The position numbers and the translations under genes were made by a program. Of a stretch of 64,000 nt of DNA, positions 1-64,000 are shown one piece after another (positions within the stretch are counted from its first letter, which is position 1; every line of letters starts with the position of its first letter). Under the pieces are notes generated by a model that ran no database searches, was not told the DNA's origin, and worked only from the letters and a program-made list of their open reading frames with translations. This DNA comes from an uncultured bacterium (lineage in GTDB: Bacteria; Patescibacteriota; Minisyncoccia; Phycocordibacterales; CAIRYW01). The stretch is from positions 22,014 to 86,013 of the forward strand of contig CAVYBO010000002.1 in NCBI GenBank assembly GCA_963766885.1, written 5' to 3'.

Positions 1-518
1 AAAACGTTTTCTGTGACAGTATCTCCCATTTCGTAGAGCACAATTTCACTAGGTTTTAGTTTTTTATTTGTCACTTCATAGGTATTTGATTTTGTTTCAA
101 TATGAACGCCAAAATTTTCTAGCGCATAAAAATGCGGAGTGACAGTGCGTTCGCCAAGTTTGCATCCGCCGGCGTAGGGAAGCGAGAATTTTTTGAATTG
201 GTGGACTAGCGGACCAATCATCATAATGACGCTTCGCGTGCGAGCCGCAGATTCTTTGTTTATTTTTTTGATATCAATTTTTGCGGGTTTTATAACTAAA
301 TCTTCGTTTTTCCAAACGACTGACATACCAATACTTTCAAGAGTTTCAATAATTCGAAAGACCTCTTCTATTTTCGGCATTTTTTTGAGAGTAGTGGTGC
401 CTTCGTTTAAAAGAGATGCGCACAAAAGAGAAACAGCTGCATTTTTGGACTTTTTTATTTCCACGGTGCCACTTAGTTTTCGTCCGCCTTCTATTTTGAA
501 ATTGAGAGTTTCCTTCAT
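1..518 (-). CDS. murA: UDP-N-acetylglucosamine 1-carboxyvinyltransferase MurA, N-terminal part (gene runs off window start)
   Basis: Manual minus-strand translation from ATG at 518: MKETLNFKIEGGRKLSGTVEIKKSKNAAVSLLCASLLNEG..., a typical MurA N-terminus; not in the ORF track because it is edge-truncated. Confidence 0.75.
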   Translation of the reverse strand, partial: MKETLNFKIEGGRKLSGTVEIKKSKNAAVSLLCASLLNEGTTTLKKMPKIEEVFRIIETLESIGMSVVWKNEDLVIKPAKIDIKKINKESAARTRSVIMMIGPLVHQFKKFSLPYAGGCKLGERTVTPHFYALENFGVHIETKSNTYEVTNKKLKPSEIVLYEMGDTVTENV

Positions 519-627
519 AGTTTTTGCATTTAATTTTGTTTGAAAAGTCTAGCACAAACAAAGGTGCTTGTGCATATTGGCCTTGAAGAGTAAAATTCAA
601 ACACTTAAACATAAAATTAACTGAGAA

Positions 628-1641
628 ATGCCATTTTTTACTAAAAAACTAGGGATTGATTTGGGCACGGCAAACACGCTTGTTTTTTTGCCGGGCAAGG
701 GAATCGTCCTAAACGAGCCTTCTGTTGTGGCTGTTTCTGATGATGAGAAAAAAATTCTTGCGGTCGGTATTGAGGCCAAAGAAATGATTGGTAAAACTCC
801 AGACAATATAATCGCTTACCGTCCGTTAAAGGATGGAGTAATCGCAGATTATCGTGTGACAGAAGCAATGCTCAGATACTATATAGGTAAAGCTTTGGGT
901 AAATGGAATATTTGGCGACCGGAAGTAATGATTTCTGTGCCAGCCGGAGTGACTTCCACAGAAAGGCGCGCTGTCATTGAAGCTGCTATCAAAAGCGGTG
1001 CCAAAAATGCTTTTGTGGTCAAAGAGCCGATTCTTGCGGCAATCGGCGCAGGAATTTCTATTTATGAACCGCGCGGACATATGATTGTGGATATCGGCGG
1101 AGGCACCACAGACGTAGCTGTGATTTCTTTGGGAGGAATTGTTTCTTCAACATCGGTTAAATGCGCAGGCAACAAATTAGATGGAGCAATTGTTGACTAC
1201 ATGAAAAAAAATTACAATCTTTTGATTGGAGAAAAAACTGCAGAAGACATCAAAATCACAATCGGATCAGCAGTGCCAGTTGAAGAAGAAATTTCAATGC
1301 AGGTGAAAGGCAGGGATTGCATCACAGGTCTTCCAAGATCAATTGAAGTCAAAACAAACGAAGTTGTGCGGGCAATCGGCAAGGAACTCCGCGATATGAT
1401 TCAAGCCATCAAGGATGTGCTTCAAGAAACTCCTCCGGAACTTGCTTCCGACATTATTGACAAGGGAATTACTTTGACAGGCGGTTCATCGCAACTGCGA
1501 AATCTTGCGGAATTAGTTTTTAGGAGAACGGGCGTCAAAGCCACAGTTGCAGAAAATCCTTTGTACTGCGTGGCTTTGGGTACGGGAATTGCGCTTGAGC
1601 ATTTGGATACATATAAAAAGACAATCATTGCAAAAAAGTAA
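628..1641 (+). CDS. MreB/Mbl-like actin homolog (second MreB paralog, outside the mreBCD operon)
   Basis: 337 aa; N-terminal GIDLGTANTLVF, DIGGGTTDVAVISLGGIV phosphate motifs; about 55% similar to the downstream mreB. Confidence 0.85.
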   Translation: MPFFTKKLGIDLGTANTLVFLPGKGIVLNEPSVVAVSDDEKKILAVGIEAKEMIGKTPDNIIAYRPLKDGVIADYRVTEAMLRYYIGKALGKWNIWRPEVMISVPAGVTSTERRAVIEAAIKSGAKNAFVVKEPILAAIGAGISIYEPRGHMIVDIGGGTTDVAVISLGGIVSSTSVKCAGNKLDGAIVDYMKKNYNLLIGEKTAEDIKITIGSAVPVEEEISMQVKGRDCITGLPRSIEVKTNEVVRAIGKELRDMIQAIKDVLQETPPELASDIIDKGITLTGGSSQLRNLAELVFRRTGVKATVAENPLYCVALGTGIALEHLDTYKKTIIAKK

Positions 1642-2308
1642 ACAAGAAATTAATAGCAAGGATTCTCTTGGTCTGGGACACGCTCTGTTTTTTGCCGGAG
1701 ATTTTAGAAAAGATGCAGATTTTGTAATTAAATATTTTTCTTCGGGGTTAGATTTTGGAATTTCTGGAAATCCTGATATTTTGACTTTTTATAATGAAAA
1801 GCTTTCTGTGGAAGCTGCGCGAGAGATTAGAAGTTATGCCAATATGCTTCCAGTTAAAGAAAAAGAAATTCATATTATTGTCGGTTTTGGCTCTGCAACT
1901 CTGGAAGCTCAAAACGCGCTGCTCAAAGCTGTGGAAGAGCCGGGAATTGCCACAAAGTTTTATGTTATTGCTCCATCAATCAAGTCTTTGATTCCAACTC
2001 TTCAATCCAGACTTATTGAAGTAGAAAACTCAAACGAAAAAGAAGAGATTTTTGAAAAAGAAGTTAAAAGGTTTTTTGCTTCTACAAGCGGAGGAAGAAT
2101 AAAGATTGTGGAAAAAATCGCCGAAGATTTGAAGAACGAAAAAATTTCAAAAAGTGATATTCATATTTTCCTCAAAAAAATCAAAAACGAAGCGCTAAAA
2201 GATTACAAAAAAAACACAGATTTGCTTTCAAGTATTGCGGTGGCTGAAAAGTATCTAGAAAGTTCCAGTTCTGTAAAACAGATTTTGTCGTTGCTCGCTT
2301 TGTGTTAA
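1547..2308 (+). CDS. holB: DNA polymerase III delta-prime subunit-like (HolB); true start probably downstream of mreB stop or non-canonical
   Basis: GHALFFAGD..., ATLEAQNALLKAVEEP, LIPTLQSRL motifs of clamp-loader delta'; the ORF-track start overlaps mreB by 95 nt and no in-frame ATG lies after 1641. Confidence 0.55.
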   Translation: MQKILCTAWLWVRELRLSIWIHIKRQSLQKSKQEINSKDSLGLGHALFFAGDFRKDADFVIKYFSSGLDFGISGNPDILTFYNEKLSVEAAREIRSYANMLPVKEKEIHIIVGFGSATLEAQNALLKAVEEPGIATKFYVIAPSIKSLIPTLQSRLIEVENSNEKEEIFEKEVKRFFASTSGGRIKIVEKIAEDLKNEKISKSDIHIFLKKIKNEALKDYKKNTDLLSSIAVAEKYLESSSSVKQILSLLALC

Positions 2309-2317
2309 AATAACTTT

Positions 2318-2866
2318 ATGCAAGATAATCAAAACCTGAAACAATCCATAAAAGGCATTGAAGAATGGCTGACCAAGGAATTTGGCGGTATTCGCACAGG
2401 CAGGGCAACGCCTTCAATTTTGGATAGTGTCAAAGTAGAAAGCTATGGAAGTATGATGAAAATTCACGAAGTTGCGTCTGTAGCTTCTGAAGATCCTCGA
2501 ACGCTACGAATTGCTCCTTGGGACGCTCAGAATATTAAGTCAATTGAAAAAGCAATAATTTCTTCAAATCTTGGGGTTTCTGTGGCAGTGGATGAAAAAG
2601 GTCTCAGGGTTTCATTTCCTCCGATGACTTCAGAATCCAGAACTCAGTTTTCCAAAATCGCAAAGCAGAAACTTGAGGAAGCCAAAATCAAACTTCGCGC
2701 GGAGAGGAACAAAATTATTGACCATATGGAGAAAAGAAAAAAGGAAGGAGAACTTAGCGAAGACACGATGACAAGACAAAAAAACGAAGTAGAGAAAATA
2801 ATCAAAGAAGCAACTGAGAGTTTTGAAAAACATTATCAGAAAAAGGAAGCGGAGATTTTAGGATAA
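2318..2866 (+). CDS. frr: ribosome recycling factor
   Basis: 182 aa; RIAPWDAQNIKSIEKAI..., RNKIIDHMEKRKKEGELSED pattern of RRF. Confidence 0.9.
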   Translation: MQDNQNLKQSIKGIEEWLTKEFGGIRTGRATPSILDSVKVESYGSMMKIHEVASVASEDPRTLRIAPWDAQNIKSIEKAIISSNLGVSVAVDEKGLRVSFPPMTSESRTQFSKIAKQKLEEAKIKLRAERNKIIDHMEKRKKEGELSEDTMTRQKNEVEKIIKEATESFEKHYQKKEAEILG

Positions 2867-2873
2867 AAATATA

Positions 2874-3962
2874 ATGGAAGTCATTATATTTCTTATAATA
2901 ATCACGGCGCTTGTTTTTGCCCACGAGTTGGGGCATTTTTTGATTGCAAAACTTTTCAAAATGAGAGTGGATGAATTTGCTATTGGATTTCCTCCAAGAC
3001 TTTTGTCTTTTAAAGCTGGCGGCACAGTTTATTCAATCAATTTGTTGCCGCTTGGAGGGTTTGTCAAAATTTTTGGCGAGAATCACGAAGATGTGGAAGA
3101 AAATACAGGTGATGGATTTTCTTCAAAGCCAAGATATGCGCAAGTGCTGGTTTTAATTGCCGGAATTGTTTTTAATATTTTGTTTGCTTGGGTTTTGTTT
3201 TCTACGGCATTGATTGTCGGTGCTCCGGCGCAGGCAGATTTAGGAAGCAAAGGCGCAGAGCTTATGATTTCTGATGTTTTGTCTGGGTCTCCGGCAGAAA
3301 TTGCAGGTATAAAATCAGGCGATGTTGTTAAATCCATAAATGTTTCAGGCTCTTCAAAAATTGTTTCCAATCCATCAACAGACGATATAAAAAATGTTTT
3401 ATCTGGCTCCAATGGTAAAGAAATTGATTTGGATATAGTCAGAAACGGCAAAGATTTGAATTTAAAAATTGAGCCGACCAAAACTCTTTCTGCGGAAAAA
3501 GGTAATTTTGCAATAGGGATTGAGATGATAGAAGTTTCTGTTAAAAAATTAGGATTTTTTCCTTCTATTGTTCAGGGAGGGCAGGCAACTATTAATACTG
3601 TAGAGACGACAACGGTGAGCATTTGGGGATTTTTGGCAGAGGCAATTCATGCCAAAGCAGATTTGAGCCAAGTTTCCGGACCTGTTGGAATTGTTTCAAT
3701 TGTTGGCAGTGCTGCTCAGTTTGGATTTGGTTATCTTTTATCTTTTTCCGCCGTCATTTCCATAAACCTTGCTGTAATAAACTTGATCCCGTTTCCGGCG
3801 CTTGATGGAGGGAGAATTTTTATTGTCATCATCGAAGCCATCCGAAGAAAATCAATCAACGCAAATATCACAAACATCATAAATATGGTTGGATTTTTCA
3901 TATTAATTGCATTTATGATTGTCATAACCTACTCCGATTTGAGCCGTATTTTCGGGTGGTAA
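2874..3962 (+). CDS. rseP: RseP-like site-2 protease (M50 zinc metalloprotease with PDZ domain)
   Basis: HELGHF HExxH motif in TM1, PDZ-like middle region, NLIPFPALDGG LDG motif, multi-TM. Confidence 0.8.
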   Translation: MEVIIFLIIITALVFAHELGHFLIAKLFKMRVDEFAIGFPPRLLSFKAGGTVYSINLLPLGGFVKIFGENHEDVEENTGDGFSSKPRYAQVLVLIAGIVFNILFAWVLFSTALIVGAPAQADLGSKGAELMISDVLSGSPAEIAGIKSGDVVKSINVSGSSKIVSNPSTDDIKNVLSGSNGKEIDLDIVRNGKDLNLKIEPTKTLSAEKGNFAIGIEMIEVSVKKLGFFPSIVQGGQATINTVETTTVSIWGFLAEAIHAKADLSQVSGPVGIVSIVGSAAQFGFGYLLSFSAVISINLAVINLIPFPALDGGRIFIVIIEAIRRKSINANITNIINMVGFFILIAFMIVITYSDLSRIFGW

Positions 3963-4035
3963 AAATCACACCTACACTGTAATTTGTGTCAATTTTGACC
4001 GGAGTTTTCTTTTAAAGTAGAATGTCCTGACAAAA

Positions 4036-5266
4036 ATGAGACAATCTAAGCTATTTTCAAAAACACGATTTGAAGCTCCAAAAGACGAGCAATCAAAAAA
4101 CGCCGAGCTTTTGATTCGCTCCGGTTTTATTCACAAAGATATGGCAGGTGTTTATTCTTTCTTGCCTTTAGGACTGAAAGGTTTTAGAAAACATTCGCAA
4201 AATTATCCGCGAGGAAATGAACGCAATCGGAGCGCTAGAGGTTTCCTTGTCTTCGCTTCAGAGCAAAGAACTTTGGGAAAAGACAAACAGATGGAGTGAT
4301 GACGTGGTGGATAATTGGTTTAAGACAACACTCAAAAACGGCACAGAGCTTGGACTTGCTTTTACTCACGAAGAAGCGCTGACAAATATAATGACGGAAT
4401 ATATAAAAAGTTACCGCGATTTGCCGGTTTATGCATATCAATTTCAGACAAAATTCAGAAATGAACTTCGCGCCAAAAGCGGAATTTTGCGAGCCAGGGA
4501 ATTTTTGATGAAGGATCTTTACTCTTTTGATACAGATAAAGAAAAACATGAAATATTTTATGAAAAAGCCAAAGAAGCATACAAAAGAATTTTTGAGCGG
4601 GTAGGCATCGGAGATTCAACTTATCTGACATTTGCTTCAGGAGGCACTTTTGCCAAATTTTCCCATGAATTCCAGACCCTAACTTCTGCGGGAGAAGACA
4701 TTATTTATGTCGATAAGAAGAAGAAAATCGCTATAAATCAGGAGGTTTTGGATGATGAAGTGCTTGATGAGCTTGGACTTGACAGGGTAGAGCTGGTGGA
4801 AGAAAAAGCGGTTGAAGTTGGCAATATTTTTTCTTTGGCGTATAAATACTCTGAGGCGCTTGATCTTAAGTATCTGGATCAAAAAGGCGAAGCTAGACCT
4901 GTATTTATGGGTAGTTATGGAATCGGCCTAGGCAGATTGATGGGCGCTGTGGCAGAGATTTTTGGCAAAGAAGAAAGCATGGTTTGGCCGGAGGAGTTAT
5001 CGCCATTCAAACTGCATTTGATTTGTCTTTCAATGGGTGATGAAGAAGTTTCAAAAGTAAGCGAAAAAATATATAAAGAGTTGATTGAAGCGGGAATGGA
5101 AGTGCTTTTTGACGATAGAGATTTGAGGGCAGGAGAAAAATTGGCAGATGCTGATTTGATAGGAATTCCGATAAGAATTATTTCAAGCAAAAAAACAATG
5201 GAGAAAAACACTTTTGAAATCAAAGATGCCAAAACAGAAGAGATTAATTATTTGGACTGCAAATGA
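4036..5266 (+). CDS. proS: prolyl-tRNA synthetase (archaeal/eukaryal-type class II) with an apparent +1 frameshift near 4177-4180
   Basis: N-term MRQSKLF...SFLPLGLK in frame 1 continues as KVLENIRKIIREEMNAIGALEV... in frame 2 (ORFs 4036..4299 and 4217..5266); one extra A in the run GAAAG restores a contiguous ProRS. Confidence 0.75.
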
Positions 5267-5292
5267 AATCATAAAAAAATACAGCAACAAAT

Positions 5293-6354
5293 ATGGCAAA
5301 ACTTAAAGACAGAATTTTTGGAAGATTTTCAAACGATATCGGTATAGATTTGGGTACAGCAAACACTCTGGTCTGGATGAAAGGCGAAGGAATTGTTGTT
5401 AACGAACCATCTGTGGTTGCTTTGAATCAAAAAACTGGCCAGGTTGTGGCAGTCGGGCAAGCGGCAAAGGATATGATAGGCAGGACTCCAGGGCACATTG
5501 TGGCTGTAAGGCCTGTTGTTGAAGGGGTGATTTCTGATTTTGAAGTATGTGAAGAAATGCTTAATTATTTGATAAATAAAGCCAGTGAGAAAAAGCCAAA
5601 GTGGCTTGGTCCAAGAGTGGTCATTGGAGTGCCATCCGGAATAACCAATGTTGAAAGAAGGGCCGTCAAAGATGCTGCCAAAAACGCTGGCGCAAGAGAA
5701 GTGTATATTATTGAAGAGCCGATGGCTGGAGCAATCGGCATCGGACTTCCTATAAAAGATCCACTCGGAAGCATGGTTATAGATATCGGCGGCGGCACCA
5801 CGGATGTGGCGGTTATTTCTTTGGGTGGACTTGTCCATTCGCGTAACATAAAAATTGCGGGCGATAAATTAAACAACGATATAATTTCTTATTTAAGAAA
5901 TGAGTTTAAAATTCTTATTGGAGAAAAAACAGCGGAGGATATAAAAATAAACGTTGGCAATGCTTCTAATATAGATTCTCCGATGGAAATTATGGTTCGT
6001 GGACGTGACCTTATTACAGGACTTCCTCGCGAGGTTGTGGTTACTGACAACGATGTCAAAGAAGCTATAGGTCTTTCTATAGACACCCTGATTGAATCAA
6101 TCAAAGAAGTGATCGAAATTACACCTCCAGAAGTGGTTTCCGATCTTATGTATAAAGGCATTTATGTGATCGGTGGCGGGGCGCTGCTACGCGGACTGAA
6201 AGAACTTCTTGAAGAAAGTCTTAAAATGCCGATACATGTTGCCGATGATCCGCTTACTGCTGTCGTCAGAGGCACGGGCGCAGTGCTTTCTGATATCGAT
6301 AGTTTTAAGGATGCTTTGATACAAAAGGAGGATGAAATGCCTTTCATTCAATAA
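5293..6354 (+). CDS. mreB: rod shape-determining protein MreB
   Basis: 353 aa; GIDLGTANTLVW, DIGGGTTDVAVISLGG; followed by mreC, mreD and PBP2. Confidence 0.9.
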   Translation: MAKLKDRIFGRFSNDIGIDLGTANTLVWMKGEGIVVNEPSVVALNQKTGQVVAVGQAAKDMIGRTPGHIVAVRPVVEGVISDFEVCEEMLNYLINKASEKKPKWLGPRVVIGVPSGITNVERRAVKDAAKNAGAREVYIIEEPMAGAIGIGLPIKDPLGSMVIDIGGGTTDVAVISLGGLVHSRNIKIAGDKLNNDIISYLRNEFKILIGEKTAEDIKINVGNASNIDSPMEIMVRGRDLITGLPREVVVTDNDVKEAIGLSIDTLIESIKEVIEITPPEVVSDLMYKGIYVIGGGALLRGLKELLEESLKMPIHVADDPLTAVVRGTGAVLSDIDSFKDALIQKEDEMPFIQ

Positions 6355-6357
6355 AAA

Positions 6358-7101
6358 ATGATGAAAAGAAATAACGAGAGCGGTTTGCTCAAATTTGCTG
6401 TTAAGATTTTTGTTTTGGGAATTATTGTGATAGCGCTGCTTTTTCCTTTTAGTGAATTGTTAAAAAAATGGTCGCTTGAAGGAAAGAATTTTACAAATAA
6501 TTTTCCGGGAATGTCTTTTTTTTACAGCAAAGCCTTTCTTTATAAGCAAAATCAGAATTTAGAGAATCAGGTGGCCGTTCTTCAAACACAGGTTTCCGAC
6601 AGGAAACTTTTAGAAGACAAACTCCAGGATTTTTCAAGTTTTGAAAAAGTTTCTGCTGGTTCATTGGCGGCTGAGGTTCTTACTACGCCAGGCAGTTCAA
6701 TTTATGATGTTCTTACGATTTCTGCAGGAAGCGATCAGTCTGTCAAACAGGGAGATATTATTTATTCTGGCAATACCAAAATCGGCTTTATATCAAAAGT
6801 ATTCAGCAATATTTCCGAAGCTACGCTTTTTTCTTCTCCAGGAGAAAAAATCAGTGCAACAATTTATCCTGAAGGCATAACTTTGGATATTGACGGTATT
6901 GGCGGAGGTCTTTTTGAGGCGCTTTTACCCAAGGGTCAGAATATAGATGTTGGAGATTTGGCAGTCGATTTGAAAAATAAACAAGTTATGGGCATAATAG
7001 AAAGCGTTTCTGCCGGAGGAAATAACTCGTTTAACAAACTTATAATAAGGACTCCCGTGAATCCTTTTGAATTAAAATGGGTATCAGTAGCGATAAAATA
7101 A
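6358..7101 (+). CDS. mreC: rod shape-determining protein MreC
   Basis: N-terminal TM, coiled-coil (LENQVAVLQTQVSDRKLLED) then beta-rich domain; position between mreB and mreD. Confidence 0.7.
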   Translation: MMKRNNESGLLKFAVKIFVLGIIVIALLFPFSELLKKWSLEGKNFTNNFPGMSFFYSKAFLYKQNQNLENQVAVLQTQVSDRKLLEDKLQDFSSFEKVSAGSLAAEVLTTPGSSIYDVLTISAGSDQSVKQGDIIYSGNTKIGFISKVFSNISEATLFSSPGEKISATIYPEGITLDIDGIGGGLFEALLPKGQNIDVGDLAVDLKNKQVMGIIESVSAGGNNSFNKLIIRTPVNPFELKWVSVAIK

Positions 7102-7349
7102 TTTGGAGCTTAAGCGCTTTTGTTGCGGCTATGCTGTCAGTATTTTTTTTGCCGTGGTATATTTCTATTTTTTTTCTTATAATTCTCATCTTATCAGGAT
7201 ATAACGCTATTTCAATAATAACAGCCGTTCTCTTGGATAATTTATACGGACAGGGATCAGTATTGCAAGAGCATTTGTTCTTCTTGGCGACGTTTATTTT
7301 CTTGCTTATTGTTTTTGTAGTAAAAAAAAATCTAAGGTGGTTAAATTAA
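7077..7349 (+). CDS. mreD: MreD-like small membrane protein
   Basis: 90 aa, three hydrophobic helices, overlaps the mreC end; position-based call. Confidence 0.45.
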   Translation: MGISSDKIIWSLSAFVAAMLSVFFLPWYISIFFLIILILSGYNAISIITAVLLDNLYGQGSVLQEHLFFLATFIFLLIVFVVKKNLRWLN

Positions 7350-9068
7350 ATGTTTGGCAGAAAAAGAACTAGAAAGAAAAAAAGCAACGGAAATATTGAT
7401 CCTGATGAAATATTCCTAGATTCATCCAATCTTCCTCAGTTTGATAAGCAGCAATTTGAGGGAAGAATTGAAAGGCCGATTGGAAAAAAAACTTTTTTTA
7501 TTTTAGGATTTTTTTTGGCCTTGATTTTTTTTGTTATTTCTATAAGAGCCTTTGATTTAGATGTGCTTAATTTTTCTTTTTACAGCCAAAAGAGCGCCAA
7601 TAATAGGCTCCGAAAGGACACGGTGTTTGCTTATCGCGGAGTTGTCACTGACAGAAACGGAGTTCCCCTGGCATGGAATGATCCGTCTTCAGGCGGACCG
7701 TTTCCTTTGAGAAAATATACAAGTGCCCCGGGATTTTCTCTACTTTTGGGATTTGTAAGATATCCGCGCAAAGATTCATCGGGCTTTTATTATGATAATG
7801 AAATTTCTGGACAAGACGGGATAGAGAAATATTTTGATAGTCAGCTTGCTGGACAAAACGGAGTCAAACTAACGGAAGTTGATTCTGCCGGCAAAACTGT
7901 TTCTCAAAGTGTTTTGAATCAGCCAAAAAATGGCGATAATATAAAGTTGTCTATTGATGCTGGGATTCAAGAACAACTTTTTAATTCCATCAAAAGCGCG
8001 GTTGATAAGGATGGTTTTTTAGGCGGAGCAGCGGTCATAATGGACGCAAAGACTGGGGAAGTTATCGCCATTACTTCATATCCTGAATATAGCTCGCAGG
8101 TTATGACTGATGCAACCGATACACCCCTGATAGATTCATATCTTAAAGAATCAGGAAATCCTTTTTTGAATATGGCGGTTTACGGACTTTTTGCTCCGGG
8201 CTCAACTATCAAGCCATATCTTGCTACCGCAGCTTTGAAAGAGGGTACGATTGATCCTTCCAAAAAGATTTTGAGTACCGGAGAACTTGTGGTTCCAAAT
8301 CCTTACGATCCATCAAAGCCAAATATTTTCAAAGACTGGAAAGTGAACGGCTGGACAAATATGGAGCAGGCTTTGGCTGTCTCTTCTGATGTGTATTTCT
8401 ATGAACTCGGAGGAGGATATAAAGATCAAGTTGGTTTGGGTATTTCAAGGATTGATGAATATTTAAATGATTATTTATTCGGAACACCCACTCAAGGATT
8501 TTTTGCAGGCCCAACAGGCAATATTTCAAGTCCGGAGTGGAAGGAAAAAAATTTTGATGGAGCAAGCTGGCTTTTGGGAGACACTTATCACACGGCGATA
8601 GGCCAATATGGCACAACTGTGACACCTCTTCAGCTTGCAAGGGCGCTGACTGGAATTGTTAATAATGGAACTATTCTTGAGCCTGTAATTTTGAAAGGAC
8701 AAGTTGGACAAAAAACAAATCTTCCGAATATTTCAGCTAGCGATTTTCAGGTGGTCAAAGACGGAATGAGGCTTGCTGTAACAAGCGGTACAGGAATTGC
8801 ATTAAATATACCAGGTGTGGAAGTTGCCGCTAAAACAGGAACAGCCCAGTTGGGATTGAATAACGAGTATGTTCATTCTTGGGTTGAAGGGTTTTTTCCA
8901 TACAACAATCCGAGGTATACTTTCGCCCTTATTCTTGAAAGTGGCCCAGATTCTTATCAGGTCAGCTCTATGAGAGCAATGAGCAATACTATAAGCTGGA
9001 TAGTCAAAAATGAGCCTAATTATTTAGGTAATTCTAGTACCACAACAGCCACTACAACCACTGTTTAA
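7350..9068 (+). CDS. mrdA: penicillin-binding protein 2 (elongasome transpeptidase)
   Basis: 572 aa; N-terminal TM, SxxK (GSTIKP), SxN (SSD), KTG (KTGTAQ) motifs; follows mreBCD. Confidence 0.85.
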   Translation: MFGRKRTRKKKSNGNIDPDEIFLDSSNLPQFDKQQFEGRIERPIGKKTFFILGFFLALIFFVISIRAFDLDVLNFSFYSQKSANNRLRKDTVFAYRGVVTDRNGVPLAWNDPSSGGPFPLRKYTSAPGFSLLLGFVRYPRKDSSGFYYDNEISGQDGIEKYFDSQLAGQNGVKLTEVDSAGKTVSQSVLNQPKNGDNIKLSIDAGIQEQLFNSIKSAVDKDGFLGGAAVIMDAKTGEVIAITSYPEYSSQVMTDATDTPLIDSYLKESGNPFLNMAVYGLFAPGSTIKPYLATAALKEGTIDPSKKILSTGELVVPNPYDPSKPNIFKDWKVNGWTNMEQALAVSSDVYFYELGGGYKDQVGLGISRIDEYLNDYLFGTPTQGFFAGPTGNISSPEWKEKNFDGASWLLGDTYHTAIGQYGTTVTPLQLARALTGIVNNGTILEPVILKGQVGQKTNLPNISASDFQVVKDGMRLAVTSGTGIALNIPGVEVAAKTGTAQLGLNNEYVHSWVEGFFPYNNPRYTFALILESGPDSYQVSSMRAMSNTISWIVKNEPNYLGNSSTTTATTTTV

Positions 9069-9158
9069 AGGAATTGACTTTTGTTATCCCAAATTGTATT
9101 ATTGAGGCGCGCGAAAAAGCGCATTTTTTAAAATCCTTTTTCAATTTAGCGCAAATTT

Positions 9159-9626
9159 ATGGCAGAAAAAAAAGAATATCTCACAAAAGAAAAACAAAAG
9201 GAACTAACAGACGAGCTTGATTACTTGAAAAAAACAAAAAGACGGGAAATCGCTGATAATTTGGAGTACGCAAAATCTATGGGAGATCTTTCCGAAAATG
9301 CGGAATACCAGGAGGCAAGAGAACAGCAAGCAGAAGTTGAAGAAAGAATTGAAAAGCTTGAGCAGATACTTTCTCATGCCGAAATTTTACCGGAACACCG
9401 TGGAAGTCTTGCTGGCGTGGGAGCCACAATTACCATTGAAAAGGTTTCTGATAAATCAGAAAAAACGTATCAAATTGTAGGTTCTGAAGAAGCCGATATT
9501 TCAAAAGGTAAAATTTCAAATGAATCTCCGCTTGGCAAAGCTCTTATCGGCAAGAAAAAAGGTGAAGTTTTTGAATTTTCCACACCAAGCGGCAAAGTCT
9601 CATATAAAGTTGTAGACGTTAAGTAA
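9159..9626 (+). CDS. greA: transcription elongation factor GreA
   Basis: 155 aa; coiled-coil N-term with GDLSENAEY motif, FKBP-like C-term. Confidence 0.9.
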   Translation: MAEKKEYLTKEKQKELTDELDYLKKTKRREIADNLEYAKSMGDLSENAEYQEAREQQAEVEERIEKLEQILSHAEILPEHRGSLAGVGATITIEKVSDKSEKTYQIVGSEEADISKGKISNESPLGKALIGKKKGEVFEFSTPSGKVSYKVVDVK

Positions 9627-9641
9627 TGTTATTATATTGCT

Positions 9642-11108
9642 ATGTCTTTGGAAGATATTAGAAATATCAGGCTGCAAAAGCTTGCTAAAATAAAAGCGGC
9701 TGGCATTGATCCGTATCCGGCAACTTCGGCGCGCACACATTCTATATTTGATGCGATATCAAATTTTGATACATTTGTAGCAAGTGAAGAAAAGGTTACT
9801 CTTGCTGGCAGAATAATGTCGCAGAGAATTCAAGGAGGCTTGGCCTTTTTGGATATTTTTGACGGTTCTGGAAAGTTTCAAGTTTTAATAAAAAAAGATG
9901 ATGCAGAAGATGAAGCTTTTGACTTTTTTGTGGAGGTTGCAGACATAGGAGACTTCGCAGAATTTTCGGGAACGCTTTTTAGTACAAAAACAAATCAAAA
10001 AACTTTAAAAGCAAAAAATTGGAGAATGCTTTCAAAGGCTCTTTTGCCGCTGCCTGAAAAATGGCACGGACTTCAAGATCCGGAAGAAAAACTACGTAAA
10101 AGATATTTAGATATGCTTTTTGATCCAGAAGCTCAGGATTTATTTAAAAAGAAAGCGGCCTTTTGGGAAGCGACAAGGAATTTTCTAAAAGACAGGGGAT
10201 TTTTGGAAGTGGAAACGCCAACATTAGAAGTGACAACTGGCGGAGCGGAAGCAAGACCATTCAAGACACATCACAATGCGCACGGACTTGATGTTTTTCT
10301 TCGTATTTCTGTCGGCGAGCTTTGGCAGAAGCGTTTGATGGCTGCAGGATTTCCAAAAACTTTTGAGATTGGAAGAATCTATAGAAATGAAGGATCAAGC
10401 GCGGACCATCTTCAGGAATTTACAAATATGGAATTTTATATGGCCTATGCTGGCTTCTTTGAGGGAATGATTTTGGTAAAAGAAATGTGTAGAGAAATTG
10501 CAGAAAAAGTTTTTGGAACTACAAAATTTTCTACACGCGGACATAATTTTGATTTGTCAGATGAATGGAAGGAGATAGATTATATTGAGGAAATCAAAAA
10601 ACAGACCGGAATAGACATAAATAAATCATCAGAAAAGGAAATAATAAAAAAACTTCAAGAACTGAAAGTGGAGTACGAAGGAGACAATCTCGAACGTCTA
10701 ACAGACTCATTGTGGAAATATTGCCGAAAAAATATTGCAGGCCCTGCATTTTTGGTGAATCATCCAAAGATGATTGCGCCTTTGGCCAAGTCAAATTATC
10801 AGTCAAATTCTGATCAGTCAGACACGGTACAAAGATTCCAGGTTATTCTTGCAGGAAGCGAAGTTGGAAACGGATATTCAGAGCTCAATGATCCAATCGA
10901 ACAAAGAAAACGATTTGATGAGCAACAAAATATGATTGAACACGGTGATGAAGAAGCGATGATGGCTGATTTTGAGTTTGTGGAGATGCTTGAATATGGA
11001 ATGCCGCCGACTTGCGGCTTCGGATTCGGTGAACGCCTTTTTGCTTTTCTTGTAGACAAACCTGTTCGCGACGTTGCAATGTTTCCATTGGTTCGGCCAA
11101 AAGAATAA
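9642..11108 (+). CDS. lysS: lysyl-tRNA synthetase (class II)
   Basis: 488 aa; OB-fold N-term, class II motifs (FRNEG..., GSEVGNGYSELNDP, GFGFGERL). Confidence 0.9.
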   Translation: MSLEDIRNIRLQKLAKIKAAGIDPYPATSARTHSIFDAISNFDTFVASEEKVTLAGRIMSQRIQGGLAFLDIFDGSGKFQVLIKKDDAEDEAFDFFVEVADIGDFAEFSGTLFSTKTNQKTLKAKNWRMLSKALLPLPEKWHGLQDPEEKLRKRYLDMLFDPEAQDLFKKKAAFWEATRNFLKDRGFLEVETPTLEVTTGGAEARPFKTHHNAHGLDVFLRISVGELWQKRLMAAGFPKTFEIGRIYRNEGSSADHLQEFTNMEFYMAYAGFFEGMILVKEMCREIAEKVFGTTKFSTRGHNFDLSDEWKEIDYIEEIKKQTGIDINKSSEKEIIKKLQELKVEYEGDNLERLTDSLWKYCRKNIAGPAFLVNHPKMIAPLAKSNYQSNSDQSDTVQRFQVILAGSEVGNGYSELNDPIEQRKRFDEQQNMIEHGDEEAMMADFEFVEMLEYGMPPTCGFGFGERLFAFLVDKPVRDVAMFPLVRPKE

Positions 11109-11126
11109 TTTTTATAAAAAGTTAAA

Positions 11127-11158
11127 CCGCGCAGAACGAATCTTGCGCGGTTATTTTT
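11127..11158 (+). terminator. intrinsic terminator after lysS
   Basis: ccgcgcaga-acgaa-tcttgcgcgg hairpin followed by ttattttt. Confidence 0.5.
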
Positions 11159-11203
11159 AGGGGATTGAACCCACGGCTTCTTTGCCGAGCGGAGATACCG
11201 CTA

Positions 11204-11764
11204 TTACAATTCCATGGCGGTGGCCATGAGGTATTGCATATTGCTGACCAGGTTTTCGTGGAACTTGAACCCGGGATCCTCAGGGTGAGTGAACGGACGT
11301 CCGGTTTGAAGACCTGACGGGAAGGTTTTACCTTCCGTTTCCATCCACTCCGCGAAGTCGGCGAGCTTGTCGAACCATTCCTCCGACATGGCGCCGGCGA
11401 ACTGGCCGAGTTCCTTGTTGGTGAGGGTGAACTCACAACCGAGAGCGACCGCCGCTTCCTGCCCGAAGAAGACTTCCCGCGGAAAGATGGCGTCCTGAAC
11501 ACCGCAGTAGCGGATGTCGTAGAACACCGGAGCGGCGCGAAAGGTTGTGAGTTCCCCCGCGTGCTCGATTTGCCCCAGAATGACGATCAAACTGGGGAAA
11601 GGGTTGGTGGAGTTGTAGTCGTAGTTTTCCGCGTCCGTGGGTTCCACGACGCGCCAGATTTGGCCGGACAGAATTTCCGCCGGCTTGGTTTGGTTCTGCG
11701 GCGGCATATCCAGCAAAGGATGGAGCGCCAGAGGAAGGATTTTTTTGAGGTCTGCGATTTTCAT
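11204..11764 (-). CDS. hypothetical protein encoded in a GC-rich (about 58%) patch; likely horizontally acquired
   Basis: 186-aa ORF MKIADLKKILPLALHP...; local GC far above the about 35% flanks, and the overlapping shadow ORFs in other frames are typical of GC-rich DNA; no recognisable family. Confidence 0.45.
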   Translation of the reverse strand: MKIADLKKILPLALHPLLDMPPQNQTKPAEILSGQIWRVVEPTDAENYDYNSTNPFPSLIVILGQIEHAGELTTFRAAPVFYDIRYCGVQDAIFPREVFFGQEAAVALGCEFTLTNKELGQFAGAMSEEWFDKLADFAEWMETEGKTFPSGLQTGRPFTHPEDPGFKFHENLVSNMQYLMATAMEL

Positions 11765-12023
11765 AAGTGAGTTGAGTGTGGTTGGAAGGACAATAATCCG
11801 CTTGGCAATGTGCTAGCAAGTCAATTACAGTCTTTCTTCCAAACTCAACTTATAGGTCAGCTTTCAAAGTTCTAATACTTCTATATAATAGCACTTTTTA
11901 TACAAAAAGTCAACATCAATAAAAAACATTGTAAATCCTATCTAAAATCAAATTCGTGAGGTTTTGGAAAGACCAAACCTTTTCTTTTTTATATGTGGAA
12001 AACTGTGGATTGCGCAAAACAAT

Positions 12024-12062
12024 AAGTGGTATAGAATGGTATGTAAGTGGTAAAAAGTGGTA
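12024..12062 (+). promoter_or_regulatory. MraZ-box-like direct repeats (4 x AAGTGGTA at about 10-bp spacing) upstream of mraZ
   Basis: aAGTGGTAtagaaTGGTAtgtAAGTGGTAaaAAGTGGTAag, about 35 nt upstream of the mraZ ATG; MraZ binds GTGG-type direct repeats in its own promoter. Confidence 0.5.
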
Positions 12063-12096
12063 AGTTTTTGGAGTTGAAGTTTGGTCGGAAAAAATC

Positions 12097-12531
12097 ATGT
12101 TAATAGGAGAATACAAACATTCAATAGACGAAAAAAACCGAATGTCGCTGCCAAGCAAATTCCGCAAGGAATTGGGCAAGAAAGTGGTGGCGACATACGG
12201 GCTTGAACAATGTTTGTTTGTCTACGAAATATCGGAATGGAACAGAATCGCTGAGGATATTTCAAAGCTTGGAATGTTAAAAAGCGATACGCGAGAATTT
12301 AACAGATTTATGTTTGGAGGAGCGGTAGAAATTGAGGTTGATGCGCTTGGCAGAATTTTGGTTCCAGAATATCTCAAAAAATATGCGGATCTCAAGGGAA
12401 ATGCCGTGGTCATCGGAGTTCACAAAAGGCTTGAAATCTGGAACGAGAAGAAGTGGGAGGAATACAAGAAAGCGATAGTTTCAAAAGCAGATGGATTAGC
12501 AGAAAAGCTTTCGGAAGCAGGTGCTTTCTAA
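12097..12531 (+). CDS. mraZ: transcriptional regulator MraZ
   Basis: 144 aa; MLIGEYKHSIDEKNRMSLPSKFR, duplicated SpoVT/AbrB-like halves. Confidence 0.9.
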   Translation: MLIGEYKHSIDEKNRMSLPSKFRKELGKKVVATYGLEQCLFVYEISEWNRIAEDISKLGMLKSDTREFNRFMFGGAVEIEVDALGRILVPEYLKKYADLKGNAVVIGVHKRLEIWNEKKWEEYKKAIVSKADGLAEKLSEAGAF

Positions 12532-13444
12532 AGAATTTCAGAGAGAAGTGAACGCACACAAGACAGTTCTTTTACAAGAAACAATTGAAGGTTTGAAGCC
12601 GAAGCTTGGCGGAGTTTATTTAGACGGCACCATAAACGGTGCTGGCGCTTCAGAGCAATTGGCAATCCAAATTGGCAAAGACGGGACAATCGTTGGAATG
12701 GATTTGGATCTTGATGCGCTTGAAAAGGGAAGTGAACGAGTCAAGAAAACAGGAGTCAAATTTTTCGGCATCAATGACAACTTTCGGAATCTGGACAAAG
12801 CTCTCGATTCTCTAGAAATAGAAAAAATTGATGGCGCGATGTTTGACCTTGGATTATCGAGCAACCAGCTTGATTTATCGGGCAGGGGATTCACTTTTCA
12901 AAAGGACGAACCGCTTCTAATGACCTTCAAATCTAATCCAACGGAAAAGGATTTGACTGCATATGACGTAGTGAATAAATTTGAGCAGAAAAATCTAGAA
13001 ACGATTATCAGATACTACGGCGGAGAAAATTTTGCAGGACGCATTGCTCGAGTTATATGCGAAGCAAGAATACAAAAACCGATTGAAACTACTTCTGAAC
13101 TAGCAGAATTGATTTATCAAGCAGTCCCAGCAATTTACAGAAGAGGCAAGATTCATCCAGCCACCAAAACTTTTCAGGCCATCCGAGTTGTGGTGAACGA
13201 CGAGATTGAATCTTTGAAGGAAGGTTTGGAAAAATCACTCGAAAGACTGAATTCTGGAGGAAGAGTTGTGGTGATAAGTTTTGAGAGTTTAACGGACGGA
13301 GTGGCCAAAAGATTTTTTAAAGAGAAAGCCAAAGATAAAAAGATTTTAATAATAACAAAGAAACCGATTGTTCCAACAGAAAGAGAAATTAGCGATAATC
13401 CACGATCAAGAAGTTCCAAATTAAGAATCGCGGAAAAGATTTAA
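12521..13444 (+). CDS. rsmH: 16S rRNA (cytosine1402-N4)-methyltransferase RsmH
   Basis: 307 aa; VLLQETIEGL...YLDGT.NGAG..., follows mraZ. Confidence 0.9.
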   Translation: MLSKEFQREVNAHKTVLLQETIEGLKPKLGGVYLDGTINGAGASEQLAIQIGKDGTIVGMDLDLDALEKGSERVKKTGVKFFGINDNFRNLDKALDSLEIEKIDGAMFDLGLSSNQLDLSGRGFTFQKDEPLLMTFKSNPTEKDLTAYDVVNKFEQKNLETIIRYYGGENFAGRIARVICEARIQKPIETTSELAELIYQAVPAIYRRGKIHPATKTFQAIRVVVNDEIESLKEGLEKSLERLNSGGRVVVISFESLTDGVAKRFFKEKAKDKKILIITKKPIVPTEREISDNPRSRSSKLRIAEKI

Positions 13445-13492
13445 GAGAAATTTAATAAAAAAATTTAAAAATTAACAAAATAAAAAAATACC

Positions 13493-13792
13493 ATGACAAG
13501 CATGCCATCTCAGTACAAATTCAAAAAAACTTTCTGGATGTTTTCCAGTGCGTCTTTTGGCATGATTGTTATTTATGTTTTTCTTGTATTTTTCACTGTT
13601 TCCCATACTCTTTCAAGGGAAAATAGTGAAAAATCAATTCAAAATATCCTTTCAAATATAAGCGAGAAAGAATCCACTTATATGAGCCTTGAGGCTTCTA
13701 TTACGCCAGATCTTGCCACAGCCAAAGGATTTGTAGATGCAAATAACACTATAGTCGTCAGGGCGGGAGCAACTTTGACTATGCGCAATTAA
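13493..13792 (+). CDS. ftsL: FtsL-like cell division membrane protein (by position)
   Basis: 99 aa, single TM, sits between rsmH and ftsI as in dcw clusters. Confidence 0.45.
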   Translation: MTSMPSQYKFKKTFWMFSSASFGMIVIYVFLVFFTVSHTLSRENSEKSIQNILSNISEKESTYMSLEASITPDLATAKGFVDANNTIVVRAGATLTMRN

Positions 13793-13799
13793 TTAAATA

Positions 13800-15497
13800 A
13801 TGAAATTTCTCAACCCAATCAGGCTAATATCGATTTTAATCATATTGGCGGGTTTTATCTTTGTCTTAAAACTTTACGACATACAAATTGTCAAACATAA
13901 TGAATATGTTCAAATCGCCAATAATCAGTACCAAAGACCGCAGGGATTTTTTGATAGAGGAACAATATATTTTGAGGATAAAGACGGCAATAAAATATCG
14001 GCGGCTACAGTAAAATCAGGATATATTCTTGCTATAAATCCAGAACTTATTGTTAATAAGCAAGATGCTTACAATAAACTATCATCGGTTGTAAGTGGTA
14101 TTGATAAGACGGATTTTTTAGACAAAGCCTCAGAGCAAGATACATATGAAGTAATTCAAAAGGAGGTTGATTCTGATACAGGAAAAAAAATACAAGCACT
14201 CAATATTTCAGGAGTAATTCTTGATAGTGACAACTGGAGATTTTACCCTGGAAATTCAACTGCTTCACAGGTGCTCGGCATCGTTGGCTATCAGGGCAAT
14301 GATTTGGCTGGAAGGTATGGTTTGGAAGAAGAATATAACTCTGTTTTGGAAAGGAATCAGAGCGACCTTTATACTAATTTTTTTGTTCAAATATTTTCAA
14401 ATATAAAATCAAGCGTGGACTCTGATAATTCAGAGGGAGATATTGTTACAACAATTGAGCCGAATGTTCAAGCTGCTCTTGAAAATACTCTTCAGAAAAT
14501 TCAAACAACATGGTCTTCCGAAGAAACAGGCGGCATTATAATGAATCCGCAAAACGGAGAAATAATCGCCATGGCTGCGTATCCCAATTTTAACCCCAAT
14601 GATTTCTCAGATGTCAGTTCTGTTGGTGTGTTTAAAAATCCATTAGTTGAAGATGTTAGAGAAATGGGCTCAATAATGAAAGTTGTAACTATGGCTTCTG
14701 GAATTGATGCTGGCCTTGTAACTGCCTCCACAACTTATGATGATGTTGGATATGTGAAAGCGGACGGCAGCACAATTTATAACTTTGACAAGCAAGGAAG
14801 GGGAGTGATTACGATGCAGACTGTACTTGATGATTCGCTCAACACAGGCGCATCGTTTGTAGAGCAAAAACTTGGCAACAAAAGATTTACGGACTATTTT
14901 TTTAAGTTTGGTCTTGGTGAAAAAACCAATATTGATTTGCCGGACGAAGCGCAAGACCTCGTTTCAAATCTTCAAAGCACTAGAGATATTGAGCATATTA
15001 CTGCTTCGTACGGACAGGGAATTGCCCTAACTCCAATTGCCACTGCCCGAGCCCTTGCTGCTGTGGCCAATGGCGGGTATTTGGTCCAGCCTCACGTTGT
15101 CAAAGAAGCCGATCCTATTGAAGGAATTCCTTATTATCCATTTGCCAGCTATAAGCCGGTACAAGTGATTTCAAAATCTGCTTCACAGAAAGTAACGGCA
15201 ATGCTTATAAACGTTGTTGATACAGCTCTGCTTGGGGGGGCAGGAAAGAATCCACACTATACTGTTGCTGCCAAAACTGGTACAGCTCAGATTCCTTCAC
15301 CAAGTGGAGGATATTATTCTGACAGGTATCTTCACTCTTTCATGGGTTATTTTCCTGCTACAAACCCTCAATTTTTAATTTTAATGTATACTGTTTACCC
15401 AAAAACGCAGTTATATGCAGCGTCAACCCTGGCACAGCCGTTTTTGGACTTGAGCCATTTTATTATAAATTATTACTCAATCCCGCCTGACAGATAA
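13800..15497 (+). CDS. ftsI: peptidoglycan D,D-transpeptidase FtsI (PBP3)
   Basis: 565 aa; N-term TM, SxxK (SIMKV), SxN (SLNTGA), KTG (KTGTAQ). Confidence 0.85.
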   Translation: MKFLNPIRLISILIILAGFIFVLKLYDIQIVKHNEYVQIANNQYQRPQGFFDRGTIYFEDKDGNKISAATVKSGYILAINPELIVNKQDAYNKLSSVVSGIDKTDFLDKASEQDTYEVIQKEVDSDTGKKIQALNISGVILDSDNWRFYPGNSTASQVLGIVGYQGNDLAGRYGLEEEYNSVLERNQSDLYTNFFVQIFSNIKSSVDSDNSEGDIVTTIEPNVQAALENTLQKIQTTWSSEETGGIIMNPQNGEIIAMAAYPNFNPNDFSDVSSVGVFKNPLVEDVREMGSIMKVVTMASGIDAGLVTASTTYDDVGYVKADGSTIYNFDKQGRGVITMQTVLDDSLNTGASFVEQKLGNKRFTDYFFKFGLGEKTNIDLPDEAQDLVSNLQSTRDIEHITASYGQGIALTPIATARALAAVANGGYLVQPHVVKEADPIEGIPYYPFASYKPVQVISKSASQKVTAMLINVVDTALLGGAGKNPHYTVAAKTGTAQIPSPSGGYYSDRYLHSFMGYFPATNPQFLILMYTVYPKTQLYAASTLAQPFLDLSHFIINYYSIPPDR

Positions 15498-15503
15498 TAC
15501 AAC

Positions 15504-16796
15504 ATGAAAAATTATTTAAAAAAAATCATTGTTTTTATTCTTACAATCGAGGCTAAGCTTGTCCTAAGGAAATACAAGCCTAAAATTATTGCTGTCACGG
15601 GAAGCGCCGGCAAGACATCCACCAAGGACGCTATTTATACCGCTATTTCTTCATCGCTTCATGTTCGCAAAAGCGCCAAAAGCTACAACAGCGATATAGG
15701 AATTCCTCTGACCATTCTTGGCCTTGAAAATCCTTGGAATAATTATAAAAAATGGCTAACAAATATTCTAAAAGGCGCCATTGTTGCTTTGAAGAAGCAA
15801 AAATATCCAGAATATCTTGTTCTTGAAATCGGCGCAGACAGGCCAGGAGAAATCAAGCGTCTTATGAAATGGATTCACCCCGATATCTCAGTGGTTACGC
15901 TTATAGGCAAAGTGCCAGTGCATGTTGAGTTTTACGATTCCGTTGAGAGTGTTATAAAAGAAAAAAGTGAAATTATAAAAAATCTCAAACCGGATGGTTT
16001 TGCGATTTTGAATGCTGACGATGAGGATGTGCGCGATATGAGGCATTTAACAGGCGCCAAAACGATAACATTCGGCATAAAGAATAAGGCAGATGTTTCT
16101 GTTGTTTTTCCGTCTATTATCTATGATGAATCCGGTGCGCCAATTGGCATGAGCGCCAAGATTGATGTTTCGGGATCGAGTTTTCCTATTATCATAAATG
16201 GTGCGCTTGGTATTCAGCAGATTTATCCTGTGGCCGCGGCTTTTGCTGTAGCTATGGTTAAGAATTTAAATCTTCTGGAAGTTGCCACAGCATTCAAAGA
16301 TCACGAAGTGCCAAAAGGCAGAGTCAAGATTATCAAAGGCATAAAAGATTCAACTATAATTGATGATACTTACAACGCTTCTCCGGCAGCTGTTGAAGAA
16401 GGTTTGAATATTTTAAGCGAAATAAAAACTCACGGCAAAAAAATCGCAATTCTGGGCGATATGCTTGAACTTGGCAGGCATTCATCTTCTGAACACAGAA
16501 GAATCGGCGAGATAGCAGGAAAAATTTGCAATGTTGTTATTGGCGTGGGTATCCGTTCGCGCGAGCTTGCCAATGCCGCGCAAGTGGCAGGAATTTCCAA
16601 GAGTGATGTTTATTTTGTTGATGATTCAATTCAGGCGGGGGAGACCGCGGCCAAGTTGATTGACACTGGAGACGTTGTTTACATCAAAGGCTCGCAAGGA
16701 ATGAGAATGGAAAAAACAGTAGAAAAAATAATGCAGGAAAAACACAAAAAAGAAGAACTTTTGGTGCGACAAGAAAAAGAATGGTTGGAGAGGTAA
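15504..16796 (+). CDS. murF: UDP-N-acetylmuramoyl-tripeptide--D-alanyl-D-alanine ligase MurF
   Basis: 430 aa; IAVTGSAGKTSTKD P-loop, NSDIGIPLTIL, DDTYNASP, GDMLELG motifs. Confidence 0.8.
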   Translation: MKNYLKKIIVFILTIEAKLVLRKYKPKIIAVTGSAGKTSTKDAIYTAISSSLHVRKSAKSYNSDIGIPLTILGLENPWNNYKKWLTNILKGAIVALKKQKYPEYLVLEIGADRPGEIKRLMKWIHPDISVVTLIGKVPVHVEFYDSVESVIKEKSEIIKNLKPDGFAILNADDEDVRDMRHLTGAKTITFGIKNKADVSVVFPSIIYDESGAPIGMSAKIDVSGSSFPIIINGALGIQQIYPVAAAFAVAMVKNLNLLEVATAFKDHEVPKGRVKIIKGIKDSTIIDDTYNASPAAVEEGLNILSEIKTHGKKIAILGDMLELGRHSSSEHRRIGEIAGKICNVVIGVGIRSRELANAAQVAGISKSDVYFVDDSIQAGETAAKLIDTGDVVYIKGSQGMRMEKTVEKIMQEKHKKEELLVRQEKEWLER

Positions 16797-16836
16797 TATA
16801 AGTATAAAAAATAGCAGAAAACGGGAAGTAATCTGC

Positions 16837-17436
16837 TTAACGTCTTCGGAAAACTAGAGCTATTACACCCAAGGCAACGAATACGCAGTACAAAATGCTT
16901 GGCTCAGGCACGCTCATCTGGAGTGCGGGCGTTTGAGTTTCTGCTCCCGCGCTGATTTGCTGTAGAGCCGAAGTGTCTTTTGTGCTTGCAACGCTAACGT
17001 AATCGATCGCCCAAGTGTAGCTACCGGTAACCGTCGGAACGACATCGTCGAGGTTGAAGACAAATTCACGACTGGTGCCCTCTGGAATTACATACCAGAA
17101 TGCATCATCTCCGCTGATTGGAGTGGGAGCAAGCATGTCCGGATCGATGTTTTCTTCAGTGTCCAATGTTGGACTTGCGGCGACGCCGTTGATTGTGAAT
17201 GTGAATCCATCGTCACCGAGCGGAACTGATGCTCTGCGGACGTACTCAGTTTGGGTATCCGCGGAGATATTGATATCGATTCCGAAGTAACCCAATTCCT
17301 CGTAGGTGCTAGAGTACTCTGGTTTTTGCACCTCGTAGGAGGCGCATTCCGTCCAGTTCACGCTTACTTGGGTTGCGTTTGCCGAAGTGATTCCTACCCA
17401 AGAGAGTAGGACCAGTAAAGAATATTTAAAGTTCAT
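16837..17436 (-). CDS. PEP-CTERM-type secreted protein (signal peptide plus C-terminal VPEP-TM-RRR sorting signal), GC-rich
   Basis: Start at MNFKYSLLVLLSWVGITSANA (the ORF track extends further upstream); C-terminus ...VPEPSILYCVFVALGVIALVFRRR; local GC about 50% versus about 35% genome. Confidence 0.6.
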   Translation of the reverse strand: MNFKYSLLVLLSWVGITSANATQVSVNWTECASYEVQKPEYSSTYEELGYFGIDINISADTQTEYVRRASVPLGDDGFTFTINGVAASPTLDTEENIDPDMLAPTPISGDDAFWYVIPEGTSREFVFNLDDVVPTVTGSYTWAIDYVSVASTKDTSALQQISAGAETQTPALQMSVPEPSILYCVFVALGVIALVFRRR

Positions 17437-17470
17437 AATCAGAAAAACACTAACATAAATACTTAATTTT

Positions 17471-18523
17471 GTAAAGATACACGTATAGGTCCAATAGCTT
17501 GGCACCACTTTGGTGGGTTAACATCAAAGGTATGCCATACACAACAAATAAGAATATGCCGAAGATTAGGCAACAAGCAGCTGATTTAGTCAGAAGAGGT
17601 TGGAGCAGAAGAAAGGTTGGTCGATATTTGGGATTTCACCATACAGCGATATCTGAATGGGTCAGAATTGCAAAGAAAATAGGGTATCATCCCATACTAA
17701 CAAGATCATCAAGACCGAAACATCATCCCCAACAATTGGATGAAAGAATCATTAGAAAAATCGTGGAGAAAAGATTAGAGCATGGTCGATATGCGGAAGC
17801 GGTACACAGGGAGCTTCAAAACGATGGTGTGAAAGTTTCTTTGTCATCAGTCAAAAGAACTCTCGACCGGAAGAGACTCATCAAAAAGAGAAGTCCGTAC
17901 AAACGATTCCATCCTCACCAAGATCGCCCATATCCCTTGAAATCAGGCGATTTGGTGCAAATTGATACTATTCATCGGATGGTTGATGGAAAGAAAAGAC
18001 TGTACGTGTTTGTGGTCATTGATGTATTTTCAAGATGGACATACGCAAAAGCATTTGAACGGATGAATGCAAGAACAAGTATTGATTTTGTCAGAGCAGC
18101 GCAAAGAGAATCGTCCTTCCATTTTGATATGTTGCAGTCAGACCATGGACCAGAGTTTGGTAAGTGGTTTGTCTCAAATATCAAAAAGAGCCACAGGTAT
18201 ACCAGAATTGGCAAACCCAATGACAATGCTCATATCGAAAGATTCAACAGGACTCTACAGGAAGAATGCCTGGACAAAGTTCCTAACGATATTCGAATTA
18301 TCAATTGTGCTTTGAAGAAATATTTGAGATATTACAATTTTGAGCGAGTGCACGGAGGAATCAATTATTCAATTCCCATGCAGGTGGTGTGAAGCTATTG
18401 ATTAGATTACGGTATTCAAAATCTTTCGTACCAAGTTAATTGAATGGCAAAGATTTGGAGAGATGCTTTCTAAACAAGATTAGACGCTTGCAATATTTCT
18501 ATACTTTTGTACCATATTAAACA
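17471..18523 (+). mobile_element. IS481-family insertion sequence (putative ends)
   Basis: Transposase ORF flanked by imperfect inverted ends beginning TGT (17471 tgtaaagatacacgtatagg versus reverse complement of 18498-18523 tgtttaatatggtacaaaagtataga); ends are approximate. Confidence 0.4.
17499..18392 (+). CDS. IS481-family (DDE/rve integrase core) transposase
   Basis: N-terminal HTH (GWSRRKVGRYLGFHHTAISEWV), DDE triad (QIDTI, SDHGPEF, NAHIERFNRTL); the track start is TTG, internal ATGs at 17532/17556 are more likely starts. Confidence 0.8.
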   Translation: MAPLWWVNIKGMPYTTNKNMPKIRQQAADLVRRGWSRRKVGRYLGFHHTAISEWVRIAKKIGYHPILTRSSRPKHHPQQLDERIIRKIVEKRLEHGRYAEAVHRELQNDGVKVSLSSVKRTLDRKRLIKKRSPYKRFHPHQDRPYPLKSGDLVQIDTIHRMVDGKKRLYVFVVIDVFSRWTYAKAFERMNARTSIDFVRAAQRESSFHFDMLQSDHGPEFGKWFVSNIKKSHRYTRIGKPNDNAHIERFNRTLQEECLDKVPNDIRIINCALKKYLRYYNFERVHGGINYSIPMQVV

Positions 18524-18539
18524 GAGAGTACATTTAGAC

Positions 18540-18860
18540 CGAAAGCCAAGGCGGCGCACGCCGTCGAATGACGAGAGCGTAAACAAACGCAGACCAATAG
18601 CTAATGGTGGCAAGTTGCCATAGAAACGGATGGGGGGACTTGTTCCCGCTTATCATGTACCGAAGCTTTGGACGACAAGCTCTGCAGCTGTGAGACGTAT
18701 TCTCACATGACGTGGAGTGATTACTCAGGGATACTTAGTGCATCAATAGGTAGTTACGTTGGGGATTTCCGTCTCCTAGAGGCGGTCGCGTGGTAGGTCT
18801 TTTGTTTCTTTCTCTTTGAACCCTCGACGTTTCGGCGTCGGGGGTTCTACTTTTTATATC
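18540..18860 (+). ncRNA. candidate structured ncRNA (GC-rich, ORF-free, ends in an intrinsic terminator); identity unresolved
   Basis: About 320 nt at about 52% GC with no credible ORF, many local hairpins, terminal ccctcgacg-tttcgg-cgtcggggg hairpin plus T-run at 18819-18855. Confidence 0.3.
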
Positions 18861-18873
18861 TGTTTCCAAGTCT

Positions 18874-18963
18874 ATAAAATATCCCATTAGGTTGCGCCAA
18901 AAAACTATTAAAAAATATGAATAAAAAAAGCTGTGACCCAAGTGGTCGCAAATTGGAACCGAG
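18874..18963. repeat. direct repeat copy A: tRNA-Glu downstream flank plus decayed tRNA 3'-half (att-like)
   Basis: aaaatatcccattaggttgcgccaaaaaactattaaaaaatatgaataaaaaaagctgtgaccc... aligns at about 75% with 19364-19455. Confidence 0.5.
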
Positions 18964-19045
18964 TCTTGGAGAATATAAAGGTTTTTCAGGAATTTGTATA
19001 AAAAATTCGCCCATTTCTGAGCGATGATACTTCTTGGTGTTTATA

Positions 19046-19300
19046 TCACCTTGTCCGATGTCTATAGTGCGTACTCCTGTAGGCTACTGTTACCACCCAG
19101 AGAACCAAAGCCGTGATCAACACAACGATGGGGATAGTGAGTACAGGATTAACCTTGAGGAAGTAACAGACGGTACATACCAGAGCCCAGATCACCAGGC
19201 CAAACGGCGTAGCGAACAAGATGAAACAACTGACACCTATGAAGAACCCAATGAGCACAAGTCTCATTGCTGCCTTGTAGGAAGGATTTTGAATGCTCAT
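19046..19300 (-). CDS. small hydrophobic protein (2 TM), GC-elevated, between the att-like repeats
   Basis: 84-aa ORF with two clear TM helices; it overlaps a + strand ORF of poorer composition. Confidence 0.3.
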   Translation of the reverse strand: MSIQNPSYKAAMRLVLIGFFIGVSCFILFATPFGLVIWALVCTVCYFLKVNPVLTIPIVVLITALVLWVVTVAYRSTHYRHRTR

Positions 19301-19363
19301 AAATTCTGACCAAATTTAATCATTATTTTAGGAAAAGTCAAATTATATAGATTGATTCCAATT

Positions 19364-19455
19364 TTATAAAAAATCCCATTAGGTTGCTTCAAAAAACCTT
19401 TGAAAAATATGGTTAGAAAAATCTATGACCCTACCGGGAATTGAACCCGGATTTA
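19364..19455. repeat. direct repeat copy B (abuts and overlaps the 3' half of tRNA-Glu)
   Basis: ttataaaaaatcccattaggttgcttcaaaaaacctttgaaaaatatggttagaaaaatctatgaccc followed by the intact tRNA. Confidence 0.5.
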
Positions 19456-19497
19456 AGCCTTGAGAAGGCTCCGTCCTAACCGTTAGACGATAGGGCC
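19426..19497 (-). tRNA. tRNA-Glu (anticodon CUC)
   Basis: Manual cloverleaf: acceptor GGCCCTA/TAGGGTC, D-stem GTCT/GGAC, anticodon stem GAGCC/GGCTT with loop TTCTCAA, T-arm CCGGG-TTCAATT-CCCGG, 72 nt, no encoded CCA. Confidence 0.85.
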
Positions 19498-19609
19498 AAG
19501 TCAAACAATTTTACACAAAATCAAAGAAAAATCTATTTTAGATGAAACTTTTTGGTATGTGATACGATATAAAAAAGAGGTCTTTTTATTAATTTAATTT
19601 TAAAAATAT

Positions 19610-20006
19610 ATGAATAATAACAAAGTTGTGCATTTTGAAATCGTGGCCGTGGATCCTCTGCGAGCCACTGATTTCTATACAAAGGTTTTTGGTTGGGAAA
19701 TTAAAAAGTGGGAAGAAGGAGAAATGGATTATTGGATGATTTAACACTACTCCGCAAAATACTCCAGGAGCAATCAACGGCGGTTTGCGAAAGGAAATGG
19801 GAACAGATCACAAAGAAATGACTAAATCTGTAAATGGCTTTGTGTCCATTGTGGCTGTGGATTCTATAGATGATATATTAGGAAAAATAGAAAAATTCGG
19901 CGGAAAAATTATGCAGCCAAAAATGAATGTTCCAAAAGTTGGCTGGCTTGCGTATTGTATGGACACAGAGGGAAATATGTTTGGGGTATTGCAGCCAGAG
20001 ATGTAG
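19610..20006 (+). pseudogene. glyoxalase/bleomycin-resistance (VOC) family protein interrupted by a 1-nt frameshift near 19739-19744
   Basis: N-half [31 protein letters not shown]...DYWMI* (frame 2) and C-half ...TTPQNTPGAINGGLRKEMG...VDSIDDILGKIEKFGGKI...GWLAYCMDTEGNMFGVLQ (frame 0); removing one T in gaTTTaac joins them. Confidence 0.55.
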
Positions 20007-20156
20007 TTATTTGTATATTTTTGGGAAACTATGAATTGAGGCGAGGATGTCTTTGGTTTTTTGGTATTGCTCGCCTAAATAAAAAGTCCAGAAGGGGATT
20101 ATAAAAATAAATAATATTGCCGCAATTAGTCTGGAATACCATGTGACCTTGTTCCA

Positions 20157-21308
20157 TTGGATTTTTCTCATAAAGAAATTATATCAAAGTTTCAAATAAT
20201 ATATACTATTGCTATGGCAATTTTTAGAAAGGAAGCTTTAAAGCATTTTTATGAAAAATACGAGCGGCATATTGGTTCGCTGACAATTATTATCGGATTC
20301 GTTTTTGATAATGTTGCCATCCGCCAGTCTGTAATTAACACCCAAACCCAAGTATTTTTGACTTATATTATTCTAGCGGGACTTTCAATTCTTATTTTGC
20401 ATTGGATAGAGGGTAAAGAGGGGAGAAAAGAAAATTACGCAACACTGCATTTTTGGATTTTTCTTTTGATGCAGTTTAGTATTGGAAGCTTGTTTAGCAT
20501 GTTCTTTGTTTTTTATTCTCGCGGTGTATCGATTGCAACTTCGTGGCCGTTTCTGCTTTTGCTTTTTGGAAATCTTGTCGGCAATGAATTATTTAAAAAG
20601 TATTATTCGCAATTAAGCTTGCAGGTTTCGCTTTATTTTATTGGTATTTTTTCTTTCTTTATTTATTTCATGCCGACAGTACTTCATGAAATGAGCGTAA
20701 GAGTTTTTATTTACAGCGGCATCACTAGTCTACTCACAGTTTTTGTTTTTATGCGTCTTCTGGAATTAATTTCAATCCAAAGAGTCAGGAAGTGGCGACC
20801 CAGGATTGCAATCGGTGTTTTGTTTGTATATTTGTTGATAAACGTTTTTTATTTTACAAACATCATTCCGCCTGTACCGCTTGTGATGAAAGAGGGTGGT
20901 GTCTATCATAATTTTTCTGTAAATAGCGAAGGGGATTATGTGGTTGAAGCGGAACAAAAATCATGGAGCAGTGTTTTTGATGAATATCCAATATATCATC
21001 GTGCTCCGAATGAAATAGTATATGTGGTTACCTCTGTTTTTGCTCCGGCACAATTGGATACAACTTTGATTCATGATTGGCAATATTTTGATCCTGTAAC
21101 AAAAAAGTGGCAGAGTGAAAGCAAAGTAAAAGTGCCTATTGTTGGCGGCCGGGAAGGCGGTTACAGATTTTATTCACTGAAACAAAGTATTACCTCTGGA
21201 AAATGGAGAGTGGATGTGGAGACAACTCAAGGACAAATTGTAGGACAAATAAAATTTGAAATTGTTGACAGCACTTCAACTCCGAGTTTGTCTAAAGTGG
21301 TGTATTAA
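20157..21308 (+). CDS. polytopic membrane protein with a C-terminal beta-rich extracytoplasmic domain (DUF2914-like?)
   Basis: 383 aa; about 8 TM helices then a 130-aa soluble domain (GKWRVDVETTQGQIVGQIKFEIV). Confidence 0.5.
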   Translation: MDFSHKEIISKFQIIYTIAMAIFRKEALKHFYEKYERHIGSLTIIIGFVFDNVAIRQSVINTQTQVFLTYIILAGLSILILHWIEGKEGRKENYATLHFWIFLLMQFSIGSLFSMFFVFYSRGVSIATSWPFLLLLFGNLVGNELFKKYYSQLSLQVSLYFIGIFSFFIYFMPTVLHEMSVRVFIYSGITSLLTVFVFMRLLELISIQRVRKWRPRIAIGVLFVYLLINVFYFTNIIPPVPLVMKEGGVYHNFSVNSEGDYVVEAEQKSWSSVFDEYPIYHRAPNEIVYVVTSVFAPAQLDTTLIHDWQYFDPVTKKWQSESKVKVPIVGGREGGYRFYSLKQSITSGKWRVDVETTQGQIVGQIKFEIVDSTSTPSLSKVVY

Positions 21309-21310
21309 AA

Positions 21311-21520
21311 TTAATGATAGTCCTGTTTATTATTCAATATGAAATAAGCTTGCTTTAATGCGTCTTCAAGTTCAATTGTTCCATTTGTAACATTTTCCTT
21401 CAATCTATTAAGTGTCGGAATTTCATGATCATTAAATCCTATAAGAGATATTTGTTGAGTAATCATTCCAATTTCTGCCAAAACCCCTTCTTTAGTTAGT
21501 TCTATTTTTATTTCTTCCAT
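21311..21520 (-). CDS. small hypothetical protein
   Basis: 69-aa ORF downstream of and co-oriented with the 21581-21925 ORF. Confidence 0.3.
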   Translation of the reverse strand: MEEIKIELTKEGVLAEIGMITQQISLIGFNDHEIPTLNRLKENVTNGTIELEDALKQAYFILNNKQDYH

Positions 21521-21580
21521 GATGTTAATTATATCAAATAAATTTTATAAAAAATTGAACCGTTGCTTTTCAACACGGTT

Positions 21581-21925
21581 CTAGTAATCATCCATATGGC
21601 CGGCAAGCCTAAAACTTCTTTGAAGCATAGCTTCGTGAGCGAGAGCGTAACCTCGTTGACGCGCTTTTTCGATCCTTGAGATTTCCTCCAAGAAATCCTT
21701 TTCATCTTGCATAACCTTACGTCTCTTTGAGATCTTGAATTGGGCGCGCCGATTCAGTTCCTTTGCAATGTCTCTAGCATTCACACCGTGTTCAGTGGCT
21801 ACCGTGTGTATTGCCAGTCTCATCTGGATTCCTTGATCGTTTACAAGGTCTCTGGCCAAGTTGGCAAGACTGCCTATTCTCGTGTTAATAAAGGGCATTG
21901 TTTTCTCCTGCCCATAATTATGCAA
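21581..21925 (-). CDS. hypothetical protein with a possible HTH
   Basis: 114 aa (likely start MPFINTR at 21898); HGVNARDIAKELNRRAQ helix-turn-helix-like segment. Confidence 0.35.
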   Translation of the reverse strand: MHNYGQEKTMPFINTRIGSLANLARDLVNDQGIQMRLAIHTVATEHGVNARDIAKELNRRAQFKISKRRKVMQDEKDFLEEISRIEKARQRGYALAHEAMLQRSFRLAGHMDDY

Positions 21926-21948
21926 TGAATATAGATTTTATTCAATAG

Positions 21949-22395
21949 CTAAAACATCCCATCCACGACGGCTTTGACATCTCCACCGTCCGCTTTGCCT
22001 TTGAGTTCTTTCATCAAGAGGCCGATAAGCATATTAGCTTTGGATTTGTCTGTAATCCCTAGCTCTGATTTTTTAGCTTCGGCGATTTTTTTGATTTCCT
22101 CAACACCCATCATTTGGGGAAGTAGAGGTTCAAGTATCGAAAGTTCCTTTTTTTCATTTTCTGCAAGCTCCAGGCGGCCGCCTTTTTGGAATTGTTCTAT
22201 TGAATCCTTGCGTTGTTTGGAAAGACGTCTAATAACAGCGATGCAATCTTCGTCTGGAAGCGTGTCTTGAGGAGTTTTGCCTTTGGCAACAAGTTCGTTG
22301 GTAAGCGCAGTGGAAATACCTCTGTAGACGTTTAAAGCGACTTCATCTCGAGCTTTCATAGATTCTTTAATTTTTTCTCTAATTTCATTTTGCAT
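21949..22395 (-). CDS. yqeY: GatB/YqeY domain protein
   Basis: 148 aa; MQNEIREKIKESMKARDEVALNVYRGISTAL typical YqeY. Confidence 0.8.
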   Translation of the reverse strand: MQNEIREKIKESMKARDEVALNVYRGISTALTNELVAKGKTPQDTLPDEDCIAVIRRLSKQRKDSIEQFQKGGRLELAENEKKELSILEPLLPQMMGVEEIKKIAEAKKSELGITDKSKANMLIGLLMKELKGKADGGDVKAVVDGMF

Positions 22396-22409
22396 ACTAT
22401 AATACTAAC

Positions 22410-23468
22410 ATGAATACAGAGACAATTTTAATCATTATTTTTGCGATAGCAATACTTGTTGTACAAATAATTTCTCTTGTTAAATCAGGTAAAAAACAAG
22501 AAATCAAAACTGATAATACGAGTATGAATTTGCTTTTAAATCAGATAAATGAGCTTTCACGAACAATGGATTCAAAGCTCGGCGCATCTGCCAAAGAAAT
22601 GAATGAATCTGTCAGGCATCAATTTAGCGAATCGCAAAAATTAATCCGTGATATTACAAACGAGCTTGCACAAGTCAAAGAAACTGGCAAACAGGTTGTG
22701 TCTTTTACAGACCAACTGCAAAGCTTGCAAGATATTTTAAAAAATCCAAAGCAGCGCGGAGTTTTGGGAGAATATTATTTAGAGACGCTCTTAAAAAATG
22801 TGTTGCCGCCAGGAAGCTTTCAGATGCAGTATGAATTCAAAGACGGCACGATTGTGGATGCTGTGGTTTTTGTCAGAGATAAAGTTATACCGATCGATTC
22901 AAAGTTTTCTTTGGAAAATTACAATCGTCTTGTGGAGGAAAGGGATCCAGAGCGAAAAAAGCAGCTTGAGAAGAATTTTGAAAACGATTTGAAAAACAGA
23001 ATCGTTGAGACCTCAAAATACATAAAGCCGAACGAAGAAACAATGGAGTTTGCTTTTATGTTTATTCCTCACGAGGCGATTTATTACGATCTTATTACAA
23101 ACAAAATTAACGCTCAAAGCGAAGATGCAGAAAATTTGATTCAGCGTGCGGCAGGGAAGTACAAGGTAATAATTGTTTCGCCAACTTCATTTTTGGCGTA
23201 TTTGCAGACAGTACTTCAAGGTCTTAAGGCTTTGAAAATTGAAGAATCAGCCAAAGAAATCCGCAAAAACGTAGAAACTTTGGAAAAGCATTTGAGCGGC
23301 TATGCTGAATATCACAACAAACTTGGCAATGCTTTGAGCACCACTGTGAATCATTTCACTACTTCAAGCAAGCAATTCAGAATGATTGATAAAGACTTGA
23401 TGAGAATTACTGGAATCGACTCTGAGGTTGATTTGATTGAAGTGGAAAAGCCGATGTTGGAGGAGTAA
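22410..23468 (+). CDS. rmuC: DNA recombination protein RmuC
   Basis: 352 aa; N-terminal TM plus coiled coil, C-terminal RmuC nuclease-like domain (QRGVLGEYYLETLL...). Confidence 0.8.
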   Translation: MNTETILIIIFAIAILVVQIISLVKSGKKQEIKTDNTSMNLLLNQINELSRTMDSKLGASAKEMNESVRHQFSESQKLIRDITNELAQVKETGKQVVSFTDQLQSLQDILKNPKQRGVLGEYYLETLLKNVLPPGSFQMQYEFKDGTIVDAVVFVRDKVIPIDSKFSLENYNRLVEERDPERKKQLEKNFENDLKNRIVETSKYIKPNEETMEFAFMFIPHEAIYYDLITNKINAQSEDAENLIQRAAGKYKVIIVSPTSFLAYLQTVLQGLKALKIEESAKEIRKNVETLEKHLSGYAEYHNKLGNALSTTVNHFTTSSKQFRMIDKDLMRITGIDSEVDLIEVEKPMLEE

Positions 23469-24080
23469 TTGCTTTTGAAATTTTGCTTTGTTAAGCTTGG
23501 CAAAGTTATGTTCAATAAAGCCATTATTATTCTTGAAGTAAAGCCGTTTCCGCCCAGAGCTCCAGCTGATTATGTTCCCCAAAGAACCTGGGAAGAGCTA
23601 CTTGAAATTGCTGCTCAGCACGGTGATTGGATTTCGATCCAAACGCATCGATGGTTTCGGGGCAGTTTCGATCTCATCTCGCGGGCGAGAAGTCTGACTG
23701 ACAAACCGATTTTGGCCAAAGGCTGGCACACCGACGATGAGGTGGAGCAACTGATTGAAATAGGAGCAACCAATGTTCTCGTGATCAACAGGATTCCGCA
23801 TACCAGATACAACAGTCAGTGCTTGATCGAGCCATATTACCGTGAAGAGTTCTTGAGGATTCCGCCGGAATTCAAAATGGTATGGAATTCCAGAGATCTC
23901 TTTGCTCTGGAAAATCAACTACCTCAAGGTGTGAAGGAAGATTTCTCAATCATCCGAGATCTGCGTCCAGATGTCTGGCTCTGCCAAGCGTCCAACATCA
24001 AGAAAGTGACAGATATCCATCCTGAGGCCAATGCGGCGCTGATTGGGACGAATCTCGAGGAATTTGTGGCTTCGCTTTGA
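23469..24080 (+). CDS. indole-3-glycerol-phosphate synthase (TrpC)-like TIM-barrel protein, N-terminally short, GC-rich; possibly a remnant
   Basis: IILEVKPFPP, PILAKGWHTDDEVEQLIEIGATNVLVI, WNSRDLFAL resemble TrpC motifs (IIAEVKKASP / PxLxKDFIxDxYQIxEAxxxGADxVLLI / GINNRDL); only 203 aa; GC about 50%. Confidence 0.4.
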   Translation: MLLKFCFVKLGKVMFNKAIIILEVKPFPPRAPADYVPQRTWEELLEIAAQHGDWISIQTHRWFRGSFDLISRARSLTDKPILAKGWHTDDEVEQLIEIGATNVLVINRIPHTRYNSQCLIEPYYREEFLRIPPEFKMVWNSRDLFALENQLPQGVKEDFSIIRDLRPDVWLCQASNIKKVTDIHPEANAALIGTNLEEFVASL

Positions 24081-24118
24081 GGGCAAAACCTGATGAAATC
24101 CATCGGGTATTTTATTAC

Positions 24119-24146
24119 TTGCAATTCTTTAAAAAATAGCTAATAT
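24119..24146 (+). promoter_or_regulatory. putative sigma70-type promoter for rplU (TTGCAA-16-TAATAT)
   Basis: -35 TTGCAA at 24119-24124, -10 TAATAT at 24141-24146, about 10 nt before the rplU ATG. Confidence 0.3.
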
Positions 24147-24156
24147 ATAGCCTACA

Positions 24157-24537
24157 ATGCCTACAAAAACAGCCAAACAGCCGAAAAAAGAAGCAAAAAC
24201 TAAGCAGGATTCAACTGTAAGTGAATTTGCTGTTATCGAGACTGGCGGCAAACAATACAAGGTTTCTCCTGGAGAAAGTATCAAAATTGAAATAATCAAA
24301 GGCGAGCACAAAGAAGGTGAAAAAATTACTTTTGACAAAGTGCTTTTGGTTGATGATGGATCCAATACAACAATCGGTATGCCATACATTGACGGAGCGA
24401 GCGTTGTTGGTGAAATCTCAAAGATCGGAAGACATCCTAAAGTAATTGTTATGAAATACAAAGCCAAGAGCAATCGTCTCAAAAAGAACGGACACAAACA
24501 GCCTTATTTTGAAGTAAAGATTCAGTCTATACAATAA
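24157..24537 (+). CDS. rplU: 50S ribosomal protein L21 (with a Lys-rich N-terminal extension)
   Basis: AVIETGGKQYKVSPGESIKIE...FDKVLLV...GHKQPYFEVKI. Confidence 0.85.
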   Translation: MPTKTAKQPKKEAKTKQDSTVSEFAVIETGGKQYKVSPGESIKIEIIKGEHKEGEKITFDKVLLVDDGSNTTIGMPYIDGASVVGEISKIGRHPKVIVMKYKAKSNRLKKNGHKQPYFEVKIQSIQ

Positions 24538-24540
24538 TAG

Positions 24541-24660
24541 TGCAAAATAAAAAATAGTTCTCTCAATAAGCACGGAATTTTTTCTGCTGAAAAAATTCCT
24601 CGCTTCCGGCGCCAGTCGCGCCTCCAGAGTCTTTTCTCGAGAACTATTTTTTATTTTGCA
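24541..24660. repeat. 22-bp perfect inverted repeat (24541-24562 / 24639-24660) enclosing nested hairpins between convergent rplU and recR
   Basis: tgcaaaataaaaaatagttctc ... gagaactattttttattttgca; inner 10-bp hairpin ggaatttttt-ctgctg-aaaaaattcc and ggcgc-cagtc-gcgcc; the right arm overlaps the last recR codons. Confidence 0.6.
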
Positions 24661-25246
24661 GTGCTGCTTTTATAGTTTCTTTATCCACGTATTCAATCTC
24701 CGTGCCTGTAGAAATTCCGCGGCCAAGTTCGGAAATTGGAATATTAAATTCCTTCAGTTCATTTTTTATATATTCAGCAGTGTTTTCTCCTTCAGTAGTA
24801 GCGCTGAGGCCCAAAATAATTTCTTTGATTTCTTCTGGCTTAGATTTTTTGATTCTGCTTTTCAGTTCGTTGATTCTAATTTTTCTCTCTGGATTCTTTT
24901 CTAAAATAGGGAGCAATCCGCCAAGGACAAAATACTTGCCTTTAAATACTCCGCTTTTTTCTATCATCTGAAAATCTGTATCTTTCCCGACAATCATTAT
25001 TAAGTTTTCTCTTTCATTATTTGAACAAATTTCGCAAACACCTGAAGAATTATTTTTTTTGACTAAATATCGGAAACAAAATTGGCATTGTGCCGAGTTT
25101 TGAATTAATTCTTTTAGAAGTATTGATAATTCTTCAGAGTATCCTTTTGGTTTTGATACTAGAAAATAAACAAAGCGTCTGGCTTGGCGAGGTCCAATGC
25201 CTGGGAATTCTTCAAATATTTTTACAAGTTTATCAAAAGCATCCAT
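24644..25246 (-). CDS. recR: recombination protein RecR
   Basis: 200 aa; C4 zinc finger (CQFC...CEIC), Toprim domain. Confidence 0.9.
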   Translation of the reverse strand: MDAFDKLVKIFEEFPGIGPRQARRFVYFLVSKPKGYSEELSILLKELIQNSAQCQFCFRYLVKKNNSSGVCEICSNNERENLIMIVGKDTDFQMIEKSGVFKGKYFVLGGLLPILEKNPERKIRINELKSRIKKSKPEEIKEIILGLSATTEGENTAEYIKNELKEFNIPISELGRGISTGTEIEYVDKETIKAALQNKK

Positions 25247-25260
25247 AACTGCTCTATATT

Positions 25261-26652
25261 TTAAAAGGCATCATCTTGCAAAAAGTCTCCGATATTTGAC
25301 CTGTCAACATTTAGGAAGGTTGTTCGCTCTTCATCAAAGAATAAATCAATGCTTCCAACAGGGCCGTTTCGGTGTTTGTCGATATGGATTTGAGCGATAT
25401 TTTTTTTGTCGGAATCTTCGCGATATTTGTCTTCGCGATGAATAAACATAACCACGTCAGCATCCTGTTCTATAGATCCAGAATCTCTAAGGTCAGAGAG
25501 TTTTGGCCGACCGCTGCCGCCACGTTGTTCTACAGCTCGGGATAACTGTGAAAGAGCTAAAACAGGAACTTCAAGTTCACGGGCCAAGTGTTTGAGAGAT
25601 CTAGAAATTTCAGTCACTTGTTGAACCAAGTTGTCGTTATTTTTGGTTGAAACTGGTGTCATGAGCTGAAGATAATCAACAATAATCAAACCCAGACCTT
25701 TTTCACGCTTCAGGCGCCTGCCGATTGAGCGCATCTTCAAAGAATTTATTCCTGGCTCATCGTCAATATAAATCGGTGCTTTGGAAAGTCTCTCAAGAGA
25801 ATTTCTAATATTGTCAAAATCTTTGTCCGCTGAAAGTTTGCCAGTGCGGAGTTTCCAAGCATTTACTTTTGAATCTGCGGCAAGCATTCTATCTACCAAT
25901 TGTCCGGAGCTCATTTCCAAAGAAAATATTCCAACAGGAATATTGTGATTAACCGCAGCTTGGCGGGCAATGTCTAGTGCCAAAGCGGTTTTACCCATCG
26001 AAGGACGGGCCGCAAGAATGACTAAGTCTGATTTCTGAAGTCCGGAAAGCATATTATCCAAATCTCTGAAACCAGTTGGAATTCCGCGTAATGCTCCGCC
26101 TGCGTTGTGCAGATTTTCAAGCCGCTCCCAAGCTTCACCAAGAGTATCTTTTATATCAATAAATTTTCTTGAACTTCCGGATGTTGCGATTTCAAAAACT
26201 TCCTTTTCGGCTTTATCAATAATCATTTCAATTTCTTCTTCGGAAGTGTAACCCATCAAGCTGATTTTTTCTGCGGCTTCAATTAATCTGCGAAGCAGAT
26301 ATTTCTGGCGCACAAGCTCGCCGTAATAGATTGCGTTTGCAGTGGACGGCACACTCTGGACCATTTCTGTTAGATAGCTTTTGCCGCCGACAGAGTGCAA
26401 AGTCTCTTTGCTTTCAAGTTTGGTTGAAAGGGAGAGTAAATCAATTGGTTCATTTTTGGAAAATAATTCTTGCATGGAGGCAAAAATCATTCTGTGTTTT
26501 TCTGAATAAAAAGAATCTTTGTTTACAATGTCCGCAATGTCATACATCACATCAGGACGAAGCATTATGGATCCAAGGAGTGCCATCTCGCTTTCAATAT
26601 GCTGCGGCGGAATTTTTAATGTCTCTCTTTTAATAGTTGTTTTGGTCGCCAT
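25261..26652 (-). CDS. dnaB: replicative DNA helicase DnaB
   Basis: 463 aa; Walker A ARPSMGKTALAL, DnaB N- and C-terminal domains. Confidence 0.9.
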   Translation of the reverse strand: MATKTTIKRETLKIPPQHIESEMALLGSIMLRPDVMYDIADIVNKDSFYSEKHRMIFASMQELFSKNEPIDLLSLSTKLESKETLHSVGGKSYLTEMVQSVPSTANAIYYGELVRQKYLLRRLIEAAEKISLMGYTSEEEIEMIIDKAEKEVFEIATSGSSRKFIDIKDTLGEAWERLENLHNAGGALRGIPTGFRDLDNMLSGLQKSDLVILAARPSMGKTALALDIARQAAVNHNIPVGIFSLEMSSGQLVDRMLAADSKVNAWKLRTGKLSADKDFDNIRNSLERLSKAPIYIDDEPGINSLKMRSIGRRLKREKGLGLIIVDYLQLMTPVSTKNNDNLVQQVTEISRSLKHLARELEVPVLALSQLSRAVEQRGGSGRPKLSDLRDSGSIEQDADVVMFIHREDKYREDSDKKNIAQIHIDKHRNGPVGSIDLFFDEERTTFLNVDRSNIGDFLQDDAF

Positions 26653-26727
26653 GTAAAACTATTCTATCAGTCTCAAAATAATAAAAAAGCTTGAAAAAGG
26701 GGAATAGGTGTGTGTAATGTGGGGAGA

Positions 26728-26790
26728 ACAAATTTTTATTAAAAACAGGCCACCATCGCCTCTGTGGGATGGTGGCCTTCTGTTGTTTTT
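26728..26790. terminator. bidirectional intrinsic terminator hairpin
   Basis: ggccaccatc-gcctctgtgg-gatggtggcc (10-bp stem) with T-runs on both strands. Confidence 0.5.
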
Positions 26791-27190
26791 GGTTCGGTTC
26801 GAGCCCTGGTTTTTGGTCGCCTTGTGGAAACCAATCAGCAGGGTAGTTCGCCGTGCTAAAGAACCTTTCTATCACTTCTCGCGTCTGTTTGGTGATTAGC
26901 CAACAACACGTGTGCGCAATTTGTTTATTCGGTTTGCGATTACCGCCGGATTCACGTCTGCGATTGCTCGCATTTGTTATTCTGACACTTGCCCTAACGC
27001 AAGTTCCTCTCAGCCGAGTGTGCTTTTACATTTATATCCCTGCCCGCGTCGGTTTATCCAGGCCTCCAGCCTCCCCGGAGGGTTTAAGAGTAAGAGCGGT
27101 TTTGGGCGGCAGCTGCCTGATTCCGATGTCAGACTCGGTCTATCAGATCTGCTTGGCTGCCGGGCCGATGGGATCACCCCATCATAATTA
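26790..27190 (-). ncRNA. candidate structured ncRNA: GC-rich (about 52%) ORF-free region bounded by a terminator; strand and identity unresolved
   Basis: No protein-like ORF (the ORFs here are Cys/Arg/Ser-rich shadows); GC-rich helices; weak similarity to RNase P CR-II/III and CR-V on the + strand and to the 4.5S motif GCAGCCAAGGCAGAU on the - strand; none conclusive. Confidence 0.3.
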
Positions 27191-27340
27191 ATCATTTTTT
27201 TGATGTAGGTGCCGAAGTATGCAAGTTTGCCTGCAGACACTAGCTAGTTTGCATATACTCCTCGACGGAAAATAAAATACTATATTTAATTATTTTGTCA
27301 ATAGTTATGAAAGTTTGAATCCAGTTTATAATTCTCGACT

Positions 27341-28024
27341 ATGAAGGCGGTTATATTTGCAGCAGGAAAGGGCACCAGAATGGGCGATTTGAGCCTGGAA
27401 ACCCCAAAACCGATGCTCAAGGTGTTGGGGAAGACTCTTTTGGAGCACAAACTTGATATGCTACCTGAATCAATTGACGAGGTGATCATTGTTATTGGAC
27501 ATTTGAAAAATATAGTCACAGATTTTTTGGGTGATTCTTATGGAAACAGAAAAATCACTTACGTCGTCCAAGAAGAACTTTTGGGCACAGCGCACTGCTT
27601 GTTTTTGTGCAAAGAGATTATGAAAAATGAGAAAAAATTTTTGGTAATGATGGGAGACGACATTTATTGTAGGGAAGATATGGAAGAGTGCTTAAAATAT
27701 GATTGGTCGATTCTGGTTCGAGAATCAGATTCTGTTTTGGACAAAGCCAAAGTTATTTTTGATTCAAAAGGACATATTACTGATATTCTTGAAAAATATA
27801 ATGTTGATGAAAAAGGATTTATCTGCGCCGGAATGTATTCTTTGACTCCAAAAATATTTGATTACAAAATGGTGCAGTTTGCCGGCGGAGAATACGGATT
27901 GCCTCAGACAATTCTTTCTGCAAGGAATGACGTTAATATCAAAGCTGTTCAATCGCGCTTTTGGCTTCAAATCACGGCCCCTGAAGATCTAAAAATGGCC
28001 GAGACTTTTCTTTCTATCGAGTAA
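27341..28024 (+). CDS. sugar-phosphate nucleotidyltransferase (NTP_transferase family)
   Basis: 227 aa; MKAVIFAAGKGTRMG...P(K)PML signature of G1P/M1P nucleotidyltransferases. Confidence 0.75.
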   Translation: MKAVIFAAGKGTRMGDLSLETPKPMLKVLGKTLLEHKLDMLPESIDEVIIVIGHLKNIVTDFLGDSYGNRKITYVVQEELLGTAHCLFLCKEIMKNEKKFLVMMGDDIYCREDMEECLKYDWSILVRESDSVLDKAKVIFDSKGHITDILEKYNVDEKGFICAGMYSLTPKIFDYKMVQFAGGEYGLPQTILSARNDVNIKAVQSRFWLQITAPEDLKMAETFLSIE

Positions 28025-29432
28025 TTTCTTGACCGTTTGGGGTGTCTTTGATTTCAAATCCAAGAGATTTTATTTTGTTTCTGATTTCATCTGACTTTTT
28101 AAAATCTTTATCTTCTTTGGCGAGTTTTCTTTCTTCAAGAAGATTCTTAATCTCTTCGGTGATTTCAATTTCTTGTTTTTTAGCAGACGCCAATCCAAGC
28201 CCAAGAACTTTATCAAATTCCAAAATTGTGGATTTTTTATCAGCATCAGAAATTTTAGAATCTTTTATCAAATCCCACATAATTGCAATTGCTTTTGGAG
28301 TTTCCAAGTCGTCATTTACAGCTTCAATAAATTTATCAAAATATTTTGTATTAATTTTTCCAACACTATTTATTTCCAAAACAAAATTCAAAAGTTTTTT
28401 GTATGCGTTTTGTGCAGCTTCTATTGCTTCCAATGAATAATCAACACGCGTGGAATATTTGGAAGTCAAAAGCCAGTAGCGGTAGGCTAGGGGACTGATA
28501 CCTTTTTCTTTGAGAGTTTGCAAAGTAATAAAATTTTCTCCGCTCTTGGCCATCTTGCTTTCTTTGTTGTCTTGCTTGATTGTCAGGTGGTTGCTATGAA
28601 TCCAGTAGTTTGCCAAAAGTTCGCCTGTTAGAGCCTCAGACTGGGCGATTTCGTTGTTGTGGTGCACTGGAATATGATCCACTCCGCCCGTGTGGATATC
28701 AAAGTGATTTCCCAAATATTCCATAGCCATTGCAGAACATTCGATATGCCAACCAGGGAAGCCTTTGCCTAAAGCTGAGTCAAAACCGATTCCGTTATTA
28801 TCGGCAAATTTCCAAAGTGCAAAGTCGCGTGGACTTTTTTTCTCACTATTTACTCCAATGCGAGATTCCATTTCTGAATCTGCGCCGCCAAGCATCCCAT
28901 AATCTGGAAGTTTTTTTGTATCAAAATAAATTCCATCAGAAGTTGGATAAGCAAATCCTTTTTTAACGAGCTCTGCTACAAAATCAGATTCTTCTTTGAT
29001 GTGCTCGCTTGCAACAACATATTTTTCTGGAGTGATAATATTTATCTCTTCAAAATCTTTTTGGAATGCTTTTGTATAAATTTCCGCAACTTCTTTTAAT
29101 CCATCAAGTGTGAATGGTTTGTTTTCACGCTTCAAAGCTTTGACCATTTTGTCTTCACCCTCGTCTGCGTCACTCGTCAAATGCCCGATGTCTGTAATGT
29201 TTATGATGTGCTCAACTTTGAGATTATTTATTTCCAAAACTCTTTTGATAGTGTCGGCAAAAACGTATGCGCGAAGGTTGCCAATATGAAGATAATTGTA
29301 GACAGTTGGCCCGCAAGTATACATTTTTGCAACACCATTTTTGATAGGTTTAAATTGCTCCTTTTTGCGGCCAAGAGTGTTAAAAAGATAAATTTTAGGC
29401 AGAGTTTTTTTCTTGTTTTTCTGAAAAAACAT
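28014..29432 (-). CDS. cysS: cysteinyl-tRNA synthetase
   Basis: 472 aa; HIGN (HIGH), KMAKSGENF (KMSKS), Cys-binding motifs. Confidence 0.9.
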   Translation of the reverse strand: MFFQKNKKKTLPKIYLFNTLGRKKEQFKPIKNGVAKMYTCGPTVYNYLHIGNLRAYVFADTIKRVLEINNLKVEHIINITDIGHLTSDADEGEDKMVKALKRENKPFTLDGLKEVAEIYTKAFQKDFEEINIITPEKYVVASEHIKEESDFVAELVKKGFAYPTSDGIYFDTKKLPDYGMLGGADSEMESRIGVNSEKKSPRDFALWKFADNNGIGFDSALGKGFPGWHIECSAMAMEYLGNHFDIHTGGVDHIPVHHNNEIAQSEALTGELLANYWIHSNHLTIKQDNKESKMAKSGENFITLQTLKEKGISPLAYRYWLLTSKYSTRVDYSLEAIEAAQNAYKKLLNFVLEINSVGKINTKYFDKFIEAVNDDLETPKAIAIMWDLIKDSKISDADKKSTILEFDKVLGLGLASAKKQEIEITEEIKNLLEERKLAKEDKDFKKSDEIRNKIKSLGFEIKDTPNGQEITR

Positions 29433-29545
29433 AGCTGTAATTATATCTTGTTTTTTGGCGTTTTGCCTGTAATATTGCTTTAGCTAATTCGGATGAATCG
29501 GCTACCGCGCACTATGCGCTTTCAGAAAAACCAAGAAACTGTTCT

Positions 29546-30262
29546 ATGAATAAAATTGACGAAAGGCTGATAATCGGTCTGGATGTCCCAACTGTGGGGA
29601 AAGCACTCCACATCATTGACCAACTGGGCGACACGCCTTGGGGGTACAAGATCGGACCTGAAATGGTGCTGACGCAAGAACTGGAAACTCTTACTCGCGC
29701 AATTAAAAACGTGCGAGCGCGGATTTTCCTGGATAACAAGTGGGCCAATACTCCTGATGTGACGGCGGCGTGCGTTAAGCGCGCCGGCGACTGGGGTTTT
29801 GACATGTGCAACATTATGCTCGATGGTACTGGGCCGGAGATGATTGAGAAGTCTGCCGAATCTGCCGCTTCTTATCCCGAGATGATGCTTCTTGGAGTCA
29901 CTGTGCTGACAACGCGTGATGATAACTCACTCAAGGCAACGGGGGTTTCTGATGGCCGCGAGGCACAAGTGATTCGGCTTGCGGGGCTTGCAAAGAACTC
30001 GGGCATTAATGTTCTTGTTGCAAGCTCAAACGAAATCGTTCCTCTGAGGGGGGAGAAGTTCGGCAATTTCTTCGGTCTTGTTGTACCGGGCACTCGTTCG
30101 GCTGGCGCAGATGCGAAGGATCAAAAGAACATTACTTTGCCTGCGGTGGCGCTTCAGCGTGGAGCAAATTGGCTTGTAATTGCAAGCCAGGTTGTAAAAG
30201 CCGAAAACCCCAAGCAGGCTTACGACGATCTTGTGGCTGAAATTCAAGAAGCCTGTCTCTAA
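29546..30262 (+). CDS. pyrF: orotidine-5'-phosphate decarboxylase, GC-rich
   Basis: 238 aa; LIIGLDVP..., KIGPEM, DNKWANTP motifs of OMP decarboxylase; GC about 52%. Confidence 0.75.
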   Translation: MNKIDERLIIGLDVPTVGKALHIIDQLGDTPWGYKIGPEMVLTQELETLTRAIKNVRARIFLDNKWANTPDVTAACVKRAGDWGFDMCNIMLDGTGPEMIEKSAESAASYPEMMLLGVTVLTTRDDNSLKATGVSDGREAQVIRLAGLAKNSGINVLVASSNEIVPLRGEKFGNFFGLVVPGTRSAGADAKDQKNITLPAVALQRGANWLVIASQVVKAENPKQAYDDLVAEIQEACL

Positions 30263-30280
30263 ATTTCGTACAGCTTTTAA

Positions 30281-30310
30281 GCACCCAAACCTGGGTGCAA
30301 TTTTTATTTT
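30281..30310 (+). terminator. intrinsic terminator after pyrF
   Basis: gcacccaaacctgggtgc hairpin plus aatttttatttt. Confidence 0.6.
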
Positions 30311-30336
30311 ACATATTTTAAATTTGTGTTAGTTTA

Positions 30337-31035
30337 ATGGCAGGGAATAAGAGGGCAGAACATTTCAGAAAACAATCAAAAGAAGAAATCCTAATGCACA
30401 ATAATCAGAAAGGGTGGATTGAAAATTTCACCCAAATGGGCGCTTTTTGGCGTCATGACGGAAATCCGAAGCGGCCTCACGCGCTTCTTACAAAAGGCGG
30501 TCACAGCAACGGCTTCTTCAATGGCAATGTTGTTGTGGAGAATCCGGTCTGTCTGGATTCTGTGGCTTACGACATCACAAGGAAATGTGACTCATCCGTG
30601 GTCATCGATCGCGTTGTTGGTCCCGCAATGGGCGCCATCAAACTTGCTCATGATCTGGGCAGGAACCTGAAGGCCCTCGGCGGCTTTATGGTCAAAAAAG
30701 TCAGCGACGACAAAGGGGTTCTCTGGGTGCCGGATCGATTTCATCCGCTTCCTGCGGAGCGAATCGCGCCTTGCGAAGATACAATTACTACCGGCGGAAG
30801 CATTCTGGGGATGATTGAAGCCCTCGAAAGATTGGGGGCCGAAGTGCTTCCTTTCATCTTCGCCATTGTCAATCGCTCCGGTTTGACCGAAGTTAATGGC
30901 CGCGAGATCATCGCGCTCATCAACTGCCCGATGGACAACTGGAAGCCAGACGAATATCCGCTCTGCGCCGAAGGTTCACAGGCCATCCGGCCTAAGGAAG
31001 ACGACAACTGGTCGCTTCTGACCGCAGAGTACTAG
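30337..31035 (+). CDS. pyrE: type I phosphoribosyltransferase, probably orotate phosphoribosyltransferase (PyrE), GC-rich
   Basis: PRPP-binding motif LWVPDRF...CEDTITTGGSI; adjacent to pyrF; GC about 52%. Confidence 0.55.
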   Translation: MAGNKRAEHFRKQSKEEILMHNNQKGWIENFTQMGAFWRHDGNPKRPHALLTKGGHSNGFFNGNVVVENPVCLDSVAYDITRKCDSSVVIDRVVGPAMGAIKLAHDLGRNLKALGGFMVKKVSDDKGVLWVPDRFHPLPAERIAPCEDTITTGGSILGMIEALERLGAEVLPFIFAIVNRSGLTEVNGREIIALINCPMDNWKPDEYPLCAEGSQAIRPKEDDNWSLLTAEY

Positions 31036-31053
31036 TACCTTGTACAAGCAAAA

Positions 31054-31084
31054 GAGACGTTTCAAACCGTCTCAATTTTTTTAT
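31054..31084 (+). terminator. intrinsic terminator after pyrE
   Basis: gagacgtttcaaaccgtctc hairpin plus aatttttttat. Confidence 0.6.
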
Positions 31085-31138
31085 AATATTTTTTTATTTT
31101 CTTGCTCAAAATCGCTATATTTGAGATAATAGCAATCT

Positions 31139-32383
31139 ATGAATTACAAACTTTGGGGCAAAAGAGTCGGTATCGGCGTTGTATCTGTTTTCCTTTTAAC
31201 CACAGCTTTTTTTGCAGGACTTTACACTGATGCACAACTTACTAGTAACGTTTCAACCGGAACGCCATCTTCTGTAATCAATCAAACTGTTGGGCAACCT
31301 TCAACTGCGGATTTCACTACATTTTGGAAAGTTTGGCAGCTTCTTGATCAAAATTTTGTTTATACCGGCACTTCAACTGCCACAACAACTTCCCAAGACA
31401 GGGAGTACGGGGCCATTCAAGGAATGGTGGCATCGCTTGGCGATCCGTATACTGAATTTTTCCCTCCCGAAGAAAATAAAGATTTCCAAACTGAACTTTC
31501 CGGAAGTGTCAGCGGAGTAGGAGTTGAAGTGGGTATTAAAAATAATTTAATCACTGTCATTGCTCCTGTAAAAGGTTCTCCTGCTGATTTGGCTGGAGTA
31601 AAGGCCGGAGATGAAATTGTTGGAGTAAACAGTAAAGATGTTACATCACTGAGCGCTGATGATGTTGTTAATCTGATTCGCGGTCCTGCAGGCACGCAAG
31701 TTTCTATAACTGTAAGCAGGAATGGCAGCGATGTTACATTGAATATGACAAGAGAGGAGATAACTGTTCCATCAGTAGAAACACAAAAAATCAGCAACGG
31801 CATCCTTCTTATCACCGTAAACGAATTTGATGTCGATGTGGCAGATCAGTTTAGAGATGCTTTGCGAGAATTTGTTTCCGGAGGGTATGACAAGATGATT
31901 ATTGATGTCCGAGACAATCCCGGCGGCTATCTTGACGGAGCGGTGGATATGGCAAGCTGGTTTGTACCGATTGCCAAAACTATTGTTACTGAAGATTTCG
32001 GCAATAGCTCCGGCAAGCAGCCGATTGTTCACAGAAGCTATGGCTACGGACCTATTGTTTCAAATGGAAACGTTGTGGTGCTTGTAAACGGCGGCAGCGC
32101 TTCTGCTTCAGAAATTTTTGCCGCAGCTCTTCAGGAATATGGAATTGCAAAGCTTGTCGGCGAGCAGACTTTTGGCAAAGGATCAGTGCAAGAATTGATC
32201 CCAGTTACAAGTGATACATCTCTAAAGGTTACAATTGCTCGCTGGCTTACCCCAACAGGAGAATCAATATCGGAAAAAGGTCTTACACCTGATTTTGTGA
32301 TACCTTTTACAGAAGCAGAAGCTGCATCAGGAACAGATCCGCAGCTTCAAAAAGCTGAAGATATATTAAACGGAAGTAATTAA
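31139..32383 (+). CDS. ctpA: carboxyl-terminal processing protease (S41) with PDZ domain
   Basis: 414 aa; signal/TM, PDZ (GSPADLAGVKAGDEIVGVN), S41 core VVLVNGGSASASEIFAAALQ...GKGSVQ. Confidence 0.85.
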   Translation: MNYKLWGKRVGIGVVSVFLLTTAFFAGLYTDAQLTSNVSTGTPSSVINQTVGQPSTADFTTFWKVWQLLDQNFVYTGTSTATTTSQDREYGAIQGMVASLGDPYTEFFPPEENKDFQTELSGSVSGVGVEVGIKNNLITVIAPVKGSPADLAGVKAGDEIVGVNSKDVTSLSADDVVNLIRGPAGTQVSITVSRNGSDVTLNMTREEITVPSVETQKISNGILLITVNEFDVDVADQFRDALREFVSGGYDKMIIDVRDNPGGYLDGAVDMASWFVPIAKTIVTEDFGNSSGKQPIVHRSYGYGPIVSNGNVVVLVNGGSASASEIFAAALQEYGIAKLVGEQTFGKGSVQELIPVTSDTSLKVTIARWLTPTGESISEKGLTPDFVIPFTEAEAASGTDPQLQKAEDILNGSN

Positions 32384-32404
32384 CAGAAAATAATAAAAAC
32401 CAAA

Positions 32405-32848
32405 ATGAAGGTCATACTACTCAAAGACATACCAAAGCTCGGCAGGAAATTTGAAATCAAAGATGTGGCAGAAGGCTATGCTCTTAATTCTCTTATCCCA
32501 AAAGGCGAGGTCAAAAATGCTACACCAAACGCGCTTAAGGAATTAGAGACAATGAGGAAACAGCAGGAAACCGAACTCAAGATTCAAGAAGAACTTCTGG
32601 CCAAAAACTTGGATGAAGTAGACGGCAAGACTGTGGAAATTTCACTTCAGGCCAACAAACAAGGACATCTTTTTGCGGGACTCCACACGGAAGAAATTTC
32701 TCAGTTTATCAAAAAATCAACTCACGCGGATATACTGCCGGCATTTATCCATTTGGAAAAACCGATTAAGGAAACTGGAGATCACAAAATAGAAATCAAA
32801 GCTGGCGGCAAAACCGCCACTCTCACGCTTTCAATAAGCGGAAAGTAA
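32405..32848 (+). CDS. rplI: 50S ribosomal protein L9
   Basis: MKVILLKDIPKLGRKFEIKDVAEGYALNSLIPKG. Confidence 0.85.
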   Translation: MKVILLKDIPKLGRKFEIKDVAEGYALNSLIPKGEVKNATPNALKELETMRKQQETELKIQEELLAKNLDEVDGKTVEISLQANKQGHLFAGLHTEEISQFIKKSTHADILPAFIHLEKPIKETGDHKIEIKAGGKTATLTLSISGK

Positions 32849-32850
32849 AT

Positions 32851-33123
32851 TTAAGCGACGCTGACCATTTTGCGGACAGAGAATGTACCGTCAAAATTCT
32901 TCTTTCTTTTTTGAGAGAATGCCACAATTCCTGCTTTAAGAGCAAATAATGTGTGATCCTTGCCCATTCCGATGTTCTTTCCAGCAAGGACTGTTGTGCC
33001 CCTTTGGCGAACAATAATACTACCTGCTTTTGCTGTTTGGCCAGCAAAGAGCTTAATACCAAGGTATTTTGGGTTTGAATCTGTCAGGTTTTTGGCTGTT
33101 CCGCCGGCTTTTTTATGTGCCAT
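32851..33123 (-). CDS. rpmA: 50S ribosomal protein L27
   Basis: [29 protein letters not shown]...[10 protein letters not shown]. Confidence 0.9.
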
Positions 33124-33158
33124 AGTGTTTTTCTGCTACAATATTATTAATTGAAGAT

Positions 33159-33584
33159 ATGCGAGAGATTATAAAAGATCGGAGCCAAAAAATCAAGTCC
33201 ACTGTTTCGAATTTTTTGGCTACCCATAAAGACAGTCTTGAACAGGTATTCCTGTCGGCTATTGTCGTGTTTGTAGCCTTATCGTCATTTGAGCTCGGCC
33301 GGTTTTCTATAAAAGGTTCTTTAGGTAATGATGGAAGTCCTGCTACTGCGAAGGTAAGTCAGACAGCTGGGGTCGGGAATTACTCCAAAAGTACTTATAC
33401 TTCCTCAAATTCCAAACCCGCTACCGGATCACTTTTTGTTGCTTCCAAGAATGGCACTAAGTATTTTTTAACTTCTTGCTCTGGAGCTTCAAGGATTTCT
33501 TCCAAAAACAAGATATATTTCAATAGCGAAGCAGAAGCTAAAAGCAAAGGTTACTCCCGGGCTGGAAACTGCAGTTTTAACTAG
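33159..33584 (+). CDS. membrane-anchored hypothetical protein with a C-terminal Cys motif
   Basis: 141 aa; N-terminal TM; C-terminal KYFLTSCSGASRISSKNKIYFNSEAEAKSKGYSRAGNC resembles a small metal-binding module. Confidence 0.35.
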   Translation: MREIIKDRSQKIKSTVSNFLATHKDSLEQVFLSAIVVFVALSSFELGRFSIKGSLGNDGSPATAKVSQTAGVGNYSKSTYTSSNSKPATGSLFVASKNGTKYFLTSCSGASRISSKNKIYFNSEAEAKSKGYSRAGNCSFN

Positions 33585-33946
33585 TAATATTATGCAATAT
33601 ATATGCGTACGTTGTCAAATAGATATGTCAAAAATATGGCCTACAATAAGACTATATTTATCCACAGGCTTCAGTTTTTTTTCATTTTGTCATTGACTTT
33701 TCGGTTTAAATTTGATAGGATTGTAGATGACCAGTTAAGTGCTGGTCTTTTAATTTATTACGACTAGCGAGAGATGTCGCGAAAAAGCAGAATGTTTTTT
33801 CATGACAGCCGAGCGACGTCGTAGTAATGAAATTTTGTGCAACTATGTAGATTCCCCGCAAGGGGAATTCGGCTAAAGAGATAAGGACACATAGATTACA
33901 AACTAGGAAAAGGCTTATTATAGAAATCATAGCAGGGCTCAGTCTC

Positions 33947-34432
33947 TTGGCCTCAGGGCTCAAGCCTCAGACTGACGCCACAAACACGACAGCAAGCGTT
34001 GCACCTTCACAAATAGAAGTATCAATCTCAAATCAAACAACCGAAACAGCCAGTTCAACAGCGGCTTCATCATCTCCTGTAATGGAAGAAGATGAAGATC
34101 CTCTGCCGTCCAATAACGTCCAGGCTGAAGTGAACGAATACTTTAAAGATATTCCAGTGATGCAAGACATTGCATACTGCGAAAGTCGCGACAGACAGTT
34201 TGATGAACAGGGCTCAGTCTTTAGAGGAAAAGTAAATCACGATGATGTTGGTGTGATGCAAATCAATACCGATTATCATTTGGATAAAGCCGAAGCAATG
34301 GGTATAGACATATTTACGACAGAAGGAAATATGACATACGCCAGAGAATTGTTTGAAAAAGAGGGTACAGAGCCTTGGGATTCATCTTCTAAGTGTTGGA
34401 TACCAAGATCAAATCTTGTTGCAATGAAGTAA
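33947..34432 (+). CDS. lysozyme-like / lytic transglycosylase-like protein (TTG start, no signal peptide, S/T-rich N-terminus)
   Basis: IAYCESRDRQFDEQ...GVMQINTDYH matches the catalytic E-S ... G(L/V)MQ(I) signature of SLT/lysozyme-like folds. Confidence 0.45.
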   Translation: MASGLKPQTDATNTTASVAPSQIEVSISNQTTETASSTAASSSPVMEEDEDPLPSNNVQAEVNEYFKDIPVMQDIAYCESRDRQFDEQGSVFRGKVNHDDVGVMQINTDYHLDKAEAMGIDIFTTEGNMTYARELFEKEGTEPWDSSSKCWIPRSNLVAMK

Positions 34433-34451
34433 TATTAGAGAGAAATAATCA

Positions 34452-34490
34452 AATGACAAAACCCCGCCTTTCGGCGGGGTTTTGTCATTT
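34452..34490 (+). terminator. strong intrinsic terminator
   Basis: aatgacaaaaccccgcc-tttc-ggcggggttttgtcatt (17-bp stem) then T-rich. Confidence 0.7.
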
Positions 34491-34643
34491 GACAGAGTTA
34501 CGAAGCATTGAGCTGAAACAGGCTGTTTTAAGTAATTTAATTAGGGGAGTGCAGTTTTATATTTAAGGCTAAAGGCTCAATTATAATCACGTCGCACAAT
34601 ATATCTTTGGTAAAGTTAGATGAAATTAGCCAAAGCAACGAGT

Positions 34644-34892
34644 TTATTTACTTGTCACACTGATGCCTGCGGCCGTTGTACTTGATGTTTTGGTATCTCC
34701 GATAACGGTTGATCTGGAGGCTGTCTCCTTTTCTGTCATTTTAATTCCTTTTGATAAAGCCATATTTGCTGTAATAACTGATTGGCTGTAAATTTCAGAA
34801 AGTGTGCTTATTTTTCTATTTGCTTCAAAACCTGTCCATACTCCTATTGCGAATATTAATAAAATCGCTAGCAGTGAATTTATCTTGTTCAT
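34644..34892 (-). CDS. small secreted/membrane hypothetical protein
   Basis: 82 aa with N-terminal signal/TM (MNKINSLLAILLIFAIGVWTG). Confidence 0.35.
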   Translation of the reverse strand: MNKINSLLAILLIFAIGVWTGFEANRKISTLSEIYSQSVITANMALSKGIKMTEKETASRSTVIGDTKTSSTTAAGISVTSK

Positions 34893-34946
34893 AATTTTTC
34901 TTGAAATAATGCTTTTAATTTAGTGATTTTTCACGACGATGAAATT

Positions 34947-35192
34947 TTATTTTGTTTTTAACGTATTCAAATATTGCTGCGCTTTTGGTAAAAAGGATTG
35001 GATGTAGCCTATACATAGCATAATCACTTGCCACAAAAGCGAAAATATTTGTTTGACTATACTCCAGAGTTCCTGAACAACCTGGCTATGGATAATGTCG
35101 TTAAAACTGATATTAAAGCCGTATTTAAGGATAACTAGCGCAATGATGATTAAAATGATCAGCTGGATTATTCCTTTTTGTTTATTATGCAT
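34947..35192 (-). CDS. small membrane hypothetical protein
   Basis: 81 aa, two hydrophobic helices. Confidence 0.3.
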   Translation of the reverse strand: MHNKQKGIIQLIILIIIALVILKYGFNISFNDIIHSQVVQELWSIVKQIFSLLWQVIMLCIGYIQSFLPKAQQYLNTLKTK

Positions 35193-35217
35193 AAAAGTTT
35201 CCCATTAATTATACAGG

Positions 35218-36585
35218 CTATTTAATCAAATCAATAGCCAGTTTTACACGGTTTAAGGTTTCTTGTTTACCAAAGAATTCACTCAAGACAAAAGGATCTG
35301 GAGATTTTTCTTTGCCGGATAGGGCATATCTGTAAGCCCAAAGCACGATTCCCCTACCAGCCTCTGTTGCAAAATCCCAAACCGAAGATTTTATTTTTTC
35401 TACGCTAAAATCATTTTCATCAATACCAGAAATAATTTCTAAAGTTTTTTCTAAATATTTTTTTACATCAGATAAATTAGCTACTGAGCCTTTACGGAGT
35501 TTTTCTGGACAGAGTAAGTTGTCCTTATCAATTAAAGGCTTTTTAAAATAAAAATCCAACTCCCCTGTTTCATATAATTTATTTATATCTCCAAATTTAT
35601 CTATCCGTTCTTTTATTATCGGCACAAGTTTCGAAATATTTGGATTATTTTTCAATTCTTCAGGAAGCCGGAATTTTAGTTGTTTCATAATTTCATTATC
35701 ACTAAGTCTTTTTATATATTCTCGATTTAACCAATTTAATTTTTTAATATTGAATATAGCCCCACTTTTTTGCACTCTTGATAGATCAAAAGTTTCGATC
35801 AATTCATTTATACTCCAAATCTCCTTGTCTGTGCCGGGATTCCATCCAATGAGCGGCAGGCAGTTTATAACGGCATCAGCTAGATATCCGTCATCACGAC
35901 AATTTTTAATTGAAATTGCTCCGTTTCTTTTTGATAACTTTGACTTGTCTGGTGAAAGAACAAGTGGCACATGAGCGTATATTGGGGTAGGTGCGCTTAT
36001 GGCTTCTTGAATCAAAATATGCCGAGGTGTATTTGAAATATGATCTTCCCCTCTTATTATGTGTGTAATACCCATATCAAAATCGTCCACAACCACAGCC
36101 AGGTGAAATACAGGCTCCTCAATACTTCTGGCGATTATAAAGTCGCCAAGATCGCTTGTGTCCATTTCGATTGTACCTCTAATCAAATCTTCAAAACTTA
36201 TTTTTTTGTTTGGATTCTTGAATCTTATAACACTGTCTCTTTGCCCTGGTTCTTTCGGGATTTCTTTTGATACATAAGCTTTATTTTCAGCAATCAGTTT
36301 TTTGATAATTTCCTGATGTCTTTTTAAGTTTTGGCTTTGATAGACAATATTGTTAAAATTATCAGGAATAATTTTCATCCACTCCAAGCTCTCTATAATA
36401 TCTTTTGCGTATTCATCTTTGGAGCGGGCTTTGTCCGTATCTTCAATACGAAGCAAAAATTCTCCGCCACTTTGTCTAGCTATAAGATAGCAAAAAAGGG
36501 CTGTTCTGTAATTTCCAAGATGCAGAAATCCTGTTGGACTTGGTGCGAATCTGGTAATAACTTTTTCTGTATTACTGTCGCTCAT
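35218..36585 (-). CDS. gltX: glutamyl-tRNA synthetase
   Basis: 455 aa; HLGN (HIGH), KLSKRNGA (KMSKS). Confidence 0.9.
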   Translation of the reverse strand: MSDSNTEKVITRFAPSPTGFLHLGNYRTALFCYLIARQSGGEFLLRIEDTDKARSKDEYAKDIIESLEWMKIIPDNFNNIVYQSQNLKRHQEIIKKLIAENKAYVSKEIPKEPGQRDSVIRFKNPNKKISFEDLIRGTIEMDTSDLGDFIIARSIEEPVFHLAVVVDDFDMGITHIIRGEDHISNTPRHILIQEAISAPTPIYAHVPLVLSPDKSKLSKRNGAISIKNCRDDGYLADAVINCLPLIGWNPGTDKEIWSINELIETFDLSRVQKSGAIFNIKKLNWLNREYIKRLSDNEIMKQLKFRLPEELKNNPNISKLVPIIKERIDKFGDINKLYETGELDFYFKKPLIDKDNLLCPEKLRKGSVANLSDVKKYLEKTLEIISGIDENDFSVEKIKSSVWDFATEAGRGIVLWAYRYALSGKEKSPDPFVLSEFFGKQETLNRVKLAIDLIK

Positions 36586-37702
36586 GTTTTAGGGCGGTAT
36601 TAATAATTTGCTCTGCAATAACATAAGCCGCATCTGTCTTAGCAAAGGCAAGCGCTGCTTCGCGCATTTTTTTTAACTTTTCTGGATTGGATATAATTTT
36701 TTTGATCTGATCTGTTAATATTTCTGGCGTCAGGTTGTTTTCTTCAATTACCAAAGCTGCTCCTGAGCGGGCATAGTTGTAAGAATTTTTTCGTTGGTGG
36801 TCACCGTTTGAATCTGTTATGGGAATAATAATTGATGGCACTCCCCACGCCGCTATTTCAAAAATCATTGACCCGCCTCGCGATATTACTAAATCGGCAA
36901 TTCCTGCAGACATTCTCTCTGCCAAGGAGTTCATATAATCAAAAGGATGATATCTTTTTTCCAAGGGATTATTTTGCAATATTACAGAGGCTGTGTTTTT
37001 AATATCTTCAAAATTCGCTTTCCCTGTTTGATGGATGATTTGGTAATCATTAAGAAGTTGTGGCAGACATTCTAAAATTTCATCGTTGATTCGTTTAGAC
37101 CCGATTGAGCCGCCAAAAATCAGGATAACTGGGACATTAGATTCAAGGTTCAGATATTCTGTTGCCCCGTCTCTGATGGGGTTGAGTATTTCTTGCCTTA
37201 TAGGATTTCCTGTCCACGCAATTTTTGATTTTTCAAAAAATTCTCCTGCCTCTGGAAATGATAAAGCGATTTTCTTAGCAAATTTGGCAGCATACAGATT
37301 AGCCCTGCCTGGTATTGAATCGCTTTCGTGAACGATTATTGGTATGCCAAGAATTTTTCCAGCTGCCACAACAGGTAAGCTCATCAATCCTCCTTTGCTG
37401 AAAATAACATCCGGATATATTGAATATACTTTAAAAAAAGTTGATATAAATCCGAACGCAGTTTTGATTATGTCAAAGACGTTTTGTATTGAGAAATACC
37501 TTCTAATTTTACCAGCGCTGATTTTTTCAAATTCAATTTCATCATTAAAAAGTAGTGCCCTATCATACGGATCCGACGCAAGATAAAAAAGCTTTGGCTG
37601 TATGATCTTTCTCTTTATAGCTGTGTCTCTGACCGCCTCGGCAACCGCAATGATTGGATAAAAATGTCCGCCGCTTCCACCGCCGCAAAATATTATTTTC
37701 AT
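36572..37702 (-). CDS. murG: UDP-GlcNAc:undecaprenyl-PP-MurNAc-pentapeptide GlcNAc transferase MurG
   Basis: 376 aa; MKIIFCGGGSGGHFYP glycine loop, GT28 family. Confidence 0.85.
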   Translation of the reverse strand: MKIIFCGGGSGGHFYPIIAVAEAVRDTAIKRKIIQPKLFYLASDPYDRALLFNDEIEFEKISAGKIRRYFSIQNVFDIIKTAFGFISTFFKVYSIYPDVIFSKGGLMSLPVVAAGKILGIPIIVHESDSIPGRANLYAAKFAKKIALSFPEAGEFFEKSKIAWTGNPIRQEILNPIRDGATEYLNLESNVPVILIFGGSIGSKRINDEILECLPQLLNDYQIIHQTGKANFEDIKNTASVILQNNPLEKRYHPFDYMNSLAERMSAGIADLVISRGGSMIFEIAAWGVPSIIIPITDSNGDHQRKNSYNYARSGAALVIEENNLTPEILTDQIKKIISNPEKLKKMREAALAFAKTDAAYVIAEQIINTALKHERQ

Positions 37703-38796
37703 CTTGTTTTTTTATTTCTAGAAATATTTAAGATAATTCCTGACTCGGCAAGGCCTGTTAAAAGCGCCGTCCCTCCCTGGCTTATAAAAAGCAGAGGTGT
37801 TCCAGAAAGAGGAATAATTCCGAGCATTGAAGCTATATTTGAAAATGATCCCGACACAATAAGTATAACAATACCAACAGCAAGCAGTCTACCGAACATA
37901 TCTGCGCTGTTGGAGGCTATTTTTAATCCACTTAAGGAAAAGGTTACAAAAAGTAAGACTATAGTGACGCTTCCAAGGAAGCCAAATTCTTCACTCGCAA
38001 CCGCATAAATTGAGTCACTGAAAGGTTCCGGAAGAAATCCGAACTTTTGGGTGCTTTGACCAAAACCTTTTCCAAATATACCCCCAGAACCAATTGCTAT
38101 TAAAGATTGCTGGATTTGATAGCTTGAAGTCTGTGATTGCTCGGATGGGTGGAGATAGGTCATTATTCTGGCGCGTACATAAGGTCTTGTGGCAACGATG
38201 CCCCCCACAGTCAAAAGGGCAACCAAAAATAATAAGGCCACATGTTTCATTTTTGCTCCTGCCACAATAAAAATTGCCAAGCCTGCCGCAGCAGTAATAA
38301 AAAAAGTATCATTATCCGGTTCAAGTAAAAGCAATACCGCTACAATCACTGTAATTATAAGGTACGGTTTCAGACCATATTTTAAGGTACTGGCTTTCTC
38401 CCTTCCTTTGGAAAAAAAGGCAGATAGATACATAACATAACTAATTTTAAGAAGTTCGCTTGGTTGGAAACTCCAGTTTCCGAAACCAATCCATCGGGAA
38501 GCGTTATTCCTAGATATTCCTATGTGCGGAACCAATACTAAGCCGCACAGAATTACTGAAATTGTAAAAAAATAAAACGCAAGTTTTTTCCAAAGTTTGT
38601 ATGGGATATAAGAGGCTATGAAAAACGCAATCATACCCAAAACAAAACCCAGAACAATTTGATTTAAAGTTATTGAAACGAATGCAGATTCGCTTTTGGC
38701 GAGAATTCCAAGCGATGCTGATGAAAATATCAGAATACCGGCAACACTTAAGGCAATAACCGTAATCAAAAAGACTTTTTGTGATGTGGTTTTCAT
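37699..38796 (-). CDS. ftsW: SEDS-family peptidoglycan polymerase FtsW
   Basis: 365 aa, 10 TM; between mraY and murG. Confidence 0.8.
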   Translation of the reverse strand: MKTTSQKVFLITVIALSVAGILIFSSASLGILAKSESAFVSITLNQIVLGFVLGMIAFFIASYIPYKLWKKLAFYFFTISVILCGLVLVPHIGISRNNASRWIGFGNWSFQPSELLKISYVMYLSAFFSKGREKASTLKYGLKPYLIITVIVAVLLLLEPDNDTFFITAAAGLAIFIVAGAKMKHVALLFLVALLTVGGIVATRPYVRARIMTYLHPSEQSQTSSYQIQQSLIAIGSGGIFGKGFGQSTQKFGFLPEPFSDSIYAVASEEFGFLGSVTIVLLFVTFSLSGLKIASNSADMFGRLLAVGIVILIVSGSFSNIASMLGIIPLSGTPLLFISQGGTALLTGLAESGIILNISRNKKTR

Positions 38797-39872
38797 TATA
38801 ATTTACTTGCAATGATTGCTAAACAGAATCCTAAGACCCCAAAAATAATTGATATTATCCAATATCTCATTGTCACTTTGTATGCAGGCCAGCCTTGAGC
38901 TTCAAAATGATGATGAAGCGGCGCAACTAAAAAAACTTTCTTATGAAAACACTTCTTAGAAAACATTTGAATAATATCTGACATAGAAGTAATGACTAGC
39001 GGTAGAGCAATGAACGGAAGCACAATAAGTCCGTAGCCATTTGGAACTTTATCTGTCATAAAAGCGACTACTGTGAGAGTCATTGTTAGGGCCATAGTGC
39101 CTGTTTCAGACATATAAAACCTGGCGGGTGGAATGTTAAACCACAGAAATGCCAAAATTCCTCCGACTACCACGCTGCAAAATGCCGCAAGATCAATCTG
39201 GCTGTGGACAAACGCCAGGGCGCCATAAACTGAAAAAGAAACTGCAAACACACCTCCGGCCAAACCATCGATACCATCAATCACTCCGCCAGAATATATA
39301 AAAAGCATTATCAGTGCAAACACAGGAACAATCCAGGGGCCAATATAAATTTGATGTATTAAAGGAACTTCTATTGATACGACTCCTAATTTTATGTAAA
39401 ACCAAAATCCGCAAAGTAACCCAACCAGGCAAACAACAAGAAGTCTTTTTCTAAGCGATAATCCGCCTTTGATACTTCCTTTTCCAGCAATTTCCAAAAT
39501 GTCGTCAATCATTCCAATAATTGCTCCTATAAAAAGTGTTGCTAGTGGAATCCAAGTTTGGTTTCTGCTTATAAAGTCAAGACGCTCGGCGCTTCCCGGA
39601 ACAATTTTTGCTATTGTCCAAAATGCCAAAGCCACTATTATGGCGCTTGCCCAAATGACAATTCCTCCCAATCGAGGAGTGCTTACTTCCCTGTCTTTAT
39701 GAAGTCCGTTAAAAAGTGTAGTTTCTTGGCCAAAAGCGTCAATTTTACCACTCTTTTTTTTCCAAGCTTTGTATTTATATAAATAGTATGTCAGTACTGG
39801 AGAAATAACAATTCCGACAAAAAATGATCCAGCAAGGGGCAAGAAAACTTTTAATGCATCGCCTAGTATCAT
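38796..39872 (-). CDS. mraY: phospho-N-acetylmuramoyl-pentapeptide transferase MraY
   Basis: 358 aa; IDGIDGLAGG, polyprenyl-phosphate GlcNAc-1-P transferase motifs. Confidence 0.85.
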   Translation of the reverse strand: MILGDALKVFLPLAGSFFVGIVISPVLTYYLYKYKAWKKKSGKIDAFGQETTLFNGLHKDREVSTPRLGGIVIWASAIIVALAFWTIAKIVPGSAERLDFISRNQTWIPLATLFIGAIIGMIDDILEIAGKGSIKGGLSLRKRLLVVCLVGLLCGFWFYIKLGVVSIEVPLIHQIYIGPWIVPVFALIMLFIYSGGVIDGIDGLAGGVFAVSFSVYGALAFVHSQIDLAAFCSVVVGGILAFLWFNIPPARFYMSETGTMALTMTLTVVAFMTDKVPNGYGLIVLPFIALPLVITSMSDIIQMFSKKCFHKKVFLVAPLHHHFEAQGWPAYKVTMRYWIISIIFGVLGFCLAIIASKL

Positions 39873-40438
39873 TGTTTTATAGCATCCAAATTTTCTTGTA
39901 ATATTTCTGCAGCAAAATTTTCAGCTTTTGTTCTGAGCGTATCAAATTCAGGAAGCTCTTTCTCGTTTTTTATACCTAAAAATGAAAACAACTCAAATGT
40001 TGGCTGATATAAATTTACTCGGGCATCTTTTGGATCTTCAACTTTTTCTATCAAGCCCCTGGCCTCCAAGTGTCTGACAATAAACTGCGAATTCACTCCA
40101 CGGATGTAATCTATCTCACTTCTTCGAACAGGAGATTTGTACAAAATAATAGTTAGGGTTTCCAGAGCGGCTTTCGATAGCTCCTTTGAAAGCTCTTCCT
40201 TTTGGAGTTTTTCTATTATTTCTGATGCATCAGGAGAAGTCCTTAATTCAACTTTATTTGCATTTCTTATCAAGACAACCCCAAAAGTAAGCCTTTTTTC
40301 TATGCTCTGCATAGATTGCTCTACTTCTGTCTCATTGCAGCCGGCCATTAGAGCAAGTTTTTCTATAGAAACCGGCTCGTTTTTCCAAAACAAAATAGCT
40401 TCAATGGTTTTCTCAAGATTTTCCGAAGTAGTGTCCAT
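39869..40438 (-). CDS. scpB: segregation and condensation protein B
   Basis: IEAILFWKNEPVSIEKLA, winged-helix repeats. Confidence 0.8.
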   Translation of the reverse strand: MDTTSENLEKTIEAILFWKNEPVSIEKLALMAGCNETEVEQSMQSIEKRLTFGVVLIRNANKVELRTSPDASEIIEKLQKEELSKELSKAALETLTIILYKSPVRRSEIDYIRGVNSQFIVRHLEARGLIEKVEDPKDARVNLYQPTFELFSFLGIKNEKELPEFDTLRTKAENFAAEILQENLDAIKQ

Positions 40439-40493
40439 TTAGCTATTTTAGCCTTTTTTGGCCTAAATTTCAAAGGAAATCTTACCTAGATTG

Positions 40494-41231
40494 TTAGTTA
40501 TATTGCGGAATATCTACCTTAGAATTTTGAATTTCGATATTTCCAAAAGTTGAGTCTTGTTTAACATCCAATATCCCCTGTTTGAAAAGCTCAAGCATCG
40601 CCAAAAAACCCACTATGGTTTCAATTTTTTGCTCCCTGCTTGCCGCTTTGCCTCCCGAAAAATCTTTGAAGCTCATTTTAAGAGTTTTCTGAATTCTTTC
40701 TGTTAGGCGTTCAATCATTTCCTCAATTGAAATGATTTTTTTAATCATCACTTTTGGCTCCATTGTTTTGACTGGAATTCTTCCGACAACATCTTTCATA
40801 GACGCGTACAGGGACTCTATTGTAATTTTTTGATGAGGAGAAAATATTACGTTCGAGTCCTTTCTAAAGATTTTTTCAAAAAGGATTTTTCTCCCGTAAG
40901 ATTTTTTTATCGTTTCTCCAAGTTCTTTTATTTTTTGATAAATTTTAAGTCTATCTTCCAAATCTGCAATGTTTTGCTCTTCTTCATCAGAGAGTGTTAA
41001 TCCTGGCAAAAGCGAGCGGGATTTGATAAGAAGCAGTGTGGAAGCTATAACAATAAATTCTGCTCTGTCCCCTATTGCGTTTTCATTTATTAATTTTATA
41101 TACTCTAAATAACCATCAGTAATTTTGGCGAGCGAAATTTCATTTATTAAAAGTTTTCTTTTTTCAATAAGCGAAAGAAGTAAATCGAGTGGTCCTTCGA
41201 ACACTTCTGTTTTGATTTTGAACTCTGGCAT
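40494..41231 (-). CDS. scpA: segregation and condensation protein A
   Basis: FEGPLDLLLSLIEKRKL kleisin N-term. Confidence 0.8.
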   Translation of the reverse strand: MPEFKIKTEVFEGPLDLLLSLIEKRKLLINEISLAKITDGYLEYIKLINENAIGDRAEFIVIASTLLLIKSRSLLPGLTLSDEEEQNIADLEDRLKIYQKIKELGETIKKSYGRKILFEKIFRKDSNVIFSPHQKITIESLYASMKDVVGRIPVKTMEPKVMIKKIISIEEMIERLTERIQKTLKMSFKDFSGGKAASREQKIETIVGFLAMLELFKQGILDVKQDSTFGNIEIQNSKVDIPQYN

Positions 41232-42559
41232 TATGAAGATAGTAGACTATCGATTCTATTAAGATCGCGAGGAAAATCGGTAGCCTCTCTAATATTTGGT
41301 AGATTAAGCATCCTTGCTGTTAATCTTTCAAGGCCTGTTGAGCACCCTCCATGCGGGGGTAAACCATATTTAAATGCCTGGAGATAGAACGAAAACTTTT
41401 TCTCATCCAATCCCCTTTCTTTCATTCTGGCAATTAGTTCTTCATACTTATGAATACGCTGACTACCGCTATTTATTTCTAAGCCCCTGAATAATAAGTC
41501 AAAACTTTTTGAATATATCGGATCAGTTTCATCGGCATAAGTATAAAATGCTCTTTTTTTTGTTGGGTAATGCGTAATAAATACAAAATCAGATTTTTTT
41601 TTTTTAAGCGCCCATTCGCAGATTTGTCGCTCATCTTCCGGTGACATGTCGGTGGTATCTTCAATTTTTCTATTGAATTCCCTTTCAATAATTTCTTGCG
41701 CCTCCGAAAGTTTTAAAATTGGAAATTTTTCTCCTATTGACGGTAAATTTGTGTTGAATCTAGAAAACATATCTTTATGTTTTATTTCAACTACCTTCAC
41801 AACATTACGAATTACTTCTTCCAAAACTGCCATAATATCCAAGTGGTCTTTAATAAAACCCATTTCAAAATCCATTTGAGTCAATTCGCTTAAATGTCTT
41901 GGGGTTGCATGTTTTTCAGCACGGAAGATTTTTGCTACAGTAAAAACTTTTTCAAAAGGGCCAACCATAATCTGTTTGTAAAGCTGAGGGCTTGTAGCAA
42001 GATAGGCGGTTTGATCGTAAAAATAGTTTACCTTAAATGCCGATGCTCCACCTTCCGCATCTCCACCGACTAATGCTGGTGCTTGGAATTCAGTAAAACC
42101 ATTTTTTTGTAAAGATTCTCTATATGTTTGAACTAGTGTTGCCTGTAGGTTAAAAACATCTCGGGCTTTGTTTGAACGTAGTGTGAGTGGAAGATAATCA
42201 AGATAAGTATCAAGATTCACTTCAGTATTTTTTTCAAACGGCAGTTCTTTTGCTTCGGATAAAACATTTATTTTCAAAATTTCAAGTTCGATATCACCAT
42301 TTTGTTTTTCAGCTTGAATATTTTTTTCTGGCCTTTGATTTACTTTACCTGTTATTTCAACTACCCATTCTGGTCGGAGCACTTTTGCAGTTTCCATTGC
42401 ATCACTTTTTGGCAATACAACGCCTTGGACATATCCGGACATATCGCGAAAATCAAAAAAAACCATTTTGCCCTGGTCTCGCCGTACGTCAACCCATCCT
42501 TTGATCAAGACTTCTTTTCCTACGTGATTTTTTAAATCTTTTATGTATGTCCTTTCCAT
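41231..42559 (-). CDS. aspS: class IIb aspartyl-tRNA synthetase (archaeal/eukaryal-type, likely non-discriminating; AsnRS not excluded)
   Basis: 442 aa; OB-fold N-term, SPQLYKQ, FRAE...RHLSELTQMDFEM, GGCSTGLERL. Confidence 0.75.
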   Translation of the reverse strand: MERTYIKDLKNHVGKEVLIKGWVDVRRDQGKMVFFDFRDMSGYVQGVVLPKSDAMETAKVLRPEWVVEITGKVNQRPEKNIQAEKQNGDIELEILKINVLSEAKELPFEKNTEVNLDTYLDYLPLTLRSNKARDVFNLQATLVQTYRESLQKNGFTEFQAPALVGGDAEGGASAFKVNYFYDQTAYLATSPQLYKQIMVGPFEKVFTVAKIFRAEKHATPRHLSELTQMDFEMGFIKDHLDIMAVLEEVIRNVVKVVEIKHKDMFSRFNTNLPSIGEKFPILKLSEAQEIIEREFNRKIEDTTDMSPEDERQICEWALKKKKSDFVFITHYPTKKRAFYTYADETDPIYSKSFDLLFRGLEINSGSQRIHKYEELIARMKERGLDEKKFSFYLQAFKYGLPPHGGCSTGLERLTARMLNLPNIREATDFPRDLNRIDSLLSS

Positions 42560-42560
42560 A

Positions 42561-43505
42561 TTAATTGACGCCTATTTTTATCTTTACATCTTCCAGTTTT
42601 GCCTTGGAAATTTTTCCTGCCTCGATTCTGCCTTTTTCCAAAACTTCTTTGACAAGCTTTTCATCTTTTTCTATTTCAGCTCTTCTCTTTCTCATCGGTG
42701 AAAAATAATTTATTATGTCCTCGGCCAGAATGTCTTTGAGCTCCTTGTATCTGCCTTTTTTGTCGGTATAAATTTTCTGCAACTCAGATTCGCTTCGAAA
42801 AAGCTTATGTATATTATAGACAATTTGGGGAGTCTCTGCCGATGAATCAGTAACGATAGACATCACTTTGGATCTGATTTCTTCATCCGCGTCAAAGATT
42901 CCAATATGATTATTGTAGCTTTTGCTCATTTTTCTACCATCAATCCCTGGCACGTTGCCCACACTTTCTAAAATCTTTTCTGTTGGCAGTTTAAAAGTTT
43001 CTCCGTACGCGCTGTTAAACTTTTGAGCAATATCCCTTGTATATTCCACATGCTGTTTTTGGTCGGCACCCACTGGAACAATATCTGGATCATAAAGCAA
43101 AATATCAGACGCCATAAGTACAGGATAATTGAATGTGCCGACATTTACTTCTCGGCCTTTTGCTTCAGCGTCTTTGTATGCGTGAGCGCGCATCAAAAAA
43201 GGCACACTGACCAATGTATCAAAAATCCAAGTTAATTCGGTGTGTTCTGAGATATCTGACTGCTTAAAAATTATTGTTCTTTTTGGATCAAGTCCTACCG
43301 CTAAATAATCAATGATTATTTCCCTAGTAAACTTGCGCATTTCATCTGCATTGCGGATTGTGTTTAATGCGTGATAATCAACCACTAACGCAAATACTTC
43401 GTGATCTTTCTGCATATCCACAAGCTGCTTCATCATGCCGAAGTAATTCCCTATATGAGGGCTTCCTGTCGGTTTGATTCCTGATAGAAGGCGTTTTTTG
43501 GGCAT
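42561..43505 (-). CDS. trpS: tryptophanyl-tRNA synthetase
   Basis: 314 aa; PHIGNYFG (HIGH), KMSKS. Confidence 0.9.
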   Translation of the reverse strand: MPKKRLLSGIKPTGSPHIGNYFGMMKQLVDMQKDHEVFALVVDYHALNTIRNADEMRKFTREIIIDYLAVGLDPKRTIIFKQSDISEHTELTWIFDTLVSVPFLMRAHAYKDAEAKGREVNVGTFNYPVLMASDILLYDPDIVPVGADQKQHVEYTRDIAQKFNSAYGETFKLPTEKILESVGNVPGIDGRKMSKSYNNHIGIFDADEEIRSKVMSIVTDSSAETPQIVYNIHKLFRSESELQKIYTDKKGRYKELKDILAEDIINYFSPMRKRRAEIEKDEKLVKEVLEKGRIEAGKISKAKLEDVKIKIGVN

Positions 43506-43572
43506 ATTAATTTAATATGAAGATAATAGCAAAAAGAATCAAAATTTAACAATCGGCGCAAAAATTCTAAAT

Positions 43573-44268
43573 TTACATACTTAAGGCGGGTTCGCTGCTC
43601 TGAATTACATTTTCCGGAATTGTAAAGACAACCATACTTATAAGTATTCCAATAAAAACAAGCGTCATTCCGATGATGATATTTATCTGATTGTTAGAAA
43701 ACCCAAAAAGCGCCGCTATGCCGTCCAAGATTCCGTTTGCACAAAGCATGTACATTCGTTTTTTTAATGGGATTTCTTTTAGGAGGTGGGCCACTCTTCC
43801 AAAAAGCCACGCCCAGTACATTCCATACACAAATCCTGAGCCCGAAAGCAACACAGACGTCACAGGATTGAAATTCCAAATTACTCCAACCGTATGCACT
43901 ATCGGGTTTGCCAGGTTTGCAATCTGAAAGCCTACGGCTATTATAGCGATGATAAATGTTAGCATGTCAAAAAAAAGCAAATGTTTTTTGAAAAACTTAT
44001 CTGTTACCAATATTTGGACTCGAAAGCACGAGACTATGATTCCAAAGACACTTATATTTGAAAGCACATTCCCCCATGCCGCTACGCGCAAACCCATTCC
44101 AGAGAGAATTGGAACTGAATCAAAAAAACACATAAAAAAAGTAAACAAGAAAATAGTACTGTAGTAAAAAATAAAATCGTTATCGTTCTTTTTGTGCAAA
44201 TGCAAAAAAAATAAAAACATATAGAAAGAAACCAGACTGCAAAAGAAATAAATGTAAACCGATATCAT
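43573..44268 (-). CDS. polytopic membrane hypothetical protein
   Basis: 231 aa, about 7 TM helices. Confidence 0.4.
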   Translation of the reverse strand: MISVYIYFFCSLVSFYMFLFFLHLHKKNDNDFIFYYSTIFLFTFFMCFFDSVPILSGMGLRVAAWGNVLSNISVFGIIVSCFRVQILVTDKFFKKHLLFFDMLTFIIAIIAVGFQIANLANPIVHTVGVIWNFNPVTSVLLSGSGFVYGMYWAWLFGRVAHLLKEIPLKKRMYMLCANGILDGIAALFGFSNNQINIIIGMTLVFIGILISMVVFTIPENVIQSSEPALSM

Positions 44269-44278
44269 TACTTTTAAA

Positions 44279-45952
44279 TTATAAGCTTTTTGCGAAATCT
44301 TTCACAGTGCCTCCGACCTTTGGGTTATTGTCTTTGAGACAGAGCTCAATTATAAAGGTTGATCCTTTGCCTGCTCCTTCGGATTCTGCCCATATTTTTC
44401 CTCCAGGATGCGCTTCTATTATGTTTTTGGCCACAAAAAGACCAAGTCCAGTACCCATTATGTTGGTTTTTGACGCATCAGGTGCGCGTGAGAATTTTTC
44501 AAAAAGCTTTGGCATCACTTCCTTAGGGATGCCTATACCAGTATCTTGAACATAAATTCTGCATTTCAGGCCATCAATTTTTTCTAAGTGGATGGTAAGA
44601 CCGCCGTTTTTAGTATACTTGGTTGAATTGTCTATAAGATTTGAAATAACTTCCTTTATTTTTCCTTTATCAGCATTTACTAAAAAAGTGTCTGTAGGAA
44701 TTTTGTAATCAAGGGTAAGTCCTGCAAATTTGACGTTTGGAGCAAGTTCTTTGACTACATCATTAACTAGATCCTTCAAATCAAAATCTTGAAAATCGTA
44801 TCGCATCCTTCCCTGCTCGATTCTTGAAACATTCAAATAATCTCCGACAATAATAACAAGTGATTGCGTCGAATCGAACATAATTCTTACAGCTTCTTTG
44901 ATGCCGTCGCTTGCGGGGCCATAATCACCTTCCAGTATGAGTGAAGCGTATCCTTTAATAGCCGCAAGAGGGCCTCGTAGTTGGTGTGTTGCGAATGATA
45001 TAAATTCAGTTTTTTGCTGGTCTAGCTCTTTGAGGCGGTTATTTGCTGATTCAAGATCTCTTGCTAGCAGCTCTATCTTCTCTCTCGTTTGAACCTCTTT
45101 GAGCACTGTTTTAACAAGCAGAATGCTTATGATAAGAATAAGAATAAAAACACTGATTCTTAGAATTATTTCTTCTATTGATGTTGAGTACAAAATTTCA
45201 AGAAAGGAAACAATTGATAGAGTAAATGTAAGCAATGCAGTTCCTGTAACTTTTATATTGAATAATTTGTATCGGATAATCGTAAAAGAAGTAAAAGCTA
45301 TAAAAGGGAAAATAAATAACGCACCGAAAGGAATCAAAGAATTCATATCAAAAAGAGATGGTAAAAGAAAATTAAAAGTTCCAAGAAGAAAAAAAGTTAT
45401 AAGCAGCCCAATAAATATTACAGTAAACTGTTTCTTTTCCTCCTTCTCAGCTTTTTTGGTTTTTTTATACAGAATGTAAAAAGCGGCAACAATATTAAAA
45501 ACAGTAACTATTAGGAATAATAATATCGCAGGACCCTTTGATACGGTGGAAACTTCTCCCGGAGACGCCAGAAATGTTATCTTATCGAAAACAAGAGGAG
45601 TTAGCGTCAGTAGCGAAGTTATTATCACAAGAGGGAAAAGGATAAATTTGAATTTTTTTGAAAAAGTTTTTTCTTCATCTGGAAAAACATACATTAATTC
45701 CAAAAGAGAAAATGCGTGCCATGTAGCAAAAAATATAACCAAACGAAGGCTTAGTAGAATATAAAAAGGCGTAGTGAATTTATAGTTTAGATAATTTACA
45801 ATACCCCAGCAAATTGATATGACTGAAAAAAATACGAATGAGCGATTAGTGATGCTTTTTGGATTACTGAAAAAAACAGTAAAGCCAAGAATTGCGATAC
45901 CAGCTATCGTAATTCCTACCGAAAACAAATCTAGGTTTGATAGTATGTCCAT
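44279..45952 (-). CDS. sensor histidine kinase with about 8-TM N-terminal domain (no cognate response regulator adjacent)
   Basis: HisKA H-box ATHQLRGPL, HATPase N/G boxes (LIDNSTKYT, DTGIGI, GTGLGL). Confidence 0.8.
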   Translation of the reverse strand: MDILSNLDLFSVGITIAGIAILGFTVFFSNPKSITNRSFVFFSVISICWGIVNYLNYKFTTPFYILLSLRLVIFFATWHAFSLLELMYVFPDEEKTFSKKFKFILFPLVIITSLLTLTPLVFDKITFLASPGEVSTVSKGPAILLFLIVTVFNIVAAFYILYKKTKKAEKEEKKQFTVIFIGLLITFFLLGTFNFLLPSLFDMNSLIPFGALFIFPFIAFTSFTIIRYKLFNIKVTGTALLTFTLSIVSFLEILYSTSIEEIILRISVFILILIISILLVKTVLKEVQTREKIELLARDLESANNRLKELDQQKTEFISFATHQLRGPLAAIKGYASLILEGDYGPASDGIKEAVRIMFDSTQSLVIIVGDYLNVSRIEQGRMRYDFQDFDLKDLVNDVVKELAPNVKFAGLTLDYKIPTDTFLVNADKGKIKEVISNLIDNSTKYTKNGGLTIHLEKIDGLKCRIYVQDTGIGIPKEVMPKLFEKFSRAPDASKTNIMGTGLGLFVAKNIIEAHPGGKIWAESEGAGKGSTFIIELCLKDNNPKVGGTVKDFAKSL

Positions 45953-45955
45953 AAA

Positions 45956-47014
45956 CTACTGTAAATAAATTATTTTAGGCTCTAGCCTAAGTGCTCGTGA
46001 TGACGGTTCGTCGCTGAATCCTAATCTGAATAATGCTGGCACAGCCTTATTCTTAACGCCAAATGTTTGCAAGATACTTTCGTAAGCGTCTTTAATTATT
46101 TTTTGATGTTCCGTAGAAAATATTTTCTCGTTACCTTCGTGGATGTTTTTTACTAGGTAAAGCACACCTGTGCAAGGATGGACGCTGATTCCCATTTTTG
46201 TAGCGTTGAGCCACACTTGCTCCATCGCTCTCCCGGCGTTCACGAAATCTTTATCTGATGAACCACTCATACTAATAATTGCTAAAGCGCCTGAAGCAGA
46301 ATATTTTTCAGCATTTTCTTTGACTATTGTATGAGATATCTTTGCAAGACGGTTCAGTAAAGTCAGAATAGTCCAGTTTCTTAATAATTTTACACCTTTT
46401 AATTGATGTGGTAAAAATTCAAGCGTTTTTATATAAAACCCGCCGGCTTTTTTTTGGTCTTCACTATTCCACAAAATATGATCATAAAAGAATTGATGAA
46501 GTTCTTTGTTTTCAAATATTATCTGTTCATTCACGGCTAGGGCTGCGCCCAATGTTTTCATTCTTTCTTGATCGTCTATTATATTGAGTTCCCCGAACCC
46601 GCTATCTTTTGCGACATTCACCAATATATTTTTTTGCTCATCAGAAAGCTTTTGATTTGCATGACTTTTTCTGTTGGTGCAGCGCGCTCCAAGATATTCA
46701 TATAGTGGATCTTTACCAGCCTCAGATTTTTTAAGCGTAATGATAGAAACAAGATTCGGCTCTTCCTTTTTTGGAAAAATATCAACATCTATGCTGTAGC
46801 CATAATTAGCGGCACTGATTAGAATGTTTTCAATGACTGCGCCGTGGGATACATAAGAACCTTTCTGCTTGAAGTTGTATATGGACTTGTCTGACTCTGG
46901 AATATTATAGATACTTATCTTATTTCCTGTCACCACAAATTTCCAAGGCTGGCAGTTCTCTCCCGAAGGAGCAAGTGTGCCATCATAAATTATGTGTTCA
47001 ATATCCTGTTGCAT
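45956..47014 (-). CDS. tandem nitroreductase-like (SagB/Acg-type) FMN oxidoreductase-fold protein
   Basis: 352 aa; APSGENCQPWKF N-terminal nitroreductase signature; two nitroreductase-like halves; start overlaps the stop of the upstream E1-like gene. Confidence 0.6.
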   Translation of the reverse strand: MQQDIEHIIYDGTLAPSGENCQPWKFVVTGNKISIYNIPESDKSIYNFKQKGSYVSHGAVIENILISAANYGYSIDVDIFPKKEEPNLVSIITLKKSEAGKDPLYEYLGARCTNRKSHANQKLSDEQKNILVNVAKDSGFGELNIIDDQERMKTLGAALAVNEQIIFENKELHQFFYDHILWNSEDQKKAGGFYIKTLEFLPHQLKGVKLLRNWTILTLLNRLAKISHTIVKENAEKYSASGALAIISMSGSSDKDFVNAGRAMEQVWLNATKMGISVHPCTGVLYLVKNIHEGNEKIFSTEHQKIIKDAYESILQTFGVKNKAVPALFRLGFSDEPSSRALRLEPKIIYLQ

Positions 47015-48189
47015 TACAAATTAAAAATCTTTTTAAAGGATTCTGATATTTTTTCTCGTTTGAGGGTTTCCTCTGGGCTGGCATAGCTCGGTATTAGTTT
47101 TTCATCAAGTGAAATAAGCGAGCGGTTCATTTCGAGTTCCTGGCCGTTTAAGATTTTGCGTACGCAATAAGCTACGGCTGCGCCGTTTATCATAGCTGCT
47201 CCGCCAAGCTGTGGCCAGGAAACTATTGTTTTCCCCATTTCAAGCAAAGATTGCTGCATTTTCTCTGTCACGTTTTCCGGCCCAACGTGTTTGGTGATCA
47301 TTCTGCCAATGCCGAATTTATCGAGTTTTGACAGCATTTCGTAAGACACTTCGCCCATTCGGCCGTGGAAAAACGGAGTATTTGGATCAAGATCGTATCG
47401 TTCCACATCAACCACGGCGTTATCTCCGTTATCTGCTGCCATGACCACTGGAAGCCTGTTTTTTTTTGCCTGTTCTCTTATAAGATATTTGACGGCAAGA
47501 TTGTCCAATTCGTCAATAACAATATCCAATCCCTCAAAAAATCTTTCAATGTTTTCTTTATTTAGCCCTTCTGGAAATAATTCTATTTCCGCATACGGAT
47601 TGATCTCATAGATTCTTTTTGCTGCCATTTCAACTTTAAGCATTCCTAAATTGTCTACGCCCATAAGTATTCTGTTTGTATTGGAAAGAGCCAAACGATC
47701 TAAATCCGCAAGTTTCAGATGCTTTGCTCCGCCTTGAAGAACAATGGCAAAAGCGACACTTGACCCAACGCTTAACCCGCCAATGCCTACTGTCGAATTG
47801 TAGAATTTGTCCTGTTCCTTTTCGCTTATTAAATTTTTGTTTCTTGCTGTTCGAACTTTGTAGAAATCCTCTTCTGGCAGAATATGCGCTAATGTTGAGC
47901 TCCAAGGAAAGTAAACCCAGTGGCCTTGCTGCCAAATCGGCTTCTCGCTTTGCAGTCTCTGATAGTATTTTTCAAATTCATCTTTAAAATCTGGACTATA
48001 AACCCTGCCTGGATTTTTCACGCCGTACAATTCAAGCTCTTGTTCTTTGTAATCATCCGAAATATGTTTGATGTCTTCTTTGTCAAACATCTCTTCAAGT
48101 TTTTTTTGGTCATCAATCTTTGACAAATCAAAAAAGAAAGGTTTGATCTGGCAGGCTGCTTGGTTCGTTAAATGTTTTTCTATACTCAT
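47014..48189 (-). CDS. E1-like ThiF/MoeB-family adenylyltransferase with a about 130-aa N-terminal extension
   Basis: VGIGGLSVGSSVAFAIVLQGGAKHLKLADLDRLALSNTNR Rossmann/ThiF motif; no CxxC zinc motifs. Confidence 0.65.
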   Translation of the reverse strand: MSIEKHLTNQAACQIKPFFFDLSKIDDQKKLEEMFDKEDIKHISDDYKEQELELYGVKNPGRVYSPDFKDEFEKYYQRLQSEKPIWQQGHWVYFPWSSTLAHILPEEDFYKVRTARNKNLISEKEQDKFYNSTVGIGGLSVGSSVAFAIVLQGGAKHLKLADLDRLALSNTNRILMGVDNLGMLKVEMAAKRIYEINPYAEIELFPEGLNKENIERFFEGLDIVIDELDNLAVKYLIREQAKKNRLPVVMAADNGDNAVVDVERYDLDPNTPFFHGRMGEVSYEMLSKLDKFGIGRMITKHVGPENVTEKMQQSLLEMGKTIVSWPQLGGAAMINGAAVAYCVRKILNGQELEMNRSLISLDEKLIPSYASPEETLKREKISESFKKIFNL

Positions 48190-48191
48190 AT

Positions 48192-49283
48192 TTATTTTGA
48201 TTGAAAATCTGAAATTGTTTTAACTACTTTATTATAATCTTTTTTGGACGGTATGTTTATCCTGATACAATCTTTAAAAAGACCGTTACTATGAGGATAG
48301 GCCGAGACGTCATTAACTAAAATTCCTTTTAAATTTAGGTATTTAATGAATTTTTTCTGGTTTTTTATTTTAGCGATAATGAAATTAGTATCGGTCTTAT
48401 AGCAGAAAATGTTTTCCTCTTTAAGAAAAGCTACGAATTTTGCTTTCCTAGTCAAAGTAGATGCGAGTTCTTTTTTGAAATGACCGGCATTTTTAAGCGC
48501 TACAATACCAGCATACACAGCAAAATGATTCACAGCCCACGGCAGACGCAGTTTTAAAAGTTCTTTGATTACGGACGGATGAGCTATGACATAGCCAAGC
48601 CGAAGACCAGCCAAGCCGAAAGATTTGGAAAATGTTCTCAAAATAATTAAGTTGCTATATTTTGAAATCAAATCAACAGCTGTTATGCCGCTAAATTCCA
48701 TATATGCCTCGTCGATAATTACAGGAATTTTATATTCGTAGCATTTTTTAACAAGTGCCGTCATTTGATTATGCGGAATCGATGATCCCAAAGGATTGTT
48801 GGGGTTGCACAAAAGCAACCCTTTTGTTTTTGAGGTGATAGCACTCAGGGTTTTTTCAAAAGGAAAAACGAATAAGTCGTTGTTTGTTGTGTACGCAATA
48901 ATCTCTGATTCTGCCCCGATAAGCTTTAAAATCGAAAAATATACAAAAAAAGTCGGTGATGGAGCCACAACATGATCACCTTCGTTAAAAAATAAATTAA
49001 GGAGCATTTGAATGGCGTGATCAGAGCCGCTGGTGATAGATATGTTTTCTTTTTTTATCTGTGAATATTTTGCAAGAGCAGAGTTGAGCTCTTCGTACTC
49101 GGGATAAGCGGTAACAGTGAAGGCATCGAATTTTTTAAGCGCGGAAAGAATGGTTTTTGTCAAAGAGCCGTAACCTTCGTTTAAATCAAGCCGAATAAAT
49201 GATTTTCTTCCAGTGGGAGGCTTCCAGGATGAAGAATCTGTGACGTGCTTTCTAATTAGCCTTTCGAGGTCTTGTTTTTGCAT
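48192..49283 (-). CDS. class I/II PLP-dependent aminotransferase (HisC-like)
   Basis: NPNNPLG, IIDEAY, FSKSFGLAGLRLGY (PLP Lys). Confidence 0.75.
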   Translation of the reverse strand: MQKQDLERLIRKHVTDSSSWKPPTGRKSFIRLDLNEGYGSLTKTILSALKKFDAFTVTAYPEYEELNSALAKYSQIKKENISITSGSDHAIQMLLNLFFNEGDHVVAPSPTFFVYFSILKLIGAESEIIAYTTNNDLFVFPFEKTLSAITSKTKGLLLCNPNNPLGSSIPHNQMTALVKKCYEYKIPVIIDEAYMEFSGITAVDLISKYSNLIILRTFSKSFGLAGLRLGYVIAHPSVIKELLKLRLPWAVNHFAVYAGIVALKNAGHFKKELASTLTRKAKFVAFLKEENIFCYKTDTNFIIAKIKNQKKFIKYLNLKGILVNDVSAYPHSNGLFKDCIRINIPSKKDYNKVVKTISDFQSK

Positions 49284-50834
49284 CTAATTATTTTTGACCC
49301 ATTTTTGTTTTATGCCAGTCTGAAAATGGGTCGGATGTCCGTGCGGCCAGAAAATAATATGAGGCTCAACTTTGCCTGGCATCATATTTGCATTGTTCTT
49401 GTGTTCTGCGCTTTTTTCTATCAAACTCGCTGAAACCAGTTTTCTAACTTCCTGGCTTAGCCAATCAGACTCTGTTATTCCTGGTTTTAGTTCGATATTT
49501 AATTCAAGATACTCATCCTGTTTTTTATCATTTTTCGTGTACATTGTGAATTTGCCTGTTATATATTTTTCGAGGCCGTGATTTTGAAGTCCTGCTTTGA
49601 CATATTCTGGATATATAATAGCTCCATAGAGTTTTACAGACAGATCTGTTCGTTCATATATATAAACGAAAGGCAGTTCAGAAACAGTGTCTTTGATACC
49701 AGCTTTTTCGATTTCTTCCCAAATATCGATTTTCTCTTCTTTGAACATTTGTTCGATATCCTTGAAGTCGTAAACACCTCCATTATCGCCGATTTCGTAG
49801 CGTACAAGCGGAAGCACGTTGTTGCCGCTGCAATAAATCTTTCGGTTTACGCTTTCAAAGTTAATGAACTGAGGTATATATTGGCATAATGTTGGTATGC
49901 GAGTTGCTTCAGTAAAGATCTTCCTATACAACTTTTTATTTTTAAGGGCTAGGCGGCGAATAAGTATACTAATAGGAGTTTCTTCAGCCATTGTGCCCAA
50001 GTCGGCAGAGCCGTATATATTTATTGTATCTCTGTATGGATCTTTCATACCAGTTTTTCTCATAATATAGTCCCGGAATTCTTCAGAAAACGATTCTGCT
50101 GCGAATACCATTTTTAAATTAAAATTCTTCCAATTAATACCGTTTTCTTTTCCTTCATCAATGACATCCTTCATAAACGGCGGATAACCGCACAAAATAA
50201 CCTGATCATATTTAGGGCCGATGTTTTTTAAAGATTCAAAAATTTCTTTTTTGTTAACCCCAGGAGTCAAAATTGTCATTGGGTATCCTCTGCCGGAAAT
50301 TGATTTGAATGCTTGGTATGTAATAACCCCTCCGATCCATACGCCCATGCCAAAACAGACTAAAACAAGAGTTGATTTTTTGGGGTCAATTTTCGCGTTT
50401 CGGAAAAACATTTGGTGGTATATAGATGATTGAGCATCCAGAAGTCCATTTCTTGGAAAATAAAATGGCCTGCCGGTTGAACCAGACGTCGAAGTTAATA
50501 CTAGAGATTGTTCGGTTAATGATCCTGGCATGCAAAGTTTCTCCCAAGGATAGCTTCGGAGATAATTATCTTTGTTTACAGGAGGGATATTCTCAAACTC
50601 TTCAAGAGTTTTTATCTTATTTTGGTTGATTTGGGCTTTCTTTAAAAAATCTTTATAAGCCTTCACATTGTCAGCGCATATATGAAAAAGTTCAAGCAAA
50701 TTTTTCGTTCTTTCTTTTTTCCAAAAATCGCTTTTTTTGCTATAAATATAATCTAATCGCTTTCCAGCAATTTGTTTAGGGAGCTTGCTTTCTCTCTCAA
50801 ACAGTTCCGCAATATTTTGTTTCTCCTTGGCCAT
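49284..50834 (-). CDS. PaaK/F390-synthetase-like adenylate-forming enzyme (ANL superfamily)
   Basis: 516 aa; LTSTSGSTGRPF AMP-binding P-loop-like motif, YGSADLG. Confidence 0.6.
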   Translation of the reverse strand: MAKEKQNIAELFERESKLPKQIAGKRLDYIYSKKSDFWKKERTKNLLELFHICADNVKAYKDFLKKAQINQNKIKTLEEFENIPPVNKDNYLRSYPWEKLCMPGSLTEQSLVLTSTSGSTGRPFYFPRNGLLDAQSSIYHQMFFRNAKIDPKKSTLVLVCFGMGVWIGGVITYQAFKSISGRGYPMTILTPGVNKKEIFESLKNIGPKYDQVILCGYPPFMKDVIDEGKENGINWKNFNLKMVFAAESFSEEFRDYIMRKTGMKDPYRDTINIYGSADLGTMAEETPISILIRRLALKNKKLYRKIFTEATRIPTLCQYIPQFINFESVNRKIYCSGNNVLPLVRYEIGDNGGVYDFKDIEQMFKEEKIDIWEEIEKAGIKDTVSELPFVYIYERTDLSVKLYGAIIYPEYVKAGLQNHGLEKYITGKFTMYTKNDKKQDEYLELNIELKPGITESDWLSQEVRKLVSASLIEKSAEHKNNANMMPGKVEPHIIFWPHGHPTHFQTGIKQKWVKNN

Positions 50835-50896
50835 AATGAATTACTAATTACTTGACTGAAATATAATTATATCACACCAGAAAACATTTTTTGGCT

Positions 50897-51286
50897 CTAA
50901 ATTTTTATTATTTTTTGCATTTCCTCGAGTTCCGATTCTGTTGTTATTTTGCCTCCCTTGGGATTTTTTAATTCTTTGTCATTGTTTATTGGAACCAAAT
51001 GTATGTGTGCGTGTGGGACAGCAAAACCCTCAACGATCAGCCCAATTCTTTTGGCCCCAGTCACCTTTTGTAATTTTGGAGCGATTTTTTTAGCAGTCAA
51101 AAATAATTCTTGGTACCCATCATCAGAAATATCAAAGACATTATCAATGTGATTTTTTGGAATAAGAAGCGTGTGCCCAGGATTTATTGGATGAATATCA
51201 AGGAAAGCCAGGTGAGTTTCATCTTCCCAAACTTTGTGACTTGGTAATTCTTCTTTTACAATTTTACAAAAAATGCAATCATCCAT
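50897..51286 (-). CDS. HIT-family (Hint-like) nucleotide hydrolase
   Basis: 129 aa; CIFCKI..., HAHIHLVP histidine triad. Confidence 0.85.
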   Translation of the reverse strand: MDDCIFCKIVKEELPSHKVWEDETHLAFLDIHPINPGHTLLIPKNHIDNVFDISDDGYQELFLTAKKIAPKLQKVTGAKRIGLIVEGFAVPHAHIHLVPINNDKELKNPKGGKITTESELEEMQKIIKI

Positions 51287-51300
51287 TACATTATTATAGC

Positions 51301-53091
51301 TTAATTATTTTCTTTGGAGTCGTCAGCAAACTGTATGTTATAAAGTTTTTTGTAAGTTGGGCTTTTTTCTAAAAGCTCCTCGTGCTTGCCTGTGGCTTCA
51401 ATCTGACTGTCTTTAAAGACAACAATCATATCAGCATGCAGCACCGTAGAGAGTCTGTGAGCAATAATAATTGAAGTTCGGTCTTTAATTAGAGCATCTG
51501 TAGCTTTGCTAATTAATTTTTCGCTCTCACTGTCCAAATGGCTTGTAGCTTCGTCCAAAATAAGGATCCTTGGATCGCGAAGTACGGCCCGCGCAATGCC
51601 AACTCTTTGGCGCTCGCCGCCAGAAAGCTTGATACCTCGCTCGCCCACAACTGTGTCGTAACCATTTTCTAGCTTTTGGATAAAGCCATCGGCAAGTGCA
51701 GTTTTGGCGGCGTTTTCGATTTCCATTTGATTTGTATTTTCTCTACCGTAGGCTATATTTTCGGAAACAGTTCTTGAAAACAAATCTACTTCTTGCGGCA
51801 CCACAGCCATTTGTTCACGTAAACTTTTTTGCGTTACGTCGCGGATATCTTTTTCATCAATAATAATTTGTCCTTTTTGCGGATCGTATGATCGCATTAG
51901 CATATTTATAAATGTTGTTTTGCCGCTGCCCGATCTTCCAACCAAAGCTACGGTTTTTCCAGCCGGAATTACAAGATTTATACTTTTGAGTGCCCAATCC
52001 TTATTTTCATTATTTACTCCGTGATATGAAAAAGAAACGTTTTTAAATTCAATTTGCTTTTGAAGATACGGAAGGATTTCAGCCTCAGCTTTATCCGTAA
52101 CATGAACCTCTTCATCCAAAACGGCAAATAATCTTTCTACTCGGGTGGCATTGCGCCGCATTCTTGGAAAAATTATCGAAAGCTGGGAGAGCGGCTGATA
52201 TGCCATATTTTGAAGCGTAATAAAAAGCACAAATTGTCCGATTGAGGCTTGTCCAACAAGGACAAACCAGGAGCTCAAAATAAGCACAATCACTCTGCCA
52301 GCTGTTGCAATGGCTGTTTGGGTGTTTTCTACCACTCCCCACAGCCTCTCGGCGCTATACTGAATTTCTCGTGCTTTAGCCATAAGAACATGTTCGTTCT
52401 CCGTTTCGGTTTCTTCCTGGGAGAATTTTTTGACAGTCAGCACATTTCCAGCAACGTCGTAGAGCTCTTTTGAAATCATTTCAAAAACATCGTTTGACTC
52501 CTGTTCGATTTTGTAAATTTTGTCGGAAATTCTTTTGGTGCTCAAAAAATAAATTGGAAAAGGAATAAGCACAGCAATTGCAATCCAAACATTTTCATAC
52601 GTTAATGCGACGAATGTGCCGATGAAAATTATTAAAGACGGCAAAAGCATCTGGCCGATTATGTCATAGAGAATTGAGTAGGCGGAGGTCGCACCCCTTT
52701 CAATTCGTCCGATAATTTGTCCACTTGAAGATTGATGATGGAATAAAGCATGAAGATCAAGATATTTTTCAAATGTTTCATTTCGTAATCGATCTTCTGT
52801 TTTTGTCACTAGTTTGAATAGGTGATAATTGTAGCTTGATTGAAAAATACTAGAAACAAGCGTTGCAAACAAAATTCCAATTGCAGCATAAACTAAGGTT
52901 AACCAAGGTACAGCGCCACCGATTTTTAAATAATTAGTCATCGCATCAATCAAGTCTTTTGAAATAAAAGGAACTACAAGGCTTGCTCCTTGAGATACGG
53001 TAATAAGAAAAATCAAAAAGATAACGGTCTTTTTGCGATCTTTAAGCAATGACAATATTCTTCTTATTGTTCCCTGCGGTTTCTGATCCAT
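51301..53091 (-). CDS. ABC exporter, fused permease/ATPase (MsbA-like)
   Basis: 596 aa; 6 TM, Walker A GRSGSGKTT, signature LSGGERQRVGIARA, Walker B ILILDEATS. Confidence 0.85.
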   Translation of the reverse strand: MDQKPQGTIRRILSLLKDRKKTVIFLIFLITVSQGASLVVPFISKDLIDAMTNYLKIGGAVPWLTLVYAAIGILFATLVSSIFQSSYNYHLFKLVTKTEDRLRNETFEKYLDLHALFHHQSSSGQIIGRIERGATSAYSILYDIIGQMLLPSLIIFIGTFVALTYENVWIAIAVLIPFPIYFLSTKRISDKIYKIEQESNDVFEMISKELYDVAGNVLTVKKFSQEETETENEHVLMAKAREIQYSAERLWGVVENTQTAIATAGRVIVLILSSWFVLVGQASIGQFVLFITLQNMAYQPLSQLSIIFPRMRRNATRVERLFAVLDEEVHVTDKAEAEILPYLQKQIEFKNVSFSYHGVNNENKDWALKSINLVIPAGKTVALVGRSGSGKTTFINMLMRSYDPQKGQIIIDEKDIRDVTQKSLREQMAVVPQEVDLFSRTVSENIAYGRENTNQMEIENAAKTALADGFIQKLENGYDTVVGERGIKLSGGERQRVGIARAVLRDPRILILDEATSHLDSESEKLISKATDALIKDRTSIIIAHRLSTVLHADMIVVFKDSQIEATGKHEELLEKSPTYKKLYNIQFADDSKENN

Positions 53092-53102
53092 ATTTTGATG
53101 GT

Positions 53103-54176
53103 TTATAATCCTTCCTTTTTTAATTCTTCAATTTGTTTTCTGCTTTCCTGAGAGAGTTTCTTAGGAATACTGATTTTGATCTTTAAGAACAAATCTCCCC
53201 TCTGATGTGTCCCAACAGGGACACCCTTTCCTTTTATACGAAGCATCTCGCCAAAGTTGATTCCTTCCGGAATTTTTACTTTCAGGCTGCCGTCTAATAT
53301 TTCTATGTTATATTCGGCGCCCAGAAGTGCATCAGAAAGCTTTACATCCAAGTCCATAATCAAGTTTGACCCTTCCTTGAATATTTTAGGATGCTTTCTG
53401 ACGTGAATTTTGACATATAAGTCTCCGGAAATTCCTCCGGCTTCTGCTTCACCAAAGCCTGTCAGTTTAATCATCTCTCCATTTTCAATACCGGCTGGAA
53501 TTTGAATTTCAATTTCCCGCTGTTCGTTTACCACACCTTTGCCTTTGCAGACTTTGCATTTTTCTTTGGGAATTTTTCCCTTACCAAAACAGGTATCGCA
53601 AACTTTTGTGGTGCTTAGTGTTCCGAGAATTGATCGACGATTTTCTCTGATCGTTCCTTTCCCTGCGCATGTTGGGCAAGTAATAAATTCGCTTCCAGGT
53701 TCTCCACCGCCTCCCTTGCAATGATTGCAGATTGAAGTTTTGTCCAAAGATATTTTTTTTTCAACACCAAAAATTGATTCTTTGAAGTCAAGTTCAATGT
53801 CAATTGAAATATCTCTACCACGTCGCTGTCTTGCTCTTCCTCCGCCGCCAAATATATCGCCAAAAATATCTCCCAAATCAAACGACATTCCTTCACTAAA
53901 GTTACCAAAGTTGTTGAAATCAAATCCTTCAAATCCTGCACCCCCTTGTCCTTGAAACCCAGTACCATCGAAAGTTTTACCATACGTGTCGTATTCGGAG
54001 CGTTTTTTATCATCTGAAAGTACAGAATAAGCTTCACTTATTTCCTTAAATTTAGCTTCGTTTCCACCGCCTTTGTCTGGATGATATTTGTGCGCTAATT
54101 TTCGGAAAGACTTTTTAATATCTTCTTTGGAAGCGTTTTTTTCTATTTCTAATGTTTTGTAATAATCCTTACCCAT
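53103..54176 (-). CDS. dnaJ: chaperone DnaJ
   Basis: J domain HPD motif (YHPDK), G/F region, four CxxCxGxG zinc repeats. Confidence 0.9.
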   Translation of the reverse strand: MGKDYYKTLEIEKNASKEDIKKSFRKLAHKYHPDKGGGNEAKFKEISEAYSVLSDDKKRSEYDTYGKTFDGTGFQGQGGAGFEGFDFNNFGNFSEGMSFDLGDIFGDIFGGGGRARQRRGRDISIDIELDFKESIFGVEKKISLDKTSICNHCKGGGGEPGSEFITCPTCAGKGTIRENRRSILGTLSTTKVCDTCFGKGKIPKEKCKVCKGKGVVNEQREIEIQIPAGIENGEMIKLTGFGEAEAGGISGDLYVKIHVRKHPKIFKEGSNLIMDLDVKLSDALLGAEYNIEILDGSLKVKIPEGINFGEMLRIKGKGVPVGTHQRGDLFLKIKISIPKKLSQESRKQIEELKKEGL

Positions 54177-54185
54177 TTCTCACTT

Positions 54186-56063
54186 TTATTTATTTTCTTC
54201 TTTAAACTCGGCATCCTTTGGGGGTTCTTGGTTCGGGTTCGCTCCACTTTCTGGCGGTGTCGTCTGTTTGCTCATTGCTTCGCCAATTTTTGAAAGCTCA
54301 TTAGACAAAGCAGAAGCGGCGGATTTTATCGCTTCGACATCATCATTTTCTTTTGCTTTTGCAAGCGCAGTTTTCTTTTCTTCAACGCTTGTTTTGAGAT
54401 CGGGAGTAATTTTGTCGCCAAAGTCCTTTAAGCTTTTTTCAGCGGTGTAAATCATCTGATCAGCAAGATTTCTTTCTTCAGCCAGAGACTTGATTTTTTC
54501 GTCAGCTGCTGCGTTTGCCTCCGCATCTTTTTTCATTTTTTCGATTTCATCCTTTGAAAGCCCTGAAGAGGCTTCAATTCTTATTGACTGTTCTTTACCA
54601 GTAGCTTTTTCTTTGGCTTTAACAGCAAGAATTCCGTTTGCATCAATATCGAATGTAACTTCAACTTGTGGAATTCCTCTTGGTGCTGGTGCGATGCCAT
54701 CAAGAATAAATCTTCCAAGTGATTTATTGTCTTTTGCCAGTGCTCTTTCGCCTTGAACAATATGAATGTCCACAGATGTTTGGTTGTCTGCTGCTGTTGA
54801 GAATGTTTGGGATTTAGATGTTGGAATTGTTGTGTTTTTATCAATCAATTTTGTCCCCACTCCGCCAAGAGTTTCAATTCCCAAAGAAAGCGGAATAACA
54901 TCCAAAAGTAAAATATCTTTGACATCCCCGCCTAAAATCCCTCCTTGAATTGCTGCTCCTGCGGCTACAACCTCATCCGGGTTTACGCTCATATTAGGCT
55001 CTTTGCCAAAAAAGTCTTTAACAGCTTTTTGAAGTGCCGGCATTCTTGTCTGTCCTCCAACAAGAATGACTTCATTAATTTCTCCGACTTTAAATGGTGA
55101 GGCTTCCATCGCTCGCTTTGTAATTTCCATCGCTCGTCCTACAAATTCTCCCGCTAATTCTTCAAGCTTTGCGCGATTCATTTTGATCAGCAAGTGTCTC
55201 GGGCCAGAAGCATCTGATGTCAAGAATGGAATATTTATTTCTGTTTCTGCCGCTGCTGAAAGTTCGATTTTTGCCTTTTCAGCTGCCTCATCAAGTCGCT
55301 GCAAAGCAAGCGCGTCACTGCGAACGTCAATTCCAGACTCCTTTTTGAATTCATCCGCAAGGAAATTTATAATTTTTTGATCAATATCTTTGCCTCCAAG
55401 GTGAGCGTCTCCGTCTGTGGATTTGACTTCAATTACATCATCTCCAACCTCAAGAATAGAAACGTCAAAAGTTCCACCTCCAAAGTCAAAGACCGCAATC
55501 TTTTCATCTTTCTTTTTGTTTAATCCGTATGCAAGAGCTGCAGCTGTAGGTTCGTTGATGATTCTTTTGACATCTAATCCCGCAATTTTTCCAGCATCTT
55601 TTGTTGCCTGTCTTTGTGAGTCATTGAAATATGCAGGCACAGTTATGACTGCTTCTGTGATTTTTTCTCCCAATTTTGCTTCGGCATCCGCCTTAAGTTT
55701 TTGTAGAATCATCGCAGAAATTTCTTCTGGGCGATACCATTTGTCAGCCATTTTTACTTCAATTCCGCCGTTTGCTGATTTCTGGATTTCAAAAGGCACT
55801 GACGCTTTGTCTTTCTGCACCCCCGGTTCGTCGAAAGTATGACCTATGAATCGCTTGATCTGATAAATTGTGTTTTTTGGATTTGTAACGCCCTGCCTTT
55901 TTGCCAAAAGGCCGACAAGCTTTTCTCCTGTTTTTGATTCTGCAACAATCGATGGAGTTGTTCTTGCACCTTCTGCGTTTTCAAGAATTTTTGGGCTCCC
56001 CCCTTCCATCACCGCTACGGCTGAGTTTGTTGTTCCTAAGTCGATTCCTATAATTTTTGCCAT
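54186..56063 (-). CDS. dnaK: chaperone DnaK (Hsp70)
   Basis: 625 aa; [22 protein letters not shown]. Confidence 0.95.
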
Positions 56064-56220
56064 AATTTTTGTTTAATTAAGTTTAATAAAGCCTAAGTAA
56101 ATAAAATTATCCAAAAGTTTTTATGGTACGGACATAATTTCTGCTGAAATTTGTCCTCGTTCTCGCGCCGTCGCGCTCCGAAAGCCCAAAAAACATTTGA
56201 TAATTTTATTTTCTGAACGA

Positions 56221-56523
56221 TTATAAATTAGGTCCTCTTGGAATAGAAAGATTAAAATACAAAATTGAATTATATGGAGAAGGAATAAATTTTGAATTTA
56301 TTTTTTGATTGGCTGGTTCGATGTATTTTTTTTCAGTATTTGCTCCAGCAATTGCAAGAGTGTTTGATTCTATCGGTAAAGCAGTTTCAATAGCTGTTGA
56401 GGAAATGACTTTAGCTTTTACCCTACCATCCTCCAAATACACAAGAAAAAGGACGCGGAATTGAATTCCTTGAGGCGAGGTAATGATTTTTTCAACAAAT
56501 TTTGACTGAGAAATTGTTAACAT
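56221..56523 (-). CDS. hypothetical protein between grpE and dnaK
   Basis: 100-aa ORF, no recognisable motif. Confidence 0.3.
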   Translation of the reverse strand: MLTISQSKFVEKIITSPQGIQFRVLFLVYLEDGRVKAKVISSTAIETALPIESNTLAIAGANTEKKYIEPANQKINSKFIPSPYNSILYFNLSIPRGPNL

Positions 56524-56543
56524 ATGATGATTTTAGCATAACT

Positions 56544-57110
56544 TTACTCTTTTTTATACTCTCCAACTTTTACCTTGGGTGCTCGAAGTTCTTTTCCATT
56601 TAATGAATATCCTTTTTGTATAACATTTGTAATTATTTGGTCCATATCTTTTTCTTCAACTACCACATATTCAATCGCTTCATCGCGCATCGGATCAAAT
56701 TTTTCGCCGACAGGATTTATTTCTTTGAGGCCGTCCTGTTCAAGAGTTTGTTTGAAGTGATTGTAGATGTATTCCACGCCAATTCTCCAGTTTTTATCCA
56801 CTTTCTCCCAAGCTTCTTTGTTGCTCATTGCCATATCAAAACTTTCTAGAACAGGAATCAAACCATCAATCAGTCTTTCGCTGGCGTATTTTATAATTTC
56901 CTTTCTTTCAACTTCATCTCTTTTGCGCGCATTAATAAAATCCGCTTTGTCTCTTTGCCAGTTTGTCAGGTAGTCCATCTTTTCAGACTCGAGGAGTTTG
57001 ATTTTTTCTTTTAGTTCCTTTATCTTGTCTTTTTCGTTATCAGAAAAATCAACGTCGTCTGAAGTATCATCAGTTTCCTCAATTTCTATTTCTTCTTTAT
57101 CTTTGTTCAT
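56544..57110 (-). CDS. grpE: nucleotide exchange factor GrpE
   Basis: 188 aa; acidic N-term, coiled coil, GrpE C-terminal domain. Confidence 0.85.
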   Translation of the reverse strand: MNKDKEEIEIEETDDTSDDVDFSDNEKDKIKELKEKIKLLESEKMDYLTNWQRDKADFINARKRDEVERKEIIKYASERLIDGLIPVLESFDMAMSNKEAWEKVDKNWRIGVEYIYNHFKQTLEQDGLKEINPVGEKFDPMRDEAIEYVVVEEKDMDQIITNVIQKGYSLNGKELRAPKVKVGEYKKE

Positions 57111-57160
57111 AGTAAAAGCATTGTAAAAGATTTAGCCAATATTGCAAGAAAAATTGAATT

Positions 57161-57598
57161 TTAATTTGATGTTATAATTTTTTTTCCTTGCGGTGTTGTC
57201 CAATCGGTAAATCTCCACCAATTAGGTGTAAATTTAAAGAATACAAACTTAGGATCTTTTGACTTTTCTTTTTTCTCTGGAAATTTTCCAAGATAAACGG
57301 AATCAAAGGTATCTTTTTCATCGTTTTTCAAAAGTTCTACAATTCCATCAAGTTGGAGGGTTTTCATATTATTTTCGTCAGAGCCTATCACAAAAGAAGC
57401 TCTGGCTTTTTCTCTGCCAAACAAAGCTTCTGCTTTACGATATTCACGATATGTTTCAAAGTAAAATACAAAAGGATTTTCTGTATGAGCAAAATGAACT
57501 GTTGCGGCATGTGGAGAACCATCAAGCATTTCCACTGCTATAACTCCAACACGCTGTGTTTTAACATACTTTAGTACCTCATCTGGTGTCTTAATCAT
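57161..57598 (-). CDS. pyridoxamine 5'-phosphate oxidase-like FMN-binding split-barrel protein
   Basis: 145 aa; VGVIAVEMLDGSPHAATVHFA... PNPOx-like pattern. Confidence 0.55.
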   Translation of the reverse strand: MIKTPDEVLKYVKTQRVGVIAVEMLDGSPHAATVHFAHTENPFVFYFETYREYRKAEALFGREKARASFVIGSDENNMKTLQLDGIVELLKNDEKDTFDSVYLGKFPEKKEKSKDPKFVFFKFTPNWWRFTDWTTPQGKKIITSN

Positions 57599-57641
57599 TA
57601 ATTAATTATAACAAAAATCCCTCTTTCGAGGGATTTGGAGA

Positions 57642-58061
57642 TTAACGTTTACTCCACTGAGGAGCCTTGCGGGCTTTTTTGAGACCGAATTTACGTCGTT
57701 CTTTTGCGCGAGCGTCTCGGCGAAGCATCCCCTCTTTCTTTAGAGTTCCTCTTACGTTTGGAGTTTCTTTAACCAAGGCTCTGGCGATACCAAGCATCAC
57801 AGCTTCTGCTTGAGAATTCATTCCTCCGCCAGAAACCTGCACAGATACAGAGATTTTGCTTTCAAGTTTTTTGATAGGACTTTCAACACTGTGCTGATGC
57901 TCTTTGACAGGAAAATATTCAGCAAGCGGTCTGTTGTTGATTATAATTCCGCCTTTTTCCTTGGAAATGCGGACTCTTGCGATTGAAGTTTTTCTTCTTC
58001 CAACAGCTTCAATGTAAGTCCCTTTTTCGCCATGAGTTTTTGTTGTAATTTTTGTAGGCAT
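57642..58061 (-). CDS. rpsI: 30S ribosomal protein S9
   Basis: C-terminal RRDARAKERRKFGLKKARKAPQWSKR. Confidence 0.9.
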   Translation of the reverse strand: MPTKITTKTHGEKGTYIEAVGRRKTSIARVRISKEKGGIIINNRPLAEYFPVKEHQHSVESPIKKLESKISVSVQVSGGGMNSQAEAVMLGIARALVKETPNVRGTLKKEGMLRRDARAKERRKFGLKKARKAPQWSKR

Positions 58062-58073
58062 ATTTTTTCCCTT

Positions 58074-58418
58074 TTAATCCTGGATTTTTAAATTCTTAAT
58101 CATTAGTGAACGCAATTTGTTTTTTGGGAGCATTCCATAAACGGCTTTTTTCAAGACTTCAGATACGCCTTTATTAGTTTTTACAGTTTCCAAAGTTTCG
58201 ACTTTAAGTCCTCCAGGATAGCCAGAATACCTTTTGTATGTTTTTTCTTTAGACTTTTTTTCTGTTATAGAAAGTTTTGAAGCATTTTCAATTGATACGG
58301 AAACCACAGAAACCTTATTTCTTGCAAAATCTGATTTTGCCTTTCCCATCAAAAGTGCCGCGGCTTCGCTTGCCACCCTGCCTATCTTTTTATTTGTTGC
58401 GTCTATTGTGTATTTCAT
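58074..58418 (-). CDS. rplM: 50S ribosomal protein L13
   Basis: 114 aa L13 pattern (GRVASEAA, VYGMLPKNKL). Confidence 0.9.
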   Translation of the reverse strand: MKYTIDATNKKIGRVASEAAALLMGKAKSDFARNKVSVVSVSIENASKLSITEKKSKEKTYKRYSGYPGGLKVETLETVKTNKGVSEVLKKAVYGMLPKNKLRSLMIKNLKIQD

Positions 58419-58435
58419 CAGTTTAGTTCTACTTG

Positions 58436-58792
58436 TTATAGTCCTACAAATTCAATTTTCGCCATTGGGGCTGCATCCCCCATTCTTTTTGGAAGTTTGA
58501 TAATTCTGGTATAGCCGCCCTTTCTTTCTGATAGCTTCATTGCGATTTCTTCTGTTAATTTTTTAACGACAATTTTATTTGAAAAATTTGATTCAAGGAC
58601 TTTCTTTGAAGCAATGTCATTTTTGATTGCTTTTGTAACCATCTTTTCTATGAAAGGTCTAAGCGCCTTTGCCTTCGGTTCTGTTGTTTTGATTGATTTC
58701 TGGTCAATTAAGGCAACTGCCAGGCTTTTGAATAAAGCATTCCTGACATTTCTTTTCCTATTGAATTTTTTGTTTTTACTACCGTGTCTCAT
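58436..58792 (-). CDS. rplQ: 50S ribosomal protein L17
   Basis: MRHGSKNKKFNRKRNVRNALFKSL. Confidence 0.9.
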   Translation of the reverse strand: MRHGSKNKKFNRKRNVRNALFKSLAVALIDQKSIKTTEPKAKALRPFIEKMVTKAIKNDIASKKVLESNFSNKIVVKKLTEEIAMKLSERKGGYTRIIKLPKRMGDAAPMAKIEFVGL

Positions 58793-58796
58793 TTTA

Positions 58797-59741
58797 TTAT
58801 TTTAAATCCATACCGAGTCCTTTTAAAATAGTTTTTATTTCTTTTATTCCTTTTGTGCCTAACCCGTCAATTTCTGATAAATCCTTTTCTTTTTTTCTGG
58901 CCAAGCCGCCCACGGTTCGAATGTTTGCTCCGATTAATGCATTTATTGTTCTCTGCGACATATCTGCAGACTCAATTCTTGTTTTCATTATTTCATCCAT
59001 TTCTTCCTTATTAACTGATTTTTCTTCAGGTTTTGTTTCTTCTTCTTTTTCTTCAACAAATCCGACAATAGCCTTCAATTGTTCGATCATAATTCGGATT
59101 GAATTCTCAAGGGCCTCTTTTGGAGAGATTGTTCCATCTGTTTCAATAAAAATTCTGAGTTTATTAAAGTCGGTGCGATTACCAACTCGCATGTTTTCCA
59201 CATCATATCCTACTCTTCTAATAGGGCTAAATATTGCATCCATAGCGATTGTTCCGATATCAACTCTTTCCTTTTGGACTGCTTCTTTTGGAAGGTACCC
59301 GAGGCCTTTTTCAACTCTGATTTCAATGTCAAGATCAGTTCCTTTTTCGGTGATTTCAGCAATGTGCAGGTCGCCATTTATGATTTCAATCTGTCCTGGA
59401 ATTTTGATATCGGAAGCTTTGATTTTTTTCTCACCGGAAACTTTAAGGGTCAAGCTTTGGGGTTCATCAGTGAGCATTTTCATTCTTAATTTTTTAAGAT
59501 TCAGAATTATTGTTATTACATCCTCCTTAACACCCTTGATGGTTGAAAATTCATGATTAACTCCTTTGATCTTAATTGAAGTTATTGCCGCTCCCTCGAT
59601 TGATGAAATGATAATTCTTCGAAGTGAGTTGCCTAAAGTATGTCCGTATCCCGGATATAGACCGTCAATTTCATAGGTACCAGAAATAGCATCTTCCTTG
59701 ATGATTTTTGGTTTTGATGGGATTAGGATTTTTGTGTTCAT
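58797..59741 (-). CDS. rpoA: DNA-directed RNA polymerase subunit alpha
   Basis: 314 aa; GHTLGNSLRRI, alpha NTD and CTD. Confidence 0.9.
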   Translation of the reverse strand: MNTKILIPSKPKIIKEDAISGTYEIDGLYPGYGHTLGNSLRRIIISSIEGAAITSIKIKGVNHEFSTIKGVKEDVITIILNLKKLRMKMLTDEPQSLTLKVSGEKKIKASDIKIPGQIEIINGDLHIAEITEKGTDLDIEIRVEKGLGYLPKEAVQKERVDIGTIAMDAIFSPIRRVGYDVENMRVGNRTDFNKLRIFIETDGTISPKEALENSIRIMIEQLKAIVGFVEEKEEETKPEEKSVNKEEMDEIMKTRIESADMSQRTINALIGANIRTVGGLARKKEKDLSEIDGLGTKGIKEIKTILKGLGMDLK

Positions 59742-59801
59742 ATTTTTATATTTTAGACGAATTTATAAAGTGTTAATAAAATTAATCAAATAAGAATTAA
59801 A

Positions 59802-60401
59802 CTATCTTCTGTAATATTCAAATACGGCTGACAAATCGTAAAATTCCTGGACAGGATCATAATGCGGAATACCATCCACAGAAACTCGTTTGCTTTTTCC
59901 GTCAATCTTGAGCCACGGTTGTTTAGCGGTTTCCTTAATTCTTTCTTCAATATTTATAAATGTGGATTTTTCAGAGCTCTCTTTTCTTATTGAAATAACA
60001 TCACCTGTTGAAACCCTAAAAGATGGAATGTTTACTTTTTTGTTATTAACTTTGATGTGTCCGTGAGACACAAACTGTCTTGCCTGTTGTCTTGTAGAAG
60101 CAAGTCCTGATCTATAAACTGTGTTATCCAACCTAGACTCTAAGGCTTCGTATAAACTCTGATTTTGGTCCTTGCCTTTTTTTAAAACATTTTTGACATA
60201 ATTTTTGAACTGCTTGTCGCTTATACCGTATGTAAATCTTACTTTTTGTTTTTCAATAAGCTGCGCTCCATATCCGCTTCTTGGTCTTGAAAACTTAACT
60301 ATCCTTCTTTCTGCACGCGCTTGGTATTTTGGAGTTTGAGTTTTATCAAACACTCCGGCTCCAAGTCTTCTTGCTATTTTGTATTTTGGTCCAATTTTCA
60401 T
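59802..60401 (-). CDS. rpsD: 30S ribosomal protein S4
   Basis: 199 aa S4 pattern, S4 RNA-binding domain. Confidence 0.9.
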   Translation of the reverse strand: MKIGPKYKIARRLGAGVFDKTQTPKYQARAERRIVKFSRPRSGYGAQLIEKQKVRFTYGISDKQFKNYVKNVLKKGKDQNQSLYEALESRLDNTVYRSGLASTRQQARQFVSHGHIKVNNKKVNIPSFRVSTGDVISIRKESSEKSTFINIEERIKETAKQPWLKIDGKSKRVSVDGIPHYDPVQEFYDLSAVFEYYRR

Positions 60402-60418
60402 ATATTTTTATACTCGCT

Positions 60419-60850
60419 TTATACTCTTCGGGGTTTAGCCGGTCTTGGTCCGTTATGAGGCACAGGTGTCATGTCTTTGATGGCAGAAATTTCAAAGGGG
60501 CCTTTTGATATAAAGCCCCTGATTGATGATTCTCTTCCAGATCCTACTCCTTTGACAACAACTGTTACCTGCTTCATTCCCATTGCCTGCGCCTTTTCGC
60601 CGATAACTTCTCCAACTTTTGCCGCTGCAAACGGTGTACCTTTCTTTGCTCCTTTAAATCCCATATTTCCGCTTGTGCCCCAAGCTAGGGTGTTCCCTTT
60701 TCCGTCAGACAGGGTAAGAATAGTGTTGTTGTATGTCGATTGAATATTTAAAATGCCAATATCAGCTCGTTTTTTAGATAAAGCAGAAGAAGGCTGTTTT
60801 GAGCCGTCCTTTGAATTTGATTCGTTTTTTACAATTCGTTTTTTGCCCAT
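60419..60850 (-). CDS. rpsK: 30S ribosomal protein S11
   Basis: 143 aa S11 pattern (GTPFAAAKV). Confidence 0.9.
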   Translation of the reverse strand: MGKKRIVKNESNSKDGSKQPSSALSKKRADIGILNIQSTYNNTILTLSDGKGNTLAWGTSGNMGFKGAKKGTPFAAAKVGEVIGEKAQAMGMKQVTVVVKGVGSGRESSIRGFISKGPFEISAIKDMTPVPHNGPRPAKPRRV

Positions 60851-60871
60851 ATTAAATTTATTTCTACTATT

Positions 60872-61249
60872 TTACTTTTTATCAGCCTTTTTTCTGCCGC
60901 TACCCATGGTTTTCTTTGGTCCTTTGAGCGTTCTAGCGTTTGTTTTAGTACGCTGACCTCTGACAGGCAGTCTTCTTGTGTGTCTTACACCTCTGTAACA
61001 TTTGATTTCTTTCAAGCGTTTTATATTTCCGGAAACCTCTCTGCGAAGATCACCTTCAAGTTTGTATAATTCAACAGCTTTTCGGACTTTGTTTTCCTCG
61101 TCAGTGGTTATTTCTCCTGGTTTTTTTGAATGTTCAATGCCAGAGCTTGAAAGTATTGCTTGGGCTCTCGGTCTTCCAATGCCGTATATAGCTGTAAGAG
61201 CGATGTCAATTCTTTTATTATCTGGTATTGTTATGCCTAAAATTCTCAT
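60872..61249 (-). CDS. rpsM: 30S ribosomal protein S13
   Basis: MRILGITIPDNKRIDIALTAIYGIG. Confidence 0.9.
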   Translation of the reverse strand: MRILGITIPDNKRIDIALTAIYGIGRPRAQAILSSSGIEHSKKPGEITTDEENKVRKAVELYKLEGDLRREVSGNIKRLKEIKCYRGVRHTRRLPVRGQRTKTNARTLKGPKKTMGSGRKKADKK

Positions 61250-61272
61250 TTTGTTATTTATTTACCATGTTT

Positions 61273-61389
61273 TTACCCTTGTCTTTGGTTATGCCTTTTG
61301 TCTGCTTTGCACACGACTCTTACAACACCGTTTCTTCTAACGACGATGCATTTCGGGCACATTTTTTTTACAGATGCTTTGACTTTCAT
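61273..61389 (-). CDS. rpmJ: 50S ribosomal protein L36
   Basis: Manual translation [38 protein letters not shown] (38 aa); not in the ORF track because shorter than 60 aa. Confidence 0.85.
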
Positions 61390-61447
61390 AAAAATAAAAA
61401 GTAAGCACAAATATACCAGAATAGCCTTTTAAAGTCAAAGGTTTTTG

Positions 61448-61660
61448 CTAGTATCTTCGCACTATCCTTGCTTTGCCGCCATATGGATCCATAACAAGAT
61501 CTACCTTGTCCCCAATCAACACCTTGATCCTATTAAGCCTCATTTTGCCGGCAAGATACGCTAAGATTATTTCTCCTCCCTCAAGCTCGACTCTGAAAAG
61601 CGTGTCAGGTAGTGCCTCTACGACAGTCCCTGGTGTAATCTCTTTGTCTTTATTGCTCAT
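61448..61660 (-). CDS. infA: translation initiation factor IF-1
   Basis: 70 aa; S1-like OB fold, GKMRLNRIKVLIGDKV. Confidence 0.9.
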   Translation of the reverse strand: MSNKDKEITPGTVVEALPDTLFRVELEGGEIILAYLAGKMRLNRIKVLIGDKVDLVMDPYGGKARIVRRY

Positions 61661-61706
61661 GAAATGGATTAAAACATTCTACACCAATTTTGATTATAGG
61701 GCAAAT

Positions 61707-62978
61707 CTATTTTATATTAATACTTATTTTACTGCTGTCATCTGGGATTTTAAGTTTCCAAATCGGTGTCAAGTTGATGCGCACAGTATCAACTCCAGGA
61801 ATATTTTGCACTGCTTGAAGCGCATCTTCTTTAGATTTACCCAAGGCGGCTTTTAAAACATCTGCTGGATTTATCGCGGCATCAATAGTCAAGCTGCCAT
61901 TCAAATCCATTGTAAGAGTGCTTGAGGCTTCGTTGTAAGATATTGTCTTTAGGTTTGAACTTAAAACTTTTACATCAGAATTTGAGAAAGGGTCATTTTG
62001 CGTTTCAGAAGATATGCTTTCAAAAATACTTTTAGCGTCCAAAGCGTAGGCTGTGATTGTTCCAGACATCTCTAAGTTTAGGCCGTCGGTGCTGGTGGCG
62101 GAAGTGCTGGTTGAAAAGTTTATTTGGTATGCTCCGTCGGGAATAACAAATTTTCCAGGAAGTTGTTTTGAAATTTTACTGGTCAAATCCGTTGCAATTT
62201 TGTTTTCAAGATTGGTTGATGCTGAATTCATTGAATCTGAGTCAACAACCGGCACAGTTCCGATTTCTCCTCCGGCAAGCGGCGTTTTGGATCTTGCGTA
62301 AATCTCAGTGTATTTGGATGTTCCCTTGAACGCCACAACATTCAGATCTATCAGTCCTTCATTATATTTGCTTCCCGGCTGATCTGCTGTTACGGCTGCT
62401 GTAATGCTTCCTGGAATGGTTTTTCCTCCGCTTATTGTTCTTGCCGGAACTGTTACTTCTGAATTTAATCTGAATATCAAGCCGTCAGAATCTGAATTCT
62501 CAAATCGAGTTGTTTTGATTAGTGTTTGCGATGAACTAGTGTTGTTATAAATAACAATTTGCCCTGAAGCGCTGGTTGAAACTTCTTTTTGGCTGGTTCC
62601 GGGAATAAATGTGCCGTTTTGTTCTGATAAAGTTACTACGGAATATCCGATTTCTCCTGTGCCGGGATTTTGTTTTGCTGTAATATTTTGCGGAACATCA
62701 AAAGTTACCTGCTTTGTTCCGACATCAATTGACGCATTGCCAAATACAGCAGTAACAACAAAAAATAAAACAATGACAGCAATTGTGGCTATTATCCAAA
62801 TGGACTTTATATGCTTTTTAGGATTATCCGGAAATTCTCTGTCGTTTTCAAATTTTTTTATAGGAATTTCGATGTCCTCACTTTTTGGTTTGCGAGGCTC
62901 AATGCGCGGTGGTATCGGAATGTTTCTAATTGTTCGGAGCTCTTTTTTTGGGACTATGTCTCTAATTTCTTTTTTCAT
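61707..62978 (-). CDS. membrane-anchored hypothetical protein with S/T-rich extracytoplasmic domain
   Basis: 423 aa; about 60-aa basic cytoplasmic N-term, one TM, S/T/N-rich beta-type ectodomain. Confidence 0.45.
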   Translation of the reverse strand: MKKEIRDIVPKKELRTIRNIPIPPRIEPRKPKSEDIEIPIKKFENDREFPDNPKKHIKSIWIIATIAVIVLFFVVTAVFGNASIDVGTKQVTFDVPQNITAKQNPGTGEIGYSVVTLSEQNGTFIPGTSQKEVSTSASGQIVIYNNTSSSQTLIKTTRFENSDSDGLIFRLNSEVTVPARTISGGKTIPGSITAAVTADQPGSKYNEGLIDLNVVAFKGTSKYTEIYARSKTPLAGGEIGTVPVVDSDSMNSASTNLENKIATDLTSKISKQLPGKFVIPDGAYQINFSTSTSATSTDGLNLEMSGTITAYALDAKSIFESISSETQNDPFSNSDVKVLSSNLKTISYNEASSTLTMDLNGSLTIDAAINPADVLKAALGKSKEDALQAVQNIPGVDTVRINLTPIWKLKIPDDSSKISINIK

Positions 62979-64000
62979 TTCAAAATGTTACCCATATTAT
63001 AAACCCAAAAATCGTTTTTGATAAATACCTGAACAAAGTCTTTGGTGCCATTTCTGTTGATATAAGGATCATTCAAAATTCCAAGCCAAATCTTCTGTTC
63101 TTCTGCTGGCGCAATAACTGCCACCGAATCAATATTTCTTGAAGTTTCCTTTAAGCATTCAAAAAAGCCGTCTTTAATGATTTTTACAACAAATGACTTA
63201 GCCTGATCTAATATTTTTTCAATTTCCTGCTTTTTGCTTTCTTCCAAATGTCCTTCTAAGAACATTTTTATCATTGATTCCGCAGAATTGGAATCCTTTA
63301 TTTTGTTATTTTCCAAAAGAGTTCGCAGAAAGTAGTTTTTTCCAACTGGCGCGGATAACGATTTAATGACAGTTCTCTTTTCGATTAGGCAAATATCGGT
63401 GATTTCATCCTCAGGAATTAAAAGTATAAATTGCTCAGCAGAAATTTTGTCTGCAATGGTCTGCGCGCAAAGCGTAGGCAACGTGGTAAAAGTATTTGGC
63501 AAGAAAAAGAAACTTTCCAATTCCTTTTTGATTTTTGAAATAAATATAGGATCAACCAGATTGAATATTGCTTCGGCGGATATCACAGAGGCCTTTTTGC
63601 CAGAAAGAGCTTTGATTTTGTAGCCATTGGCTTTGATCCAAATCAGCTGCTTTTCGATAACTTGGAGGTTTGGGTTAAGTTTGGAGTTTTCTTTTTCAAG
63701 CTCGGCTATTATTTCTGAGTCGTTAATGAATGAAGATTTGTTTTTCTTGATTCTTATTTCAATATTTGAAGATGTGTACCAAGCAGCTCCGATAACAAAC
63801 ACTATTTTTTCAGGGTGAAAATTATTTTGGTTACAAGCAGAAGAAATCTCAGGTAATAATTTTCGGAGCGTTTTGAAAAATTCTTTTTCTAATTCCTTCG
63901 AATTCGGCTCACTGATAAAATCAAAATCTTTCTCTGTATAAAAAATAAGTTTTGGTTCACGACGCGCTCGGACATCCAAAACAGCGGCCTTGATATGCCC
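62975..64000 (-). CDS. hypothetical protein (N-terminus probably beyond window end)
   Basis: 334+ aa ORF; the reading frame stays open to 64000. Confidence 0.35.
   Translation of the reverse strand, partial: GHIKAAVLDVRARREPKLIFYTEKDFDFISEPNSKELEKEFFKTLRKLLPEISSACNQNNFHPEKIVFVIGAAWYTSSNIEIRIKKNKSSFINDSEIIAELEKENSKLNPNLQVIEKQLIWIKANGYKIKALSGKKASVISAEAIFNLVDPIFISKIKKELESFFFLPNTFTTLPTLCAQTIADKISAEQFILLIPEDEITDICLIEKRTVIKSLSAPVGKNYFLRTLLENNKIKDSNSAESMIKMFLEGHLEESKKQEIEKILDQAKSFVVKIIKDGFFECLKETSRNIDSVAVIAPAEEQKIWLGILNDPYINRNGTKDFVQVFIKNDFWVYNMGNILK

Follow-up and report, generated by a model that had tools for sequence, protein, structure and literature searches.

The window, by which we mean the whole 64-kb stretch of DNA that was analysed, is gene-dense with a G+C content of 38.5%, and close to its start lies proS, the gene for prolyl-tRNA synthetase (ProRS). 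This gene is interrupted by two single surplus bases (+1 each), the first of which moves the reading frame from frame 1 to frame 2 and the second from frame 2 to frame 3. Two mreB paralogues, both full length (628-1641 and 5293-6354), lie less than 5 kb apart, the second of them overlapping the end of proS and being followed by mreC and mrdA. A third +1 break is found further downstream in a gene of the VOC/glyoxalase family. The features concerned are as follows:

4036 to 4179, plus strand: proS segment 1, ProRS residues 1-48 (MRQSKLF...LPLGLK), in frame 1, with homology to ProRS residues 1-52
4171 to 4182, plus strand: proS break 1, GGACTGAAAGGT, where a single surplus base moves frame 1 to frame 2; AAAGG at 4177-4181 is its best placement
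4180 to 4299, plus strand: out-of-frame read-through of frame 1, GFRKHSQNYPRGNERNR... to a stop, with no homology; the 87-residue ORF has no Pfam match
4181 to 5254, plus strand: proS segment 2, ProRS residues ~49-406, class II catalytic core and anticodon-binding domain, in frame 2
5254 to 5266, plus strand: proS break 2, GGACTGCAAATGA, where a single surplus base moves frame 2 to frame 3
5256 to 5306, plus strand: proS segment 3, C-terminal tail (T/D)ANEIIKKYSNKYGKT and stop, in frame 3, with a 14-nt overlap with the start of mreB
5293 to 6354, plus strand: second copy of mreB, intact, with an identical protein in the independent Logan contig L081
19610 to 20006, plus strand: VOC/glyoxalase-family gene with the third +1 break, ATG ATT T/AA C at 19739-19745, frame 2 to frame 3

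The frame 1 ORF of proS (4036 to 4299) reads MRQSKLFSKTRFEAPKDEQSKNAELLIRSGFIHKDMAGVYSFLPLGLK (MRQSKLF...SFLPLGLK) and continues with 39 residues that have no homology. Frame 2 is blocked by TAG at 4169-71 and TGA at 4175-77, is open from 4178, where it reads (K)VLENIRKIIREEMNAIGALEV..., and runs until TGA at 5264-66; the protein P0001 is this frame 2 ORF taken from the ATG at 4217. When the nearest homologue is compared with the window by tblastn it matches in two pieces, one covering residues 1-52 in frame 1 (4036-4191) and the other residues 48-408 in frame 2 (4178-5260). Moreover, the joined protein aligns without a gap through the junction with the solved structures PDB 5znj and 2j3l, from which it follows that there is exactly one surplus nucleotide at break 1. 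The initial annotation had described a ProRS that begins in frame 1 and continues in frame 2, and this is confirmed by the ORF translations, the tblastn pieces and the structure alignment. It had further attributed the shift to an extra A at 4177-4180. One nucleotide is indeed surplus, but the run of A residues is only 3 nt long (4177-4179), with GG next to it at 4180-81, and as deletion of either an A or a G yields the same protein (LGLKV), the surplus base can equally well be described in ways other than as an extra A. In the columns of the ProRS family at this point, position 47 is Leu in 112 of 116 homologues, and position 48 is occupied by Arg in 101 and by Lys in 12.

The same annotation treated proS as broken once, and thus missed a second +1 break at ~5254-5264. 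Frame 2 ends ...EINYLDCK at TGA 5264-66, and all homologues extend 10-16 residues past this stop, which is premature because of the surplus base at break 2. The tail is found in frame 3, as ..NEIIKKYSNKYGKT and a stop or ...(T)ANEIIKKYSNKYGKT and a stop, until TAA at 5304-06, and its sequence agrees with the C-terminus of the nearest homologue, P0002 (YLNTEEIIKKYSSR); at the proS loci of relatives, tblastn matches reach query residue 421. Once one base is deleted at each break, a clean proS ORF of 422 codons is obtained, without in-frame stops.

The repaired protein scores 400.3 bits against TIGR00409 (bacterial-type ProRS), above the curated cut-off of 306.7, with PF00587 at residues 95-308 and PF03129 (HGTP anticodon-binding) at residues 327-403. 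In an alignment with 116 homologues it keeps 129 of the 132 near-invariant columns (those conserved in at least 97% of the homologues), and this is within the spread of intact homologues, which deviate at 0-8 of the 132 (mean 1.2). Among the matches listed, 119 of 119 ProRS homologues are intact, with lengths of 407-472 amino acids, and at 80 of 80 loci in GTDB representatives, a set that does not include the source genome and in which the nearest ProRS is only 72% identical, proS lies in a single frame (1263 nt for residues 1-421 at L001). These relatives belong to 'Candidatus Paceibacterota', Taylorbacteria, Nomurabacteria and similar groups. A comparison with orthologous proS genes had been proposed at the outset, and in it the gene is intact in all of the roughly 200 relatives. 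A search for an alternative copy had also been proposed; tblastn with the nearest homologue finds no second proS in the window, which covers 64 kb of a contig of 596,164 bp. We conclude that the real proS is most likely a single intact ORF of 422 codons for a bacterial-type ProRS without an INS editing domain. Short ProRS proteins of this kind (~410-420 aa) are common to the lineage and to hundreds of Patescibacteria orthologues.

We also considered whether the rest of the window is in good order. All major stop-to-stop ORFs were scanned against NCBIfam models, and some 60 other recognisable genes match essentially from end to end, the only other break being that in the VOC/glyoxalase gene. 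Full-length genes include both copies of mreB, frr, rseP, mrdA, greA, lysS, mraZ, rsmH, ftsI, murF, dnaB, cysS, pyrE/F, gltX, murG, ftsW, mraY, aspS, trpS, dnaK/J, grpE, rpoA and many genes for ribosomal proteins. Three breaks in the window amount to about 1 per 21 kb, which is the mark of a good but not perfect assembly. All three consist of a single extra base in runs of 3 nt or less. The window contains ~300 A/T runs of at least 6 nt, including a T12 inside aspS, and outside proS and the VOC gene the recognisable genes are unbroken, so that the profile expected of homopolymer errors does not fit. Two of the three breaks fall within one gene of 1.3 kb, which is mildly unexpected for random errors (~4-6%). 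Transcriptional slippage can be rejected, as none of the breaks has a long A/T run, and so can reassignment of UGA (code 25), given that frame 2 is also interrupted by the TAG at 4169-71 and that the genes of the window are long under code 11.

The break in the VOC/glyoxalase gene is of a somewhat different character, in that it is not adjacent to GGAC, the tetranucleotide discussed below. When repaired, the gene encodes a protein of 131 amino acids that covers positions 2-119 of the 121 of PF00903, and its homologues are 129-131 amino acids long. A search for an intact copy in Logan found none. In the Pacebacteria MAG GCA_021734945.1 (JAIPIA010000001.1; L087, 1486-1764) the orthologue is a 5'-truncated remnant of 87 amino acids starting from about residue 40, and the N-terminal module is absent from all frames of L087. 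It thus seems that this gene decays for real in the group, and its break in the window may be real. A gene for tRNA-Glu(CTC) (19425-19498, minus strand) and an IS481-family transposase (17499-18392), ~1.2 kb upstream, are its neighbours.

An independent view of the same DNA is available from Logan, in which each SRA run has been assembled as a k=31 de Bruijn graph, with singleton k-mers dropped and the graph simplified with Minia3 (PMC12424806). It has exact matches to this genome's MreB, DnaK, Frr, FtsI, FtsW and YqeY. The contigs that we retrieved all come from run ERR11630394, an accession for which a literature search gave no hit, and cover 31,164 nt of the window (1847-2915, 5260-8711, 11123-16707, 20639-22925 and 37684-56454), with break 1 and the VOC break lying outside this cover. 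For rseP and both proS fragments an exact-protein look-up gave no record, and hence no independent contig across break 1, and two scans of JGI metagenomes with flexible-gap patterns around both proS breaks gave 0 hits. Break 2, on the other hand, is touched directly, for contig L081 starts exactly at 5260, inside the break and directly 3' of GGACTG. Of the ten observed contig ends, 0.0017 would be expected by chance in the 11-nt stretch of this break. No repeated k-mer within the window accounts for the start of the contig at this point, and other contigs reach 18.8 kb, which means that breaks are infrequent in the run.

Over the 31 kb that can be compared, the window and Logan disagree at three sites, two of which adjoin GGAC:

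8357: A in the window and G in Logan, at the base directly after GGAC; synonymous, in mrdA
11295 to 11302 (site 11298): 1-nt indel, GGACGTCC in the window (GGAC-GTCC, an 8-nt palindrome) and GGACAGTCC in Logan contig L086
41602: T12 in the window and T8CT3 in Logan, in aspS; KKKK to KEKK (Lys/Glu)

Read towards the deposit, the two substitutions are of the types G>A and C>T. At 11298 the Logan version is GGACTG on the coding minus strand, where the window has GGACG, and the indel throws a conserved hypothetical protein (11204-11764, minus strand) out of frame, truncating it to ...GLQTGLSVHSP followed by a stop. P0135, the one homologue from outside (70% identity), goes on with ...GLTTGRPFTHIEDPGIKFHENLATNMQYLMTTVMDLQ, as does the version in the window. 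The GGACTG insertion in Logan is therefore wrong at this site and the deposit is right, and thus data from this organism do contain spurious +1 insertions at GGAC; Logan, carrying the faulty version here, is no gold standard. Altogether there are 13 Logan contig ends or differences, and 5 of these fall within 0-2 nt on the 3' side of a plus-strand GGAC, whereas 0.5% of all positions do so as background (P about 4e-9; 1e-7 with both strands allowed). Of the 10 contig ends, 7 lie away from GGAC.

The same context is seen at the breaks in proS, both of which are preceded by the hexamer GGACTG (TTAGGACTGAAAGG and TTTGGACTGCAAATGA), a sequence with 9 copies in the window over both strands. This does not amount to a deterministic rule. 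GGAC occurs 221 times in the window and GGACG 44 times, most sites being without a problem, and GGACG as a fixed error motif is rejected by ~25 such sites inside Logan contigs that agree perfectly. At 6193 in mreB, GGACTGAAAG presents GGA CTG AAA G in the codon phase that it has at break 1, and here it is read in frame. We also tried a T insertion (GGACG to GGACTG) as one rule for both proS breaks; its reversal restores the ORF but places Arg47 at break 1, a residue found in 0 of 116 homologues, and the surplus base at break 1 is thus more likely to lie in AAAGG than to be the T.

Some other features of the window may be recorded here. A ThiF-like ORF (47014-48189) and a nitroreductase-like ORF (45956-47014), both on the minus strand with an ATGA overlap, correspond to the N- and C-terminal halves, respectively, of the Rv1355c-family model, in which they are fused (positions 5-349 and 372-713 of the 722 in the profile), and as the split is identical in the Logan contig this is probably a natural split gene. 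The 29 intact genes whose stop codons were counted end in TAA (23), TAG (5) or TGA (1), so that TGA is strikingly rare, and the ThiF-like ORF is the sole gene that ends in it. Frr (2318-2866) has a cluster mate of at least 90% identity, P0125, on another contig of 283,896 nt (NCBI/Logan/ENA), which may be the closest available relative of the organism.

We propose, as the likely explanation, that both breaks in proS are context-linked consensus errors in the deposit, rather than a classic homopolymer error or a biological feature. This proposal is based on the observations that proS is essential and otherwise pristine, with both breaks private to this genome, that an independent assembly shows ambiguity at the DNA level exactly at break 2, and that 1-nt and substitution ambiguities recur at GGAC, one of them proven wrong. 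The deposit would carry one spurious extra base at ~4177-4181 and another at ~5254-5259, both belonging to a class of 1-nt ambiguities that clusters a few bases 3' of GGAC in the sequencing data of this organism. The likely cause would be a base modification, or some other effect of context, that disturbed long-read basecalling and whose errors outlasted polishing where accurate coverage was patchy; reads without the extra base should then exist at the proS sites. A single closed contig of 596 kb suggests a long-read backbone, and we infer that GGAC could be a modified motif and the platform nanopore.

The initial annotation had favoured a sequencing error in a homopolymer. That a sequence error is the best explanation holds, but the homopolymer part does not fare well. 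In this account ordinary random or homopolymer indel errors, unrelated to GGAC, would be miscalls in the AAA/GG and TTT/GG runs, and each break can indeed be described as a run that is longer by one base. A break rate of ~1 per 21 kb is also what polished long-read assemblies typically show. However, the runs in question are only 2-3 nt long, while those of 6 nt or more, up to T12, stay in frame; the two proS breaks have in common a hexamer of which there are just 9 copies in the window; and the disagreements with the independent assembly cluster at GGAC. We therefore regard such errors as unlikely.

A somewhat poorer candidate still, to our minds, is real polymorphism, in which the consensus would have picked defective proS alleles from a sub-population while other cells are intact. 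The Logan graph does break at site 2, and the SNP-like differences at 8357 (synonymous) and 41602 (Lys/Glu) suggest more than one variant. Nevertheless, two independent lethal lesions at appreciable frequency in one essential gene are implausible, and their recurrence beside GGAC would lack a known mutational mechanism.

It is also possible in principle, though we think it very improbable, that proS is a very recent true pseudogene and that proline is charged by another ProRS, encoded outside the window in the genome of 596 kb. Two lesions in a gene are what relaxed selection would produce, and the VOC gene in the window is broken as well, with a truncated remnant in a related MAG. Against this, proS carries no further lesions, its 129 of 132 conserved positions and lack of in-frame stops in the repaired ORF bearing out the view of the initial annotation that a pseudogene was unlikely. 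Furthermore, no second proS lies within the 64-kb window, and there is ambiguity at the DNA level at break 2. Genomes of ~596 kb rarely keep duplicate synthetases, which likewise counts against a second gene. An old pseudogene is excluded by the conservation of ProRS.

Finally, the extra bases could be real, either as two +1 frameshifts at AAA codons preceded by GGACUG or as the outcome of a GGAC-directed 1-nt insertion in vivo in the lineage. We give this little credence; if true, it would be the first double +1 recoding in an aminoacyl-tRNA synthetase, and the evidence is against it. Least probable of all is programmed +1 frameshifting, which had already been judged unlikely from the sequence. 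Here slippage of tRNA-Lys would take place at CTG-AAA-G (site 1, from AAA to AAG) and at AAA-UGA (site 2, from AAA), and the GGA upstream would help as an internal element of the Shine-Dalgarno-like kind known from prfB. The two sites share AAA as their last zero-frame codon and a GGA located 3-4 nt before it, and at site 2 UGA is in the A site. Yet the shift sites are conserved in 0 of ~200 relatives (119 proteins and 80 loci; nearest 72% identity, so that a shift of very recent origin would escape the comparison), and the heptamer is not avoided in intact genes, AAA G.. being read in frame 255 times in 29 genes, AAA GGT 12 times and CTG AAA G 3 times (mreB, lysS and dnaJ). The A-site codon at site 1, GGT, is common (13.4 per 1000), re-pairing from AAA to AAU is poor at site 2, and neither site has a Pro codon that would give an autoregulatory logic. 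Nor does programmed frameshifting predict the DNA-level ambiguity in the independent assembly.

If, as we propose, the breaks are context-linked consensus errors, the biology is ordinary and the organism has an intact essential ProRS. The public archives would then hold a closed 596-kb Patescibacteria genome with frame-breaking errors that lie beside a short motif and outside homopolymers, where homopolymer-aware polishing or filters would miss them. Automated annotation would label an essential synthetase a pseudogene, and inferences on completeness and metabolism would be deflated.

The proposal can be set beside three known systems. The first is the INS-less bacterial ProRS of the PRK12325 or Rhodopseudomonas palustris type (PDB 2i4l), with which the repaired product of 409-422 amino acids shares the class II core and the anticodon-binding domain, and with which it aligns end to end (2i4l, and positions 1-427 of the 437 of the PRK12325 profile). 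It differs in scoring 377 bits, under the strict PRK12325 cut-off of 550, and its membership of the ProRS family therefore rests on the TIGR00409 score and on the hundreds of equally long orthologues in Patescibacteria. The second is the prfB (RF2) site, CUU UGA C, which likewise has a +1 shift, a G-rich element situated 3-4 nt upstream of the shift codon and, as at site 2, UGA as the A-site codon. Unlike prfB, however, the proS sites are without conservation in relatives and lack a slow codon (site 1) or good re-pairing (site 2), and the shift heptamer is read normally in other genes. The third is the class of modification-linked systematic consensus errors in nanopore assemblies of bacteria (the Hammerhead study, PMC11610603; Lohde et al., 2024, PMC11610573). 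For R10.4.1 data, modification-induced assembly errors of the C>T and G>A types have been reported, and these are chiefly substitutions (PMC11610603). In proS the damaging events are instead 1-nt insertions, and most GGAC sites are unaffected. Nevertheless, the published errors likewise occur at a short motif and not in long homopolymers, they likewise persist in assemblies that are otherwise accurate, and their substitution types, C>T and G>A, match those found here.

Follow-up and report, generated by a model that had tools for sequence, protein, structure and literature searches.

The conserved frame and contents of the slot

In the window (the whole 64-kb stretch of DNA that was analyzed), murF is the last gene of a block, mraZ-rsmH-ftsL-ftsI-murF, which a synteny comparison shows to be retained in all the relatives examined, and it forms the left boundary of a variable slot spanning 16797-21948. 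The slot ends where yqeY opens a second conserved block, yqeY, rmuC, recR, dnaB and cysS, which is collinear in the relatives. The left part of the slot, at 16.8–19.5 kb, contains nearly all the features listed by an earlier note on this DNA, at or near the places where it had put them; they are given here along with the borders and the rest of the slot:

15504-16796, + strand: murF (Pfam Mur_ligase_M and Mur_ligase_C; homologs named murF)
16837-17436, - strand: PEP-CTERM gene, with a 199-aa product when read from the ATG at 17436 (Pfam PEP-CTERM, PF07589)
17482-18411, + strand: IS481-like insertion sequence (IS), 930 bp, with boundaries from DNA alignment with the L018 and L015 copies
17482-17508 and 18384-18411: left and right inverted repeats (IRL, IRR) of the IS, about 27 nt
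17532-18392, + strand: intact transposase ORF (alternative start, TTG at 17499) with rve, rve_3 and HTH domains (Pfam)
18412-18519: AT-rich spacer preceding the GC-rich segment
18520-18812, + strand: GC-rich (0.50) ORF-free segment, with stops in all six frames
18818-18857, + strand: intrinsic-terminator-like hairpin of 13 bp with 8 G-C pairs, followed by a T-run
18861-18972, - strand: direct-repeat copy 1, a degenerate tRNA-Glu 3' part (~18933-18972) plus ~72 nt that correspond to the downstream flank of the tRNA
19046-19300, - strand: 84-aa hydrophobic ORF with about 3 predicted TM helices, between the repeat copies
19353-19431, - strand: direct-repeat copy 2, made up of the final 7 nt of tRNA-Glu and the 72 nt after it
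19425-19498, - strand: intact tRNA-Glu, anticodon CUC (ARAGORN; Rfam 62.3 bits)
19610-20006, + strand: glyoxalase/bleomycin-resistance family gene (N-terminal fragment matched by Pfam; 75% identical to L007 in blastn)
20157-21308, + strand: gene for a DUF2914 protein, in the rest of the slot
21311-21520 and 21581-21925, - strand: small ORFs, in the rest of the slot
21949-22395, - strand: yqeY, start of the right-hand block

Synteny with eight relatives, whose murF is 60–77% identical to that of the window, defines the slot; a murF scan of GTDB genomes returned only distant Mur ligases, and the relatives were reached via a protein search and contig look-ups. The slot is present in all of them, its content between murF and yqeY/rmuC differs in every one, and its length, where complete, varies from about 2.5 to 5.4 kb. 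The tRNA-Glu lies within it in each of the five lineages for which a tRNA scan covered the entire slot, with anticodon CUC or UUC depending on the relative, and occurs in either orientation: that of the window is inverted relative to L007-9 and L019/20 and oriented as in L024 and L026 (blastn and ARAGORN). It is likewise inverted with respect to the glyoxalase gene when compared with the relatives. This gene, the first relative-shared sequence to the right of the tRNA, is frameshifted in the window (two tblastn frames) and intact, coding for 129 aa, in L007-9, while the DUF2914 gene and the two small ORFs have no counterparts in the relatives' slots. The insert to the left is absent at this position from the closest relatives and has no counterpart in L005, L007-9, L022, L024 or L026; its sole shared part is the PEP-CTERM gene, common to L019/L020, in which variable genes are found on the 5' side of the tRNA too. 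The earlier note had proposed a variable tRNA-linked hotspot, and the same arrangement was not seen in relatives with murF 60–77% identical; hence, that part of its reading survives. The region is a real but ordinary tRNA-linked hypervariable islet.

The earlier note had additionally regarded the right edge of murF as a breakpoint in the dcw cluster, made by the insert at the place where mraY should follow. The other half of the cluster lies 20 kb away on the opposite strand, with scpA-scpB before it and gltX after it:

36572-37702, - strand: murG (Pfam Glyco_transf_28 and Glyco_tran_28_C)
37699-38796, - strand: ftsW (Pfam FTSW_RODA_SPOVE)
38796-39872, - strand: mraY (Pfam Glycos_transf_4)

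While mraY is indeed missing downstream of murF in the window, it is also missing directly after murF in 8/8 relatives, down to 60% murF identity, with the right-hand neighborhood collinear. Thus, the separation of murF and mraY predates the divergence of the compared lineages and is ancestral: the tempting story of an insert that broke the cell-division cluster gives way to one in which the split is an old lineage trait.

The insertion sequence and the coding cargo

Comparison with the other copies of the IS fixes its ends as CGTA...TACG, at 17482 and 18411, in place of the putative TGT inverted ends suggested earlier. The best NCBIfam match of the transposase is to IS481, as had been claimed, and it is near full-length (profile positions 4-283/284, E 3.9e-47), but its score of 161 bits lies below the curated cut-off of 224; the second match, IS3, reaches 91 bits. 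The shortfall suggests that the element belongs to a divergent CPR-specific branch of IS481-like elements. Over 6700 homologs of the transposase were found, those listed being 72–84% identical and, where named, from Paceibacterota/Parcubacteria, and the GC3 of the IS is host-like (z = 0.6). Judged by these sequence comparisons, the IS is native to Paceibacterota and distributed clade-wide, in contrast to the earlier view that it was a piece of a foreign island. The L018 copy is flanked by a 6-bp TATATT target duplication, whereas none surrounds the window copy, whose flanks read GATACA and GTATTC; accordingly, the latter probably took part in a later deletion or recombination. No second IS copy that might have served as an inversion partner was found in the 64-kb window. 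The IS lies on the upstream side of the PEP-CTERM gene, 45 nt from its start codon, and thereby separates this gene from its former upstream sequence.

The ATG at 17436 is probably the true start of the PEP-CTERM ORF. Its 199-aa product matches the Pfam model PF07589 just above threshold (21.0 bits vs a cut-off of 20.7) and the NCBIfam PEP-CTERM families weakly. The N-terminus reads as signal-peptide-like, and the C-terminal VPEP motif, transmembrane helix and RRR tail are invariant in five family members that are otherwise only about 30% identical. A search of 1.84 billion representatives yielded only 5 distant homologs, one of which occupies the same slot in L019/L020. An AlphaFold2 model displays a beta-sandwich (pLDDT 75), for which a fold search returned generic beta-sandwich matches only, with TM about 0.3. 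Together, these features lead us to predict a fast-evolving secreted beta-sandwich protein with an anchor signal. The gene is GC-rich, as noted earlier, with a GC of 0.495 (core-gene mean 0.389) and a GC3 of 0.52 (core-gene mean 0.343; z = 2.8), and the L019/L020 homolog is GC-elevated too (0.44 vs 0.34); the occurrence of this homolog in the same slot contradicts the assignment of the gene to one foreign island.

The small GC-elevated membrane ORF described earlier is also present: the 84-aa ORF has a GC3 of 0.576 (z = 3.7), such that the codon profile marks both it and the PEP-CTERM gene as atypical and the IS as host-like. Its promoter-like site, 19370-19342, falls within repeat copy 2, and a hairpin resembling a terminator occupies 19024-19007; the ORF matches no family in Pfam, NCBIfam or PHROGs. 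A phage origin of the cargo was considered and rejected, as PHROGs gave no matches and the 84-aa ORF no viral counterpart.

The direct repeat at the tRNA-Glu

The two repeat copies align without gaps over 79 nt at 82% identity (18861-18939 / 19353-19431); with gaps allowed, the similarity runs ~33 nt further into the 3' part of the tRNA, i.e., the T-arm and acceptor, for a total of about 110 nt (18861-18972 / 19353-19460). This is by far the longest direct repeat in the 64-kb window, the next being 39 nt at 74%. The earlier note had reported such a repeat, with one copy overlapping the tRNA-Glu, and in this it was right; however, the copies bracket only about 0.4 kb, holding the 84-aa ORF, and do not flank the 2.7 kb that it had taken to be the island. 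Its decayed tRNA 3'-half in copy 1 can likewise be traced by alignment with the intact tRNA and its flank, which is the sole way in which it becomes visible, as copy 1 has no tRNA match in Rfam at E <= 10. L007 and L024 have their own duplications of the tRNA-Glu 3' end, of 14–16 nt. No third copy of the tRNA end (TGACCC core) lies toward murF in the window.

The rve DDE transposase is the only recombinase-type gene among the scanned window ORFs, with no tyrosine or serine recombinase found in that set; hence, we infer integration at the tRNA from its scars only. With 82% identity between its copies, the repeat is old. Further, its extension 72 nt past the tRNA is unlike a simple attL/attR pair, unless the incoming DNA carried a homologous tRNA flank.

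The GC-rich non-coding segment

The segment between the IS and the repeats was earlier described as a structured RNA that is GC-rich, free of ORFs and closed by an intrinsic terminator. The composition, the lack of ORFs and the hairpin are all borne out; the structured RNA fares less well. It is improbable that 18520-18857 is a genuine structured non-coding RNA gene, transcribed from the + strand with its own terminator and carried as slot cargo. Such a gene would fit a stretch of 0.50 GC in a genome of 0.385 GC with no ORF in six frames, a strong + strand terminator, a + strand MFE 15 kcal/mol below that of the - strand and a weak promoter-like TTGCAA(19)CATATT, read from the sequence, upstream. 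However, the fold z-score, -3 with the terminator, drops without it to -1.7 on the + strand (-1.95 on the - strand), where 14/200 shuffles fold as well; neither value is significant, and the folding signal thus comes mostly from the terminator. At least five other patches in the window are of like GC, which renders GC alone non-distinctive. Rfam offers no family either at gathering thresholds across the window or at E <= 10 for 18380-19060, save terminator look-alikes, and a known RNA was accordingly rejected as a candidate. The searched relatives, phages, plasmids, viral contigs and metagenome yielded no homolog and thus no alignment for a covariation test: no blastn match of use came from plasmids or phages, and neither two 22-24-mers of the segment nor the conserved repeat core occurred in the viral contigs scanned for exact words.

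Three other candidates were likewise discarded. The lone metagenome match, 23 nt within an enolase-superfamily gene (VAIETDGG) on a 58%-GC contig, shows no extension and no Pfam support and is attributed to chance. A decayed gene found no backing, the frame fragments having no Pfam matches and no tblastn matches in the window or the compared loci. Nor is the segment part of the IS, as the other copies end at the same TACG with unrelated right flanks. Most simply, the segment is a remnant of acquired DNA and, less probably, a small-RNA gene. A 690-nt GC-rich gap elsewhere in the window, at 26653-27340, resembles it. A rather speculative thought, to which we give little weight, is that this gap and the 18520-18857 unit could be lineage-specific structured RNA, the cargo of tRNA-Glu-targeting CPR elements.

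Origin of the slot

Our preferred explanation overall, which we hold to be reasonably probable, is a hypervariable slot centered on tRNA-Glu that has been refilled by integration, erosion, inversion and IS activity. One competitor is a single, recently acquired foreign island at tRNA-Glu that split murF from mraY. The adjacency to the tRNA, the repeat with the tRNA 3' part, the GC-elevated cargo, the IS and the lack of the insert at this position in the closest relatives all accord with it, but it has to contend with a murF/mraY split common to all relatives, to 60% murF identity, by which its dcw part is largely refuted, and with the absence of an integrase among the scanned window ORFs. Moreover, the repeats bracket ~0.4 kb rather than 2.7 kb and, at just 82% identity, are old, while the IS is native with host GC and the PEP-CTERM gene keeps its position in L019/L020. 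We hence deem a single island quite unlikely.

If tRNA-Glu and its downstream flank had simply been duplicated locally, e.g., as tandem tRNA-Glu genes of which one decayed, no mobile element would have been involved, and the other pieces would be unrelated intergenic drift. The inclusion of 72 nt of non-tRNA flank in the repeat is what a duplication would produce, and the presence of a CUC or UUC tRNA-Glu at the locus in relatives is compatible with an ancestral pair. Against this, copy 1 has only a recognizable tRNA 3' part, with no similarity in the 5' half and no tRNA model match, and the sequence outside the repeat units is unrelated; furthermore, two relatives independently possess short 3'-end-only repeats typical of att scars. 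We therefore view local duplication as unlikely. It is highly improbable that faulty assembly or binning brought in the GC-rich pieces as chimeras from foreign genomes: composition does jump by about 10–12 GC points over a few hundred bases, but native genes flank the pieces on either side within a 596-kb contig, each would need two chimeric joins, and a GC-elevated PEP-CTERM homolog occupies the same slot in two independent assemblies of a relative (L019, an NCBI MAG, and L020, an ENA assembly).

Under the refilled-slot explanation, DNA would have entered for the most part through site-specific integration into the tRNA-Glu 3' end, leaving partial duplications of that end (~110 nt at 82% in the window, 14–16 nt in L007 and L024). 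The acquired DNA would then have eroded until no integrase was left, and local inversion of the tRNA segment together with the resident IS481-like IS may have reshuffled the remainder. The present cargo would accordingly comprise the PEP-CTERM gene, the 84-aa ORF between the repeats and ~300 nt of GC-rich non-coding DNA with its terminator.

Comparison with known systems

As in the IS481 family, the IS has a single ORF, an HTH plus rve DDE transposase, filling nearly the whole of a ~0.93 kb element with ~27-nt terminal inverted repeats, and a 6-bp target duplication surrounds its sister copy in L018; it differs in scoring 161 against the 224-bit cut-off and in that the window copy has no target duplication.

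The PEP-CTERM/exosortase protein-sorting system was reportedly described by Haft et al. 2006. The slot protein shares with it the N-terminal signal peptide, the C-terminal VPEP, the hydrophobic helix and the Arg cluster, but comes from a member of the Paceibacterota (CPR), has no exosortase among the scanned ORFs of the 64-kb window and belongs to a tiny family of 6 representatives in 1.84 billion. To our knowledge, CPR bacteria are not known for outer membranes or exosortases. If true, the VPEP-TM-RRR tail would imply exosortase-type surface sorting in bacteria thought to have no outer membrane. PEP-CTERM-tagged proteins in a CPR bacterium are a lead of wider potential, with the GC-rich non-coding segments being a second.

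Elements that form tRNA-linked islands and islets insert into the 3' end of a tRNA gene and create attL/attR repeats of the tRNA 3' part. The slot resembles these in adjoining the 3' side of the tRNA, in its repeat with the tRNA 3' part, in the atypical GC3 of its cargo, in its variable content among relatives and in the presence of a mobility gene (the IS). In contrast to them, it has no integrase among the scanned window ORFs, its repeat brackets ~0.4 kb and runs 72 nt past the tRNA, its pieces differ in age and origin, and the 5' side of the tRNA is also variable in some relatives. The description that suits it best is that of an eroded, multi-event plasticity zone.

Genomic islands and frequent transfer, mostly among Patescibacteria, are already documented for this group (PMC12455944), and the present case agrees with that survey in the occurrence of islands in small, streamlined CPR genomes. 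While the survey applied composition-based island callers to MAGs, the slot presented here was set by synteny across eight relatives and is tied to tRNA-Glu. It offers a clearly delimited, synteny-based example of a flexible slot that is anchored to tRNA-Glu in a CPR genome of ultra-small size and remodeled by a clade-wide IS481-like element, which should be useful for the annotation of Paceibacterota MAGs and for the study of surface-protein gene exchange in streamlined genomes.

Gene order around murF

The stretch between murF and yqeY-rmuC (hereinafter the slot; window 16797-21948) is a flexible slot of an ordinary kind: anchored on a tRNA-Glu gene, shaped by several events, eroded, and carrying a native IS. 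The window has a GC content of 38.5%; its best protein matches lie on a 596,164-bp contig and are named as Paceibacterota/Parcubacteria, a group of the candidate phyla radiation (CPR). An earlier note had read 16800-19500, the left part of the slot, as a foreign island at a breakpoint of the dcw (cell-division) cluster, where mraY should follow murF. The features that it listed are essentially present in the sequence and its hotspot component holds, but the IS is native and the insert did not cause the dcw split. The window ORFs scanned include neither an integrase nor a phage protein nor an exosortase.

Features of the dcw genes and of the region following murF in the window
12097-16796 (+): mraZ, rsmH, small ftsL-like ORF, ftsI and murF (ORF calls and domain search)
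16837-17436 (-): ORF with a PEP-CTERM tail, convergent to murF; best reading, 199 aa from ATG
After the PEP-CTERM ORF: rve-type transposase gene (ORF and domain search)
3' of the transposase gene: AT-rich spacer, ~120 nt
After the spacer: GC-rich segment, ~300 nt, 50% GC, stops in 6/6 frames
18818-18857: 13-bp hairpin and T-run
18861-18939: repeat copy 1
19046-19300 (-): 84-aa hydrophobic ORF, with a promoter-like site (19370-19342) and a terminator-like hairpin (19024-19007)
19353-19431: repeat copy 2
19425-19498 (-): tRNA-Glu(CUC)
39872-36572 (-): mraY, ftsW and murG, between scpA-scpB and gltX

The age of the split was assessed against contigs of eight relatives, namely six lineages at 75-77% murF identity together with the murF loci L026 (62%) and L024/25 (60%). 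All eight show LysRS and small ORFs followed by mraZ through murF, and in none of the eight relatives examined does mraY come after murF. Thus, the murF/mraY separation is older than the divergence of these lineages, and the insert did not cause it. The relatives' contigs that reach far enough, all but one, also share the right-hand block of the window, i.e., yqeY (-), rmuC (+), recR (-), dnaB (-), an NTP-transferase gene and cysS (-); the exception is L024, with uvrB-uvrA-uvrC-ddl after murF. Within the window, mraY-ftsW-murG are fused to scpA-scpB upstream, with gltX downstream (36572-40438, -), and the start of mraY abuts the scpB stop (39869/39872). A single inversion of ~16.8-39.9 kb would, on paper, reunite murF and mraY.

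A variable slot anchored on tRNA-Glu

From murF to yqeY, gene content is unlike in every lineage compared. By blastn and tblastn, what the window slot has in common with that of L007 is limited to the tRNA plus the glyoxalase gene, and with that of L019/20 (two assemblies of one relative) to the tRNA plus the PEP-CTERM gene. The orientation of the tRNA relative to the glyoxalase gene is inverted between the window and L007.

Content of the slot in the window and in the murF loci of relatives
Window, 5.15 kb: PEP-CTERM gene, IS, GC-rich segment, 84-aa ORF, tRNA-Glu (-), frameshifted glyoxalase gene, DUF2914 gene, two small ORFs
L007-9, 2.5 kb: tRNA-Glu (+) 94 nt after murF, intact glyoxalase gene, four small ORFs
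L019/20, 5.4 kb: 147-aa ORF, PEP-CTERM homologue (-), PAP2 gene, 203-aa ORF, tRNA-Glu (+), NDK gene, others
P0005 contig, 3.9 kb: DUF1295 gene and others (from the gene table only)
L026: glutaredoxin gene, others, tRNA-Glu (-), small unannotated membrane ORF, pilin-like ORF
L024: 200-aa ORF, tRNA-Glu(UUC) (-), then uvrBAC in place of yqeY-rmuC

The glyoxalase/bleomycin-resistance gene of the window (19610-20006, +) is split between two frames near 19700-19745, representing either a frameshift pseudogene or a sequencing error; its 129-aa orthologue is intact in L007-9. Another variable slot, from the Lys/Asn-tRNA synthetase gene to mraZ, holds a 186-aa ORF (11204-11764, -; GC 0.565, GC3 0.727, z = 6.1) with no match in Pfam, NCBIfam or PHROG, and relatives carry different small ORFs there.

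The direct repeat flanking the 84-aa ORF (18861-18939 and 19353-19431; 79 nt, 82% identical) is the longest in the 64-kb window by a factor of two, and gapped alignment carries it ~33 nt further, into the T-arm and acceptor 3' strand of the tRNA. Short duplications of the tRNA 3' end are found in two relatives, each matching the T-stem sequence of its own genome.

Direct repeats of the tRNA-Glu 3' end (14-16 nt), ~160 nt downstream of the gene
L007 11388-11620: last 16 nt of its own tRNA-Glu, recurring 158 nt downstream
L024 11986-12223: tRNA-Glu 3'-end, recurring 164 nt downstream (14/16 nt)

The piece between these repeats contains GGAGTCGAA, an inverted T-arm-like motif, and the pairs are possibly what is left of miniature att-bounded elements, or else traces of an inverted tRNA. 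When short 3'-end duplications recur at a single tRNA, they are usually scars that integrase-mediated insertion has left. Their presence at tRNA-Glu in three lineages, taken with the variability of the slot, supports the idea of a hotspot. Directly downstream of its tRNA-Glu (-), L026 has an unannotated 58-aa hydrophobic ORF (13590-13760, -), which shares the layout of the 84-aa ORF but no obvious sequence similarity with it.

The IS481-like element

Alignment with independent DNA copies (L010-L018, 75% identity) sets the boundaries of the IS at 17482 and 18411, giving a 930-bp element with imperfect inverted repeats of ~27 nt and ends of the form CGTA...TACG, rather than the TGT ends proposed earlier. 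The L018 copy is bordered by a 6-bp TATATT duplication, whereas the flanks in the window (GATACA left, GTATTC right) show no target duplication. The best-ranking NCBIfam model is IS481, covered over its full length but scoring 161 bits, below the curated cut-off of 224. Homologues number more than 6700; among the matches listed they are 72-84% identical, lie mostly on ~1-kb contigs, as expected of a repeated element, and, where named, belong to Paceibacterota/Parcubacteria. With a host-like GC3 (z = 0.6), the IS is native to the clade and not foreign.

The PEP-CTERM protein

The PEP-CTERM ORF scores 21.0 bits in Pfam against a cut-off of 20.7 and has a signal-peptide-like N-terminus. It is a near-orphan, with five distant homologues in a search of 1.84 billion representatives, and the VPEP motif, TM segment and RRR tail are invariant in 5/5 family sequences. 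Its AlphaFold2 model is a beta-sandwich (pLDDT 75) with only generic, Ig-like or ApaG-like structural matches. One of the five homologues (P0243/P0247, 34-37% identical) lies just after murF on the - strand of the L019/L020 contigs, with a GC of 0.44 versus 0.34 for the locus and a GC3 of 0.44 versus ~0.2 for core genes. The family therefore belongs to the slot in this clade, where it is fast-evolving and keeps a non-host composition. None of the literature searched connects PEP-CTERM or exosortase with CPR bacteria, making the putative sorting signal a modest curiosity.

GC-rich segments and other compositional features

Together with its terminator, the GC-rich segment (18520-18812) folds with z ~ -3 on both strands; without it, z weakens to -1.68 on the + strand (14/200 shuffles equally good) and -1.95 on the - strand, and Rfam returns no match at E <= 10. 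The earlier label of structured RNA thus reflects no more than composition and a terminator. No relatives were detectable for the segment (Pfam on fragments, tblastn of fetched loci) or for the 84-aa ORF (NCBIfam, PHROG and viral searches), whose GC3 z is 3.7. The simplest reading is that the segment is left over from acquired DNA, non-coding and still retaining a terminator; a small-RNA gene is possible though less probable. Its only metagenome match, an exact 23 nt in contig L023 (1665-1687; 58% GC) beyond which similarity ends, was set aside as chance; it falls inside an enolase-superfamily gene, at the motif VAIETDGG, and the same peptide is in frame in the window.

A second GC-rich gap (26653-27340; ~690 nt, ~0.50 GC) separates dnaB (-) from the NTP-transferase gene (+). 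Neither a convincing ORF nor an Rfam match at E <= 1 was found in it, and it is not similar to 18412-18860 or to the relatives, where the position is taken by a gap of 137 bp or an ORF of 112 aa. The fold z of the window gap is ~ -3 on both strands (20 shuffles only). OMP-decarboxylase and phosphoribosyltransferase genes (29546-31035, +) have the highest GC (0.51-0.52) and GC3 (0.52-0.58) of the core-like genes, and may be pyrimidine genes gained by horizontal transfer. A further run (45956-53091, -) codes for nitroreductase-like, ThiF-like and aminotransferase proteins, a 516-aa protein without a Pfam match, a HIT protein and an ABC exporter. Adjoining a 7TM histidine kinase (44279-45952), the run looks like a cluster for modifying and exporting a peptide.

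Proposed history and comparison with known systems

We infer that DNA would have entered repeatedly at the 3' side of tRNA-Glu, the integrase having since been lost. The ~110-nt, 82%-identical repeat would be an old scar around a mini-cassette made up of the 84-aa ORF together with promoter-like and terminator-like sites of its own. From the 72-nt extension past the tRNA, it seems that a homologous tRNA flank came in with the DNA, as it would from a related strain; alternatively, the extension might stem from duplication of part of the locus. The IS would have landed upstream of the PEP-CTERM gene, 45 nt from its start codon, and, as the window copy is without target duplication, then probably mediated deletion or recombination, such that the spacer and GC-rich segment may at first have lain elsewhere than beside that gene.

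The residual points of interest are the unexplained GC-rich non-coding segments and the occurrence of a PEP-CTERM family in a genome of the CPR. Elements of the IS481 family and islets linked to tRNA genes are both textbook entities. Patescibacteria have been described as carrying genomic islands and as frequently exchanging genes among themselves (PMC12455944).

Follow-up and report, generated by a model that had tools for sequence, protein, structure and literature searches.

The locus described here raises the question of how a gene for a protein with an apparent PEP-CTERM sorting signal came to lie in the DNA of a probable CPR bacterium, and whether its product could be sorted there. The whole stretch of DNA that was analyzed, 64 kb in length, is called the window throughout. 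CPR/Paceibacteria are regarded as bacteria that have no outer membrane. The PEP-CTERM signal is a C-terminal module of about 24 residues in proteins with signal peptides, and there are usually many such proteins per genome; it has been found only in bacteria with both an outer membrane and EPS genes, and it co-occurs with EpsH/exosortase (PMC1569441). A first, sequence-only reading of the window had proposed that the gene encodes a PEP-CTERM protein of a kind typical of EPS-producing Gram-negative bacteria, that it lies in a compositionally foreign patch, and that the window contains no exosortase. Two explanations had been offered: a recent transfer, possibly carried with an adjacent IS481 element, or contaminating DNA joined into the contig.

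The PEP-CTERM gene and its protein

The gene is an intact ORF on the minus strand (16837–17436; stop codon, 16837–16839), which starts with ATG and encodes a protein of 199 aa. The longest ORF at the locus starts with GTG at 17508, and the form of the protein recorded in the NCBI/ENA database (P0001, on a contig of 596,164 bp) has 222 aa and a start at about 17505. This last start lies inside the left end of the neighboring insertion sequence (IS), so the ATG at 17436 is the credible start. By inspection of the translation, residues 1–21 (MNFKYSLLVLLSWVGITSANA, followed by TQ; 17374–17436, minus strand) constitute a predicted Sec-type signal peptide, in which a basic n-region is followed by a hydrophobic core and cleavage would occur at an A-x-A site. 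Residues 22–174 (16915–17373, minus strand) constitute the predicted ectodomain. The PEP-CTERM tail, recognized from profile matches and family conservation, comprises residues 175–199 (16840–16914, minus strand) and has the form S-VPEP-SILYCVFVALGVIALVF-RRR. The protein has two hydrophobic segments, one in the signal peptide and the other in the tail, and the ectodomain has none. Structure prediction modeled the ectodomain as an all-beta, Ig-like sandwich of 12 strands with moderate confidence (mean pLDDT 66), and its conserved motif is GD..W..IP.G..R.F.F.L...P..TG.Y.W.

A putative promoter-like site precedes the gene (17447–17475, minus strand) and consists of TTTACA, 17 nt, TAGTGT, and 10 nt before the ATG. 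Its −10 hexamer matches the consensus at only three of six positions, which is why the site was missed in a consensus scan, and its −35 hexamer is the window's form of the GTCAA/TTGACA-type motif that stands beside nearly all copies of the IS. Judged by the consensus, a promoter at this site would be weak. The 199-aa protein may be expressed, and it would then be exported by Sec and take the membrane topology described below.

Conservation of the tail in a very rare protein family

Taken by itself, the 199-aa protein would support only a marginal PEP-CTERM assignment. It passed the Pfam model PF07589 (PEP-CTERM) by 0.5 bit (21.2 bits against a gathering threshold of 20.7; E = 3e-4), and its score with the NCBIfam model TIGR02595, which had been suggested as a check, was 13.5 bits, below the curated cutoff of 16 bits. 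When 1.84 billion representative proteins were searched exhaustively with HMMER, only five other sequences were returned, of which four (P0002, P0003, P0004, and P0006) are true homologues with 30–37% identity; P0005, a long repeat protein that matched weakly, was rejected. A signal peptide is present in all four homologues wherever the N-terminus is complete, and all four end with VPEP, a TM helix, and RR(R/K). Across the five-member family, V176, P177, E178, P179, and R197 are invariant. All five members matched PEP-CTERM family models, NF038129 foremost, and four of the five matched TIGR02595 at E ≤ 1 (best E = 4.1e-5). Because the tail has been kept in every homologue, it is a functional module that this very rare family conserves and not a chance resemblance. 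On the strength of this conservation, we regard the VPEP-TM-RRR end as a real, family-conserved signal of the PEP-CTERM type; the sequence-only reading was correct about the tail.

The family is genuinely rare. Word-indexed protein searches returned the protein itself alone, and then P0004 and P0006 alone. A pattern derived from a three-sequence alignment retrieved no family members from the JGI metagenomes, and the GTDB-representative genomes contained no relative of the protein. The homologues sit on unbinned metagenome contigs, namely Hain_H41_01um_R1_63697 of ERZ1292625, a contig of ERZ1426847, and SRR27751817_489557 among others. P0004 originated from a 0.1-μm groundwater filter fraction (metagenome ERZ1292625), in which copies of the Paceibacteria-type IS discussed below are also present. 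The gene for P0006 has a native composition on a contig with 38% GC, and no exosortase was found in its 6.3-kb context. The native composition of P0006 and the 0.1-μm source of P0004 suggest that ultra-small bacteria are possibly the natural hosts of the family, and this would favor a working sorting system in such organisms. Given homologues of this kind, a donor among the EPS-producing Gram-negative bacteria is not established.

The protein is built like known PEP-CTERM proteins (TIGR02595/PF07589; PMC1569441): a signal peptide comes first, the ectodomain is non-homologous and free of internal TM segments, and a P-E-P motif leads into a hydrophobic helix of about 17 residues, with basic residues clustered at the extreme C-terminus. 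However, it occurs as a single copy in the 64-kb window, where several per genome are usual; there is no exosortase nearby; and the organism that carries it is probably a CPR bacterium with a tiny genome, not an EPS-producing diderm. A regular-expression search in six frames detected no second PEP-type tail in the 64 kb, which represent about 11% of the contig. The families NF038129 and XDP1 (NF041927) consist of small proteins of similar length and show weak similarity to the last ∼65 residues of the protein (134–199; E = 1.5e-4 and 3.8e-3, respectively), a stretch that extends beyond the 24-residue tail, and NF038129 is the model that all five family members matched. In contrast, the N-terminal two-thirds of the protein has no similarity to either family, and the scores of 21.6 bits versus 65 (NF038129) and 17.2 bits versus 125 (XDP1) mean that it is not a member of either. 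The LPXTG/sortase anchoring of monoderms also combines a motif, a TM helix, and a basic tail, and belongs to the envelope type expected of the probable host, but here the motif is VPEP and not LPXTG, and no LPXTG model was matched significantly. We consider that the locus is not a new system but combines a signal of a known kind with an ectodomain family that is new and very rare, in a probable host where such a signal was not expected.

Search for an exosortase in the window

Since exosortases are polytopic proteins of the membrane, all ORFs of the window with at least four predicted TM segments were compared with NCBIfam, Pfam, or precomputed Pfam models, and none of these ORFs in the 64-kb window matched an exosortase or archaeosortase model, as the sequence-only reading had supposed. 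The ORFs with at least four TM segments are those for RseP (2874–3962), a DUF2914 protein (20157–21308), FtsW (37699–38796), MraY (38796–39872), a HisKA_7TM histidine kinase (44279–45952), and an ABC transporter (51301–53091), together with an ORF of 231 aa with five TM segments and no assigned identity (43573–44268). The 231-aa ORF, the DUF2914 membrane protein, and a 277-aa membrane protein that neighbors P0006 were each considered as an exosortase and were ruled out because they matched no such model. Beside mreC, a 90-aa ORF (7077–7349) has three predicted TM segments and is too short for an exosortase. No EPS locus was noticed within the 64-kb window. In the literature searched, no paper combined exosortases with Patescibacteria, and papers on exosortases or PEP-CTERM together with other CPR names contained incidental mentions alone. 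An exosortase is presumably absent from the genome as a whole.

Base composition of the gene and the window

The PEP-CTERM gene is compositionally foreign. Its GC content is 49.5% and its GC3 is 52%, compared with a GC content of 38.5% and a median GC3 of 34% for the window, so the contrast that had been claimed is real, although the background is 38.5% and not the approximately 35% that had been stated. The GC3 of the gene ranks fourth among the 74 ORFs of the window (robust z, 3.5), and the GC3 values of its neighbors murF, ftsI, and lysS are 31–37%. The contrast resides in codon usage and not in amino acid content alone.

Similar values were found elsewhere in the window. The highest GC3 (73%) belongs to a GC-rich gene at 11204–11764, and a pyrE-like gene (30337–31035) and pyrF (29546–30262) have GC3 values of 58% and 52%, respectively; two or three smaller stretches are further atypical patches. 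The presence of several equally atypical genes indicates that the genome is a mosaic with multiple imported genes. Since at least three other genes are as atypical as the PEP-CTERM gene, and one of them was also seen in an independent assembly, the import of the gene is favored over contamination. Recent lateral transfer, which was one of the two explanations offered at the outset, is the best reading of these data.

The adjacent IS481-family element

Next to the gene lies an IS481-family element of 930 bp with imperfect terminal inverted repeats (CGTATAGG...GATTACG; 17482–18411, plus strand), the ends of which were defined by alignment with other copies. It encodes a DDE transposase of 286 aa (17532–18392, plus strand) with rve and rve_3 domains. 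The earlier assignment of this element to IS481 agrees with these domains and with the best match of the transposase (NF033577, IS481), but the score of 160.9 bits is below the cutoff of 224. The element shares with the IS481 family the DDE (rve) transposase, the terminal inverted repeats, and, in other copies, a 6-bp target-site duplication; it differs in being compact, with an ORF that reaches into both inverted repeats.

The insertion target of IS481 is NCTAGN. The present element differs from IS481 itself in this respect as well. Among the distinct flank contexts outside the window, a perfect 6-bp target-site duplication was found in 10 of 34, and in nearly all contexts (T/A)(T/A)GTCAA stands directly left of the 6-mer. 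This survey of the motif and the 6-mer indicates that the element inserts in a fixed orientation beside the motif, 6 bp from it, and not at NCTAGN. On the opposite strand, the GTCAA-type motif reads as a TTGACA-like −35 hexamer. The version adjacent to the IS in the window is TTGTAAA (17469–17475), which on the minus strand gives the TTTACA of the promoter-like site.

At E ≤ 1e-20, there were 6,692 homologues of the transposase. The best 120 are 72–84% identical to it, and the organism labels among these best 120 of the 6,692 were Parcubacteria group bacterium and Candidatus Paceibacterota bacterium only. Many of the metagenome loci with the IS are on Hainich groundwater contigs, including those from 0.1-μm filter fractions, and many metagenome contigs of ∼1 kb consist of the IS alone. 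IS481-family relatives of the element are thus abundant in contigs labeled Parcubacteria/Paceibacterota and in groundwater contigs, and we propose that the element is endemic to the host lineage; its GC content of 40% is host-like.

The suggestion that the gene was carried with the IS is not borne out. The start codon of the gene is located 45 bp outside the end of the IS, the IS is present as a single copy in the window, and a search for either of its ends with up to three mismatches found no second end near the gene. At ∼90 other loci with this IS, none had a neighbor of the PEP-CTERM family or with a PEP-type tail. A gene outside the element, with no second end, and ∼90 loci without such a neighbor, together with the host-like GC content, argue that the IS was not the carrier. 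A composite transposon was also considered and rejected: a 70%-complementary match between 16828–16847 and the right end of the IS is at the chance level, and there is no second end nearby.

The copy in the window has no target-site duplication, with GATACA on the left and GTATTC on the right, so the flanks of the IS were not originally contiguous. The missing duplication could reflect either the recombination of two IS copies or an assembly join through the repeat. Either origin leaves the unique 40-bp junction between the PEP-CTERM gene and the murF gene unaffected.

Probable host

The left neighbor of the PEP-CTERM gene is a native gene for a MurF-like ligase (15504–16796, plus strand; TIGR01143, 252.9 bits), with a GC content of 40% and a GC3 of 37%. 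It is convergent with the PEP-CTERM gene, and the spacer between them is 40 bp. MraZ and FtsI are 52% and 34% identical, respectively, to those of a Saccharibacteria locus, and 35% and 29% identical to those of a Clostridia locus. Among ∼15 billion proteins, no relative with at least 90% identity was found for DnaK, RpoA, S4, LysRS, CysRS, MraY, or FtsI, and a comparison of MurF with the GTDB-representative genomes yielded uninformative loci with 24–28% identity. The labels of the IS relatives, the identities of the dcw proteins, the low GC content, the sparse genes, and the 596-kb contig point to a CPR host of the Paceibacteria type, and we infer that the host is most likely a small-genome member of the Paceibacteria/Parcubacteria.

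Comparison with an independent assembly

Logan contigs of run ERR11630394, which derive from the same organism as the window, provided an independent assembly. Contig L014 corresponds to 11123–16707 of the window with 99.98% identity, and contig L015 corresponds to 44186–56454 with 100% identity. L014 joins the GC-rich gene at 11204–11764 to mraZ-rsmH-ftsI-murF, and because this gene is linked to native dcw genes there, it is not an artefact of a single assembler. The murF gene is reproduced in L014 as far as 16707, where the contig ends, 130 bp before the stop codon of the PEP-CTERM gene. This break was considered as a possible problem of the junction and was found to be uninformative, since Logan contigs are short everywhere (2–19 kb); several housekeeping proteins are likewise missing from Logan. 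Exact look-ups in the contig index with the 222-aa and 199-aa forms and with MurF found no independent contig with the PEP-CTERM gene. In the single assembly that contains it, the junction of the gene to murF consists of 40 bp of unique sequence.

Explanations of the locus

On balance, we think it probable, with appreciable room for doubt, that the PEP-CTERM gene is a recently imported orphan, the product of which is exported by Sec and anchored by its tail, unless the gene is unused. Sec would export the protein, the signal peptide would be cleaved after Ala21, and the beta sandwich of ∼150 aa would be placed outside the cell, while the VPEP-TM-RRR tail would retain the protein in the cytoplasmic membrane with RRR inside. 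In the donor lineage, the tail would have been recognized and cut by an exosortase; here, it may serve as a C-terminal membrane anchor alone, or the gene may be an unused passenger. With no exosortase in the 64 kb and a host type that is not known for one, the tail is most likely a plain anchor. The IS481-family element would have inserted beside the promoter-like GTCAA motif of the gene without having delivered the gene, and the missing target duplication would have resulted from subsequent recombination at the IS or from an assembly that joined two loci through it. A working exosortase system offers a different account, in which the enzyme and perhaps more substrates are encoded beyond the window, VPEP is cut, and the ectodomain is moved to a surface acceptor. 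The retention of the tail at 30–37% overall identity speaks for selection by a recognizing enzyme somewhere, and the native composition of P0006 on its low-GC contig and the occurrence of P0004 in a 0.1-μm groundwater metagenome where copies of the Paceibacteria-type IS occur as well point in the same direction. According to work ascribed to Haft et al. in 2012, the mechanism reportedly does not depend on an outer membrane, as archaeosortases show, which would also count for such a system. Were the host a CPR bacterium that has no outer membrane, the system would stand in a setting from which it has not been reported. We nevertheless regard a working system as rather unlikely, because neither an exosortase nor a second PEP-type tail lies within the 64 kb, the unameliorated GC3 marks the gene as a newcomer, exosortases and Patescibacteria are not paired in the literature searched, and the 6.3-kb context of P0006 contains no exosortase. 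Moreover, genomes with PEP-CTERM proteins are usually multi-copy, with a median of 8 (PMC1569441). The broader proposition that an ultra-small, probably monoderm CPR/Paceibacteria lineage uses signals of the PEP-CTERM type, which would imply an exosortase-like enzyme or a substitute for it in a group from which no such enzyme is reported, is speculative and in our estimation unlikely.

An assembly artefact would mean that a GC-rich segment of ∼0.65 kb from another organism of the metagenome was joined in, for example through the repeated IS. Several observations could be read in this way: the IS of the window has no target-site duplication, such metagenomes contain the element in a great many copies, often as a ∼1-kb contig of its own, L014 stops before the gene, and the protein is recorded from NCBI/ENA and absent from Logan. 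However, the left junction to murF is unique sequence with no repeat, and a chimera formed through the IS would exchange a whole side and not add a single gene of 0.65 kb. The GTCAA-N6 motif directly left of the IS is what the element normally has on that flank, the shortness of the Logan contigs and the housekeeping proteins missing there deprive the absence of the gene of its force, and other GC-rich genes of the window are independently confirmed, as is that at 11204–11764 in L014, or plainly integrated. The contamination suggested by the sequence-only reading is therefore improbable. Finally, some other host enzyme might process the tail, for instance a transpeptidase resembling sortases or a protease of the signal-peptidase or rhomboid type, and the resemblance to PEP-CTERM would then be no guide to the real sorting route. 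One family member weakly matched a sortase-signal model, and others matched MYXO-CTERM or GlyGly-CTERM models, but these matches are far weaker than those to the PEP-CTERM families, VPEP, which is invariant, is not among the known motifs of sortases, and a non-exhaustive scan of the window noted neither a sortase nor a rhombosortase; we give processing of this kind hardly any credence.

Should both the proposed host and the lack of an exosortase be confirmed, the imported orphan would be a sorting-signal protein stranded without its enzyme after transfer into a reduced genome. It would then illustrate the import of genes into CPR genomes, and it would advise caution in annotation, in that a PEP-CTERM match alone is no proof of an exosortase system. 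Conversely, if an exosortase is present, PEP-CTERM sorting would be extended to a major, poorly understood bacterial radiation, in which attachment to hosts is mediated by proteins of the cell surface. Should the use of these signals by CPR bacteria prove true, the five-member family, which derives partly from 0.1-μm groundwater, would be the substrates, and the rule that ties PEP-CTERM to an outer membrane and EPS would be broken.

The region between murF and tRNA-Glu

The interval from murF to tRNA-Glu (16797–19498) looks like a variable spot, with a tRNA-Glu(CTC) gene (19425–19498, minus strand) as its boundary. To the right of the IS, there is a GC-rich (48–51%) non-coding stretch (18500–18855, plus strand; fold z = −3.5). 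A strong intrinsic terminator with a 13-bp stem (18818–18847) closes this stretch, for which no Rfam match was obtained, even at E ≤ 10. It may encode a structured RNA of no assigned class, and it may belong to the same variable region. A direct repeat of 79 bp is located at 18861–18939 and 19353–19431; the two copies bracket an 84-aa membrane ORF, and the second abuts the 3′ end of tRNA-Glu.

Insertion pattern of the IS481-family element

The IS481-family element at 17482-18411 (930 bp) was compared with the other loci that carry it (L007-L096). The element inserts with a constant orientation, at a distance of 6 bp from a (T/A)(T/A)GTCAA motif, which resembles a TTGACA-like -35 element when read on the opposite strand. 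Perfect 6-bp target duplications were found in 10 of the 34 other distinct flank contexts. The duplication was absent in the remaining 24 contexts and in the window copy, which suggests that IS-IS recombination, or assembly joins mediated by the repeat, occur frequently at this element.

Structures adjacent to the element

The public model of the PEP-CTERM protein (P0001, 222 aa) starts at approximately 17505, i.e., within the left inverted repeat of the IS. A canonical signal peptide results when translation begins at the ATG at 17436, and we consider this ATG to be the likelier start. Directly before this foreign gene, the coding sequence of the MurF-like protein continues past the end of the MurF profile for about 23 residues rich in Lys and Glu (16725-16796), a stretch that lies outside the coverage of the independent Logan contig L014.

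To the right of the IS, the non-coding stretch at 18500-18855 (+) is GC-rich (48-51%), has a fold z-score of -3.5, and contains a strong intrinsic terminator at 18818-18847. Rfam gave no match for it, even at E ≤ 10; the stretch may be an unclassified structured RNA of about 330 nt or a remnant of foreign DNA. Beyond it, two copies of a 79-bp direct repeat (18861-18939 and 19353-19431; 82% identical) bracket an ORF for an 84-aa membrane protein (19046-19300, -), and the second of them adjoins tRNA-Glu(CTC) (19425-19498, -) at its 3' end. This repeat pair looks like an att-like structure or a duplication scar next to a tRNA.

Other compositionally foreign genes and the wider genomic context

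The compositionally most foreign of all genes in the window was the one at 11204-11764 (-; GC 56.5%, GC3 73%), whose 186-aa product had no match in Pfam or NCBIfam. The Logan version of this product has 161 aa versus 186 aa in the window, and a single gap separates the 5,586 bases of L014 from the window sequence; the length difference might stem from a frameshift in this gene. The adjoining pyrF and pyrE-like phosphoribosyltransferase genes (29546-31035, +) have a GC content of 51-52%, versus 38.5% for the window, and look like an imported pair for pyrimidine salvage or biosynthesis. Two further patches have a GC content of 46-51%: 23469-24080 (+), with a weak IGPS-like Pfam match, and 26630-27191, with only doubtful ORFs and no Rfam match.

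The housekeeping proteins tested (DnaK, RpoA, S4, LysRS, CysRS, MraY, and FtsI) were all singletons at 90% identity among approximately 15 billion proteins; no genome closely related to this lineage has been sequenced. Finally, a cluster at 44279-50834 (-) encodes a HisKA_7TM histidine kinase, a nitroreductase/TM1586-like protein, a ThiF-family protein, a DegT-type aminotransferase, and a 516-aa unknown protein, and may represent a cassette for modifying peptides or sugars.

Follow-up and report, generated by a model that had tools for sequence, protein, structure and literature searches.

A GC-rich, ORF-free orphan segment closed by an intrinsic terminator in a Paceibacterota genome: a possible non-coding RNA gene or a horizontally acquired relic

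Positions 18540–18860 of the 64,000-nt stretch of DNA analyzed here (the window) raise the question of whether a GC-rich, apparently non-coding segment in an AT-rich genome is an RNA gene or the remains of something else. The host belongs to the Paceibacterota (CPR): its MurF matches a database protein from a 596-kb contig with full identity, and the nearest relatives are annotated as Paceibacterota or Patescibacteria. The original prediction had described the segment as a structured RNA candidate next to an IS element, and had offered an uncharacterised ncRNA, an IS-associated RNA or a decayed element as explanations. We examined its composition, coding potential, folding, family membership and genomic context (Table 1), and an uncharacterised ncRNA is one possible reading of the results.

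Table 1. Features of the segment and its surroundings, in window coordinates, with the basis of each assignment.
Feature	Position	Strand	Basis
Orphan ORF, 186 aa, GC 0.61, strong codon periodicity	11204–11764	−	Composition, periodicity
Orphan secreted PEP-CTERM protein gene, GC ~0.50	16837–17436	−	Pfam PEP-CTERM, codon periodicity
IS481-like insertion sequence, ~950 bp, intact	17465–18413	+	Pfam rve, rve_3; inverted repeats; copy homology
26-nt terminal inverted repeats of the IS	17492–17517, 18375–18400		Repeat search
rve-family transposase of the IS481-like element	17499/17532–18392	+	Pfam rve, rve_3
Weak sigma-70-like promoter candidate, TTGCAA-N16-TACCAT	18488–18515	+	Read by eye
GC-rich core (~0.51), ORF-free, homolog-less	18537–18815	+	Composition, ORF, Pfam, Rfam, periodicity and MFE tests
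Intrinsic terminator, stem GAACCCTCGACG / CGTCGGGGGTTC, tail TACTTTTTAT	18818–18857	+	Terminator scan, pair probability
79-nt direct repeat, 82% identical	18861–18939 / 19353–19431	.	Repeat search
84-aa membrane ORF	19046–19300	−	ORF call
Intact tRNA-Glu(CTC)	19425–19498	−	ARAGORN, Rfam
Glyoxalase-family gene, frameshifted near 19700–19741	19610–20006	+	Comparison with relatives
Second GC-rich (0.54) ORF-free orphan, ~520 nt	26745–27265	−	GC, ORF, promoter and hairpin scans
pyrF-like (OMP decarboxylase) and pyrE-like phosphoribosyltransferase genes, ~0.55 GC	29546–31035	+	

The segment is set apart from its surroundings by composition. GC content was ~0.50–0.52 across 18537–18850, compared with a window mean of 0.385; it ranged from 0.485 to 0.51 in 200-nt windows over the segment and reached 0.523 in 300-nt windows, in agreement with the ~52% first proposed. 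The background of 35% GC given alongside that figure was not reproduced by the measured window mean. In 50-nt windows, GC jumped to 0.48–0.60 from ~18537 to ~18850 and dropped to 0.24–0.34 beyond, such that the island is bordered abruptly, at ~18537 and ~18850, by AT-rich DNA on either side.

The lack of a plausible ORF was confirmed. The longest ORFs overlapping the segment encode 38–68 aa, and none of the overlapping ORFs yielded a Pfam match or a homolog. Similarly, Pfam returned no match for 10 stop-free pieces of the segment, and a concatenation of 13 pieces covering all six frames returned nothing at E ≤ 10 against 5.8 billion proteins, implying that the collection contains no similar ORF predicted by a gene caller from homologous DNA. 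Comparison of the segment with the fetched loci by tblastn gave chance matches only. Three-base periodicity was absent (chi-square p = 0.58), compared with p = 2e-7 for the PEP-CTERM gene, 4e-4 and 3e-8 for sub-windows of murF and 1e-3 for the 84-aa ORF. Neighboring real genes spanned p = 1e-3 to 1e-10 in this test, the power of which is limited, since the IS transposase itself was non-significant. The peptide RRFGVGGST, encoded by the terminator, resembles a transposase helix-turn-helix motif; we regard this as coincidental because the underlying DNA sequences are unrelated. The segment thus shows no sign of a degraded protein-coding gene, and the earlier suggestion of a decayed element, taken in that sense, finds no backing in Pfam, periodicity or protein matches. 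We also considered that the segment might encode one or more very small proteins, for which short + strand ORFs upstream of the terminator are candidates, either those of 26–29 aa starting with ATG (18604 and 18630) or those of 38–42 aa starting with TTG. This is improbable: by eye, a Shine-Dalgarno-like sequence is absent before every such ORF, and both periodicity and homologs are missing.

The 3′ edge of the island coincides exactly with an intrinsic terminator. Its hairpin (18818–18847) comprises 13 pairs, 8 of them G-C, carries a 4-nt UUUC/UUCG-type loop, is followed directly by TACTTTTTAT, and has a pair probability of 0.99 (MFE). A Rho-independent terminator is defined by a G+C-rich stem-loop with a U-tract directly after it on the transcribed strand, and this arrangement was found at 18818–18857. 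The hairpin was the highest-ranked terminator-like site in the 20 kb from 10000 to 29999, in line with the clean + strand terminator that had been proposed at the 3′ end. The terminator functions for the + strand only, because the hairpin lacks a trailing T-run on the − strand.

On the 5′ side, the core is preceded by an AT-rich spacer of ~120 nt, in which TTGCAA-N16-TACCAT was the sole promoter-like match. This candidate agrees with the consensus at 8/12 positions and therefore went unreported by the consensus scan, for which the threshold was 9/12; it would set the transcription start near 18522–18525. Two pairs of repeats around the island were not counted as evidence, namely a 20-nt imperfect inverted repeat with 70% complementarity (18519–18538 / 18846–18865) and an 18-nt pair (18414–18431 / 19277–19294), of a kind expected by chance about once per 8 kb on a rough count.

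Structured ncRNAs are expected to fold with energies significantly below those of composition-matched shuffles. The full 329-nt stretch gave an MFE z-score of −2.75 (−2.81 for the reverse complement), and coding controls from the same window ranged from +0.7 to −4.0. The value for the whole segment is attributable almost entirely to the terminator, and upon its removal (18530–18815) the z-scores were −0.73 (+ strand) and −1.72 (− strand), well within the span of the coding controls, which places the folding energy of the remainder at chance level. Hairpins with stems of at least 6 pairs were more frequent than in dinucleotide shuffles (9 versus 4.2 ± 2.0; p ~0.03), with 13 versus 10.8 for stems of at least 5 pairs (p = 0.27) and 4 versus 1.6 for stems of at least 7 pairs (p = 0.08), so that the enrichment is at most marginal. 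Of the numerous local helices noted originally, what stands is this slight excess of longer stems, without any accompanying excess of stability outside the terminator. The label of a structured RNA is not backed, because, once the terminator is left out, folding is no more stable than expected by chance, and no homolog was recovered for covariation analysis; a conserved fold is accordingly unsubstantiated. Prediction of sRNA targets with duplexfold yielded only meaningless long-loop duplexes.

The Rfam scan that the original prediction had called for matched the segment to no known family. Searching the whole window with cmscan against 4227 Rfam families at the gathering score returned tRNA-Glu only (19426–19497, − strand), and searches of 651 nt and 343 nt at E ≤ 10 gave, as the sole chance match, the terminator hairpin against rnk_leader. 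There was no covariance-model match to RNase P RNA, SRP RNA, 6S RNA, riboswitches, T-box elements, group I or II introns, or HEARO. ARAGORN likewise reported tRNA-Glu only over the region, and no tmRNA, permuted forms included. The failure to fit the segment to tRNA, tmRNA, RNase P or SRP RNA by inspection agrees with these results.

A divergent or truncated housekeeping RNA (tmRNA, RNase P RNA, SRP RNA or 6S RNA) was nevertheless weighed as an explanation, since the segment has the size and GC content that such genes usually show in AT-rich genomes. For tmRNA, which is defined by a tRNA-like domain (acceptor stem, T-arm, CCA) plus a tag reading frame, the length and GC enrichment are similar and a tRNA-linked hot spot of integration is close by. 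In addition, the 5′ third appears by eye to be colinear with the region from PK1 to the resume codon (CCAAGG ... CGUAAA ... AAUAGCU, then GCU AAU ...). This superficial likeness was discarded because alignment to E. coli ssrA (L094) was no better than alignment of shuffles (local z = 0.99, with 80/500 shuffles scoring at least as high; semi-global z = 0.27). The segment lacks a T-arm, an acceptor stem and CCA, and the Rfam tmRNA clan was negative at E ≤ 10, as were the RNase P, SRP and 6S models on 343 nt. Motifs reminiscent of RNase P or SRP RNA (GAAAGCC, CCAAGGC) were also rejected, as the pairing needed for P4 or helix 8 is impossible. Together with the absence of a counterpart from the partial contigs of relatives that were examined, where one would be expected, these results make a housekeeping RNA very improbable.

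We then turn to the insertion sequence, the end of which (~18413) lies ~120 nt before the core, such that the segment is indeed next to the IS. It lies on the same strand as the IS, and its terminator is the first one after the transposase stop codon, both of which would fit an RNA associated with the element, or a passenger or trailer carried by it. In this respect the arrangement recalls the omega RNAs of IscB/TnpB (HEARO) and the bridge RNAs of IS110, which are non-coding segments beside a transposase gene. Unlike those systems, the enzyme here is a DDE rve-family (IS481-like) transposase, for which, to our knowledge, no such guide or regulatory RNA is known, and the segment is located beyond the inverted repeats that delimit the IS (17492–18400). 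A metagenome scan recovered 80 related IS copies (loci L014–L093; 63–81% protein identity), mostly from groundwater samples. DNA homology to these copies begins at 17446–17481 and stops at ~18400–18416, and nothing similar to 18401–18870 was found by nhmmer or blastn in ~300 kb of their flanks. The segment is therefore neither part nor companion of the IS. Judged by this comparison of copies, an association with the IS is essentially refuted, and it is the least probable of the explanations that we considered. Over 200 elements related to this IS occur in metagenomes from groundwater and sediment. One related copy (L044) lies directly beside a tRNA-Glu gene, which hints that the element may prefer insertion near tRNA-Glu.

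Homologs of the segment were not found elsewhere. Phage and plasmid records gave no match by blastn, five exact k-mers returned nothing from viral contigs, and one 22-mer returned nothing from metagenome contigs. Eight syntenic relatives with 62–77% MurF identity (L005, L006, L008–L012, L095 and L096) share the gene order MraZ-MraW-FtsI-MurF ... YqeY-RmuC-L21-RecR-DnaB. The content of the MurF-to-YqeY stretch differs in every genome, with tRNA-Glu(CTC) usually present, and the segment is absent from this syntenic region in 8/8 relatives. A MurF search of genome contigs gave distant matches only. With present data the segment is an orphan, and since no homolog emerged from the phage, plasmid, viral and metagenome sequences, the 80 IS loci or the eight relatives, it offers no evidence of conservation or covariation.

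In the window, the variable stretch holds, in order, the PEP-CTERM gene, the IS, the candidate, the direct repeat with a tRNA remnant, the 84-aa ORF, tRNA-Glu and the glyoxalase gene. The PEP-CTERM protein has no homolog except itself among 5.8e9 proteins. Its gene and the candidate are transcribed in divergent directions, and the spacer that separates them houses the IS; without the IS, the two would form divergent units separated by an AT-rich spacer of ~190 nt. We suggest that they arrived together, because these divergent units share an unusual GC content. The region upstream of the PEP-CTERM gene has been displaced by the IS.

Downstream of the candidate, the 79-nt direct repeat reproduces the 3′ flank and the final bases of tRNA-Glu(CTC). 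Its first copy starts directly after the terminator tail and is followed by a decayed tRNA 3′ half (region 18861–18975), and the second adjoins the intact tRNA-Glu. This arrangement is reminiscent of att sites remaining after an integration, or of a segmental duplication, that may have brought in the 84-aa ORF. In one relative (L096), 23 nt of the tRNA-Glu end are repeated as a partial copy ~165 nt from the gene. Among relatives the glyoxalase gene is conserved, with a length of 129 aa in L008, and its split form here may reflect either a pseudogene or a sequencing error. PHROGs and PADLOC gave no matches for the neighboring proteins. Overall, the locus resembles horizontal-island relics at tRNA genes in its variable tRNA-Glu-linked setting, its IS, the duplicated tRNA 3′ end and the orphans of atypical GC, and it differs from them in that no integrase is present in the region and the segment holds no recognisable gene remnant.

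Other parts of the window provide a comparison. Several further GC-rich islands are present and are mostly protein-coding (11204–11764, 16837–17436 and 29546–31035); the first and last of these are probably horizontal acquisitions. GC-richness is therefore not specific to RNA genes, because foreign protein genes in this window are GC-rich too. The second ORF-free orphan, located between dnaB (25261–26652) and an NTP-transferase gene (27341–28024), is preceded by TTGACA-16-TATTTT (27301–27274), the best promoter match in 20 kb, and contains a hairpin at ~26749–26780 with T-runs on both strands. It was negative in Rfam and in the periodicity test, shows no similarity to the candidate segment, and has no counterpart in relatives, in which unrelated ORFs occupy its position. 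A second unit composed of a promoter, a GC-rich ORF-free body and a terminator suggests a recurring feature of the genome. Whether this amounts to at least two species-specific GC-rich RNA genes of no known family, each with its own promoter and terminator (~330 nt here and ~520 nt at 26745–27265), is doubtful, and we would put it below the case for the candidate considered by itself.

GC-rich intergenic-region screens have yielded orphan bacterial small-RNA units (Stav et al. 2019, PMC6429828; Narunsky et al. 2024, PMC11109978). Like these units, the segment is long, GC-rich and devoid of ORFs, lies between genes in an AT-rich genome, and is bounded by a promoter-like site, here a weak one, and a Rho-independent terminator. 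Candidates in such screens are required to show covariation among homologs (PMC6429828; PMC11109978), whereas the segment described here is homolog-less, with folding stability at chance level.

On balance, we tentatively favor the interpretation that the segment is a lineage-specific, independently transcribed ncRNA of ~330 nt that was probably acquired horizontally with the PEP-CTERM gene. RNA polymerase would initiate at the weak sigma-70-like promoter in the AT-rich spacer (18488–18515), transcribe the GC-rich core (18537–18815) and be released at the hairpin and U-tract (18818–18857). The product would act as RNA, most plausibly as a trans- or locally acting regulatory sRNA, which is more plausible than a ribozyme-like molecule. 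The same terminator would halt read-through from the transposase gene of the IS, a recent insertion, before the convergent tRNA-Glu region, and the segment would have arrived by horizontal transfer together with the equally GC-rich orphan PEP-CTERM gene. An RNA gene is favored by the discrete island with sharp edges and a strong terminator at its 3′ edge, by the lack of any ORF, periodicity, Pfam or protein match, by the modest enrichment of stems of at least 6 pairs, and by the second unit of the same design. A dead gene is disfavored, because an old one would be expected to have lost its GC content and hairpin and a recent one to have kept an ORF or periodicity. Counting against an RNA gene are the lack of a homolog and the absence from eight relatives, the chance-level folding and weak promoter match, the fact that GC-richness also marks foreign protein genes, and the flux and decay of the locus, as seen in the IS insertion, the decayed tRNA copy and the frameshifted glyoxalase gene.

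Nearly as likely is an inert relic left by horizontal transfer from a donor of ~50% GC: either non-coding DNA or a gene too decayed to be recognised, which came with the PEP-CTERM gene and kept a terminator without having a function of its own. Its position in the hypervariable MurF-to-YqeY stretch, next to an orphan gene with a matching atypical GC content and with an IS inserted between the two, is consistent with this origin, as are the frameshifted gene and decayed tRNA copy nearby, the absence of conservation and of excess folding stability, and the weak promoter. Residual coding signal of any kind is absent, however, and the terminator sits exactly on the island edge. Moreover, the genome is small (596 kb; 38.5% GC), and neutral DNA in it would be expected to erode or be deleted, yet high GC and a near-perfect 13-bp terminator have been kept. 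The atypical composition and orphan sequence could also arise from an assembly artefact, that is, a chimeric join in this metagenome-assembled contig, and assemblers can misjoin at repeats such as the two that adjoin the segment, the 79-nt direct repeat and the IS. Given a contig of 596 kb, flanks that are colinear with those of relatives, and coherent promoter-like and terminator features, we consider such a join very unlikely.

For scans of this kind, the locus offers two lessons: a GC-rich stretch in this genome is as apt to be a foreign gene as an RNA gene, and visible hairpins in a sequence of 52% GC are near chance expectation. If the segment is inert foreign DNA, it is an ordinary further sign that horizontal transfer and IS activity have affected a tRNA-linked hot spot. 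If it is transcribed and functional, it would represent an orphan RNA in a reduced 596-kb genome, where one would expect little dispensable DNA, and would add to the very sparse list of CPR-specific non-coding RNAs. The existence of two such RNA genes, if true, would be evidence that orphan ncRNAs are acquired and retained by ultra-small symbiotic bacteria.

Follow-up and report, generated by a model that had tools for sequence, protein, structure and literature searches.

When an integrative element enters a tRNA gene by a simple integrase event, the duplication is confined to the tRNA portion from the crossover to the 3' end, and does not extend to the trailer that follows. Integrase-less elements flanked by att sites, which are mobilised in trans, are known as cis-mobilizable elements (CIMEs). 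Tyrosine integrases that target tRNA genes (tDNAs) cross over at one of three subsites, namely the anticodon loop, the T loop and the T-stem/acceptor junction, and the Islander criteria for an island in a tDNA include an intact tDNA with a cognate displaced 3' fragment, a tyrosine integrase gene inside and a length of 2-200 kb (PMC4383910).

A different kind of repeat beside tRNA genes is represented by the tRNA-linked repeats (TLRs). The array at tyrT of Escherichia coli consists of 3.14 units of 178 bp, in which the unit opens with the tRNA 3' end and the array ends in a partial unit; no integration origin is known for E. coli TLRs of the tyrT type. The 178-bp repeats of tyrT were reported by Egan and Landy in 1978 (as cited in PMC8144298), and further TLRs are rrA, rrB and rrF. 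E. coli TLRs carry 18-19 bp at their 3' end that are identical to the upstream tRNA or rRNA gene, and 22 of them, with no known function, occur in strain K-12 (PMC8144298).

The locus described here lies in a chromosomal stretch of 64,000 nucleotides (64 kb), the whole of which is called the window, from a Patescibacteria (Paceibacteria-like) genome. It has a GC content of 38.5% and carries genes for MreB, MreC, PBP2, GreA, LysS, MraZ, RsmH, FtsI and MurF, followed by those for YqeY, RmuC, L21, RecR and DnaB. A first-pass annotation, made from the sequence alone, had proposed an attL/attR-type scar beside the tRNA-Glu gene of this stretch.

A direct repeat anchored on the 3' end of tRNA-Glu(CTC)

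The gene for tRNA-Glu(CTC), in which CCA is not encoded, is the sole tRNA gene of the window according to ARAGORN and Rfam. Two direct repeats, here designated copies A and B, are associated with its 3' end and bracket a short segment of DNA.

19426-19497, minus strand: tRNA-Glu (anticodon CTC), from ARAGORN and Rfam RF00005 (62.3 bits, with the structure line); the discriminator is the A of position 19426, followed by the 3' strands of the acceptor (19427-19433) and of the T-stem (19434-19438)
19353-19431, minus strand: repeat copy B (proximal), from repeat search, local alignment with shuffles and core pattern search
18861-18939, minus strand: repeat copy A (distal), from repeat search and local alignment with shuffles
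18940-19352, no strand assigned: bracketed segment of 413 bp, from composition and similarity searches

The copies are 79 nt long and align without gaps and in direct orientation, with 82% identity and a spacing (period) of 492 bp. The repeat announced by the first-pass annotation is real, but it had been described as about 90 bp at about 75% identity, at 18874-18963 and 19364-19455, and both extent and identity are replaced by the values given here. In pairwise local alignment the copies scored 88, while 2000 dinucleotide shuffles gave 19.5 ± 2.9 with a maximum of 36, and no other segment of the 64 kb scored above 42 against copy B. A 26-nt core pattern, for which no match was expected in a scan of the 64 kb, matched at copies A and B only. 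Both copies are AT-rich, as would suit a chance similarity of AT-rich intergenic DNA, the outcome that the first-pass annotation had named as fatal to its proposal; given the alignment score and the core pattern, the probability of this explanation is negligible and it was rejected. The core pattern search disclosed no further copies in the 64 kb, and a third copy at the edge of the neighbouring insertion sequence (18401-18460), plausible by eye, had an alignment score at chance level.

Read in the sense of the tRNA, copy B is made of GGGTCA, the last 6 nt of tRNA-Glu, and of 73 nt of 3' trailer. The hexanucleotide (TGACCC on the plus strand) is made up of the discriminator and of the five acceptor bases (3' strand) that precede it. 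Copy A also begins with GGGTCA, which is followed by the homologous trailer, and the preceding bases are CTT instead of the GTA found in the tRNA. Thus, the tRNA part common to both copies amounts to 6 identical bases, or 8 of 9 positions, and the remainder is trailer. Compared with the tRNA, copy A matches at 6 of the 7 positions of the acceptor 3' strand and at the discriminator, while the match at 2 of the 5 T-stem positions is at chance level. The side and the orientation of the repeat are those expected for a displaced tRNA 3' end.

That copy B runs into a genuine tRNA-Glu gene on the minus strand, as first annotated, was borne out by both ARAGORN and the Rfam match. The same annotation had seen in copy A a degenerate version of the tRNA 3' portion, with the T-arm, and this could not be reproduced. 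In anchored and free-end alignments of copy A to the tRNA, evaluated against shuffles and random genomic windows, the 25-66 nt beyond TGACCC aligned at chance (p = 0.14-0.97). Copy A gave no match to the tRNA covariance model of Rfam (E <= 10), even when presented as a truncated piece, and it was not retrieved by an Islander-style BLASTN search with the tRNA as query, which did find 15-nt fragments in two related loci (L011 and L042, see below). Since copy A resembles the T-arm only at chance level, the repeat seems to end at the T-stem/acceptor junction; the matches weakly suggest this position for its inner edge, with a precision of about ± 2 nt. A crossover at this junction would duplicate only 8 nt of the tRNA, and therefore no T-arm remnant would be expected from it.

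The bracketed segment and its neighbourhood

The further features of the locus are as follows.

19046-19300, minus strand: hydrophobic ORFan of 84 aa, from the ORF list
19034-19309, plus strand: overlapping antisense ORFan of 91 aa, from the ORF list; codon score 0.035
19007-19024, minus strand: terminator-like hairpin with T-run just downstream of the 84-aa frame, from a terminator scan
18530-18850, plus strand: GC-rich (51%) non-coding block of about 320 nt that abuts copy A, from composition and a codon test
17492-18400, plus strand: IS481-like insertion sequence, from Pfam rve and rve_3, a PHROG transposase match and an inverted-repeat pair

The 413-bp segment has a GC content of about 47%, compared with the 38.5% of the window, and its composition is foreign-like. 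No similarity was found between this segment and the DNA that flanks either side of the repeats. Comparison of the unit body with its neighbours at 18401-18860 and 19432-19900 disclosed no residual homology on the same strand, hence no trace of a tandem array. No intrinsic terminator was predicted by the terminator scan between tRNA-Glu and the 492-bp unit (19425 to 18934) that follows it.

The segment had been annotated as holding a small membrane-protein ORF. An open frame of 84 aa does exist, but its status as a gene, and with it the membrane protein, is unproven because it is an ORFan, its codon usage is unlike that of the host and the antisense frame is equally open; any annotation of a "membrane protein" between these repeats calls for caution. 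The GC content at third codon positions is 58% in this frame, compared with 33% in 26 host genes, and its codon log-odds of -0.31 is typical of non-coding frames, the host genes read in frame having 0.33 ± 0.11 with a 5th percentile of 0.15. The 84-aa frame belongs to no Pfam or PHROG family, and only the sequence itself was found in a word-indexed search of 5.8 billion proteins and in a full phmmer search of 1.84 billion representatives. Likewise, the 91-aa frame on the plus strand had no homologue besides itself in the index of 5.8 billion proteins and no PHROG family. For the 596-kb source contig, the gene called in the public NCBI/ENA annotation is an 83-aa version (100% identical) of the plus-strand frame, and not the minus-strand frame.

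The GC-rich block beyond copy A ends in a strong plus-strand intrinsic terminator of 13 bp (18818-18847), and its predicted fold is moderately more stable than that of shuffled sequence (z = -3.25). No coding frame, no Rfam family and no homologue in the related loci fetched were found for it, and searches of phages, plasmids and IMG/VR returned no match beyond those to tRNA-Glu. It is a candidate for either a novel ncRNA or a remnant of foreign DNA.

The IS481-like element includes a gene for a DDE (rve) transposase (17499-18392) and 26-nt terminal inverted repeats, and is separated from copy A by 460 bp. When its ends were read directly, no target-site duplication was seen, which suggests an IS-mediated rearrangement at the locus. 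The element is located just upstream of a gene for a PEP-CTERM protein (16837-17436, minus strand; about 50% GC), distant homologues of which (29% identity) occupy the same position after MurF in two related loci (L008 and L009) and are GC-rich for those genomes. An inverted repeat of 18 nt (18414-18431 and 19277-19294; 16 of 18 positions complementary) has one arm 14 nt from the end of the IS and a second that overlaps the 84-aa frame at its first codons; its score of 27 against a shuffle maximum of 26 is marginal.

The earlier remark that no integrase remains holds for the interval and for the proteins of the 64 kb that were scanned. No tyrosine or serine recombinase domain was detected in the 9 ORFs around the locus or in the 20 ORFs scanned among the 64 that have at least 130 aa; the other ORFs of this length were called housekeeping genes only from the first 90 residues read. 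The sole integration-related gene found is that for the DDE rve transposase.

On the other side of the tRNA, a frameshift near 19740 (at ...GATGATTTAACAC...) divides a gene of the glyoxalase/VOC family (19610-20006, plus strand). In L011 the orthologue is intact and encodes 129 aa. The split N-terminal ORF of 44 aa, up to and including its premature stop, is present without change on Logan contig L043, which was assembled separately and in which the next called gene is an ORF of 69 aa.

Related loci and their tRNA-linked elements

A scan of GTDB genomes with MurF found no close relative, and the nearest loci were recovered through MurF homologues that are 75-77% identical. The frame made of MurF and of the YqeY-RmuC-L21-RecR-DnaB series is kept in all relatives recovered, but each has a different MurF-YqeY interval. 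This interval carries tRNA-Glu(CTC) on the same strand as MurF in L008/L009, L011-L013 and L042, which represent three lineages, while the tRNA is absent in L006 and L041, for which part of the interval was recovered. The tRNA-Glu(CTC) of the window is inverted relative to every recovered relative that has it.

The flank (the repeated trailer), the insert and the GC-rich block were not found in the loci of the relatives. When the flank was compared with the tRNA-Glu flanks of relatives, the similarity was not significant, the single p value of 0.03 among 14 tests being expected by chance. Neither the flank nor the insert had a second occurrence in any collection searched (phages, plasmids, viral contigs of IMG/VR and related loci); with the flank, the first three returned matches to tRNA-Glu or nothing. 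No empty site was found in these collections or among the relatives, in which MurF is 75-77% identical, the tRNA has the opposite orientation and the neighbours are different. Comparison with the tRNA-Glu locus of related genomes, as the first-pass annotation had advised, thus established that the locus is rearranged and hypervariable, but provided neither an empty site nor a relative with the flank or the insert. The locus is clearly a hotspot of rearrangement.

The relatives contain a different element at the same tRNA. An element of about 150 nt, here designated X1, directly follows tRNA-Glu(CTC) in L011-L013 and L042, and a related element is present in L026.

L011, 11461-11619: X1
L042, 3493-3648: X1
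L026, 1868-1997: element related to X1

In L011-L013 and L042, the last 15 nt of X1 exactly match the 3'-terminal 15 nt of its own tRNA, and they vary together with it: beside a T-stem of the CGCGG/CCGCG type the terminal copy is CTCCGCGTAGGGTCA, and beside one of the CCGGG/CCCGG type it is TTCCCGGTAGGGTCA. The conservation of X1 between lineages was judged by eye from the alignment. Two hairpins were predicted, and 10 of the 35 predicted pairs have compensatory changes, among three sequences only. Base pairing between X1 and those bases of the terminal tRNA copy that correspond to the T-stem was considered and discarded, since the copy changes in L042 and the supposed partner does not. X1, for which Rfam has no family, agrees with the definition of a TLR, and does so much better than the unit of the window, as it shares 15 nt with the tRNA, is structured and has a length of about 150 nt. 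X1 and the motifs of the other elements described below are absent from the window. Indeed, X1 is the more interesting by-product of this work, although outside the window, as it brings the trait that defines TLRs to relatives within the Patescibacteria.

A metagenome scan with the tRNA 3' end retrieved Patescibacteria-like loci with a second, partial copy of the 3' end 190-230 nt downstream of tRNA-Glu (L016/L029, L026 and L038). Other structured elements were noted after tRNA-Glu(TTC) and tRNA-Val, in L016 (3530-3880), L029, L038 (71-301) and L039 (81-330 and about 1000-1120). These have in common the motif GTGA-N-AAG, a hairpin, GAGTCCGGGG and CRCGCGAAGCGTTCMA, and gave no match in Rfam. 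The 5' end of the element in L016 and L026 (GTGACCCTA) is complementary to the tRNA 3' end and to the second copy downstream. Last, the 21-nt 3' end of this type of tRNA-Glu was encountered with no tRNA gene upstream on GC-richer contigs (L019, L020, L023, L025, L028, L030-L032 and L034), and in L028, L030 and L032 a second near-copy is located 219 nt away. These loci may represent att-type fragments or TLR-like arrays in other organisms.

Origin of the repeat

Compared with a tDNA island (PMC4383910), the locus has a direct repeat attached to the tRNA 3' end, with the correct side and orientation, an edge at the T-stem/acceptor subsite, foreign DNA between the copies and a variable surrounding. 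It differs in that only 6-8 nt of tRNA are shared, so few that a tRNA query does not detect them, in that the repeat is mostly trailer at 82% identity, and in that the copies lie only 413 bp (0.41 kb) apart, against at least 2 kb in the islands, with no integrase gene between them. The fit to the crossover subsite rests on the acceptor and discriminator matches, with the T-stem at chance, and is weak. The idea of an attL/attR-type scar is therefore supported in part, because orientation, side and subsite agree with it, but the T-arm evidence quoted for it is at chance level. The shared trailer of 73 nt, in turn, requires one of three things, that is, a donor with a related trailer (as a long attP identity block or through a homologous single crossover), tandem integrations of related elements, or a local duplication.

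The first of these is tentatively preferred, with the repeats taken as the decayed and immobile relic of a single-crossover insertion by which a foreign stretch of about 0.4 kb came to lie at the 3' edge of tRNA-Glu(CTC). In its favour are the highly significant, gapless repeat with its inner edge at the T-stem/acceptor junction, the alien composition of an insert for which no homologue was found, the variable MurF-YqeY interval with its inverted tRNA, and the nearby IS, at which no target-site duplication was seen. A circular DNA with a segment homologous to the 3' acceptor strand of the tRNA and to its trailer would have met the chromosome and entered it by a Campbell-type single crossover, which may have been the work of a tyrosine integrase at the T-stem/acceptor junction or of homologous recombination by the host. 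As the repeat is mostly trailer, such a donor must already have carried a related tRNA-Glu trailer. The crossover would double the shared segment around the insert with no damage to the tRNA. Any integrase involved, together with most of the element, would have been lost later, and the copies would then have drifted to 82% identity; the locus would have been scrambled further by inversion of the segment with the tRNA and by insertion of the IS481-like element. The degree of divergence indicates an old event, of which the mechanistic detail is not recoverable. Against an insertion, the interval is much too short for any autonomous element, no tyrosine or serine recombinase was detected in it or among the proteins scanned in the 64 kb, and the collections searched gave neither an empty site nor a second occurrence of flank or insert.

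Insertion is favoured over a local duplication because the composition of the insert is foreign and there is no second unit body, while duplication remains a close rival because there is no integrase, the interval is tiny, the copies are only 82% identical and TLR-like elements occur in relatives. By this alternative, which is possible though rather doubtful, a unit beginning at the 3' acceptor strand of the tRNA gained a tandem copy through unequal crossing-over, slippage or rearrangement, with no integrase involved, and the distal copy was then truncated. The geometry suits it just as well, as the sequence after the tRNA recurs right after the distal GGGTCA to give 1.16 copies of a 492-bp unit, and copy A breaks off at the terminator of the GC-rich block, close to the IS. 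TLRs, which share the 3' end of the upstream gene, are a documented class in tRNA and rRNA operons (PMC8144298), and the nearest relatives (L011 and L042) have the TLR-like structured element with a 15-nt copy of the tRNA end after tRNA-Glu(CTC). Like an E. coli TLR, the unit of the window (19425 down to 18934 on the tRNA strand) is directly downstream of the tRNA and on its strand, starts with the tRNA 3' end, has a head that recurs after one period and holds a small ORF of doubtful significance. However, it shares 6 identical bases with the tRNA (8 of 9 positions), in contrast to the 18-19 bp that define TLRs and the 15 nt of L011 and L042; its body, within a unit of 492 bp, is compositionally foreign and not native; neither a trace of a second body nor a third copy was found; and the element of the relatives is absent from the window. 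A more speculative version, which is improbable, regards the 492-nt unit as the lineage-specific counterpart of the tRNA-Glu-linked elements of Patescibacteria, co-transcribed with the tRNA, its repeated head, which extends from the T-stem/acceptor junction across the trailer, being a functional signal of processing or recombination for the exchange of small cargo with no resident integrase. If this were true, cargo such as a membrane peptide or an RNA would be swapped at tRNA-Glu(CTC).

That the repeats are instead two tandem remnants of related integrative elements, flank B being the newer arm (19425 to 18940) and flank A the older one (from 18933 towards the IS, with the GC-rich block), would explain why the trailer is repeated rather than the tRNA. 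Both bodies are of about 0.45-0.5 kb, GC-rich and devoid of homologues, and tandem arrays at a single tDNA are known (PMC4383910). Yet this arrangement is unlikely, as neither unit has an integrase, the second has no terminal tRNA fragment and the two bodies have no similarity on the same strand. Also unlikely, and marginally less probable, is that the repeat is no scar but a functional module, such as a promoter, a leader or a protein-binding site, kept in two copies by selection. Conservation is indeed higher in the trailer than in the tRNA-like part next to it, promoter-like hexamers rich in AT are present in and beside flank B, upstream of the 84-aa frame, and a stretch of 17 nt resembles the region upstream of the tRNA itself. 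Against it, the differences between the copies hit the candidate -35 and -10 hexamers, a perfect run of 15 nt is expected by chance at 82% identity, the sole candidate hairpin of the flank loses a pair in copy A with no compensation, copy A faces the back of the terminator and is antisense to a non-coding block, and the 64 kb hold only the two copies.

Two other structures were considered and rejected. The repeat is not a transposon target-site duplication, being 79 nt long and 82% identical, with an interval that has no terminal inverted repeats, nor is the segment an integron gene cassette, as there is no integrase and no RYYYAAC/GTTRRRY pair was seen on reading the flank. The locus resembles a CIME in that a short cargo lies between direct repeats, at a hotspot of integration, and carries no recombinase gene; it differs from one in that no cognate integrase or parent element is known in the lineage and in that repeats at 82% identity are unlikely still to be substrates. 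Whichever reading is right, nothing suggests present-day mobility of the repeats.

The feature is thus probably best filed as a decayed, tRNA-anchored direct repeat in a variable locus, an ordinary one and not a working mobile element. Taken alone it matters little, and it adds one more case to the many that mark tRNA genes as hotspots of recombination; it also indicates that DNA beside tRNA-Glu is subject to turnover even in a Patescibacteria genome as small as about 0.6 Mb.
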